DNA of 64,000 nucleotides from Selaginella moellendorffii (taxonomy: Eukaryota > Plantae > Lycopodiophyta): the NCBI RefSeq assembly GCF_000143415.4, contig NW_003314306.1, positions 1,442,776 through 1,506,775 of the forward strand. Direction: 5' to 3'. Positions 1-64,000 of this stretch are shown piece by piece (position 1 is the stretch's first letter; the number at the start of each line of letters is the position of its first letter). The translations under genes and the position numbers were made by a program. Below the pieces are notes generated by a model that had not been told where the DNA came from, ran no database searches, and saw nothing but the letters and a program-made list of their open reading frames with translations.

Positions 1-394
1 TCCAAGATCGCTGTTCTTGAGCGTTTCCTCGGCAATCTCTTAAGGAATCGCGAAAATCTTCTCTCTTTCTCCCAATTCTCGCGTGATTCTACGTTCTTCG
101 CTGGCTGGCTGACACACGAAGCAATGAGGATCTTGGTCTGGTTTCGTGGCTCTTCTTCCAAATTAAAGCTGTCAGTAGCGATCTCCTTGCGCTGGAATTG
201 GATTTGTTTGCGAGCAATTCATAGCTTGGATTTCTTGTCCCATCCATTGCTGTCCTTGGCTTCTTCCTTCTCTTTCTTTCTCTCTTTTTGTTTATATCAT
301 TCCTTTGTTCTTGAGAACTACTATGTAGATTCTAGAATGGAAGAAAAGTCTCTAACTCGATCGATCCATCGCTTCCAGGCCGTGGGCGGGCTAC

Positions 395-2684
395 ATGAAG
401 CAGCTGAGATTGAAAGCCCAGAGCCGGCTCTTCGGCAAGATCGATCCCGCCAGCTCCGCGGATTTCTCCTACGTCGATCCTCCTCCACCACCTCCAAACT
501 TCGCGGCCGCCAGCTCCTCCGCGAACTACAACTCCTCGACGCTCTCGGCGGTGCTGGAGAGCGATCGCCATGAGAGAAAAGAGGAGGAAGAACAGGGAGA
601 AGGAGAGATCCATCGCCAGAATCAAAGCCACCAGCGGCACGAGAGTATGTGCAACTTGCTCGACTACGAAGAACACATCATGCGGCGGAGAGATCAAATG
701 GATCTCCGGCAAGAGATCGAGCTCAAAGATGGCGACCAAGATCAGCTTCCGGTCATCGCTCTCATGCTCACCACCCTCCGCCGCTCGCTTCTCACTTGCG
801 CCACCATTGACGATCACGAAGGTGGCGGCTCCGGCAATGGAATGGACATAAGCTGGCCGACCAACGTGAGGCATGTCACGCACGTCACCTTTGATCGATT
901 CAATGGTTTTCTCGGACTTCCCGTGGAGTTCGAGGTGGAAATCCCGAGACGAGCTCCCAGCGCCAGGTACGTACCTTTGATCTTCTTTCCTTTGGTCTTT
1001 TCTCTAGTTTTTTTTTTCTTGCTTGGTTTGTACTCCCGTTTGTTTGGTTGTTTGGTTTTTGACTATACAGTACTCCTTGTTCTTGGTGTTGTTGTTCTTC
1101 GTGGTTTTCGAAGTTTGCCATTTGTTTATGCTTTTCTAGTTTTGGTGGTGGTTCTCTATAGATGTGGAAATGTACTAAGTTCGCGTTTGTTGTTTTACCT
1201 GGCAGTGCGAATGTTTTCGGTGTTTCTCCCGAGTCCATGCAGTGCTCGTACGATTCCAGGGGCAATAGTGTACCGACCATTCTGCTCCGGATGCAAGATC
1301 GGCTTTACAGTCTCGGTGGACTCAAGGTGAGACCTGAGCTTTTATGGATTCCTTCCATCGCTTTCAGGTGTTGGAAGTACTCGAGAATTAGTCCGAGTAG
1401 CCGCAATATTTTATTGCTTTTTCTTTTCTCCTCGTCTTTGTTGCTTACTTTTGCTCTTCGTTTCTGTTATTCCAGGCCGAAGGCATCTTCCGCATAAATG
1501 CTGAGAACAGCCATGAAGAGCATGTGCGTGAGCAACTCAACAAGGGCATCGTACCATTTCATATTGATCTCCACTGCCTAGCTGGTCTCATCAAGGTACA
1601 TATCAAAGTTCTCCTTCCTTGTATTCTCTAGCTTGTCTGATCGACGGATCCACTGGTGCTAAACAGGCTTGGTTCCGAGAGCTTCCAACTGGCGTTCTCG
1701 ACACACTCTCGCCGGAGCAAGTGATGCAGTGCCACACCGAGGAGCAGTGCGTTGCGGTGATCAAGCTGCTCCCACCCATGCAAGCAGCGCTTCTCGACTG
1801 GGCCATCAATCTCATGGCCGACGTCGCGCAGGAGGAGGCTTTCAACAAGATGAACGCTCGCAACGTTGGAATGGTCTTCGCACCAAACATGACACAGGCA
1901 AGCTTTTTTCTACTTTTAATTTCTCGCGAGCCGTCTTCTTCTTTTTATCTTTTTCTCGCCGAGCACACAGTCAAGTCTTCCCTGGAAATGCTTTGTTTTT
2001 TATCCTTTGTTCCGGACAGCATTTGGATTTGTTTGGTCGTCGCGAGTCTTTGTTTTCTCGTCTCGGTTTTTTTTTTTTCCTTTCTTGTCGCTCCTTTTTT
2101 TCGTTCTTTGAGCTCTCGCAGAGCTCTCCAGAGCTTCGCTTTAGTCCGTTCAGGCATTTCAAACGACTGATTGATATGCGGGACTTTGAAAATTCCCGTT
2201 TGTCCCTGGCGTGGCTTCGATTCGTGAGCTTTTGGGTGTCTTCCCAAGTAGATTTGCAAGTGCTAGAATTTCTGTTCCTTCGCTTCTCACTGTCTCATCT
2301 CTTTAATTTTTATTCTGCTCCGTTCAGATGGCAGATCCGTTGACAGCGCTCATGCACGCCGTCCAAGTGATGAATCTCCTCAAAACGTTGATCCTCCGGA
2401 CGATTCGAGACAGGCAAGAGGTTCTGCTGGAATCGGGGCCTCCTCTCTCGCTCCAGCCGCCCCCTCGCCGAGACGCCACCAGCGAGTCGAGGGTGGTGGC
2501 GAGCTTGAATCCCGCGAACTCCAACTTAAACTCGAGCTCAAACGCCAGGGGCCGCGAAGATCACTACGATGACTACTCCCACTGCGCGAGGTCCCACTCC
2601 AAGCAGTCCAGCATCTCCAAAGCTCGCGGAGGTAGCCTCGTCAATAGAATCGATCAACACGTCGAGAGAGTCGAGGCCTGGTAA
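395..2684 (+). CDS. RopGAP: Rop GTPase-activating protein (CRIB + RhoGAP), 5 exons: 395-966, 1206-1326, 1476-1595, 1667-1897, 2328-2684
   Basis: CRIB motif ISWPTNVRHVTHVTFDRFNGFLGLP; RhoGAP motifs AEGIFRINAEN (Arg finger), WFRELP, NKMNARNVGMVFAPNMTQMADPLTALMHAVQVMN. Exons join in frame at GT/GC-AG sites. The start could also be the in-frame ATG at 647. Confidence 0.93.
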
Positions 2685-3061
2685 GAACAAACAGCAAACG
2701 AATGAACGCTACAAAGGAAGAGCCGAACGAACCTTCTCTTCCGGACGAATAAAAGCTCCCACCATTCGTGGGAAGCACCATACAGGTTTTTCATTTTTTT
2801 CTCCTTCTTCGTTTTTTGGCACCTAGCACTGCAAAAGAAAAAATAAGTAAAAAAGATTGTCGTTTTTGACAGGATCAACAAAAAGCTTACTTGTTTAACA
2901 GTAGAAAAGAGTTCTTGACGAAACCAGCAGCTAACTTCACGCTGAAGTGACAGCTCGTTTCACCGCAAGGAACGTTCGGAACATTCCCTGGCCGCTTCCA
3001 CAGATTTCCATGCACGAACATAAAACCATGTCCTGGAGCAAACGAGCTCCAAGGAAGAAGA

Positions 3062-5362
3062 ATGTCGTCGTTGGGTTTGATCTTCTCGAGAGATGTCGAG
3101 GCTGGCAGAGCGATGGTTTTCCACGAGCAAGGAGCGACGAGCATAGAGATGGAGTCCCCGTTCTCGCCCGCTGGAGCAGCGCCTTCCTCCGGCAGCCTGC
3201 GAGAAAAGAGTGTGAGAAAGCCATCGCCACCACCACCGGAGCACGAACTCATACTTGTAGCTTTGAGGCTCTCGGTGCTGGAGAAGGCCGCGAGTGGGCT
3301 GGGAGTCGTGGCATTCGTCTGGGCGACGGTGGTTTTGCTTGGGGGATTCGTCACCAGCCTGGAGGCCAGGGATTTCTGGATCATCTCCGTGCTGCTGCTC
3401 ACCGAGGGGACGCGAGTTTTCAGCCGGAGCCACGAGCTGGAGTGGCAGCAAGCTGCACCGAGGATTTCCATTAGAACACGAGCAAAGTCGATCATAAACC
3501 ATACCCGGTCAACCATCTTTGGAAGTTCCTCGCAGCCGGATCTAGTCCCTGCTCACAAGCCCGAGACAAAGTTGTCAGATAAGAATTCGAGCGATCAAGG
3601 CGCAAGCTTTTTCACTGCCAACCGAATCAGTGCTCTCCTTTACGTCATGCAACTCGCGTCGGCTCTCGTCTGCGTTGGGTTGTCGGTCACTCGACTTTCC
3701 ACTGCAGAGCTCAGCGGAATTTCCACCAAGAACAAGAACCAAGACTACGCTCTCGGTATTTTCTACTCGCTCGTCCTTGCCGAGGCCTTGATCTTTCTAG
3801 CGGAGAGAGCTTACTGGGAGTTTCAAGTTGGCTACAAAGGACTGGTTTCTAGGGTGACTCGGGAGTGCCGGCTCGGGACGGATCAAATCGACAACGTCAA
3901 GCGCTTTTACTATGAAGTATACTCGGACTGTCTCAAAGGCAGTGTTTTCGATGGACTCGGCATGGATCTTGTGGCCTATGGAATGGATGATCTCCAGGAG
4001 AACAACGCAAGGGAGCAACTCGGGGGCGCTTGTATCCTGCTAGCGTTTCTAGAACGGGAGGACCTTGCAGAGGAGACGATGAGGAGAATCGGAACGAAAC
4101 CGGGAGTTATAGAGCGGCTGATAGAAATGCTTACTTGGAAAGAGAAGTACGAGGAAGATATCCAACGAGTGGCTGCACAGATTGTTTGCCAAGTTGCCTG
4201 CCAGAAGAGCGTCTCGTTTAGAATCATCGCCATCGCTGGAGCTTTGGAGAACATTGCCTCCCTTCTTCATGACCGCCAGCTTCGCCTGGTTGGTCTGCGA
4301 ATCCTGAAGAGAATAGCCACGGATCAGCAAAACTGCATCAAGATTGGAAACACTGGCGGCATGTTACCGATTCTCGTGACTCTGATCGAGATCAAGGACG
4401 GGTTCGAGCTGAAAAAAAAGGGAAGAGATGAGCTTAAGGTGCTGAAGAAATCGCTCCAGATTCTAAAACGCATGGCGACAACAACAGGCTACCAAGGGAA
4501 GCTCTTGCGAGAAGACATTGCAAAGGTGGTGTTCACGATCAGGCACCTAAGAAACATCCTCGAGCACGCACAAAACCATCCAGTTCTACAAGAACTCGCT
4601 CTCGACATCCTCACGAACCTGGCTCTGGACGACTGCGCGAGAGAAAACATCGGCAGCACGGGTGGGATCATCCGGAACATCCTCCAGATCTTTCTACAAG
4701 GCACGGAACAAGCGACTGCAAACAGCAAGCTACGTTTGTGCCAGAAAGCTGGCGAAGCACTCAACGTCTTGGCGCTGAGAAGCCCGGGAAACTGTCGGAG
4801 AATGTGTAGAGGCGACGAGAAAACTCTGGACCAGATAATCGCCAAGCTCGCGGACAATCCAAAGCTCGCGACTCGCGCGGCGAAGATCCTTCGCAACCTC
4901 TGTGCGTTTTTGAGCCAGGAGGAAGCGCGTAGAGTGGCGACCTCCACGCCAAAACTTCTAGAGTTTATCCTTGTCGCGGAAGGAAAAGAGCTAGAAGCGG
5001 CTCTAGGACTAGCAGCAGCCACAGTTCCACACTCAAACAAATCCTCTCTAGACAAACACATCGACTCGAGAGCTCTAGCGCACAAAATCGCGGGGATTCT
5101 ACGCCGACCACCGCCCTCCCACAAGCTCTTGCGGCTCAGGCGCTACGCTGTGGAGCTGCTCACGGTTCTCGCCAAAAGCAGCGAGAGATTCAAGCGAGAG
5201 ATCCAAGAAGCGGGCATTGCAATGCATCTAAGACAAATGCTGGACACGATCTCGGACGTGGAGAATTTCTACACCTTCTCGGGGGAATTCGGACTCACCA
5301 GGCATGTCAAGACGATGGAATGTCTTCTCGCGCTCGCGCAGCGGGCGCTCGAAGAACCCTAA
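3062..5362 (+). CDS. Intronless plant ARM-repeat superfamily protein with N-terminal transmembrane helices (766 aa)
   Basis: Long uninterrupted ORF. LEKAASGLGVVAFVWATVVLLGGF...DFWIISVLLLTEGTRVFSRSHELEWQ is typical of this land-plant family, followed by helical ARM-like repeats. Confidence 0.85.
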   Translation: MSSLGLIFSRDVEAGRAMVFHEQGATSIEMESPFSPAGAAPSSGSLREKSVRKPSPPPPEHELILVALRLSVLEKAASGLGVVAFVWATVVLLGGFVTSLEARDFWIISVLLLTEGTRVFSRSHELEWQQAAPRISIRTRAKSIINHTRSTIFGSSSQPDLVPAHKPETKLSDKNSSDQGASFFTANRISALLYVMQLASALVCVGLSVTRLSTAELSGISTKNKNQDYALGIFYSLVLAEALIFLAERAYWEFQVGYKGLVSRVTRECRLGTDQIDNVKRFYYEVYSDCLKGSVFDGLGMDLVAYGMDDLQENNAREQLGGACILLAFLEREDLAEETMRRIGTKPGVIERLIEMLTWKEKYEEDIQRVAAQIVCQVACQKSVSFRIIAIAGALENIASLLHDRQLRLVGLRILKRIATDQQNCIKIGNTGGMLPILVTLIEIKDGFELKKKGRDELKVLKKSLQILKRMATTTGYQGKLLREDIAKVVFTIRHLRNILEHAQNHPVLQELALDILTNLALDDCARENIGSTGGIIRNILQIFLQGTEQATANSKLRLCQKAGEALNVLALRSPGNCRRMCRGDEKTLDQIIAKLADNPKLATRAAKILRNLCAFLSQEEARRVATSTPKLLEFILVAEGKELEAALGLAAATVPHSNKSSLDKHIDSRALAHKIAGILRRPPPSHKLLRLRRYAVELLTVLAKSSERFKREIQEAGIAMHLRQMLDTISDVENFYTFSGEFGLTRHVKTMECLLALAQRALEEP

Positions 5363-5908
5363 AATATGGCGCCCTAAGAATATTCCAAACACTCTTGGAG
5401 CGGTTGCGATTTTACCCAGTTCTTTTGAATGGTATAGATTTGTCTTATCTGGTTTCTTTTTCCTTTCATCATAAAGAACTGTTAGAAAATAGAATATGTC
5501 AGGACCATTATCCCAGCATATACCCATGTGGACCCTTTGTTTGCAACTGCCTTGCAAATTGATGCTTGTGCCAACAAGTACAGCAAATAAGAAATTCAAT
5601 TATAGAGCCACTCCAAATTTCAAAAAGAAAGGTGTGGTCCAAAGGGTCAGAGAATAATATCGAGCAAGGAACATTCCCTTGCGAATATACTAGCATCTGG
5701 TGGTGGAATATGCCTGCTCCGGCCTTTTATACTGGTCCGAACGCTCAGAAATAATTTGTAGGGTTTTACAGTTCTTTCTTTTGTGCCGCGATTCGATCGA
5801 TCGTCACGACTGGGCGCATTGTGATTGTGATCGATTCTTCAGCAGGGATTTCGGGAGCGCGCGGTCGCGGCGGCATTGATTTCTCCTTGCTCTGCCGCGA
5901 GCCGAGCT

Positions 5909-8900
5909 ATGATCGTCCTGATATGGCTCCTGCTGTGCATCACCGCCGGGGCCGTGTGCGTGATGGAAAAGCTCCAGGAATCGAGCAAGACGCGGTGCTG
6001 GAAGGAGGATCTTCGATGCCTGGCCACAATGTGGTTTGGGAGGATCAAGGGGGAATCGCACAAGCAGCGCCTCGATTCCTTCTACAGCTCCCAGGCCAAT
6101 GCATGTAAGTTCCAGTCCCTCCCTTTTCCCCCAAAATCTTCCGATATTTCCATCCTCGGCCGAAATTTCTCACGATTCCCTCCTCCAGATGATCACTTCC
6201 GCGCGGGATTCCTCCACGGCCGCGAGCAGATGCTGGCTTCTTGCGCGGCGCGCCTCCGCGGATCATCCGACCTCGTCTGGGTTGACTTGGGCGGCGGCAC
6301 TGCTGAGAACGTCAAGATGATGTCCAAGTACATGGACCTGAGCTCGTTCCGGAAGATCTACGTCGTGGATCTTTGCTCGGCGCTGTGCAACGTGGCGGCG
6401 GCAAAGTCCAAAAGATTTGGTTGGAGTAACGTCGACGTGATTGAGGGCGACGCATGCGAGTTCCAGCCCCGAGGCCAGGCCGCGACACTTGTGACCTTCT
6501 CCTATTCATTGTCAAGTAAGTGAAGTGTTTGTACGAGAACTTCTTTTCTCCTTTGTCTCTTCGCTGCGTTTGCTTTCGTTGCTTGTTACATCGACAGTTG
6601 GTCTTTTCTGTGCGTGTGTTTCATTGATCAACAGTTTTTTCGCATTGCTGGACTTTTTATATTGTTTCCTTTGGCAGTTTCGATGTGTAACTGTCGCAGC
6701 TCGTTTATAATCGATTGGACTGTTTATTCTTTTGCAGTGATCCCACCATTCATGAAAGTGGTGGACAAGGCGTTGACTTATCTCGCGGATGACGGGATCA
6801 TGGGTGTGACAGATTTTTACACCTCCGCCAAGTATGATAAGCCCAACCGTCAGCATTCGTGGCTTAACCGCTGGTTTTGGAGATCCGTGTTTGACTTGGA
6901 TGGCATTGACTTGGGGCCGGAGCGCAGAACCTACCTGGAACACAAGCTCGAACCAGGTGTGGTATGTCGTGGTTTGTGCTTTCATTTTCTAAAGCTTAAT
7001 GCACTGGCTTTGTTTTAGTTTGTGAGTTTAATGGCAGTGGGAGAATTCCTTATGTCCCAGTGTTGGAGGCTCCCTACTACATCTGGATTGGTCGAAAAAT
7101 CGGACGCCATGGTAAAGGGGGGCTCGTACTAGTGTTGATTGTCGGCAGCTTAGCTTTTCATTCATTATCTTTTCAGATCAAAACTTGCAGCGGTTTCCGA
7201 TAAGGGCCTCGGATGATTTGGAAGCCAAACGTCCAAGCTCGTTCCCTCCAACATTTCTGTACTCCTTGTCGTGGGAAGATCCTCGTGAAGATGAGAAGGT
7301 TTTGGACATTAATCCATCAGACGTTGTCTTGACACTTACTTCTGGAGGGTGCAATGCTCTGGATTTAGTCCTTCAAGTAAGTCATTTCTCTTCCCTCTGA
7401 AGTTTATAATCTCAACACCACCACATTTTGTCAGGGTGCGAAACAAGTGGTTGCTGTTGATATGAATCCTGCTCAAAGCTACCTTCTTGAACTTAAGCGT
7501 CTGGCAACAACGAGGTAAAGCCTCTTGAAAATTCTTGATTTCCTCACATCTGAACTGTGCAGGCTTTCTTTTGAGGATGCCTGGAAAATGTTTGGAGAGG
7601 GCGTACATCCAACCTTCGAAAGTTTGCTGGAAAAGGAACTCGTTCCCTTTCTTAGCCAGGGGGCTGTGAATTTCTGGTAAGTAGCAAATTTTCTTATATC
7701 TCCGTGTGAAGAGCTGTGTTTATTTATTCCAGGAGAAAAAAAGCCAGGTACTTCAAGGATGGATTGTACTACCACGGTAACATGGAACTTACTCTATGCT
7801 ATGATGCCTCTAATCTACAAAGTTATGCAGGTGGTATGGGTCGACTCATTCGAGCAGTAAGGGCGCTTGCAAGGCTTACACGAAAGGTTCTTCCAGCCAA
7901 AATTTTGAGCAAGGTTATCTGAATCTGTTGTTTTTCTTCACAGGAGCGCTTCATCGAGTCTCTTGTTAATGCGCCCACGCTACAACAACAAAGAGAGCTC
8001 TGGTATAATGCATCCGCATGCACCAAAAGTAACTGTCTCACTTTGATTGCCTGAGCAGGTTCGCTTGTGTAGGAAACTGGCTATCACAAGCTGGGATTTT
8101 TGCGAAGATGGTATCTTTCTTCGTGACCAACAGATTCACGATGTGGTTTTGTGCTGGAGTGTGCAAAGGCCAGCTTCGTCTGCTACGCAAGGAGGGCAAC
8201 TTATACAAGTAAGACATCGTTCTCAGGCGTGATTCTCATTGAACCACTTGTCCTTTGTTTTCACAGCTACATTGTCCGCTGTCTAAATTCAACAGCTGCG
8301 TATTCACATCTCCGGGACAGCAACTACTTTTACCGCTGCTGCCTGACTGGGAAGTTTTCATCCAACTGCTGTCCTCGTTTCCTGGAAAAGGAAAACTTCC
8401 ACAAACTCAAGGTACTACACACGAACGACTTGCCATGGATTTCAAGACTTTTGAGCTGTGTTGCAGACAAGCCTTGCTGCGGAGGAGTGCCTGTTGATCC
8501 GGACAGCCACATTTGTGGAGGAGCTTTCGAAGCGAATGTACACCAAGGTACGGACCTGGAACTTCTTGTTTGGTGAAATGCTGTGTATTGCTTGGTGCTC
8601 AGGTGATTTTGATGGACCACGTCGACTGGCTAGAACAAAGCGACGTCGATGTCCTTTGCAAAGCGCTGCAAGCACATGTAATTGTAAGTAGTTGCGAATT
8701 TCCACACCCTCGATCACCTCACACTTGTGATTTCCACTTGGTTTTTAGCCTGGAGGCCGCGTGATCTGGCGCAGTGCGTCGCGATCTCCAAGCTACGCCA
8801 ATTGCATCGAGAAATCTGGATTCAAAGGTTCGAAGTTCTTTCCTTTTTGGAACTGTTTTTGGAAGCTAAAAACCAACTGTTTCTGCGCAGTGATCCAAGT

Positions 8901-9093
8901 AGCAACGAGCAAGGCTTACATGGACAGAGTAAACATGTACGCGAGCTTCTTCGTGGCTGTTCGCGTGGGTGGATTGGCATCCATCAAAATTCCAATCCAT
9001 CCATCATCGAGGCTTCACGATCACAAGCTGGATCCTAAAGAACCCGAGTCGCCGGACTCGGTGCTACCAGCGCCATTGTGGATCGAGATTTGA
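5909..9093 (+). CDS. BTA1: Betaine lipid (DGTS) synthase, BtaB methyltransferase + BtaA (DUF3419) fusion, ~16 exons
   Basis: RLDSFYSSQA.YD.FR..FLHGRE, SAM motif WVDLGGGTAEN, TFSYSLSMIPPF; then FLYSLSWEDP, VLTLTSGGCN, VDMNPAQSYLLELK, NYFY..CLTG, ILMDHVDWL, VIWRSAS, YMDRVNMYASF. GT-AG introns, mostly 50-85 nt, keep the frame; stop TGA at 9091-9093. Confidence 0.9.
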
Positions 9094-9699
9094 TCGATCA
9101 TTCCTTCCTCTTCTCCACTGACGTCTATCGATTCTTTATATATAATTGGAACATAACCATTGTTAATCAGCCCAAGGAATATATTTGGCCCAAACCATAT
9201 AAATTGACTATCCATGATGGGATCTGCACAGCAAACTCCCGAAGCAGAGGTTATGTAGAATTTGCTGCATTGTGTTAAACATGCTGTTTGAGCATATAAA
9301 AAAAAATGGTGGTGATACTCCTTTCATGGCGAAAAACTGCAGCCACCTTTGCAGGACTAGGACTGCTTGCCATGATCAATTCTTGTGGTGGTCTGTTTTG
9401 CCACCTTTGCAGGACTAATTCAGGTGCAAGCTGATTTGACTAAAATAATATGAACCCCCTACCAGGTATTTTGCCATGAAAGCCAAAAGTGCTGAGCAAC
9501 ACTAGACCTGGCAGCAGCAACAAGAATAAGAAGTATGGAAGTATAGAATTAAAAGTATAGAAGAATAAGTAAGAATATTGGCTGAATTAGCCTTCTTAAC
9601 ATCAATCTTTAAGATTTAGACGATGGATTGATCCACAACATCACCAGAATGTAAATATGTTTTAAACTTGCTTATATGGAACATTAGATGAATTTTTGA

Positions 9700-10030
9700 A
9701 TTAATTAGCAAGTCCAAAATGCAAACAAAATCCCCCACACTATGAAATTGTCTAAGGCCTATAACATTGTGAAGACAATGTAGCACCACCACCTCTTTTC
9801 AAAGACCATTTTGCATATAACAACTTAAGGAAAACTTTATCACCAACTTTGTACTCTTGATGATGATAATGTTCATTAGCTAATCTTTTATCTTGTTCTT
9901 GAGTTTGTTTCATGTTTAACTTTGTCAACTCAAATTTATCTTGTATATCCTCCAAGAAATAAAAAATATAAAGCATCCAAACCAAAGGTAAACTTAAACT
10001 CATGGAATACTTAAGAAGCTCATAGCCATA
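9700..10030 (-). mobile_element. Degenerate Ty3/gypsy integrase C-terminal tail
   Basis: KQTQEQDKRLAN...EYKVGDKVFLK...LSSQCYRP resembles the (Y/F)xVGDxVxL...LxPRYxGP tail; duplicated near 58790-59110. Confidence 0.55.
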
Positions 10031-10119
10031 TATTAGCTTATTAATGAGCATTATTATGAGCAAATTAAAGTGTGTTTACACTCTGGTGATGTCATGTCAT
10101 GATGGAGCTATGATTTGGC

Positions 10120-10765
10120 TTCACCTAATTGCTTTCCAGCCTCCACCTATGTATCTGGCATTGCAATTGAAAATTAAACCAGAAGTTTCTTCGTCTTAGC
10201 ACCAAGGAAACAAAAGTTGGGTTCAAAACCATAAATTGTTTATTGTGCACTGTCTTCTTGCCAAAGCTTCGTCATCCTGCCAGTAAGACTTATGCAGCTC
10301 ACTAGCTCTTTGGTTCTTGGACACTGATGAGGACTGTCACCACTTTGATTTGGATTGCTATGACTTGCACGTTATTGTTGGCTTTGTACATGATTACAAC
10401 GCAGCTGCTCAACTCCCCCTGCTTAACCAGCATTTAAACTGTTAATAGAGACCGCAGCGGATTCATCCAGACCGCTGCATGCCTCGTCAACCTGTGCCTC
10501 CCCCAGCCCAGCAATCGTCAGAGATAATCCCGGGGAGGAATGCGGCATAGGTAGTAGTCACCCTTGTACAAGCTCCAACAAGCTGCAGGAGGACGAGCTT
10601 CACTATGAATTCCCCCCTATGCCCAGCATCCACATAGCCATTGTAGCAGCCCTTCAGGAACAGCTCTAGAGCAACTTCTAGAGGTTCGGCCACAAGAACA
10701 CTCATGTGAGAAGCGACAAGAAGTGGCTTTGAGCACTCCGCGGGCATATCTCCAGGCCCGCTGAT
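10120..10765 (-). pseudogene. Internally deleted relic of the NTPase-nuclease gene (41.5-44.3 kb)
   Basis: Near-verbatim blocks of 41760-42710 (e.g. CYNGYVDAGHRGEFIVKL, LLVASHMS) separated by many deletions and frameshifts. Confidence 0.85.
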
Positions 10766-10786
10766 GCAAGTGATAATACTCTGGAT

Positions 10787-10912
10787 GGGTACGTACCTTG
10801 AACATCTTGTTTGAACGTACCTTTGAAATGCTGTGTATTGCTTGGTGCTCAGGTGATTTTGATAGACCACGTCGATGTCCTTTGCAAAGCGTGATCGTAA
10901 GTAGCTGCGAAT
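10787..10912 (+). pseudogene. Short BTA1 intron/exon fragment (copy of ~8547-8700)
   Basis: gaaatgctgtgtattgcttggtgctcaggtgattttgat..accacgtcga..tgtcctttgcaaagcg matches the BTA1 locus, with an internal deletion. Confidence 0.8.
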
Positions 10913-11049
10913 TTGTACACTCGAGAGTCTCGAACACCCTCACACTCACATGGGCCATTTTTTAGCAAAACTACTTATGCTAAGTCGAATTTTCGAGACA
11001 AGAATTGCAGTTGCAGAATTTTCGAGTTAGTTTCGGGCGCGGTTGCAGG

Positions 11050-12372
11050 GTCATGCCATGGCCGATCTTTCACGATTGCCATGCCCTCCCTCCTCCCAGG
11101 ATCTTGAGGATGACCCAGCTGGTGCTGCTCTGTTTTCTTGCGACACCACGATCGCTTTGCGGCCGACGCTATTCCTGAATGGTATCAAGGCATAGCAGAT
11201 TATCTGGCTACCGGCGAGTTCCCTGCTGACTTTACTGCCACCGAACGCAAGCGACTTATTATCCAGGCTCGTCCATACTCTCTCCTGCATGGCCAGCTCT
11301 ACATCCTCGCGTGACGACGTTCTACGCCGCTGTATCCTTCCTCACAATGTCATCACTTCATGCCATAATTCACCTTAAGGCCACTTTTCATCTGAGGCAA
11401 CAATTCGTTTGGTTCTTCAAGCTGGCTATTGGTGGCCAACGCTTCACAAGGATGTTGCTACCTATGTTCAGACCTGTGATCCCTGCCAGGGTGCTGGTCG
11501 CCCAACTCACCGCGATCTGATGCCGCTTAATCCTCTGCTTCTGGTGCTTCCTTTTGAGAAGTGGGGCATCGATTTTGTGGGACCGATCAAGCCGGCCAGT
11601 CATCCTTCCTGTTGTCGCTACATTCTCGTTTGCATGGACTACGTCACAAAGTGGGCCGAGGCTGAAGCTCTCACGGAAGATACAGCCAAGGTTGCGACTT
11701 TTCTTTACAAGAACATCATCATGAGATTTGGCTGCCCTTTGGAGCTGGTGAGTGACCGAGATACTCACTTCATCAATCAAGTGATCGAGACCTTGGTGGA
11801 GAAGTATGGCATCGCTCATCGCTACCACCCTCGTGCTTGGTGCGCACCAACAAGATATGTGTGACATCACCATGAAGCTCGCAAGTGCTTCTCGCACAGA
11901 TTGGGATCACCGTTTGCTCGATGCACTCTGGGCATACCACGTTGCTTACAAGGTCACCACCAAAGCTTCACCGTTCCATCTTGTTTATGGACAAGAAGCC
12001 ATCCTGCCGCTTGAGCTCGAGATTCCCTCTCTCCGTATGGCTGTCTTGGACAACTTGGACTGGGACAACACACTTCAAGCTCGACTGGACATGCTTCTAC
12101 ACCTCGACGAGCGTCGACTTCTCGCTTTCCAAGCTCGCGAAGCATGCCGCAATGGTATGATCGTCATTTGCGTGCTAAACATTTTTCTGCTGGTGGTTCT
12201 GCTGTATGATAGCAAGCACTGAAAAAAGCATGGGAAACTACGTGTTCACTGGCTTGGGCCATATTGCATTGTTGAAGTTTTTTCTAACGGCTCAGTCCAG
12301 CTTGAAGATTTCAGTGGGAACTTCTTACCAACTCGTGTCAATGGTGCTCGCTTGTGCAAGTACCATGAGTGA
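11050..12372 (+). mobile_element. Ty3/gypsy integrase remnant (frameshifted)
   Basis: VLQAGYWWPTLHKDV..YVQTCDPCQ (zinc-finger cysteines), PFEKWGIDFVGP, DYVTKWAEA, RFGCPLELVSDR, SPFHLVYGQEAILPLELE, WLGPY; several frameshifts. Confidence 0.9.
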
Positions 12373-26175: not shown

Positions 26176-27507
26176 GGGACAACCCAAACAAACTCTGAAG
26201 AACAAAGCAACAGCTCCAAGGATCAGTCAGGATCAGAAGGAGAAACTCCCAGCAAGAAACCGAAGCCAGCATCTCAACAATTAGGCTCAGCTCACTCCAG
26301 TAACACCAGCTCCAGCAACAAACACTCCAACGATTCAACTCTACTTTGCCGCCACCTCACACGCAACACACCAGCGAATCCAGCTCGAAAGCTGCTGCTT
26401 TGAGAGCACCTCATCATCAGTGACAATGAAGACAACTCACACTAGCTTCCACACTCACCCCAACACTTGGATCCACTCGAATCAGCCCCAAAACTGACAA
26501 CTTCTCACCAACAACTCAACATCTCCAAAGGAAAACGTTAGCTGCTCACCCAGAACTCGGTTTCTCCACCAGCTGAGAACGTTATTCTCACCACCCCGAC
26601 CCCCTTGACACGCTCCACGAAGGAAAACATCAACTACCTCTCCTGCTCTCGACCTATCAAATCGGAGCTTTTAGTCCAAACATGTTATGCTCGTTTGGCT
26701 TAAGCCTTCTAGCTAAAAGTCTTGGAAGGGCAGGAGGTTGGTATTGCTAGACCCATTATCAATTTGCTATCTAACTTTAGTATAGATTTTCTTTTTGTTT
26801 GCCGATCACTCACAACCATGCTTCCTCAAGCAAGTGGCAGGTCCAAATTCTTTGAGGTGGTTGGAGATGAGCGTTTTGGATTGATGCTGGATGAACAGCT
26901 CAGATGTGGCGCTGAAATTAATGTATCAGTTGAACGGCCCAAATCTTCCGCTTGAAATTTTGTTGAAGGGGCGGAATTTTTGCTGATGCTGGTCACGGCA
27001 TTTGCTGGAGGACGCATGATTGCATGTTCTACGAGTGATCAGCTAAGGTATTCGATGTGTTTTTTCGTGGAGTGTGGCGAGGGGCTGGGATGGTGAGAAT
27101 GATGTTCTCAGATGGTGGAGAAACCGAGTCCTGGGCTATCAGCTGGCATTTTCCTTTGGAGATGTTGAGTTGTTGGTGAGAAGTTGCCGGTTTTGGGGCT
27201 AATTCGAGTGGATTTGGGCACTGGGGTGAATGTGGAAGCTGGTGTGAGTTGTCTTCATTGTCACTGATGACGAGGTGCTCTCAGAGCAGCAGCTTTCAAG
27301 CTGGATTCACTGGTGTGTTGCATGTGAGGCAGCGGCGAAGTAGAGTTGAATCATTGGAGTGTTTGCTGCTGGAGCTGGTGTTGCTGGAGTGAGCTGAGCC
27401 TGATTGTTGAGATGCTGGCTTCAGTTTCTTGCTGGGAGTTTCTCCTTCTGATCCTGACTGATCCTCGGAGCTGTCACTTTGTTCTTCAGAGTTTGTTTGG
27501 GTTGTCC
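26176..27507. repeat. Inverted repeat: ~460 bp arms (26176-~26640 and ~27050-27507), ~410 bp spacer
   Basis: TTQTNSEEQS(N/D)SS(K/E)DQSGSEGETPSKK(P/L)KPASQQ is encoded on opposite strands by ORFs 26122+ and 27296-. Confidence 0.9.
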
Positions 27508-27839
27508 ACGGTTGCTTGTTGGGAAGAGCTTGGTGTAGAGCTACCAGCAGTGGGAACATTACTGTCCGCATGGTTTTCTTGTTGAGTGTGGTGAGGATGG
27601 CACGGTCGAGAAGCTTGAGAAGGAGCTCATGGAGATGATGAGCCACGTTCACACATTCGCCATTGAGTAGAGCTCCGTAGACCTCTGCTATGCACTTGCC
27701 GATGGTGCGATCTGTTGGGCAAAGTTCGTAGTAGAGGAGGAGGGCTTTGAGGTGATCCATATGTTGCTCCTTGATGTCCTCCCATGTGAGCTCACTGGTA
27801 ATCTCTAGATTCGCCTTGATGATTTGCTGTGGAACTTCT

Positions 27840-27940
27840 NNNNNNNNNNNNNNNNNNNNNNNNNNNNNNNNNNNNNNNNNNNNNNNNNNNNNNNNNNNNN
27901 NNNNNNNNNNNNNNNNNNNNNNNNNNNNNNNNNNNNNNNT
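27840..27940. other. Assembly gap (101 N)
   Basis: N run. Confidence 1.
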
Positions 27941-28489
27941 TGCTGGGCTAAGGGTGATCTCGTTGCCACTGTCGGTTATGGTGCTGTTCTTGGGGTTGAA
28001 GGAGGTGGCCAGCTTCCTCGCCAGCTTTTGGTCAGGGTGTGTCGAAAGGGCCTTGTGGAGGAGCTCGAATCCATGGTCCTTGAGCTAGGCAGTTGTGTCG
28101 TTGCTGGGGAAGCCTAGGAATATGGTGCATGATGTACCTGAGGTGCCAGGGTGGACTAGCTTGCATCATTTTCTGTGATCGAAGTGCTTGCCTCGTTAGG
28201 GTTTCTGAGACCCGTAACTTTTGGTTTGCTGATCGTATTCCTGGTGATGAACAGTAGAGATTTGTTGACCGAATGACTTGACTTAATTGAAGATTAATGG
28301 TGGAGATTACTGATGAAGTTAACTTAAGTTCAACTGCTGAGGTGGCATTGATCTAACAGTAGATTTGGACTTAGAGATGTTGTTTGTTGCTGCTGTTTGT
28401 TGTTGAGTCGAGTTGAGTTGTGTCGAACTGAGTTGAGTTGAAGTTTGTCTGTTGGGGTGATTGTTGACTGTTGGTTTCGGGGTGTCATC

Positions 28490-31262
28490 TAGTCAATAGC
28501 TCTGAGAATGCCTTGAAGAGGCTAGCTATGCATAATCAACACTCAGCCGAAACTAAAGTGAAGACCATGAGATGGACTCATATCGGTACATAACCTCCTC
28601 ATAGACAAAGCTATAGTACGGGTACAACCTTAAACAACTAAGTTGGACATCATCATCCTTAGCTAAGGCACAAGGCTACCAAAACTAAGTCAAGACCAGT
28701 GAGAGTTCACTACTCTCATAGAGTTTAACAAAATACAACATGTTAAACTCATAGAGTTTAACAAAACTTGCCACCAAGCATAATGCTATAGAAGAAAGCC
28801 ATAAGGGTCACCTTTCTTAAAAAAGTGCAACAGCTACTTTTTTACACTAACTCCAGACTCTATCTAACTCAATTGCATTAGCCTCAAAAGTTAGCATCCC
28901 TTTCAGGTTGCATCATATAAATTACATACTAAGGTGTAAGCTAATTGAAATCAACTCCAACCCTTGCACTAATTTGTACTGGCTTACAAAAACGTGGTTT
29001 TTAAACAAGTGATCAACAGATCAATCATTGGAAAAGTTTAAAAAAAATTGTGGAAAAATTTTCCATCATAGAGAAAGAATGACTCTCAATTCGGGAATGC
29101 AAACTTTCAAGACTCAACCAACTTCCTCCTACCTACAACTTTACATAGGTTCACCTCAACACAAATTCTCAAGACCCATAGTATACTTAAGCTTTGAACA
29201 TCATGCCCATATTTCTGATATCCAATATTGACATCCGCAAAAATGCAAAATGAACATCTAAGGCTTGATTATGAAAACCATATCTTTGAATATCCGCATT
29301 GCACTAACACTTTTCTTCAACCATTTTCAAGATCCAATATGAAGCCAAAACATTAATAAAAAAAATGACATGGAAAATCAAACTCTAAAGAAAATTCCTC
29401 ATCACTTGAAACAACAATACCACTTTCTCCAACACAAGTGTTAGCAATGTCAATGCTGCAACTATACACATTTTCTATTCAATAATTTACTCTAAATGCT
29501 AATGGCTCAACTGACAAGCTATAGCAAGTGAATGCTATAACATTTTCCAGGCAATTTCCCTAGGAAATAAAATACTAACTTAAGCTTAACATAATAGACC
29601 ACTATCGAGAATCCAGTCAAAGCTACTATAATGCTACTTTATGTAAGTAGACTAGCTTCACTATCAACCACTTTGGGGTTGATCATCATTTGACCAAGCA
29701 ACTTCATAAACACATTACTCATTATCACATGGATATGATATAAGTATCACAATGACTTGATCATCAATTGAGCAACACCACGAGTAATACCCATGTCATA
29801 ACTTCAAAGGTTTATATGAGTATCAAATACTAACCCAATTTGATAAAATGCAACAACACTTAACACCACTAACTTTTGTTCACAATACAGACAAGCTTAT
29901 ACCACTTTCTTTTTGACCAAACTCAAAATTAATTTAACACCAAGCTACTCAAAGAGCAATAGCAAGGTTCCCTGAAAAAGAATTGAGCATTGTAACCCAA
30001 GCCTTCCAATAGTAAGCCTTGACAAAAATAGTATAGCATTTCACCGCTATCCATCCCACAACTCACCATTTGTAAGACCATCATTTCCAATATGCATCAA
30101 GGCAGGGACTCTTCATTGCATAATGTGAACACGAGCAATGAATCACATCTCGTTGCAAATTATCTCTCCAAGAAGAGAAGATGATTTATGTGTTTGATCC
30201 TTCATCCCTGATAACTCTCTTTTCGGTCTTATCTTTTGACCAAACCTCAAACTTGCTTTCACATTGCCTTCAGTCCAATCCAACAAAAGTTTATGAGAGA
30301 GCACAACAATGATTACTTGAATCAATAGATTTATCCTTATAATCTTGATTGATCCACTTATAATCATGCCTAGGAAGGATCCACTAGTGCCGTGCTAAAT
30401 AGCTATGGACCAGCCTATTTGCCACTCATAGCAAACCCAAGGAAAGTTTACTTTCACCCATGGTACAAGGAACAATTTATAGAACCACTGATAGGTTAAC
30501 ATCAATCCTGCCAACTCAAAGAGTAACCTCGAGTTGCTAATGTGCCTCACTCACAAGCCCAAGTGCAAACTCATGTAAAATGGTACAACTTATTCCATCC
30601 TATGAGCCCAAGAGCAAACTCATACAATATGGTATAAAATGTAACCAAAATCCATACCTAAAGAACGATTGCGAAGCCTTTACACCCAAACGTGTACCCA
30701 CTCGGATCATCGTTTTCATCTCTGCGTATGAAATGAGACTAGTTGCCCAATCTCATTGGATAGTATTTGCCAAGACTCATCCATACCTTTATCCTATGGT
30801 GATTTACCATAGGATAACCATGAAGGGGAACTTAAACCCTCCATATGCCATATGTCATATGCTATATGTCACATGCTACATGTTCAAAAGACAGTGGTAT
30901 GGAATCGAGTTTTAGGGCCTTGTGCCATTGAATGAAGGAATGGTGCTAAACTCCCAAGCATGAAGCCAAGGAGCAATGGCATTGGAGCACAGAACAACTC
31001 TCAAACATATAGCCCAAGGAGTGAAATGACAGGAGCACAAAGCAACTTAGATCAATCCTAGAGCAACCAGCATCCTAATGCCAGGACTAGCATGCAAAAC
31101 GGAGCTAAACAGAGTCTAATGCTATTTCAACATACTGGTGGCCTAACATAAGGATATGAGCACTCCACTAGCTAATATGGAGTGGAACACCCAAGCCAAA
31201 TGCAAAACAAAGATAGGCACGCAAGCAGGAGCTAGACTATGCCTCAAGTTAGTCAGCCATGC
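28490..31262 (+). mobile_element. Heavily decayed LTR-retrotransposon pol region (RNase H/integrase), copy 1
   Basis: RPIVYLS (RNase H RPIAY(F/L)S-like); homologous to 31356-33868 (inverted), 38760-40610 and ~48080-49650. Confidence 0.6.
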
Positions 31263-31355
31263 CTGACTTACCCTTTACCCCTAATATAGATTTGGAACCT
31301 CCCATAGCCAATTATTGTTTTTGTGAATGTCACATTGTTTGGGACAATATGTAAC

Positions 31356-33868
31356 ATGGCTGACCAACCTAAGGCATAGTGTAGCTCCCACTTGCGTGCC
31401 TGTCTTTGTTCTGCGTCCGGCTTGGGTCTAAGCCCAAGTTCCATTCCATGCTAGCTGGTGAAGTACCCATATCCTCACGTTAAGCCATCGGTATGCCGAA
31501 ATAGCGCTAGACTCCGTTTGGCTCTGTTTTGCGTGCTGGTCTTGGCATTGGGATGCTGGATGCTCCAGGACTATTCCAAGTCGCTCCGGGCTCCTGTTCC
31601 TTTGCTCCTTGGGCTATATGCTCAGGAGTTGCTCCATGGACCGGTTCCATCACTCCTTGGCTTCACGCTTGGGAGTTTGGTACCATTCCTTCGTTCCTGA
31701 ACCTTGGGTACCACACCATGTTCCTTTGGACACGTGGCATCTGTCACATGGCACAAAGAGGGTTTAGGTTCTGCTTCGTGGTGTTATCCTATGGTAAATC
31801 ACCATAGGATAAAGGGTCAAAACCACGTGCACTACATTTGGTATCAAAGGATGAGTCTCAACGAATACTATTCAATGAGATTGGGCAACTAGTCTCATTG
31901 CATACGCAGAGATGAAAACGATGATCCGAGTGGGTACACGTTTGGGTGCTAAGACTTTGCAAATCATTCCTTGGGTATGAATTTGGTTACCATTTTGTAC
32001 CATATTATATGAGCTTGCTCTTGGGCTCATAAGAAGGATTGAGTTGTTTCAGTAGCACGAGTTTGCGCTTGGGCTCATGAGTGAGGCGCATTAGCAATTC
32101 AAGGTTGCACTTTGAGTTGGCAGGATTAATGTTAGCCTATTGGTGGTTCCATGAGTTGTTCCATGTACCATGGGTGAAAGTAAACTTTCCCTAGATTTGC
32201 TATGAGTGGCAAATAGGCTGGTCTGTAGCTATTTAGCACGGCACTAGTGGATCCTTCCTAGGCATGATTATAAGTGGATCAATCAAGATTAGTCTATAGG
32301 GATTAGTCTATTGGTTCAAGTAGTCATGGCTGTGCTCTCTCATAAACTTTTCTTCGATTGAACTAAAGGCAGTGCGAAAGCAAGCTTGAGGTTTGGTCAA
32401 AGATGAGACCGAAAGGAGAGTTATTGGGGACGAAGGATCAAATACGTAAATCATTTTCTCTTCTTGGAGAGATGGTCTGCAACGAGGTGTTAACTCATTG
32501 CTGGTGTTCACATCATGCAATCAAGAGTCCCTATCTTGATGCATGTTGGAGATGGTGGTTTTACAATGGTGAGTTGTGGGATGGATAGCGGTGAAGTGCT
32601 ATACCATTTTGTCTAGGCTTGCTATTAGAAGATTTGGGTTGCAATGCTCAATTCTTTTCCGGGGAACTTTGTTATTGCTTTTTGAGTAGCTTGGTTTTGG
32701 ATTAGTATTGGGTTTTGTCAGAAAGAGAGTGGCATGAGCTTGTCCGTATTGTGAACAAAAGTTAGTGGTATTGGGTGTTGTAAATCTCTATCGGTGAAGT
32801 GTGGCAATTGTGTTGCATTTTGTCGAATTGAGTTGGCGCTTGATACTTACATAAACCTTGTAGTAGTGACATGGGCATTGCTCATGGTGTTGCTTAATTG
32901 ATGATCAAGTCATTGTGATTTCTATATCGTATCCATGTGATAGTGAGCAATGTGTTTACGAAGTTGCTTGGGTAAATGATGATCAACCCTGAAGTGGTTG
33001 ATGGTGAAGCTAGTCTACTTGCACGTAGTAGCATTGTAGTAGCTTTAACTGAATTCTCAATGGTGGTCCATTATGCTAAACTTAAGTTGAAACCTTGTTT
33101 CCTTGAGTTTGCCCATTAGGTGTTGGAAAAGAGTTATAGCATTCACTTGCTATGACTTGTCAGTTGATCTATTAACACTTGGAGTAGATTGTTGGATGGA
33201 AAAGATGTGTAGTTGGGGCATTGACATCACTAGCATTTGTGTTAGTGGAAGTGGCATTGTTATTTCAAGTGATGAGGAATTTTCCTTGGACCTTGATTTT
33301 TCATGTCATTTTTCTTGTTAGTGCTTTGGCTTCACATTGGATCTTGAAGGTAATTGAAGAAGAGTGTTAGTGCAATGTGGATATCCAAAGATGTGGTTTT
33401 CGTGATCAAGCCTTGGATGTTCATTTTGCACTTTGCGGATGTCGGTGTTGGATATCAGTTAGATGGGCAAAGATGTTCGATGTTTAAGCATATTGTTGGA
33501 TCATGAGAATTCGTGTTAAGGTGAACCTATGTGAAATTGTTAGTAGGAGGAAGTTGGTTGAGTCTTGAAAGTTTGTATTCCTGGACTGAGAGTCATTCTT
33601 TCTCTAGGATGGAAATTTTCCACAAATTTTCTTAGACTTTTTCAATGGCTGATCTGTTGTTCACTTTGCCGAAAACCATTCCGTTTTCGTAAGCTAGTAG
33701 AAACTAGTGAAGGGGTTGGAGTTGACTTCAGTTAGCTTAGACCTTGGTAGGTAGTTTGTATGATACGGCCCGAAAGGGATGCTGACTTTTGGGGCTAAGG
33801 CAATTAAGTTGGATAGAGTCTAGAGTTGGTGAAGAAAAGTGGCTGTTGCACTTTTCTAGAAAGGTGAT
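31356..33868 (-). mobile_element. Decayed LTR-retrotransposon pol region, copy 2, inverted relative to copy 1
   Basis: e.g. 32236-32290 is the reverse complement of ~30345-30400; CLSPKSQHPFR..SYKLP is shared with ORF 39016. Confidence 0.65.
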
Positions 33869-34099
33869 TGTGAGACACAAAATCCCTAGGCCCCAAAGTG
33901 GAGCTAGAAAGGGTGCCACGTGGTAGTGGCCGAAGTGAAAGCCAAACGAGTGTAACACGTTTGGACTAAAAACTCTAACTTGGAAGGTCGAGAGCGGGAG
34001 TGGAACTCCCAACAAAGTGCTCAAGGAGCGAGCACGAAGCGAGCAATAAGCAAGGCTCCAAAAAGGGACCCAAAAAGGACCAACACATGACACATGGAA

Positions 34100-34710
34100 G
34101 TGTCCGAGATGGAGTCCGAGACGGACCCTAGTTAGAGTCCGAGATAGACCCGAAGTGGAGTCCGATATGGAGTCCGAAGTGGAGTCCAAGATGGAGTCCG
34201 AGATGGACCCGAAGTGGAGTCCGAGATGGACCAAGACGGAGTCCGAGATGGACCCGAGATGGAGTCCGAGATGGAGTCCGAGATGGACCCGAGATGGAGT
34301 CCGAGATGGAGTCCGAGGTGGACCGAGACGGAGTTCGAGATGGACCCGAGATGGAGTCCGAGATGGAGTCTGAGGTGGACCGAGACGGAGTCCGAGATGG
34401 ACCTGAGATGGAGTCCGAGATGGACCGAGACGGAGTCCGAGGTGGAGTCCGAGATGGAGTCCGAGATGGACTGAGACGGAGCCCGAGATGGAGTCCGAGA
34501 TGGAGTCCGAGAAGGACCCGAGATGGAGTCCGAGGTCGAGACCGAGACCGGGACCGAGACCGGGACTGAGACCGAGACCGAGACTGAGACCGGGACCGAG
34601 ACCGGGACCGAGACCGAGACCGAGGCCAAGGCTGAGACCGAGCCCGAGCCCTCGTCTGAGCCCGAGCCCGAGTCCGAGTCCGAGTCCGAGTCCGAGTTCG
34701 AGTCTGAGAG
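34100..34710. repeat. Hexamer/dodecamer minisatellite (GAGATG GAGTCC, grading into GAGACC, GAGCCC, GAGTCC)
   Basis: Directly visible; explains the low-complexity ORFs in several frames. Confidence 0.95.
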
Positions 34711-35707
34711 GGTGAAAGCCCAAAGCGTTCGTCTCCTAGACCCTGGGGGGTTTGGTGAGCTCCAAAAGTATAGTAAGGGGGAGGACTGCAGTGGAGCCAG
34801 TTTGGCCAGGAAAGGCTAGTTTGGCCCAGGAAGGCCAGACCCAGTGTTGGGTGATGAACTGACCACTGGGAAGTCCAAGACTAGAGTGAATACGGACCGA
34901 CAAGCGTGGTAGCTTGGTGAAGTGTTCAAGAGCCGGCTCTAGTTCCCCTGGGAGATCGACTGGCCGATGCTCCCAATCCAAGTGTGGGTGGCACTACCTA
35001 CTTGGATACCAGGCGTGGCTCAATGGAACCTCGCTCTAAGCCCATGGCTAGAGCACCTAAAGGAGAAAGGCGGGGAGAGTACCCAGGTGGCTCGCGTAAG
35101 GCCACGGTGTTCCGAAATGTTGTCCCAAAGGCCTAGACTGTGGAAAGGAAGAGGAGCAGTCCTCTGGGGTAGTGACCAAGGACACAGTCGTGTGGTGAGG
35201 AAGTCCCAGAGGACCATGGGACTTAATGGTTGGGCCTGTGGGCCTCGATCCAGTGGCAGTGTTGGCAAACACGGCCAGGGGCAGAAAGGGACTTGGTAGG
35301 AACTGACAAAGGGACTTTGGGGAAGGCGATTCCCCAGGTCTGTGGGCATCCCAAGGATGCTAAGGAGTGGATCTAGGATGACCACTCGTGGACAGATGGC
35401 CCAGTCTTGGAGAGACGGGATGGTGATGCAAGTGGTATTGGACCACTAGTGCAGCAAAGGTGAATGGGCATGGCCTTAGTGTAACGGGCCGAGATGTCAG
35501 TGGTACCTTTGGGTGTTGGTCTTGGGACCGGACATGTGGAGCACTTGGACCAGGTGCAAGTGTTGAGTGGCATGGATGCCATTCTTGGGGCTAGCAAGTC
35601 CCAAGTCCTGAATTGGACTGATGGAGGTTGTGAATGAGACTCCTCCAAGTGGTCGGAGGTGTGGTTAAGTGACTAAAGATGAAAGGAAAATTTAGTCGCT
35701 TACAACT

Positions 35708-35719
35708 TGGTATCGGAGC
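35708..35719 (+). other. Putative primer-binding site (tRNA-iMet type) after an LTR-like ...TTACA end
   Basis: gcttaca-act-TGGTATCGGAGC, one mismatch to TGGTATCAGAGC. Confidence 0.55.
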
Positions 35720-37407
35720 TGTTCCTTAGTCTGACTTTTATTGGTGCTCAAGTATATCACCATTGATATTGGCATCGGAAGGTCCTAGGAGTGGGCCTAT
35801 CCTTGAGGAGTAGCACGTCGAGAGGACATGGCTCTCCACTCGAGTTCATGCATGAACTTAGGCACAATGTGGTGGATAGAAAAGGGGCCAGTAAGGGAAC
35901 GACTTTGGGATCTTGGGAACAATATGTGGTTTTCCTCAGAGAGTTGAGGATGTGATCTAGATGAGCATTTGACTTAGCAAACTGGCTAATGTAATTGTGG
36001 TAAACAACTATATTTGGGATCATGGGAAAGATAAAGACTCCAAAGCAATAAAAGAGTCACAAGTTTATCCTCATATAGTTGAGGTTGGTGCTCATGAATG
36101 TGAGACCAGAAGTAATGACCGTGGGAGGTCAAATACGGAAGAGGACGCTAGTCCTTGAAATGGTAGCTAGGGCTACCTTTAATAAATGCTGGAACAACCC
36201 AAGAAGTTGGGGGGTGTACTTAGAGATGAGTTGGTATTCTCATCACATGGATAAGTAGTTCTAAGGGGCAAAGGTTGCCCCAGAGAACAAAATCAAGTGT
36301 CAGAGTAACACTTGTGAAAATAGTCCTTGTGAGTGAGGACATGAATGCAAGAAGTGTATTCCAGTGAGCTAGTGCCCGACAAGTAGGACCTTACGGGTTT
36401 ATGGATTAACCAAGTCCAAAACTGCTAGATGACTCAAGTAGAGTCAAAGAATGGTCCTAAAGGACTGATGGAAGCATTTGGACTGAAGTGTGTGGTACCC
36501 CACGAAGGATGGGGGGGATCATAGGATCCAAGGATGAGAATAGAGGGTATCTCATCGATGGCAAAATGTGCCATGCTAAAGTCGTGGGAAGGGTGTTCCC
36601 AAAAAGAAAACAATTTTGAAACAAAGTTGTGTGTAACCTCTATGGTGCAGTGCTAACGGATGGTTGGCATGAAAAAGAGTGGTATTGGTCTTGGCAAAGA
36701 CTTAGGCACAAAAAAGAAGTGTCATAGAGGTAAGCTCATGGAGCCAATGGTGTGGAGACACCAAATGTGCCAAGGTGTGATACCTTGAGGCTATGTTGGT
36801 GGGTTCATGAGAACCCCTTGCCAAAGGAATCCCAATGGAAATGGGAATGGCATAGCCTAAGCTGCAGAGCATGTAGTTGGAGTGTGGTGACCCAGATAAT
36901 GATGGAGGTGTGGAAGCACCAGCAATGAGTTGTAGGACTTGACAACTATGAGGCAACTAAGCAAGAGGTGCAAAATAATTGGTTAAATGGGTAAAAGGTA
37001 GCTACCCAAGCCTTTTTAATGGCATAAGGAAATTGGACATACCCTTACGAGGGATAAGTTGCTTATGTTGCGATATAGTAAGTCAATATCATGAAAGGAA
37101 ATACTCATTGTCAAGGAAGCCGTCATTGGGACACCTAAACACTCTAGAACACCAGGAGGTGGTGTTTGAAGTCGCGAGGGCAATAGATAAGGCCCAAGGG
37201 ACTAAGTCCATAGCGAATGATGGATAGAAGGTGCTATCCAAATGTCCAAGGTAGCGGAGACAGGAGAAGACTGTCTACTCGAATTGGACAAAGCCAAAAA
37301 TGGAATTTTGGCAAGGCTAGCGATGGGCATGTAAAGGCCCATAAGCAACAACGCAATCTCGGTGTGTGGGATTATAGGGTGAGTATACCTGGATTGAGGA
37401 ACCACTC

Positions 37408-37507
37408 NNNNNNNNNNNNNNNNNNNNNNNNNNNNNNNNNNNNNNNNNNNNNNNNNNNNNNNNNNNNNNNNNNNNNNNNNNNNNNNNNNNNNNNNNNNNN
37501 NNNNNNN
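37408..37507. other. Assembly gap (100 N)
   Basis: N run. Confidence 1.
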
Positions 37508-37999
37508 CCTAAGAATACTTGCTAAGGCATGATAGAAAGTGCAAAGCTATCCTCTTGGTCTGGAGGAGAATGATCGAAGGAAATGTGTGAAGCCAAAAGG
37601 AAGAAGTATGGGGGTAGAACCAAACCATAGGAATCGAAGGGCATAACCAAGGTTGGTTATGCCAGCTGGGAGTGGAGAATCAAGTGGAGGCTCGAGGGTG
37701 TTGCCGCTAGCAACCGTGATGCCATGGAGAGTCTAAAATATGGAATAAGTCCATGTTAGACTATATGGTAATTGGAAAGCTTGCAAAAAGGGAGGCCTTA
37801 GCAAGCTAAGAGACAGAGTTCCTTCAAGGTTCCCAAAGATGATTCTAGGTAGCTTAGTACCTAGAAAGGCCTAGTGTAAATGGTTCAAAGCACGCGCGAA
37901 ATCGGAGTGGCGCAGCAGAATCACTTTCAAGGAAAAGCCAAAGTTAACCCCTATTAAGCAATCTTATCTAAAACACAACTAACTCAACTTGCCATTTAG

Positions 38000-40612
38000 T
38001 TCATTTGAACATCAATACAATTGCTAACTAGCAAATGCACGGATACCAATAACACAAAGTTACAACCTAAGTATCAACATTATTTGCATCGAAACTAATG
38101 AAACTTAATATTAATCTTACGGAGAGATATTTCACTTCACTCAAATCTTAACATCAACAATGTCAATGACAAGGCACCACTTCAATGCCATCAACACCAA
38201 AACAAAGCTAGAAGAAAGCAAAAGTGAATAGCCACTCAAAGCTTTCTAGCAACCAAACTAACTAAAGTCAAAGATACTATACTTAGTATCTGAGACCAGT
38301 TCTTCAACAATACTTAGCTACAGATAATGCATCATCAAGAAGTGAATCACCACATCCAAGACTCAATGAAATCCAATACCATAGACTAAACATAACCAAA
38401 TGATATCAACAGAGGTAGAGTCAACATACCAATATGGAAAAACCATATAAGTCTAACGACACGATCCTCCACAACACCATCCAGTAAGCAAGTCTATCAT
38501 TGCTAAATTATCATCCAATGAAGCAAGTATTAATAATCCTTTGACAAAGTCTACAAGTAATCACTAGTCACAAAGCAACTAATAATCACTTTTCAATTTA
38601 CCTTTCATAAGACCCAAACATTAAACTTATGTCATCGAGTTATATACTTGCCCAACATAAATGTAATACCCCAAGTACGAGATAAAAGTTCATGGACAAG
38701 CATAAACTAAATGACTACCCAAATCCAATTCAACCGCAATAAGCTCACCAATACATCTAATCAATAGCTCTGAGCATGCCTTGAAAAGGCTAGTTATGCA
38801 TAATCAACACTCAGTCAAAACTAAAGTGAAGACCATGAGATGGACTCATATTGGTACACAACCTTCTCATAGACAAAGCTATAGTATGGGTACTAACATT
38901 TCAACCTTAAACAACTAAGTTGGACATCATCATCCTCAGCGAAGTGCAAGGCTACCAAAACTAAGTCAAGATCAGTGAGAGCTCACTACTCTCATAGAGT
39001 CTAACAAAATATAAAGTGCAATCTGTCACTGAGCATAACGCTATAGAAGAAAGGCACAAGGGGTCACCTTTTTTAAAAAAAATGCAACGTGGCTACTTTT
39101 CTACACCAACTCCAGATTCTATCCCACTCAATTGCCTTAGCCCCAAAAGTCAACATCCTTTTCGAGTCGCATCATATAAACTACCTATTAAGATTTAAGC
39201 CAACCGAAGTCAACTCCAACCCTTTCACTAGTTTGTACTAGTTTACGAAAATGGAAAGGTTTTTGAGCAAAGTGATCAACAAATCAACCATCGGACCTCC
39301 TAGTTTTTCCATCCTAGAGAAAAAATTACCCTCAATCCAGGAATGCAAACTTTCAAGACTCAACCAACTTCCTCCTACTAACAACTTCACATAGTTTCAC
39401 CTCAACACAAATTCTCAAGACCCATAGTATGTTTAAGCTTCAAACATCATACCCATATTTTTTATATCCAAGACCAACATTTGCAAAAATGCAAAATGAA
39501 CATCCAAGGTTTAATCACAAAGACCATGTCTTCAGATACCCACATTGCACTAACACTCTTTTTTAACCACCTTCAAGATCCAACGTAAAGCCAAAACACT
39601 AACAAAAAAAATGACATGGAAAATCAAGATCTAGGGAAAATTCCTTATCACTCAAAATAACAACGTCATTTCCACTAACACAAGTGCTAACGATGTTAAT
39701 GTCTCAACTACACACCTTCTCCATCCGACAATATACTCCAAGTGCAACAGATTCACCAACAAGTCATAGAAAATTAATGCTACAACCCTTTCCAACACCT
39801 CAATGGGTAAACCCCTTAAGAACCAAGGTACTAACTTAAGTTTAGCATAATAGACCACAATTAAGAATCCAGTCAAGGCTACTTCATTGTTACTATATGT
39901 AAGTAGACTAGCTTCACCATCAACCACTTTGGGGTTGATCATCATCTAACCACGCAACTTCATAAACACATTACTTATTATCATATGAATATGATATAAA
40001 AATCACAATAACTTGATTATCAATCAAGCAACACCACGAATAATGCTAATGTCATTACTTTAAAGGTTTAATGTGAGTATCAAGTGTCAACTCAATTCGA
40101 TAAAATACAACATAAATACCACACTCCACCGATAAAGACTTACAACACCCAACACCACTAATTTTTGTTCATAACACGGATAAGTTCATGCCACTCTCTA
40201 TCTAACCAAACTCAAAACTAATCCAACACCAAGCTATTCAAGGAGTAATAGCAAGGTTCCCTGAAAAAGAATTGACCATTGCAACTTAAGTCTTCAATTG
40301 TAAATTTAGACAAAATGGTTTAACGCTTCACCATTATCCATCTCTTGACTCACCACTTGTAAGACCATTATAACCAATATGCATCAAAGTAGGGGCTCTT
40401 GATTGCATAATGTAAATATGAGCAATGAATTAACACCTTGTTGTAAATCATCTCTCCAAGAAGAAAAAATGATTTACGTGTTTGATCCTTCATTTTTAAT
40501 GGTTCTCTTTTCGGTCTCATCTTTAACTAAACCTCGAGTTTGCATTTGCATTGTTTTAGTCCAACCAAAGGAAAATTTATGAGAGAGCACAGCAATGACT
40601 ATTTGAACCAAT
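38000..40612 (+). mobile_element. Decayed LTR-retrotransposon pol region, copy 3
   Basis: 38760-40610 is colinear with 28490-30330 (e.g. aactaaagtgaagaccatgagatggactcat in both). Confidence 0.65.
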
Positions 40613-41545
40613 TTATATTACTAGTTTTTTATTATCTATTTTCTGTATATATTTTTGTAGTTTTTTTTGAATATTTATATATTTGTTCTAGGTTTTCTAT
40701 GTAAATTTTTTTTTCTGTTTTTAAAATTTTTTTCTAGTGATGTATATGACATTACTATTGTTTCTGTTTTTAAATGTTCTACTTTTTCTGATTTATAGTC
40801 ATTTGTATGCAATATTACCAATGAAGAAAGAAGGATATATACAAATAATAAAAGACAATACACATAATAAGAAACTAATAGATCATATATGGGTAAAAGA
40901 TATAATATATACAGAAGCAGGAATAGTGCATACTGGACAGATCATAATAAATTATATATCATATTAAAAAATATTTAAAAACAAAATAAAACCAAGCGTT
41001 GCTGCAACTCAACATGCAGCAATTTTATTTTCATTTGTAAAGGAACTCAAGTTACAAAGATAGTATATAAGTTATATATATGGATCTAAAGGGCTTTTAA
41101 AGATATTTTAAGTTAGTCAAACCCAATTCACAATTCACGGTAAAGCCTCACAACTATGGCCATAGCCTTCGCCTCTGCAAGGGTTATTATGGCCATGATT
41201 GCTTTGCATCTTTGCAAGCCTTGTGTCATGACAGTTACAAGTTCCATCCTTTTCTCCTTCATTGACATTTTGTTTTTCTCAGGGTGAGCTCCAGGATGCA
41301 TTTTGCTTTCTATTTCAAATTTATGGGTACATCGTGGTGTTAGGGATCTTGGTGAGAAGGAGAGCTTCATGGTTGAGTGTTGTTTCTCATGTGATTTGCA
41401 TAGCCAAAAGCTAAATTGATTTTCTAAAATAAAATAAAAGTTTTTAATAATCCTATATCTATGCAAAACCATTACAACATAACCCGAATCATAGGACTAC
41501 TACATGCTTAGTATTCTAAACGACCTGGCCACGATCTTGCTTTTC

Positions 41546-44287
41546 TCAGGCAACTTTTGGGCGTTTCTGTTGCAAATCGTCCGCAAACTTCTCTGTGGCA
41601 TCTATTGGGCGCTTCTGTCGCGGATCACCTGTAAACTTGAAATGTCACATCATGATATCATGGGAATAGCGTATCACGAATGTGTCTTACCAAGCTCCTT
41701 AATGTCAGAGACGTTTGGAATTGGAAGCTTATACGTGTCAGGAAGCAGCAAATGGAGCCATGATTTCGCTTCCTCTGATTGCTTTCCAGCCTCCACCTCC
41801 GTATCCGGCACCGCAATTGAAACTTCAGCTAGAAGTCTCTTCGTCTCAGCACCAAGGAAACGAAAGTTGCGTTCGAGACCATAAACTGTTATGTGCGCAA
41901 CAGGCTCCGTTTTCTTGCCATAAGCTTCGTCACCCTGCAAGTAAGACTTATGCATCTCATCCTTCTTCCATAACTTTGTTGGCACTGGCTCTTTATGTTT
42001 TGGTTCTTGGACATTGATGAGGACCGTCACCACTTTGATTTCGATTCCTGAGACTTGCATGAGCCTCGGCCTCAACACAGTCGTAGAAGCTTTGTTGAGC
42101 CACCCACACTTTCTACTGTTCTCAACCGAAACGAGCAGCGCAGTCATCCCCAAGGAAGTCCAGACCGGAATAACAATGTCATAACCTCGGACGTTATTGT
42201 TGGCTTTGTACATGATTGCACAGCCTCTCATGAACGCAGCTGCCAATATCTCGGGTGTCAACTGCCCCTGCTTAACCAGCATAAAACTGTTAAAAAAGAC
42301 GGCAGCGGATTCATCCAGGCCGCTGCATGCCTCGTCAACCTGTGCCTCCTCCGAGCCCAGCAATCGTCCGATATAATCCCGGAGAGGAATGCGGCGTAGG
42401 TAGTAGTCACCCTTGTACAAGCTCCAACAAGCTTGCAGCAAGATGAGCTTCACTATGAATTCCCCCCGATGTCCAGCATCCACATAGCCATTGTAGCAGC
42501 CGTTCAGGAACAGCCCTAGAGCAACTTCTAGAGGCTCGCCACTCTTGCGGTTGAGAATCCTAGCGGCCGCTTCACTCACAACGGGCTCCACGGGCTGACT
42601 GATATGCACTCTCGTACGATCGAGGGAGATGAACGTAAGGATACTCATGTGAGAAGCGACAAGAAGCTGGCTTTGCGCACTCCGCGGGCATATCTCCAGG
42701 CCCGCTGATGCTGAAAGCAAGGCCAACGCCTGGCTCTCAGCCATCTGTACCTTTCCGGTACAACCACAAACGTCCACAGCTTGCCCCTGAAAGTCCCCGT
42801 GCAGCACCCCAACCAGCTTGGCTTCCGCGAGATCGAGGAGGCTCCACACATTTGGATTGCTGTCAAGGCGGCTACTCCATAGGGGCCTTCCATACCTGAA
42901 CAACTGAGCTGGAGACAAATCCGTAGTCCGAGGAACAAGGTCCATATTCACCACCTGATGAATAGGCCTTAAAAGCCGCAAACCCAGGATATTAGCTTTC
43001 CTCGACTGGTCCTCGTGCCGTCGAGGCTGCAGATTACTGATACTCCCCATCGTATCAATGACAACTGCAAAGTATTTCTTGTGTGTGAAGAAAGCTCTCG
43101 CCACTCGCCTCATCTGGTAAAACGGCGATTGTGCCATACTGAAGGTGCTTTCCCCATTCGGTAAGAGACCGCGACCTTCGTCAAAAACAAAAAGCACCTG
43201 CACCTCCCCCTCTTCCGGCAGTACATCCTTCAAGTTGTCAAGCTCTCGTTGGAGTAGATTCTCGTTCCTGGCATCCGGTGACTCACTAATTTCCTCTACA
43301 GCTCTGCTGTTGATCAATTCAAGCCATTTCTTGTGCACGGCCTCCGCAATACTGGACGAATCCATCTCTGAATCCATCCACTGCACTGAGCTCATCTTCT
43401 CACCCTTCACCGTCTCATGGAGGACAAAAAGCCACGCCTTGAAGTATAGCGCCATCTCCAACTCGCTGTTCGTTCGGCTGAGCTGGTTGGCAAGCTCCCC
43501 AGTTCGAGGAGGACAGGCGCTACTGTTTGCTGCCGCCGTGCTGCAATAGCAAATATACACTCCCAGGCGCGACATCTGCATCACCCCGCGTGTTTTCCCC
43601 GTGCCAGAACCCTGTACTATGGAGGTATAGCAGCTGTAGTGCTCGTCTACACAATAGCCAGTGCTATAAGCCACAATAACAGAAGAATTCAAGACTTACT
43701 CTTTGAGCATTCGTTCCTCAACTTACACAGCTCCTTGTACAATATCTTATGGGCCTCTCCAACGTACTCCCTCCGTAACGATTTCATCGCCACTTTCGTA
43801 TTAATCTCGTGCCACAAACGATCACGATCAGGCCCAGTGTTCTCTGCACAGGCACAAGCAAGAGAATACTCGAGCACCAGACGAAAACACAGAACTTTCA
43901 CCTATCGGCTTCTGCATGAGGAGCCTTTCACATTGACGCAGCCACTCGCACGAAACACACTCCAACCTCTCCTTTATCCACTGTAGCAGCTTGGGGTCTC
44001 GTGTTTCTTTCTTTGCCACTAGGTCCATGATCTTGCTGCTGCGAGCCTCTACTGCACAGGAAATGCAAAAAGAACAGTAGCCTAAAGAAACAGCGAAAGA
44101 ACTTACAGTTGAACAGCTTATATATCCGGAATGCGAGACGAGGATTTCCTGGAAACAAGGGGTAAACCTCATCTACATCGGCCGTCCACAACCTGGAGGC
44201 CGAATAGCCTTGCCGCTGAAGGCACTCATAGTCAGGCCCGCAAAGATCCCGCAAGCGCTCCTCGCCGTCATCGCAGACGCTCTCCAT
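41546..44287 (-). CDS. Crinkler/RHS-type P-loop NTPase + restriction-endonuclease-fold protein, copy 1; exons 44287-44107, 44051-43902, 43843-43700, 43646-41691, 41628-41546 (837 aa)
   Basis: Four GT-AG introns of 53-62 nt give one open frame. Walker A YTSIVQGSGTGKT, Walker B VLFVFDE, YGRPLW, EPVVSEAAA, GHRGE, nuclease-like NN..GYDIVIP...LLVSVEN, terminal KRP...KRPKVA. Confidence 0.8.
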
Positions 44288-46000
44288 TAAACCCTAGAAC
44301 TTACCACCCAATCTTATGAGGTCTGTCAACATATAGTAATTTCAATTTACTCGTTTCACCATTAAAATTTTCGTCACGTCTAGTATCAGCTTTCCTCTAG
44401 TCCACATGGCCCTGTACAACATGAAAAGCCATGTAAAGTTTAACCCCAACCAAAAGAGTAAGAAATTAAAAAGAGGAGTTACATTTTGGTAAAAGATCAC
44501 AATAAATCTTTTGACTCTGTAGTGCTCAAAGTAGACTATTGTTGCTGTGCTGTTTCAGCATTTTACATTGCTCACAGCCTCCGGCACTGGCATAAGTTGT
44601 GAATTGTACCACTTCTGCAATTGCCAAAGCAGTGAAGTATATACTTCTAAGTGGTTGGAAATTATTTTCTACATCTTGTGTTTTGCTTGGCATCTGGATC
44701 TCAAGTAATGGGAATCACTGCAAGCGCCATTTAAGGATTCTGAAGCTTCTAATGTAGCAAGTATGTACAATAACAAAAACATCAGGTCAACATGCGGCAA
44801 TGGCAGAAGAATGTTTTCTGATTTTGCATGACATTTCTTCATCCTTGGATTTTTTCCCCTGCTGCGAATTTGTACACTCTCGAGTCTCGAACACCCTCAC
44901 ACTCACATGGGCCATTTTTTAGCAAAACTACTTATGCTAAGACGAATTTTCGAGACAAGAATTGCAGTTGCAATTTTCGAGTTAGTTTCGGGCGAGGTGG
45001 CAGGGCAGCGGGGCGGCGGTGGCGGTGGCGGTGGCGGCAGAGCGGCGCGGCCGGGGGCGGGCCAGTGTGGTTGGGCGGTGGCAGCACGAGCATCCACATT
45101 GATGAAACGTTCTCGCAGTCAAGGCTCCACCTGTGATGATCGTCACTTAGCAAACGAATGAATGGAAAAATATCTCGAAGCTTACCATTGAGTTGACACT
45201 TGACGAGAGTGAAACCTCTTGAATGGCTTCACCTCCTTTGGACAATGTAAGTGGATCCTGCCTGCCTGCTCGCTTAGCTCCATCCCAGTGACACTGCGGC
45301 CCGGTGTGGTCATCAAGCTGAGGAAAAACCATAGTTTTGATAAACAAACAAAACTGGAGTTCCAAATCCCTCTCTCCATCGCAGCCAGAGCACTGAAAAA
45401 ACAAACACCAAGTGTAAAGAGCTTGCATATCTCAAGAGAAAACTTAACAGTGATACTTACAGTGAGCCAGCGTAAGAGAAGGAACTTCCAGGGAGAGAAG
45501 CCATGCTAAGTCGTGCATACTCACGGATTACATAAACCTTGAATAGATGAGTTAAGAGTGAACATGCAAGAAACACTATACAAAATTACTTACTGGAAGT
45601 GCCGTGACCAGGAGCCTTGAATAATAGCGCAGCTGCTTGACAACCTCCTCTTTATTCTTACCTGGAAGGAGTCTAATAGTACTTGTCAGGGTATTGTCAA
45701 AACTCCTTCCAAGGTAAATGCCACACTCGTCCCCCGTCGAAGCACCTGGAAAACATACACACTTTAGTTTGGATGATCAGAGAATCATAGCATACCTCAA
45801 TATAATTCTTGTAGTTGCATTTTCTGTCTGGGTTCGTTATAGGAGCGTGAGGATTGTGAATGCATAGCTCGTTATCAATCACATGTACTTGTGTCTTTCA
45901 ACCTGTTTGAACCAGAAGTTTGCTAGTGAGCAAAGGAAAGTACATATCTTACAGGAAGTTCGTCCAGTGGCCATCTCTCGGTCAATCATCTAGTGGACCT

Positions 46001-46063
46001 GCAGCTCACATCCACTATGACACCTCCAAAAGCTGGTTGAAGATACTCCAAAGCCATTTTAAG
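46001..46063 (-). pseudogene. Isolated exon fragment resembling a UbiE-like SAM methyltransferase
   Basis: cag|LKMALEYLQPAFGGVIVDVSC resembles the ..MA.EY....GG.lVDVSCGSG motif-I region of plant plastid methyltransferases, but breaks before GSG. Confidence 0.4.
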
Positions 46064-46296
46064 CTGAAACACATTAGCAGCGTCTGGATTCCTCTGCTAA
46101 ACAACTGGTAATGTTATGCTTTTCTTCGTTTCCTAGCTTTGGTCCTTAGTTTGCATTCCAGACAAGTACAGGCGCAACTTGGATCATCCCATAGATTTCT
46201 TGTTCTTCCGGAGTTCACGGAACGATGATTTCGTAAGGAGAATATCGTTGAATCTTATTGTCAGGAGCAAATAGGATAGGTTTCTCTAGGGCGAGA

Positions 46297-47214
46297 ATGC
46301 TGCTCTCCTCTTCGCGATCGTTCTTTACATTCGCCTGCGGCATCAGGTCAAACCCAGCGCGCGGCGAGTCGCGGCGAGTCGCGGCGGCAGGGGCACGGCG
46401 ATCATCCGATGCTCGCGCAGCAAGACGGGCAGCGCGTGGCGGAGCAGCAGCGACAAGGAGGAGGCGCGCAAGATCCTGGAGAGGGGCAAGAAGGAGCTGG
46501 GGCCATACCCTGGCAGGGGCAAGGTCGTGAGGAACAAGGCGCTGGTGCTGGAGCTGGCCAAGGGATTTAGGGGCAAGAAGGTGCACAGGATTGCGCGCGA
46601 TCGGGTCGCCAAGGCCCTGGAGCACTCGTATCGCGATAGGCGGAGGAAGAAGAGAGATTTCCACAAGCTGTGGATCACGAGAATTGGGGCTGCTGCTCGA
46701 CTCCACGGGGTAAGAATCGCGTTCTTCCTCAACATTCTTCTTCTTGTTAGTTCTATTTCTTCTCCACATCTTCTCTTCTTCACAGTTTCTTCTTCTAAGT
46801 TCTATTTCTTCTCCACATTCTTCACGGTTTCTTCTTCTTATCAATGCTCTATTTGTTCTTCACATTCTTCACAGTTTCTTTTTCTTCTCCACATTCTTCA
46901 CAGTTCTTCTTCTTCACAAGTTCTCTTTTTTCCTCCACATTCTCTTCTCGTCAGAATTTGGGCCAAGCTGACTGACTCTTTTGTCTTTCTTTCTGGATAG
47001 CTTGGGTATAGCGAATTCATGCACGGGCTCAATCGCCAGAAAGTGGAGCTCAATCGCCAGCTACTGGCAAACATGGCGATCTTGGATCCGGATTCTTTCA
47101 AGAGCCTGGCAGACTCAGTCTCCTCTCTTCCTCCGCTTAAGGTAAGTCTACTTATGCCTTTCTTTCTTTTCTTTTGACGATCCATCTTGTTGCTCGCAGT
47201 CCTCAATGATATGA
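46297..47214 (+). CDS. rpl20: Nuclear-encoded organellar ribosomal protein L20 (bL20); exons 46297-46346, 46421-46709, 47001-47141, 47200-47214
   Basis: LAKGFRG..RIARDRVAKALEHSYRDRRRKKRDFHKLWITRIGAAARLHG|LGYSEFMHGLNRQKVELNRQLLANMAI.DP.SF; Ser/Arg-rich N-terminus. First and last exons are inferred. Confidence 0.85.
46730..46950. repeat. Pyrimidine-rich tandem repeat inside rpl20 intron 2 (ctccacattcttcacagtttcttcttct-like units)
   Basis: Unit recurs about 5 times. Confidence 0.75.
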
Positions 47215-47779
47215 ACTATACTAGTACTTGCCCAGCAAAAGCTGGGTGGTTTACAAAGAGGTTCAATATAAAACCTCTTTATAAACAGTGTTGATTGTAA
47301 AAACAGAAGGATCTTGAGGAAGGAAGTGGTCTTTGGCGTGTGGTGTTTTGAACTTTAATTTCAAGTTCATGTGGTGATGTGGATCTTGATAAAGCCACAT
47401 AAAGTTGCCCATTAGTGAAAATTGGGTGGGGCAAGTAAACTCCAAGTCAGTCAAATGTCTGTCCTTAAAATTTGGAGATTGTTAAGTAGTAACCCAAACA
47501 AATTAGAAATTGTCGTCTGGACATTTTAAATGGAATTTCTGTATTTGATGGTATTAGTGTGATATGTGGGATAAAAACTCTTGTCTTTTTAAATTGCCCC
47601 ATCACAATTTCACAATTTAAAACATTTGGTAATGCATTTTTAAAGATGAGAATTGCATAATCCTACTAATGGAGACATATTCTTTAAGAGGATAAGAATA
47701 ACACCTTGTTTGAGATAGAGTTTATGTGGTGGGAGATCAGAAGGTGTGATAGAATTTAGGAACATAAGAGCCATCTATT

Positions 47780-48072
47780 CCTCCACTCTTTTAATTGATT
47801 GGGTTTCACCCATTTTTTCAAAATGGTATCCTGCCTTTTAAGTTGAGCTCAGCCAAACTAAATTGGACTACTAGATATCAATCTCAATAAGTGGTGTGAT
47901 TTCTCTAGCTCACTAATAGAGTCACTACTTTGATACTAAATATAAACTCCTAAATTTAGACTTTTCAGCAAATAATTCAAAACACTTAAGTAATCCAAAA
48001 CCTTTAACCAATTGAAAAAGAGGGTCCATTTTTACAAATAGTCTCATGAGTTTTTCTCTTTAATTACTTATA
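47780..48072 (-). mobile_element. Partial TRIM of the 5S-bearing family: LTR + decayed PBS + internal domain
   Basis: actttgatacta (~gctctgatacca) next to an LTR-like segment; internal 47835-47925 matches 52080-52168. Confidence 0.5.
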
Positions 48073-48079
48073 CAAATAT

Positions 48080-49650
48080 AACTAATAGAGAGTTAGACAA
48101 TGCCTTAAGTTTGTTAGCTATGCCTAACTTACATACTATCTTTACTATATATTTTTAACCTCTCATAGAAGTGAATCACTATGTCCAAGATTTAATGCAT
48201 TTAATATGGACTAAATGCAATTAGGCAATACTAAAAGAGATGGAATTGATATACTAATATGGAAAAACTAAACCCAACAACATAATCCTCCTCAATACCA
48301 TCTGATAAATAAGTCCATCATTACCAAATCATCATTAAGCTAAGTGTCAATAGTACTTGATTAAGTCTACAAGCAATCACTATTTTTAAAACAACCAACA
48401 ATCACTCTTGAATTTGCCTTCACAAGACTCAAATACCAAACTCACATCATTAAATCATATATTTATCCAATAAAAAGGTAGCATTCTAAGTATAATACAT
48501 TGGAACATAGACAAATACAAACAAAATAACTACTCAAATTTAATCAAATAGTAATAAACTCACCTATACATCTAATTAAATTAGTGTTAAGCACAACTCA
48601 AGAGGCTAGCAATAAATGATCAATACCCAATTAAAACTAAAGTGAAGACTATAAGATGGACTTCCATAGGTACACAACCTCTTAATAAACAAAGCGACAA
48701 TACAAATACTTACAACGCCATCATAAATAACTCAATTGAACATCACCATCCTTAGCCAAAGCACAAGGCCACCAAGACTAAATTAAGATGAGTGAGAGTT
48801 CACTACTTGTAAGCAACCAAAGAGATTGACTCAAAAAATAATTTATAAAAGTTTAAATATAGAAGAAAAGTGCATATAAATAAAAATATACCCTTTTTTT
48901 CAATCGGTTAAAGATCTTAGGACACTTGGGGTTAAACATCTTTGGTTTTGAGTAGTATTGGGATGAGTGACCTCCCAAGAAGTCAAAATTCATAAGCTTA
49001 CACTACTCTTTTAAAATTTAACTAAATGTAAAGTGCAACTTGCCACCAAACATAATATTATAAAAAAAGGTACAAAGGTTACATTTTGAGAAAAGTGAAA
49101 TAGCCACTTTTCTACTTAAACTCTAGATTTTATCCAACTCAATTATGTTAGCCCCAAAATTTAGCATTCTTTCAAGCTGCATTATATAAATTACCTACTA
49201 ACGTCAAAGTCAACTAAAGTTAACCCCTTCACTAGTTTGCAATGGCTTTTGAAAATAAAATGGTTTTTGGGTAAAATGATTAACAAATAAACCATTAAGT
49301 AAATTTATGAAAATAAAATTATTGTAGAGAAAGAAAGACTCTTAATCTTTCTTTCAATACAAATTCTTAAGACTCAATTAACTTCCTCCTGTTTACAATT
49401 TCTCATTTCACCTCAATATAATTCTAATGACCCAATAGAATCCCAATGACCCAATAGAATGCATGTCTACTGATATTTACAAATGCTAATAAATACATAA
49501 AACCTAATCACAAAGCATATCTTTGGATATTTAAATCTCATTAACACTCTTCTTCAACCATTTTTAAGACCAAATGTCATTAACATGTCTAATGACATGA
49601 AAAATCAAGTTCTAGGGAAAAATCTTAACAATACCACTTCCATTAACGCC
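48080..49650 (+). mobile_element. Decayed LTR-retrotransposon pol region, copy 4 (most AT-rich), interrupted by a solo LTR
   Basis: Colinear with 38250-39680. Confidence 0.6.
48808..49002 (+). mobile_element. 195-bp solo LTR with a 5S rRNA-derived segment (Cassandra-like)
   Basis: Ends TGTAAGC...GCTTACA; flanking CTACT/CTACT 5-bp TSD; absent from the paralogous pol copies (empty site gagttcactactctc at ~28703-28717); contains gttaaacatctttggttttgagtagtattgggatgagtgacctcccaagaagtc. Confidence 0.85.
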
Positions 49651-50109
49651 TCAATTTCACACTTAAGTAAAGTATAGTGAAATGAAGTGAGAACTTAGAA
49701 GGCTTCTTTCTTTCTTTATGAACTCACCTACTTGCAAAAGCAGTCTACACAGCCATCTCAGCAAAGCCTTATTGATGGAGCCAACTTATATCCCTAGATG
49801 GCCTCCAATCACTTCACACTTGTAGACTCTTGTCCTTGGTCCTGTAACAAGCTGTAGTGTTGAGCTCAATGCAGTCCTGTAAGGAAATTGATGCTAGAGG
49901 ACCAAGCTGTCGCCAATATATACTAAGGAACCCTGGTGCTCAGTACAGCATGCCACAATGGCAAAACCTTGCCACGCTCTCCCAGCACAGAAATCTACAG
50001 CACCATCGCTCAAGGATCCTAAATAATATCAAGATCCGATGGACCACATTGACTAGCTAGAACAACACAATGTTGATGTCGTTTGTAACATGCTGCAAGC
50101 ACTATAAGC

Positions 50110-50200
50110 AGCTGCAAATTTGTACACTCTGAACACCATCACACTTGCAATTTGTACTTATTTTTCCAGCCTAGAGGCTGCATGATCTGGCACAGTGTGT
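50110..50200 (+). pseudogene. Diverged BTA1 intron/exon fragment (cf. 8690-8780)
   Basis: cagcctagaggctgcatgatctggcacagtgtgtc vs tagcctggaggccgcgtgatctggcgcagtgcgtc. Confidence 0.6.
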
Positions 50201-51799
50201 CAATCTCTTTCTATTTCAAATTTATATGTACAAGGTGGTGTTAGGGATCTTGGTGAGACAAGGAGAGCTTCATGGTTGAGTAGCAGTTTGTGTTCCATAT
50301 CATCTGTATAGCCAAAAGATTTTTAAAATTCACAGACTAATATATAATCCTCTATTATTTGGATCTGCAAATACACGGAGCAAGGTCAATAGGAAATCAT
50401 TGCTATTCATAAAAATATTCTTAAATACTAAAGAATATATTATTAAGGTTTAGGTATTTTAAGGAAAAATATAATTTTAATAATATTTAGGTCTGTGTAA
50501 ACTACCATTATCTATTTTAGTATCAATAGTTGCTATTTAATAGAGGTTTTATGTTAGTACCTAGTTTATAGAAGAAAATATTACTTTACTATTTAATGAT
50601 TAGTATTTCTACTAATTATTTAAGTAGAATTTCCTACTCATTATTACTATAAAACTCCTTAGAGTGTAATTATGAGAAATGCCTTATGTTATTTAAGGTT
50701 TAATTTATAAATAAAATTTTAATTATAACTATAATAAAATATAATATAATACTAATATCAAATTATTTCTCAGTCATAAATATCTTATATTTAAATATTA
50801 CAGGGTGACAAATCCAAACTTTAACATTTGGATCCATCCTAAAAAACATATAACAAAATATATATACATATGTTTGCAAGGATGAAAAATTTATCAAAAG
50901 TCTGATGTTAAAGAAAGTATTACTTGGGAATATGTTTGTAAGCCTTCCCATTTGCAATATCAATTTGTAGTGCATCTGAATTTGGAGTTGAACTTCAAGC
51001 AAGTTGCACTGTAAAACAAAAGTCTAGTACACACTCAAAATCCTTTATGATCACTAACTCCTTGTATTCAACTCTTGCATACAAAATAATATTAGATTTA
51101 TTTTAGCAAAATTTCAACATACTAGTACCCCATTAACTAGAACAATTTAGAGCTTGGGCTTAAACCCAAGCTTGACACTTAACAAAAAGCCACACAACTC
51201 AATAAGAGCTAACCTAATATGTCAAGTGGTTGACTATACTTCTAACCATTATCTCTACTATATATTTAGAACCACCCATACCTAGAATAAAAGATGGCCG
51301 AGAATCCTCTAAATCATCAAAGAACACTCAAAGCTCATTTATTGTAAACATGAGTGTTACATCTATCGACTATAACATAGATTACCAAGCTCTTTTTCAT
51401 TGATAAACTAAGCTTTTTACCACATTAAAGCTCAAAAACTTGTGTGTAATATTTAGATTGAAAACAATCTTAACATCACTAGCTTGAATGGCCCTTGGCC
51501 TTCATAAGTTGATTGTATATAGAATTATTGAGTTCTATAGAATTACTATGAACTCAAGACTTCAATTCTTGAACTTTTACCATGGGATGTGGATGTGTAT
51601 ATATAATGGATTCCACCATATTCATTTTAGCATTCTCTAAACTCTTCACAAAAAGAGAATCATTATGTTAATGTTTAGCTTTGTAGTAATGAAAACAATT
51701 ATCCTTCACTTTATCTTTTTCATGTTGGTACAAACAAAGCTTCTTGACCTTATTACTATCTCCATTCTTCTAGCCTCAAATCCTCTTTGAACTGCTCAT

Positions 51800-52371
51800 T
51801 TCCATTGAGCTTAAACCTTTGATGAAACATTATACTTTTAGTAATTCATTTCAGGTTACCCAACCTAATACTATTTAAATCCCAAATATCTCAAAACCCT
51901 TAACTGATTGAAAAAGGGGTGCACTCTTTTTTATAGGTTATTTCCCTATAAATTATCTTTCAAATTGTTCTTTTTAGTTGCTTATAATCCATTATGCTTC
52001 CATATAAGTTCATCCCCCCGTAACCAAAAGCTGAGAGCTATAACTTTCCTAAAAGCCCCACTTTATTGACACTCTATCCTTCAAGTTGAACCCAATCAGA
52101 GGCAAACTGAACTTGCTAGATATCAATTTTAATATGTGATATGATTCCCCTAGCTAACTAATAAAGTTAGAATTTAAACCAATTTAATACTAATAAATTT
52201 TTAAATTTAAAATTCCCGTGAGGTCACCCAACCTAGTACTATTCAAACTCAAAAACATTTAACCTTAAATATTTTAAAACTCTTAACCAATTGAGAAAGG
52301 GGTACACTTTTTCATAAGCCATTTCATTCTATATTTAAACCCTTATTGATTGTTCCTTTTTGTTGCTTATA
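51800..52371 (-). mobile_element. Degenerate two-LTR TRIM (~570 bp) of the 5S-bearing family
   Basis: Two LTR-like direct repeats whose + strand right ends are gttgcttata (51986 and 52371), each with a 5S box-C-like motif (minus strand gaatagtactaggttgggtgacctcacgggaa), and a ~200 bp non-coding interior. Left boundary is approximate. Confidence 0.6.
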
Positions 52372-53243
52372 ATATACTTATAATACAAAGGTAAAGATCA
52401 TAGAACTTATAAATAGGTATATGCATTTAAAGATAAAGTCTCATGCTTAATCTTTAGCAATTGGTTCATGAGATAAACCTTAAAAATATTTCTACACTAA
52501 ATATACTAATCCTTCTATTGTGTAAATCATTTGAAGCAATTACTTATCCACTTGTACTACAGTCCTATGGTATATATCTTATTCAAATGTATATTATATT
52601 TTAAGTAGTCATTAATTAATAGGAATTGAAATTGTGCTATTTCCTCTGATACTACATGTAATACACTTTATCTCTCTCCCTTAAGCTAATTGGAAAAAAA
52701 TCAATTGCTTAATAAGGGGGCCCTTAGTGAATATTTTATAATATCCCAAGGATGTATGGTAGTATATCTAAATCTAATTCTATGATTATATACACTATAA
52801 AAGTATATGGACTGAAATAGTAAAATACTAATCATTGAAATTTATAGAATTTTTATGTAAGATATAGAGTAATTGACTATTTTATATTATAATATGGATC
52901 TAAAGGGCTTTTTAAGATATTTTAACTGGAGGAGTTAGTCAAACCCTAGATACAAATCTCACAATTCATAGTAAGGCCTCACAACCATGGCCATAGCCTC
53001 CTCTGTGTTGCTTCTCATCTGTGATTTACATAGCCAAAAAGCTAAATTGATTTTCTAAAATAAAATAAAAGTTTTTAATATTCACAATAATCCAAAACCA
53101 TTACAACATAACCCTCAAGAGAAGCAAGCCAAACTCATCTTGACAGACTGAAACACTAGTAAAATTTCACAAATTCAAAGTGGAAGCTTAAATACTACTT
53201 AAAGGAATCATAGCACTACTACATGCTTAGTATTCTGCTTTTC

Positions 53244-56024
53244 TCAGGCAACTTTTGGGCGTTTCTGTTGCAAATCGTCCGCAAACTTTTCTGTGGCATC
53301 TATTGGGCGCTTCTGTCGCGGATCACCTGTAAACTTGAAATGTCGCATCATGATATCATGGGAATAGCGTATCACGAATGTGTCTTACCAAGCTCCTTAA
53401 TGTCAGAGACGTTTGGAATTGGAAGCTTATACGTGTCAGGAAGCAGCAAATGGAGCCATGATTTCGCTTCCTCTGATTGCTTTCCAGCCTCCACCTCCGT
53501 ATCCAGCACCGCAATTGAAAGTTCAGCTAGAAGTCTCTTCGCCTCAGCACCAAGGAAACGAAAGTTGCGTTCGAGACCATAAACTGTTATGTGCGCAACA
53601 GGCTCCGTCTCCTGTCCATAAGCGTCGTCATCCTGCGAGTAAGACTTATGCAGCTCATTCTCCTTCCATAACTTTGTTGGCACTGGCTCTTTATGTTTTG
53701 GTTCTTGGACATTGATGAGGACCGTCACCACTTTGATTTCGATTCCTGAGACTTGCATGAGCCTCGGCCTCAACGCAGTCGTAGAAGCTTTGTTGAGCCA
53801 CCCACACTTTTTACTGTTTTTGACCGAAACGAGCAGCGCAGTCATCCCCCTGGAAGTCCAGACCGGAATAACAATGTCATAACCTCGGACTTTATTGTTG
53901 GCTTTGTACATGATTGCACAGCCTCTCATGAACGCAGCTGCCAAGATCTCGGGTGTCAACTGCCCCTGCTTAACCAGCATAAAACTGTTAAAAAAGACGG
54001 CAGCGGATTCATCCAGGCCGCTGCATGCCTCGTCAACCTGTGCCTCCTCCCAGCCCAGCAATCGTCCGATATAATCCCGGAGAGGAATGCGGCGTAGGTA
54101 GTAGTCACCCTTGTACAAGCTCCAACAAGCTTGCAGCAAGATGAGCTTCACTATGAATTCCCCCCGAGGTCCAGCATCCACATAGCCATCGTAGCAGCCG
54201 TTCAGGAACAGCCCTAGAGCAACTTCTAGAGGCTCGCCACTCTTGCGGTTGAGAATCCTAGCGGCCGCTTCACTCACAACGGGCTCCACGGGCTGACTGA
54301 TATGCACTCTCGTACGATCGAGGGAGATGAACGTAAGGATACTCATGTGAGAAGCGACAAGAAGCTGGCTTTGCGCACTCCGCGGGCATATCTCCAGGCC
54401 CGCTGATGCTGAAAGCAAGGCCAACGCTTGGCTCTCAGCCATCTGTACCTTTCCGGTAGAACCACAAACGTCCACAGCTTGCCCCTGAAAGTCCCCGTGC
54501 AGCACCCCAACCAGCTTGGCTTCCGCGAGATCGAGGAGGCTCCACACATTTGGATTGCTGTCAAGGCGGCTACTCCATAGGGGCCTTCCATACCTGAACA
54601 ACTGAGCTGGAGACAAATCCGTAGTCCGAGGAACAAGGTCCATATTCACCACCTGATGAATAGGCCTTAAAAGCCGCAAACCCAGGATATTAGCTTTCCT
54701 CGACTGGTCCTCGTGCCGTCCCAGGATATTAGCTTTCCTCGACTGGTCCTCGTGCCGTCGAGGCTGCAGATTACTGATACTCCCCATCGTATCCATGACA
54801 ACTGCAAAGTATTTCTTGTGTGTGAAGAAAGCTCTCGCCACTCGCCTCATCTGGTAAAACGGCGATTGTACCATACTGAAGGTGCTTTCCCCATTCGGTA
54901 AGAGACCGCGACCTTCATCAAAAACAAAAAGCACCTGCACCTCCCCCTCTTCCGGCAGTACATCCTTCAAGTTTTCAAGCTCTCGTTGGAGTAGATTCTC
55001 GTTCCTGGCATCCGGTGACTCACTAATTTCCTCTACAGCTCTGCTGTTGATCAATTCAAGCCATTTCTTGTGCACGGCCTCCGCAATACTGGACGAATCC
55101 ATCTGGGAATCCATCCACTGCACTGAGCTCATCTTCTCACCCTTCACCGTCTCATGGAGGACAAAAAGCCACGCCTTGAAGTATAGCGCCATCTCCAACT
55201 CGCTGTTCGTTCGGCTGAGCTGGTTGGCAAGCTCCCCAGTTCGAGGAGGACAGGCGCTACTGTTTGCTGCCGCCGTGCTGCAATAGCAAATATACACTCC
55301 CAGGCGCGACATCTGCATCACCCCGCGTGTTTTCCCCGTGCCAGAACCCTGTACTATGGAGGTATAGCAGCTGTAGTGCTGGTCTACACAATAGCCAGTG
55401 CTATAGGCCACAATAACAGAAGAATTCAAGACTTACTCTTTGAGCATTCGTTCCTCAACTTACACAGCTCCTTGTACAATATCTTATGAGCCCCCCCAAT
55501 GTACTCCCTCCGTAACGATTTCATCGCCACTTTCATATTACTCTCGTGCCACAAACGATCACGATCAGGCCCAGTGTTCTCTGCACAGGCACAAGCAAAA
55601 GAATACTCGAGCACCAGACGAAAACACAGAACTTTCACCTATCGGCTTCTGCATGAGGAGCCTTTCACATTGACGCAGCCACTCGCACGAAACATACTCC
55701 AACCTCTCCTTTATCCACTGTAGCAGCTTGAGGTCTCGTGTTTCTTTCTTTGCCACTAGTTCGCTTATCGTGTCGGAGCGAGCCGCTACTGCACAGGAAA
55801 TGCAAAAAGAACAGTAGCCTAAAGAAACAGCGAAAGAACTTACAGTTGAACAGCGCAAAGATTTGGCATGCGAGATCAGGATTTCCTGGAAACAAGGCGA
55901 AAACCTCACATACATCGGCCGTCCACAACCTGGAGGCCGAATAGCCTTGCCGCTGAAGGCGCTCATAGTCAGGCCCGCAAAGATCCCGCAAGCGCTCCTC
56001 GCCGTCATCGCAGACGCTCTCCAT
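53244..56024 (-). CDS. Crinkler/RHS-type NTPase + nuclease protein, copy 2; exons 56024-55844, 55788-55639, 55580-55437, 55383-53389, 53326-53244 (850 aa)
   Basis: Same exon structure as copy 1; in-frame 39-bp duplication; nuclease motif GYDIVIP...VSVKN. Confidence 0.8.
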
Positions 56025-56744
56025 TAAACCCTAGAACTTACCACCCAATCTTATGGGGTCTGTCAACATATAGTAATTTCAATTTACTCGTTTCACCATT
56101 AAAATTTTCGTCACATCTAGTATCAGCTTTCCTCTGAGTCCGCATGGCCCTGCACAACATGAAACGCCATGTAAAGTTGAAGCCAACCAAAAGAGTAAGA
56201 AGAAAGAAAGAGGAGTTACATTTTGGTAAAAGGTCACAATATGTACTGCTCGAAGTAGACTATTGTTGCTGTGCTGTTTCAGCATTTTGCATTGCTCACA
56301 GCCTCCGGCACTGGCATAAGTTGTGAATTGTACCACTTCTGCAATTGCCAAAGCAGTGAAGTATATACTTCTAAGTGGCTGGAAATTATTTTCTACATCT
56401 TGTGTTTTGCTTGGCATCTGGATCTCGAGTAATGGGAATCACTGCAAGCGCCATTTAAGGATTCTGAAGCTTCTAATGTAGCAAGTATGTACAATAACAA
56501 AAACATCAGGTCAACATGCGGCAATGGCAGAAGAATGTTTTCTGATTTTGCATGACATTTCTTCATCCTTGGATTTTTTCCCCTATGAGTTTGCTGTTCT
56601 TCTTGTAATAGGACAAGCATTGTGAGGATTAGCAAAGCAAAACTTTCAATACTAGTAGCATAGAAGTCATATTTAAATTCTTGCTGCTTGCTAGACTGTA
56701 GTAAAGATTGATTCTTATTTATCCAACAATTTATTCTAAGTGCT

Positions 56745-58166
56745 AGGGGGCTGTGAATTTCTGGTAAGTAGCAAATTTTCTTATATCTCCGTGTGAAGAG
56801 CTGTGTTTATTTATTCCAGGAGAAAAAAAGCCAGGTACTTCAAGGATGGATTGTACTACCACGGTATCATGGAACTTACTCTTTGATATGATGCCTCTAA
56901 TCTACAAAGTTATGCAGGTGGTATGGGTCGACTCATTCGAGCAGTGAGGGCGCTTGCAAGGCTTACACGAAAGGTTCTTCTTCCAGCCAAGCAAGGTTAT
57001 CTGAATCTGTTGTTTTTCTTCACAGGAGCGCTTCATCGAGTCTCTTGTTAATGCGTCCACACTACAACAACAAAGAGAGCTCTGGTATAATGCATCCGCA
57101 TGCACCAAAAGTAACTGTCTCACTTTGATTGCCTGAGCAGGTTCGCTTGTGTAGGATCACAAGCTGGGATTTTTGCGAAGATGGTATCTTTCTTCGTAAC
57201 CAACAGATTCACGATGTCGTTTTGTGCTGGAGTGTGCAAAGGCCAGCTTCGTCTGCTACGCAAGGAGGGCAACTTATACAAGTAAGACATCTTTCTCAGG
57301 CGTGATTCTCATTGAACCACTTGTCCTTTGTTTTCACAGCTACATTGTCCGCTGTCTAAATTCAACAGCTGCGTATTCACATCTCCGGGACAGCAACTAC
57401 TTTTACCGCTGCTGCCTGACTGGGAAGTTTTCATCCAACTGCTGTCCTCGTTTCCTGGAAAAGGAAAACTTCCACAAACTCAAGGTACTACACACGAACG
57501 ACTTGCCATGAATTTCAAGACTTTTGTGCTGTGTTGCAGACAAGGCTTGCTGCGGAGGAGTGCCTGTTGATCCGGACAGCCACATTTGTGGAGGAGCTTT
57601 CGAAGCGAATGTACACCAAGGTACGTACCTGGAACTTCTTGTTTGGTGAAATGCTGTGTATTGCTTGGTGCTCAGGTGATTTTGATGGACCACGTCGACT
57701 GGCTAGAACAAAGCGACGTCGATGTCCTTTGCAAAGCGCTGCAAGCACATGTAATTGTAAGTAGTTGCGAATTTCCACACCCTCGATCACCTCACACTTG
57801 TGATTTCCACTTGGTTTTTAGCCTGGAGGCCGCGTGATCTGGCGCAGTGCGTCGCGACCTCCAAGCTACGCCAATTGCATCGAGAAATCTGGATTCAAAG
57901 GTTCGAAGTTCTTTCCTTTTTGGAACTGTTTTTGGAAGCTAAAAACCAATTGTTTCTGCGCAGTGATCCAAGTAGCAACGAGCAAGGCTTACATGGACAG
58001 AGTAAACATGTACGCGAGCTTCTTCGTGGCTGTTCGCGTGGGTGGATTGGCATCCATCAAAATTCCAATCCATCCATCATCGAGGCTTCACGATCACAAG
58101 CTGGATCCTAAAGAACCCGAGTCGCCGGACTCGGTGCTACCAGCGCCATTGTGGATCGAGATTTGA
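56745..58166 (+). pseudogene. 5'-truncated BTA1 copy (3' part of the BtaA domain only)
   Basis: Starts mid-exon; 9-bp in-frame deletion near 57155 and a W>S change; no start codon or BtaB half. Confidence 0.85.
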
Positions 58167-59177
58167 TCGATCATTCCTTCCACTTCTCCACTGACGTCTA
58201 TCGATTAATTGGAACATAACCATTGTTAATCAGCCCAAGGAATATATTTGGCCCAAACCATATAAATTGACTATCCATGATGGGATCTGCACAGCAAACT
58301 CCCGAAGCAGAGGTTATGTAGAATTTGCTGCATTGCGTTAAACATGCTGTTTGAGCATATAAAAAAAAATGGTGGTGATACTCCTTTCATGGCAAAAATC
58401 CGCAGCCACCTTCGCAGGATTAGGACTGCTTGCCACGATCAATTCTTGTGGTGGTCTCTTTTGCCACCTTTGCAAGACTAATTCAGGTGCAAGCTGATTT
58501 GACTAAAATAATATAGACCCCTTACCAGGTATTTTGCCATGAAAGCCAGGAGTGCTGAGCAGCACTAGACCTGGCAGCAACAACAAGAATAAGAAGTATG
58601 GAAGTATAGAATTAAAAGTATAGAAGAATAAGTAAGAATATTGGCTGAATTAGCCTTCTTAACATCAATCTTTAAGATTTAGACGATGGGATTGATCCAC
58701 AACATCACCAGAATGTAAATATGTTTTAAACTTGTTTATATGGAACATTAGATGAATTTTTGAATTAATTGGCAAGTCCAAAATGCAAACAAAATCCCCC
58801 ACACTATGAAATTGTCTAAGGCCCATAACATTGTGAAGACAATGTAGCACCACCACCTCTTTTCAAAGACCATTTTGCATATAACAACTTAAGGAAAACT
58901 TTATCACCAACTTCGTACTCTTGATGATGATAATGTTCATTAGTTAATCTTTTATCTTGTTCTTGAGTTTGTTTCATGTTTAACTTTGTCAACTCAAATT
59001 TATCTTGTATATCCTCCAAGAAATAAAAAATATAAAGCATCCAAACCAAAGGTAAATTCAAACTCATGGAATACTTAAGAAGCTCATAGCCATATATTAG
59101 CTTATTAATGAGCATTATATGAGCAAATTAAAGTGTGTTTACACTCTGGTGATGTCATGTCATGATGGAGCTATGAT

Positions 59178-59845
59178 TTGACTTCACCTAATTGCTTTCC
59201 AGCCTCCACCTATGTATCTAGCATTGCAATTGAAAATTAAACTAGAAGTTTCTTCGTCTTAGCACCAAGGAAACAAAAGTTGGGTTCAAAACCATAAATT
59301 GTTTATTGTGCACTGTCTTCTTGCCAAAGCTTCGTCATCCTGCCAGTAAGACTTATGCAGCTCATCCTTCCTTTGTTGGCACTAGCTCTTTGGTTCTTGG
59401 ACACTGATGAGGACTGTCACCACTTTGATTTGGATTGCTATGACTTGCACGTTATTGTTGGCTTTGTACATGATTACAACGCAGCTGCTCAACTCCCCCT
59501 GCTTAACTAGAATTTAAACTGTTAATAGAGACCGCAGCGGATTCATCCAGACCGCTGCATGCCTCGTCAACCTGTGCCTCCCCCAGCCCAGCAATCGTCA
59601 GAGATAATCCCGGGGAGGAATGCGGCATAGGTAGTAGTCACCCTTGTACAAGCTCCAACAAGCTGCAGGAGGACGAGCTTCACTATGAATTCCCCCTATG
59701 CCCAGCATCCACATAGCCATTGTAGCAGCCGTTCAGGAACAGCCCTAGAGCAACTTCTAGAGGTTCGGCCACAAGAATACTCATGTGAGAAGCGACAAGA
59801 AGTGGCTTTGAGCACTCCGCGGGCATATCTCCAGGCCCGCTGATG
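59178..59845 (-). pseudogene. Second deleted relic of the NTPase-nuclease gene
   Basis: Duplicate of 10120-10765. Confidence 0.85.
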
Positions 59846-60124
59846 CAAGTGATAATACTCTGGATGGGTACGTACCTTGAACATCTTGTTTGGTTCAGTC
59901 TTTGAAATGCTGTGTATTGCTTGGTGCTCAGGTGATTTTGATAGACCACGTCGATGTCCTTTGCAAAGCGTGATCGTAAGTAGCTGCGAATTTGTACACT
60001 CGAGAGTCTCGAACACCCTCACACTCGGGCCATTTTTTAGCAAAACTACTTATGCTAAGTCGAATTTTCGAGACAAGAATTGCAGTTGCAGAATTTTCGA
60101 GTTAGTTTCGGGCGCGGTTGCAGG

Positions 60125-61430
60125 GTCATGCCATGGCCGATCTTTCACGATTGCCATGCCCTCCCTCCTCCCAGGATCTTGAGGATGACCCAGCTGGTGC
60201 TGCTCTGTTTTCTTGCGACACCACGATCGCTTTGCGGCCGACGCTGTTCCTGAATGGTATCAAGGCATTGCAGATTATCTGGCTACCGGCGAGTTCCCTG
60301 CTGACTTTACTGCCACCGAACGCAAGCGACTTATTATCCAGGCTCGTCCATACTCTCTCCTGCATGGCCAGCTCTACATCCTCGGCCGTGACGACGTTCT
60401 ACGCCGCTGTATCCTTCCTCACACTGTCATCACTTCATGCCATAATTCACCTTAAGGCCACTTTTCATCTGAGGCAACAATTCGTTTGGTTCTTCAAGCT
60501 GGCTATTGGTGGCCAACGCTTCACAAGGATGTTGCTACCTACGTTCAGACCTGTGATCCCTGCCAGGGTGCTGGTCGCCCAACTCACCGCGATCTGATGC
60601 CGCTTAATCCTCTGCTTCTGGTGCTTCCTTTTGAGAAGTGGGGCATCGATTTTGTGGGACCGATCAAGCCGGCCAGTCATCCTTCCTGTTGTCGCTACAT
60701 TCTCGTTTGCATGGACTACGTCACAAAGTGGGCCGAGGCTGAAGCTCTCACGGAAGATACAGCCAAGGTTGCGACTTTTCTTTACAAGAACATCATCATG
60801 AGATTTGGCTGCCCTTTGGAGCTGGTGAGTGACCGAGATACTCACTTCATCAATCAAGTGATCGAGACCTTGGTGGAGAAGTATGGCATCGCTCATCGCT
60901 ACCACCCTCGTGCTTGGTGCGCACCAACAAGATATGTGTGACATCATCATGAAGCTCGCAAGTGCTTCTCGCACAGATTGGGATCACCGTTTGCTCGATG
61001 CACTCTGGGCATACCACGTTGCTTACAAGGTCACCACCAAAGCTTCACCGTTCCATCTTGTTTATGGACAAGAAGCCATCCTGCCGCTTGAGCTCGAGAT
61101 TATGGCTGTCGAGCACAACTTGGACTGGGACAACACTCTTCAAGCTCGACTGGACATGCTTCTACAGCTCGACGAGCGTCGACTTCTCGCTTTCCAAGCT
61201 CGCGAAGCATGCCGCAATGGTATGATCGTCATTTGCGTGCTAAACATTTTTCTGCTGGTGGTTCTGCTGTATGATAGCAAGCACTGAAAAAAGCATGGGA
61301 AACTACGTGTTCACTGGCTTGGGCCATATTGCATTGTTGAAGTTTTTTCTAACGGCTCAGTCCAGCTTGAAGATTTCAGTGGGAACTTCTTACCAACTGG
61401 TGCTCACTTGCGCAAGTACCATGAGTGAGA
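60125..61430 (+). mobile_element. Ty3/gypsy integrase remnant (duplicate of 11050-12372)
   Basis: Same motifs; PEWYQGIADYLATGEFP..ERKRL upstream. Confidence 0.9.
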
Positions 61431-64000
61431 TGAAGCTGCCATGGAGTTATGTGCTCTGGGACGGAGCCCAATAGGTGGGGGGTGATGTAGATTCCAACTT
61501 TAGTCATGTCACCAGTGGGATTGTATGTAATGTATGTCTGTCCTGAAGATTACCAAGAGGGAGTGGACCTGGGCTATGATGGTGCTGAGGCACGTCAAGA
61601 AGAAGCTATGCTGTTGATGAGAAGCCAAAAACCAGCCTAAGAACCAGACACTCTGTGCTGCTGACCTACACAGCCGCAGGGCTGCCGGGGTTTCTGGTTC
61701 TTCAAGACAAACATCTTTATTCTTTTTATATAATCCCATTTTTACTCCTCTCCTATCATGACTTGGCTAAAGTTGGAATATTCTCTCAGTACTACATCAT
61801 TCTTTATATATAATCCCTTTTTACTTCTCTCCTATCATGACATGGCTAAAGTTGGAATATTCTCTCAGTTCTACATGCACCATTCACGACTGATTTTTAT
61901 CAACTTTTACATAGTGCATCACAGTGTTCATCTACAATTTCCTCTGGCTTCAAAATGCTGCACAAGCTTAATATGGAAGAAATTCAAAAAGTCTTAGATT
62001 CAATGGAAAGAAAACTCTTAGAAAACAATTTAATTTGTGCAAAATGGGCAAACCACATTATATCGTTCAGTATTATAACTTTATACTACAGAACTACTAC
62101 ATTACTTCACCTAGGGAATTTTATAGGAATTAACCAAACATGAAATTTCATTATATATATTTGACAATTACAACTTTAGGGTTCTTTAGTATCCAAGTGG
62201 CATTATAATAATTACTGCCTAACTTGGTTTAGTTTCATAATGCCATACAAAATTATGTTCTATGAGGATGGAGCAAATTGATACTTCACTAATTCATAAT
62301 AAGGAAGTGTTTTAAGTGTATAGAATATAGAAATGTACATATTTAATAAGCTTAATAACCTCAGATTATATATATGAATGAGTGGTCCAGATTAAAATCA
62401 ATTTGACAACTATGAAAAACTATATAATAATTTTATATGGCATTATTATATCATCACCTCCTATTTAAATGATGGAAGGGAAATAAGATTCTCCTATCGA
62501 TAAGTTGAGATTTGGAAGAACATCAGGAGGACACACCATTGAATTTGTAGGTGGTGTAATTTCTTTTTAATCCTTTTATACATATATAATTTCTAGAGGA
62601 TTTATTTGTTAAATATTATGTCAAATATTATAAACTTGTAATCTAACTTGCTGCAACACTCAATATAGTCCTTTCTATTAGGTATAGAGCCCTTTAAAAA
62701 AACCACTTATTATAAGATTAGGAAAAATAAACCAACACCAAATCATTCATATTGATGGATGATATGAGAGTTGTAGTATTATTATTATCCCACTTGTATG
62801 TGACTTAAGTATTTAGAAAACTCTACTTGAACCAGTAGAAAAATACTCATTAAATATTAATTTCAAGATTTAACATCATTGGCAATCATAAAAATAAACT
62901 CAAATTGATTAGCAATATATGCATAACTATATATGAGTTTATATAATGAAGCACTAATAGAACTTTACACCCCATAACATATGTGTACTAGAGAGATAAT
63001 AAATAATCATCCCAATCTAAATATTAAAAGTTATATACTTTGCAATTATCCCCTTGAAGGTTTAAATGAGCAATTCTACCAAACTATCTATTTATGGATA
63101 CTAAACACTCATGAAAGTGTGGTATATCAACAGCCAAGACATTAAGATGTAAATTACCTTAACCATAAATGCAAAACTATTATCTAAAAGAATTCATTTC
63201 AAACAAGAATGCTAAAACATTACTTAATTAGAGAGGAAGTATTTAATAACAATTGTAAATGCATTAATAAGAGCACAAACTTCCACCTAAGAAGTTATGA
63301 GACCAGAAGCAATAATGACATATTCATTATTGGCAGTTAGTCATAAAAAAAATGTCACCAGCTCAAACAAATAAAAAATTACAAACACACAAAAAGGAGT
63401 GTTATGAGTTTAGCACCAAATAAAATTATACACATACAAGATGACTATAAAAAACAAATTCCCTAAGATGTTGTTAGCTATAAAATTAAGATCCAAATAA
63501 TAAAAAGGTTTGATTAGATATATCTAGGGCTGGATGTATTTAGGACTTAATATATCTGAGACCGAATTCAAAACCGAGTTTAAAATATAGACAAAGATTG
63601 AATTCAAGACCAAATATAAATAGGGGTCAACTATAAAGGATAATAGCCCAAGAGTAAGAATGTCCTTTTTTTTCCAATTAGTTAAATGTTTTGGGATATT
63701 TGGAGTTAAATATCATTAATTTTGCATACTATTGGGTTAAATAACCTCTAAAACACTTGAGACCAAGTTTAAGTTTAAGTTTGAGTACTATTGAGTTAAG
63801 TAACCTTTAAGAACATTTCAGACCAAATCCAAGAAACAACTTTACAATCCCTACTATTTCTGTAGATTTCAATGTTATTTCCTAACATTATATATTGCAT
63901 GTGTAATTGCAAGTTTGTCTTGCTTTAAACCCTAGCCCTAGTAAGAAATGGTTTTAAAAAATTAAAATGCAAATTTAATTTATCAAATTAGCAACTTGGT

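What the first reader, a model, noticed from the sequence alone, without database searches (positions are those of the whole stretch)
41546..41691. Hidden last exon supplies a bipartite NLS to the NTPase-nuclease
The ORF track ends at ELGKTHS*. However, G|GTAAGA at 41691/41690 and TTTACAG| at 41629 define a 62-nt intron, giving GDPRQKRPIDATEKFADDLQQKRPKVA*. This has KR - 14 aa - KRPKV, a bipartite-NLS-like pattern at the extreme C-terminus. The peptide is identical in copy 2 (53326-53244). Retaining the intron would give an NLS-less isoform, a possible switch for nuclear access of a nuclease (inference).
Basis: partly seen in the sequence, partly recalled or inferred. Interest (0 to 1): 0.75.

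Follow-up and report, generated by a model that had tools for sequence, protein, structure and literature searches.

The report
Spliced last exon with duplicated NLS
This small last exon of a spikemoss ATPase-nuclease-like gene is real, was spliced in every transcript set that covered it, is already in public gene models, and likely adds a nuclear-import tag built from a 48-base duplication; no intron-retention switch was seen at this intron.

Summary
The intron and exon are real but not hidden, and no switch was seen at this intron. The window is Selaginella moellendorffii. Public model SELMODRAFT_420356 equals copy 2 and already ends in the 27-aa tail; 12 of 14 cluster models carry it and none ends in ELGKTHS. 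In 8 RNA-like runs from 8 studies, 7 cover the junction; all 7 skip the 62-nt intron and no contig covers it, although the same data show intron 1 read through.

New here: the acceptor plus last exon is a 48-nt tandem duplication (35/48 identical; shuffle maximum 28). The KR-14-KRPK spacing is therefore the 16-codon repeat period: two copies of a QKRP motif. The tail is predicted disordered and meets the monopartite K(K/R)X(K/R) rule, but not the classical 10-12 linker rule. It likely imports a STAND-like ATPase + restriction-type nuclease (CR/Crinkler-like architecture) into the nucleus; this is untested. The better leads are 5': intron-1 read-through, a fast-changing header, and a K/E change in the nuclease motif (copy 1 has E). 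Low interest.

The parts
41546..41628 (-). Last coding exon (exon 5) of copy 1: 27-aa tail plus stop
   Evidence: joined to exon 4 in 4 of 4 runs
41629..41690 (-). Intron 4, 62 nt, GT..AG, phase 1; in-frame TGA at 41676-41674 if retained
41588..41635 (-). 48-nt repeat unit 1: holds the acceptor (TTTACAG) and the upstream QKRPI motif; no stop
   Evidence: 35/48 identity to unit 2
41540..41587 (-). 48-nt repeat unit 2: acceptor-equivalent reads GCGG (no AG), holds QKRPKV and the stop codon
41609..41614 (-). Upstream KR (candidate importin-alpha minor-site cluster)
   Evidence: role inferred
41555..41566 (-). KRPK, the only K(K/R)X(K/R) match in the 850-aa public model of copy 2; candidate monopartite NLS core
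41452..41545 (-). 3' UTR; contigs of three runs end at 41451-41453 (weak hint of the 3' end)
   Evidence: table 8
41691..43646 (-). Exon 4: STAND-like P-loop NTPase (Walker A 43611-43591), helical/winged-helix region, restriction-type nuclease-like domain (D at 42180-42178; S-V-E at 42129-42121 where relatives have Q/S-x-K)
43700..43843 (-). Exon 3
   Evidence: joints; model
43902..44051 (-). Exon 2 (weak partial BRCT match below the Pfam cut-off)
44052..44106 (-). Intron 1, 55 nt (not a multiple of 3), often read through in contigs
44107..44287 (-). Exon 1 coding part: small helical header (SAM/HhH-like look-alikes only, TM < 0.5)
53244..53326 (-). Last coding exon of copy 2, same peptide
53327..53388 (-). 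Intron 4 of copy 2, 62 nt
53244..56024 (-). Copy 2 gene; the five-exon model translates letter for letter to public SELMODRAFT_420356 (850 aa); nuclease motif S-V-K at 53827-53819

Best explanation
This is an ordinary terminal coding exon, spliced in every transcript set that covered it, and its 27-residue predicted-disordered tail likely acts as a classical nuclear-import signal for a Selaginella ATPase plus restriction-type nuclease-like protein. The acceptor and exon are a 48-nt tandem repeat (shown). The likely history (inferred): a short acceptor-GD-x-x-QKRPK-VA-stop unit was doubled; the first copy kept the acceptor and lost the stop and one lysine, the second lost the acceptor and kept KRPK and the stop. 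KRPK would bind the importin-alpha major site and the left-over upstream KR may add minor-site binding. All full-length spliced protein would carry the tag, so any control of this protein is more likely exerted at the 5' end (intron 1) or on the enzyme than at this intron.
For: Splicing: 7 of 7 covering runs from 7 studies skip the intron, of 8 laid; depth arithmetic leaves no room for an intron-covering contig. Internal control: intron 1 is read through in X5 and X13 (31 or more letters each side) and in X11 and X12 (just under that), and intron 2 is covered by pieces in X4 and X10. Annotation: 12 of 14 cluster models end in the tail, 2 stop inside the nuclease domain, 0 of 164 stored proteins end in GKTHS. 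Repeat: TRF period 48 at 53238-53336; 35/48 and 36/48 identity, 0 of 2000 shuffles reach it, maximum 28; a second in-frame tandem duplication (39 nt, 54681-54759) lies in copy 2. NLS: KRPK is the only K(K/R)X(K/R) match in 850 aa; residues 828-850 have pLDDT < 50; the 4 kinds of substitution among the 12 tails leave both basic clusters intact; a 14-residue linker is within the 6-19 range reported in PMC3084728 (passages read). Relatives: the motif is in the last 60 aa of 15 of 109 long relatives versus 58 of 1311 interior windows (p = 2e-4); 4 of 5 fern or fern-like relatives carry KKPR ahead of the Walker A instead.
Against: No localisation or importin-binding test was possible. The tail fails the classical KR-X10-12 bipartite rule and the five class patterns I recalled from Kosugi et al.. 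The monopartite core appears in 16% of shuffles of this tail. 94 of 109 long relatives have no such motif in their last 60 aa, the closest Selaginella paralog (P0015/P0164, 39% identity) has none anywhere, and termini are enriched for basic low-complexity sequence anyway. The runs are contigs, their RNA status is the tool's guess, no DNA control was laid, and contigs may come from any of several 93-97% identical paralogs. The direction of the duplication history has no outgroup with a single unit.
Confidence: 0.72

Rival explanations
1. One reading: regulated retention of intron 4 makes an NLS-less isoform ending ELGKTHS that is kept out of the nucleus.
For: The sequence allows it: retention gives a stop 15 nt into the intron and a short 3' UTR of about 220 nt. 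Intron retention is 42% of alternative-splicing events in this species and favours short introns (PMC5310277, passages read). The polypyrimidine tract is weak, 10 of 20.
Against: 0 of 7 covering runs show the intron, including two of the deepest (X4 depth 97, X15 depth 255), while intron 1 read-through is visible. No public isoform ends this way. Intron 3 has a similarly weak tract (11 of 20) and is spliced in every run that shows a joint there.
Confidence: 0.05
2. The tail is a true bipartite NLS in which both clusters are needed: the duplication created a stronger signal and was kept for that reason.
For: KR-X14-KRPK fits the extended 6-19 linker range (PMC3084728, passages); both KR pairs are unchanged between the repeat units while 6 or 7 of the other 14 codon positions changed amino acid; unchanged in 12 of 12 tails.
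Against: The spacing is fully explained by the repeat period; Q and P beside the KR are equally unchanged; the copies are too close (about 97% identical) to show selection; fails the 10-12 rule. This is a sub-case of the best explanation, not its opposite.
Confidence: 0.3
3. The tail is a neutral appendage: a basic-looking product of a small duplication with no import role.
For: Relatives end at the core without any tail (P0015, P0016); weak motif statistics (16% of shuffles); overall pN and pS between the copies are about equal (0.027 and 0.025), as for relaxed selection; copy 1 has E for the conserved nuclease K.
Against: The exon is spliced in all covering runs, tail variation spares the basic residues, the tail has 0 non-synonymous changes between copies, and fern-like relatives carry a similar motif at another place.
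Confidence: 0.2

Closest known systems
Public gene models SELMODRAFT_420356 / LOC9656271 and cluster mates (Selaginella moellendorffii)
   Same: Copy 2 spliced as proposed is identical to the 850-aa model; 12 of 14 models in the cluster have this last exon.
   Different: The models are named 'uncharacterized'; the names shown mention no NLS, no 48-nt repeat and no domain architecture.
CR (Crinkler-RHS-type) NTPase + HTH + REase proteins (Zhang et al. 2016, seen only through the review PMC5289972, passages and section 11)
   Same: Small N-terminal header, P-loop NTPase, helical region and a D...(Q/S)xK nuclease-like domain; nearest atlas neighbours are fungal and oomycete proteins, one cluster with Crinkler Pfam in 19% of members. 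The review says CR proteins occur in land plants and that CRNs are nuclear, many with an NLS.
   Different: No ubiquitin-like LxLFLAK header and no Crinkler Pfam hit; an endogenous plant gene, not a secreted effector as far as tested; S in place of Q in the motif, and E for K in copy 1.
Classical importin-alpha NLS (monopartite K(K/R)X(K/R); bipartite KR-X10-12-basic cluster; PMC3084728, passages)
   Same: KRPK core, upstream KR, exposed disordered terminus.
   Different: Linker is 14 and equals a tandem-repeat period; no binding data.
Archaeal STAND-type ATPases (PDB 2qen, 2fna) and NLR/Avs NB domains
   Same: Model residues 127-534 align at Z 12.4 (rmsd 4.8, 290 aligned) and Z 10.6.
   Different: 9-12% identity; no repeat sensor domain; a nuclease-like domain follows.

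Membership tests
U2-type spliceosomal intron | GT..AG ends and removal from transcripts | tested here: met
   joint skipping 62 nt in 7 of 7 covering runs
Regulated retained intron | Both spliced and retained mature forms occur | tested here: not met
   0 of 7 covering runs show a retained form; contigs only, so rare forms can be missed
Classical monopartite NLS | K(K/R)X(K/R) core | tested here: met
   KRPK at residues 845-848, single match in the protein
Classical monopartite NLS | Exposed, outside a folded domain | tested here: met
   pLDDT < 50 for 828-850; few alignment rows cover the tail, which also lowers pLDDT
Classical NLS (either type) | Binds importin-alpha and is sufficient for import | not testable with these tools
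   needs a reporter or binding assay
Classical bipartite NLS | Linker of 10-12 residues | tested here: not met
   linker is 14
Extended bipartite NLS | KR, linker of 6-19, then a basic cluster with 3 of 5 basic residues | tested here: met
   range from PMC3084728 passages
CR NTPase+REase proteins | P-loop NTPase domain | tested here: met
   GSGTGKT and VFDE motifs; G175, K176, D314, E315 at 90% or more in 98 sequences; Z 12.4 to 2qen
CR NTPase+REase proteins | C-terminal restriction-endonuclease-fold domain with D...(E/Q)xK | tested here: inconclusive
   D in 86, Q in 70, K in 74 of 90 aligned rows; by my recall about 35 of 50 structural rows are restriction-type nucleases or hold one, but Z is only 2.4-3.7 and the top three rows are unrelated; copy 2 has SxK, copy 1 SxE
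CR NTPase+REase proteins | Assignment to one of the CR-NTPase/CR-REase families of Zhang et al. 2016 | not testable with these tools
   paper and its profiles not held
Oomycete/fungal Crinkler (CRN) effector | Ubiquitin-like header with LxLFLAK (PF20147) | tested here: not met
   no Pfam hit at E <= 1, no motif; header predicted all-helical

The most novel reading that the evidence does not exclude
A fast-evolving family of nuclear DNA-attacking conflict proteins in a lycophyte gained its import signal by doubling a 48-nt acceptor-plus-NLS unit, and is switched not at the last intron but at the first: retaining the 55-nt intron 1 turns the main frame into a 119-aa header-only peptide and leaves only a header-less or alternatively headed NTPase-nuclease from downstream starts, while K-type (active) and E-type (decoy or inactive) paralogs are co-expressed.
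Probability: 0.15. Interest if true: 0.6.

Novelty: already known. Interest (0 to 1): 0.2.

Why it matters
As found, little: it completes a gene model that databases already hold and adds a likely NLS. The small added value is a clear case of a signal peptide exon whose 'bipartite' spacing comes from a tandem duplication, a caution for motif-based NLS calls. If the 5' reading held up, it would give a testable splice control and an active/inactive paralog pair in a little-studied plant branch of CR-like NTPase-nucleases.

Tried and rejected
No whole genome is held for this window, so paralogous loci could not be read as DNA. No listed run is on record as RNA; the runs are treated as transcripts because they skip four GT..AG introns. 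X12 has no cover beyond 53467, which says nothing either way. Identity of the two copies' tails was rejected as evidence of selection (intron 1/62 different, exon 1/83). Pfam gave no family for the long ORFs or P0001, and only three sub-threshold AAA_16 hits in 52 of the 149 relatives scanned. No PDB sequence relative; Foldseek gave nothing at E <= 0.001 for either model. The header had no usable feature hit; its structural look-alikes are all under TM 0.5; the BRCT match is below cut-off. A search with residues 780-850 among shorter proteins found only a degenerate Selaginella paralog without this tail; the repeat unit occurs nowhere else in the window. A motif just ahead of the Walker A is not general in the family (5 of 75). 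A basic-cluster fusion with the upstream gene, as in public model P0004, is not bridged here: no contig depth at 44388-44849 (absence only). Literature: no paper with both 'SELMODRAFT' and 'Crinkler', none with all four terms on NLS exons by tandem duplication; two searches listed nothing on this gene by title or abstract start. Zhang et al. 2016 and its supplements could not be read and may already classify this family. Earlier scan findings: none. No complex was predicted, as no importin-alpha sequence was held.

Full report
Observation. The donor (G|GTAAGA, 41691/41690), acceptor (TTTACAG|, 41629), 62-nt length and spliced 27-aa tail are as described. Copy 2 has the same intron (53388-53327, one base different) and exon (53326-53244, one synonymous change). 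The linker between KR and KRPKV is 14 residues. Identity between the copies carries no weight, because intron and exon are equally similar.

Identity of the gene. The long ORF's only hit in the word-indexed search was SELMODRAFT_420356 of Selaginella moellendorffii. A five-exon model of copy 2 translates to that 850-aa protein letter for letter, tail included. Of the 14 models in its cluster, 12 end in the tail, 2 end early inside the nuclease domain, and none ends in ELGKTHS; several of the 14 are isoforms or repeat models of the same loci. So the exon is hidden only from an ORF track.

Splicing test. I laid 8 of the 20 holder runs, one per study. They are assembled contigs and RNA only by the tool's guess, but they skip four GT..AG introns. 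On copy 1, 4 of 4 runs join across the 62 nt. On copy 2, X11, X13 and X15 do and X12 has no cover. Mean depth in the bins over the intron (15.3, 58, 22, 7.63; 6.8/6.07; 6.69/5.96; 161.7) equals the exon-only expectation, so no laid contig covers it. The method can see read-through: intron 1 (55 nt) lies inside continuous contigs in X5 and X13, the latter a contig that also skips introns 2 and 3, and with shorter flanks in X11 and X12; it is seen spliced only in X1 (depth 4) and X11 (depth 9). Intron 2 is covered by minor pieces in X4 and X10. Limits: contigs drop rare variants, no DNA run was laid, and contigs may come from any close paralog. Intron retention is common in this species (42% of events; PMC5310277, passages), so trace retention is likely, but nothing points to a regulated isoform at intron 4.

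Origin of the motif. Tandem Repeats Finder reports a 48-nt period over the copy-2 exon. In register, 41635-41588 and 41587-41540 match at 35 of 48 bases (36 in copy 2); 2000 shuffles reached at most 28. Unit 1 contains the acceptor and reads G-D-P-R-Q-K-R-P-I-D-A-T-E-K. Unit 2 has GCGG where unit 1 has ACAG and reads D-D-L-Q-Q-K-R-P-K-V-A-stop-E-K. KR plus 14 residues is 16 codons, the repeat period. The bipartite look is thus two copies of one motif. That a single acceptor-NLS-stop unit was doubled is inference; no single-unit relative was found. Copy 2 has another in-frame tandem duplication of 39 nt, so such events occur in this gene.

Is it an NLS? KRPK is the only K(K/R)X(K/R) match in the 850-aa protein; the classical 10-12 linker rule and the stricter class patterns (recalled) are not met. 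Linkers of 6-19 are reported (PMC3084728, passages). The tail is predicted disordered beyond a core ending near residue 820. Substitutions among the 12 tails spare the basic residues. Among 109 relatives of 600 aa or more out of 149 hits, 15 have the core motif in their last 60 residues against 58 of 1311 interior windows (p = 2e-4), a modest enrichment with an imperfect control. The nearest relatives lack the tail: a 39%-identical Selaginella paralog has no such motif, and 4 of 5 Adiantum or Adiantum-like proteins have KKPR ahead of the Walker A instead (two of these are unnamed and fern-like only by similarity). This fits a movable import tag but does not prove one. I put about 0.75 on NLS function.

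The carrier protein. The model (mean pLDDT 82.6) has a small helical header, a P-loop domain matching archaeal STAND-type ATPases (2qen, Z 12.4, rmsd 4.8, 290 aligned) and a C-terminal alpha/beta domain. That domain has D661 in 86, Q678 in 70 and K680 in 74 of 90 aligned rows. Its structural neighbours are mostly restriction-type nucleases by my recall of their names (about 35 of 50 rows), but with weak scores (Z 2.4-3.7). This works like the NTPase+HTH+REase class of CR proteins described in the review PMC5289972 (passages and section 11 read), which notes their presence in land plants and nuclear localisation of CRNs. It is not a canonical Crinkler: no LxLFLAK header and no Pfam hit. The primary paper could not be read. 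Copy 2 has S-V-K, copy 1 has S-V-E; the cluster holds 6 K, 5 E and 3 models without the motif; X11, X12 and X13 contigs carry the E form, X15 the K form. Copy 1 may therefore be catalytically dead (inference).

Where the real leads are. Retaining intron 1 shifts the frame: the first ATG then gives a 119-aa peptide in both copies, while a second frame runs through the intron into exon 2, from an ATG 16 nt downstream in copy 2 and from later ATGs in copy 1. Three public isoforms start in that frame. Exons 1-2 differ between the copies at 26 of 331 bases against 2 of 166 in introns 1-3 (p = 0.0015); header pN 0.085 against pS 0.04 is not significant (p = 0.23). These are leads; incomplete splicing of pre-mRNA and gene conversion between paralogs are not excluded.

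Verdict. Observation confirmed; exon already annotated; NLS likely but untested and better read as a duplicated monopartite motif; retention switch at this intron not supported. Interest 0.2.

Noticed in passing
window 44052-44106 and 55789-55843 (-): Intron 1 (55 nt) is read through in contigs of X5, X13, X11, X12 and seen spliced only in X1 and X11; retention gives a 119-aa header-only ORF and an alternative frame that public isoforms P0003, P0007 and P0013 use.
   Followed up: partly
window 42121-42123 vs 53819-53821 (-): Nuclease-motif lysine (K in 74 of 90 aligned rows) is E in copy 1 and K in copy 2; both forms occur in public models (5 E, 6 K) and in transcript contigs.
   Followed up: partly
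window 43902-44287 vs 55639-56024 (-): Header exons diverge about 8% between copies (23 non-synonymous, 3 synonymous changes in residues 1-115) while the introns between them are nearly identical.
   Followed up: partly
window 54681-54759: Perfect 39-nt in-frame tandem duplication in copy 2, absent from copy 1 and skipped in contigs of three of four runs.
   Followed up: partly
window 10102-11050 and 59165-60125: Internally deleted, degenerate pieces of the same gene (75-95% identity, ending before the last intron) joined to a piece of its upstream region, inside a 5.8-kb duplicated segment (7655-13451 / 56742-62551).
   Followed up: no
window 28808-33867, 38338-40612, 48167-49624: A 5-kb imperfect palindrome (about 80% identity) with related copies on both sides of copy 1; possibly transposon ends or a dispersed repeat.
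   Followed up: no
window 44977-46100 (-): A separate spliced transcript lies upstream of copy 1; public model P0004 fuses its counterpart to the NTPase gene, but no contig bridges 44388-44849 here.
   Followed up: partly
window 356-1330, 2951-5362, 5831-6523 (+): ORFs with a P21-Rho-binding (CRIB) domain, ARM-like repeats and a SAM-dependent methyltransferase domain.
   Followed up: no
window 34102-34712: GC-rich 12/57-nt tandem array inside several overlapping open frames with no Pfam match.
   Followed up: no
window 13452-13553, 27840-27939, 37408-37507: Three assembly gaps of about 100 N.
   Followed up: no

Follow-up and report, generated by a model that had tools for sequence, protein, structure and literature searches.

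A hypervariable patch in the predicted SAM-like header of a Selaginella moellendorffii NTPase family: a case for diversifying selection alongside gene conversion

The window analyzed here, a stretch of 64,000 nucleotides from Selaginella moellendorffii, contains two minus-strand copies of one gene within a 3.4-kb duplication (41486-44860 and 53205-56584) whose arms share 95% identity, with indels. Why do two such similar genes differ so strongly in one short part of their N-terminal domain, or header? The original prediction described a SAM-like header with about 15 replacements in about 35 residues next to an identical intron 1 and a near-identical NTPase, and it proposed diversifying selection or, alternatively, patchy gene conversion. 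The peptides on which it was based are indeed encoded on the minus strand, at 55760-55910 in copy 2 and at 44023-44173 in copy 1. Several other repeats lie in the window. At 10102-10767 and 59165-59864, within a different duplication of 7 kb (7655-14894 and 56742-64000), lie two degenerate pieces of this gene's C-terminal portion. GC-rich repeats of 6/12 nt, degenerate in sequence, form a long array at 34070-34720, and 26177-27507 holds an inverted repeat of 427 to 463 nt that is about 90% complementary, with a gap of about 400 to 480 nt. The arms of a large inverted repeat (28486-33860 and 38754-40612; about 80 to 90% identity, with a third copy) might belong to a foldback or TIR element.

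Copy 2 matches SELMODRAFT_420356 of S. moellendorffii. The gene has five exons; in both copies the frame stays open when exons 1 to 4 are joined at GT-AG sites, and the short exon 5 is present in the database model. In copy 2 (all features on the minus strand), exon 1 (55844..56024) encodes predicted SAM-like helices 1 to 4 and the first half of helix 5, and is followed by a 55-nt GT-AG intron 1 (55789..55843) that is the same in both copies. Exon 2 (55639..55788) encodes the helix extension and a linker, and its joint at intron 2 is seen in contigs, as are the splice joints of exon 3 (55437..55580). Exon 4 (53389..55383) encodes an AAA+/STAND-like NTPase, a helical region, and a predicted REase-type domain, and exon 5 with the stop (53244..53326) is placed from the database model and our reading of the sequence rather than from RNA. 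The corresponding features of copy 1, also on the minus strand, are exon 1 at 44107..44287, intron 1 at 44052-44106, exon 2 at 43902..44051, and exons 3 to 5 at 43700-43843, 41691-43646, and 41546-41628 (span, 41546..43843).

For splicing, we used sequencing runs that were judged by guess to be RNA, relying on splice joints alone and not on depth. Assembled contigs skipped introns 2 and 3 in three of three such runs, one of which used a slightly different end of intron 3. In a separate comparison, intron 1 was skipped by one contig from one of three such runs, with just 28 letters on its short side, and it was often kept in contigs from which intron 2 had been spliced (e.g., run X12, record 11). 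If intron 1 is retained, translation in the SAM frame would end after 119 residues. Copy 2 has a second ATG in a different frame, and three RefSeq models start from it and continue through intron 1 into the NTPase.

The differences between the copies fall into two segments separated by intron 1. Patch A (codons 39-57; 55855..55910 in copy 2 and 44118-44173 in copy 1) contains 13 nucleotide differences and 8 replacements, and patch B (codons 62-70; 55760..55786 and 44023-44048, respectively) contains 10 nucleotide differences, 5 replacements, and a serine codon switch between AGC and TCC. Across codons 39-70, 23 of 96 nucleotides and 16 codons differ; besides the 13 replacements and the serine switch, there are two synonymous isoleucine changes. 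The clustering described originally is thus real, with 13 rather than about 15 replacements. When the 66 coding differences were permuted 10,000 times, the fullest 96-nt window held 14 differences, compared with the 23 observed. Intron 1, which lies inside the patch, was confirmed as identical (0/55 nt), and introns 2 and 3 differ by one nucleotide each. At the neutral background between the copies (2.3%; 32 of 1394 noncoding and synonymous sites), an identical 55-nt intron has a probability of 0.28, so its identity is not odd in itself; its difference from the flanks (0/55 versus 23/96) is significant (p=1e-5).

Nonsynonymous sites within the patch differ far more often than the neutral background (20/75 versus 32/1394; p=4e-14), a 12-fold excess in the rate of amino acid change, although the p-values for this pair are optimistic because the patch was delimited after the data were seen. 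The corresponding pN is 0.267 and pS is 0.143, giving a pairwise dN/dS of about 2.1 that is not significant (Fisher p=0.39). Synonymous change is itself raised in the patch, at 3 of 21 sites, or 7-fold over background (p=0.012-0.014), and is also higher there than in the remainder of the gene (p=0.012). Elsewhere, the claimed near-identity holds for the NTPase core, with 8 nucleotide differences in 340 codons, but not for the rest of the protein, where 32 further replacements lie outside the patch. Eight of these fall in a second divergent cluster at codons 720-737 of copy 1 numbering (53609..53662, minus strand). Copy 2 also carries, relative to copy 1, an in-frame 39-nt tandem duplication (54681..54758, minus strand) at an NTPase loop whose length differs across the family. 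Mutagenesis of the diversity-generating-retroelement type was considered and rejected, as the changes lack adenine specificity and the intron is spared.

Such a patch might reflect nothing more than relaxed constraint, local hypermutation, or an error of assembly or annotation, including translation of exon 1 in the other frame through a retained intron 1. The three database models that use that frame and the contigs that splice intron 2 while retaining intron 1 fit an annotation error, and beyond the patch the coding sequence has diverged at a nearly neutral rate (omega 0.93), as relaxation would have it. However, relaxed constraint cannot raise the nonsynonymous rate above the neutral 2.3%, and the rate in the patch lies far over it; a mutational hotspot would strike the intron and core residues as well. 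The other frame is closed in copy 1, where it stops after 32 codons, whereas the SAM frame is open in all nine sequences compared below and folds confidently, and independent runs vary at the same patch sites. We regard this group of explanations as largely refuted and very improbable.

What does the patch encode? An AlphaFold model of the header (residues 1-114; 10-row alignment) predicts helices at residues 9-16, 19-25, 30-34, 38-44, and 49-59, followed by 61-73, which together form a five-helix bundle with a long fifth helix. The pLDDT is 82 to 89 over residues 11-60 and under 70 for residues 61-73, and the helices are near-identical in the full-length model. In a structure search of 48,161 chains, the best 6 of the 50 matches listed were SAM-containing (Z 4.8 to 5.2); the match to the SAM of ASK3 aligned 64 of 71 residues (Z 5.2; rmsd 2.9). 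Helix-hairpin-helix (HhH) domains followed closely, that of XPF at Z 4.6, tied within 1 Z, and a Z of about 5 is lower than the typical best Z of 7 to 8 for this tool. The structure rows retrieved for the header from the Atlas were likewise of HhH or SAM types, with TM under 0.5. Foldseek gave no match to the header at E<=0.001 (E>3). Pfam gave no SAM match for the exon 1 peptides at E<=1 or for the full protein at E<=0.01, although such a search can overlook divergent SAMs. A sequence search of the PDB with the header returned three matches at E 0.2 to 1.2, none of them a SAM. A match to BRCT on exon 2 was weak, below cut-off, and was set aside. The five-helix model and the ranking of the matches argue, with moderate strength, for the SAM-like header originally suggested as the best reading, while the low Z scores, the closeness of HhH domains, and the Pfam result keep it short of proof.

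Placed on this model, the variable residues occupy particular surfaces. Residues L44, F45, L51, A52, I55, and F59 are invariant in all nine sequences. In the helix at 49-60, the moment of variability points 169 degrees away from the hydrophobic face (p=0.0098), which suggests that helix 5 changes mainly where it is exposed; exposure was derived here from periodicity, not from model coordinates. No significant face bias was found for helix 38-44 (p=0.26), for 61-73 (p=0.09), or for 49-73 treated as one helix (p=0.95). In SAM domains, as described in passages of PMC9499636 and PMC5993539, helix 5 together with its loops makes up the end-helix surface, whereas helix 3 and the adjacent turns of helices 2 and 4 make up the mid-loop surface. 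The variable residues are therefore predicted to lie on the start of helix 4, on the outer face of helix 5 on the end-helix side, and on the following helix, whereas residues 23-37, the helix 2-3 core of the mid-loop surface, show one variant in nine sequences. To the question whether the variable sites map to SAM polymer interfaces, which the original prediction raised as a check, the model answers that they match the end-helix side and the helix 4 start, while the mid-loop core is nearly invariant.

For the body of the protein, HMMER found 709 representatives at E<=0.001, the closest being other Selaginella and fern (Adiantum) proteins. Walker A (GSGTGKT; 55328..55348, minus strand) keeps its lysine in 105 of 111 aligned homologues, and Walker B (DE; 54914..54919, minus strand) keeps its aspartate in 109 and its glutamate in 108 of the 111. 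The full model (pLDDT 81.5) has Avs3 as the best match to the NTPase (Z 10.8; rmsd 4.8; 276 residues aligned) and also matches ORC/Cdc6, TnsC, and MuB, with Avs3, ORC/Cdc6, and TnsC at Z 8 to 11. Both motifs and the model identify this part as a predicted P-loop NTPase of the AAA+/STAND type. The structure matches listed for the full model span residues 120-521 only, so the predicted C-terminal alpha/beta domain is barely covered by them; Foldseek with the full model gave no match at E<=0.001. The C-terminal domain contains a D...(Q/S)xK motif (53819..53878, minus strand) resembling D...(E/Q)xK, which we take to be the REase motif. Among 111 homologues, this putative motif has D in 99, Q in 75, and K in 83. 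The Selaginella copies have S for the usual Q, and the putative nuclease lysine (53819-53821 in copy 2; 42121-42123 in copy 1) is K in copy 2 and E in copy 1, and in the family K in three and E in four of seven copies; nuclease activity is therefore uncertain. The K and E copies suggest active and inactive forms, the latter as sensor or decoy. Look-alikes of the body in the Atlas are fungal and oomycete clusters, two of which carry a Crinkler Pfam domain, one in 87% (TM 0.50) and the other in 19% of its members. Pfam assigned no family to the 850-aa Selaginella protein, whether Crinkler, NB-ARC, LRR, or any other, and the model has no repeat region.

To view the patch across the family, we began with a 90% cluster of 14 database models. 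Seven were kept; of the seven dropped, one has no header, and the other six were taken, from their sequences, as alternative models of loci already in the set. With copy 1 from the window, the set comprises eight full-length sequences, which may include alleles of two haplotypes, and the header-only locus P0024 brings the per-site listing to nine. One of the eight, SELMODRAFT_430001, has an upstream neighbor gene in common with copy 1 and differs from it at 4 of 33 patch residues. A separate Selaginella database model, P0173, in which a short piece of the NTPase family is fused to an LRR receptor-like protein, is possibly misjoined.

Among the eight copies or alleles, 19 of the 33 sites at residues 38-70 are variable, and nine have at least three states, with up to four per site; only 3 of the other 764 sites have three or more. 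Multistate sites thus make up 9 of 19 variable sites in the patch versus 3 of 84 elsewhere (p=6e-6). The mean distance is about ten times greater in the patch than in the NTPase (0.31 versus 0.029), and the two are uncorrelated (rho 0.01). One DNA run (X1, record 5) carries a further state at codon 62, and variants at the same patch sites recur in independent runs. Position 65 is S, G, or A in the family, so the AGC/TCC serine switch can be explained by successive replacements, as deduced from the protein states. The incompatibility of informative sites rises with distance, from 0.19 for sites 1 to 5 residues apart to 0.47 beyond 100 (adjacency permutation, p=0.0003). This distance dependence is the mark of recombination or conversion, and the copies are mosaics. 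Copy 2 and SELMODRAFT_429380, for example, differ at 1 of 185 C-terminal residues, yet at 10 of 33 in the patch.

Could conversion alone, acting neutrally and in patches from a more distant donor paralogue, have produced the header variation? Conversion is active in this family, the patch has an excess of synonymous changes, and many of its differences span several nucleotides. The C-terminal cluster at codons 720-737, which is nearly all two-state, linked, and divided family-wide into two haplotype classes, fits such a process and would be a simple converted haplotype, in contrast to the patch. A single donor tract predicts linked two-state sites and a diverged intron; the patch instead has up to four states per site in eight copies, 35 of 105 incompatible site pairs within it, and the unchanged intron 1. 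A header search of proteins of 467-1488 aa returned only the family's own cluster, and neither that set nor the cluster representatives yielded a diverged donor carrying this header. We judge neutral conversion quite unlikely. The mosaic supports conversion, one of the two explanations first offered, across the family, acting together with selection and not in its place. For diversifying selection, the other of the two, the multistate sites, the exposed-face bias, and the 12-fold rate speak in its favor, whereas the nonsignificant dN/dS and the raised pS do not.

We estimate a probability of roughly 0.55 that the patch is the likely binding surface of a predicted SAM-type N-terminal domain under diversifying selection, with gene conversion likely homogenizing and reshuffling the rest. 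Selection would keep old patch variants, giving many forms of one SAM-like surface. Short conversion tracts would erase differences in intron 1 and the core and reshuffle the motifs, and a few synonymous changes would travel with the codons under selection. The variable face may bind a changing outside partner, or escape a changing inhibitor, in defense or another conflict; once bound, the proteins would gather into clusters, the NTPase would be activated, and the C-terminal domain would be set free.

The same variable face might instead be a code for self-assembly, in which the SAM of each copy polymerizes head to tail with matching copies and no others. Such a code would keep paralogues apart or serve in a self/non-self or selfish-element conflict. 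The charges appear to covary: four sequences have a net charge of -2 over residues 38-47 and of +2 or +3 over 48-58, while the three with Arg39 have Gln54 and a net charge of 0 or -1. An acidic helix 4 start pairs with a basic helix 5 in SAM-SAM complexes, according to passages of PMC5993539. On the other hand, one copy with -2 has a neutral helix 5, and the nine sequences are related and their sites linked, so the charge pattern may be shared ancestry. The conserved mid-loop core also argues against matched interfaces and favors an outside partner or inhibitor. Overall, a self-assembly code is the main rival but unlikely. An unlikely reading, too, is that these proteins are intracellular plant immune or self-recognition receptors of a non-NLR kind, with specificity on the N-terminal SAM surface in charge-complementary helix 4/helix 5 variants that micro-conversion shuffles. 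There, the SAM variants would decide which partner or sibling copy is joined by the STAND-like NTPase-nuclease, and frequent intron 1 retention would throttle the full-length protein.

How general the hypervariability is can be gauged from ferns. The Adiantum nelumboides cluster (11 models) includes four full headers whose putative SAM part varies at one site, a near-invariance which means that hypervariability at short distances is no family-wide rule. Four more distant fern-like proteins have headers 29 to 52% identical, versus 71 to 86% for the NTPase start. The Selaginella and fern header profiles match at E=0.08, and a reversed control gave 0.23, so homology of the two headers is not established. 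A header profile run against 169 stored proteins picked up no headers beyond those of Selaginella and the profile's own fern inputs, and a metagenome scan with a 24-nt exon 1 pattern yielded 0 loci.

Among the closest known systems are the CR (Crinkler-RHS-type) NTPase+HTH+REase proteins (Zhang et al. 2016, via PMC5289972), which in passages of that source likewise combine a header, a P-loop NTPase, and a predicted REase and are reported in land plants too. The Selaginella family, which resembles fungal and oomycete clusters in its body, is also tandem and multicopy. The CR headers named in those passages are Ubl, alpha-helical, and Myb-HTH, not SAM, whereas the Selaginella header is SAM-like; passages of PMC6131194 say nothing on SAM headers, and Zhang et al. 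2016 may already list one. In the literature consulted, we found no report of variability in the Selaginella NTPase family and no demonstrated function for plant CR-type NTPase-nuclease proteins. Oomycete CRNs differ in having a ubiquitin-like LFLAK header, whereas the Selaginella header is predicted to be all-helical and has no Crinkler Pfam match. The N terminus is the conserved part of oomycete CRNs but the most variable part of the Selaginella proteins.

NLRs carry their variable surface on the C-terminal LRR, while in Selaginella it is a 33-residue N-terminal patch on a protein with neither NB-ARC nor LRR. Compared with canonical SAMs (ASK3, tankyrase, Eph/SHIP2), the header shares the predicted five-helix topology, with variable residues on the end-helix side, at 7 to 17% identity, a Z of about 5, and no Pfam match. 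SAMD9/9L and the bacterial Avs STAND proteins also join a SAM, a STAND NTPase, and a nuclease-type effector in immunity and under positive selection (passages of PMC12680541), and Avs3 ranks first among the structural matches of the Selaginella NTPase. Both differ from Selaginella in domain order and effector, Selaginella lacks a TPR sensor, and the likeness noted here is structural. SAMD9/9L and some fungal NLRs (passages of PMC9815663) are precedents for SAM-headed immune NTPases. The evolutionary pattern has a counterpart in the RPP8 NLR cluster, where polymorphism is likewise shared among paralogues through intergenic conversion and balancing selection is required to account for the diversity (bioRxiv 10.1101/694240). 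The pattern of selection plus conversion is known, and the domain that carries it is unusual. An arms-race signature on one face of the header would point to the residues that set specificity and would supply natural variants for swaps. If our reading is true, evolution of the NLR type would also act on receptors built in another way, in a vascular plant of early-diverging lineage.
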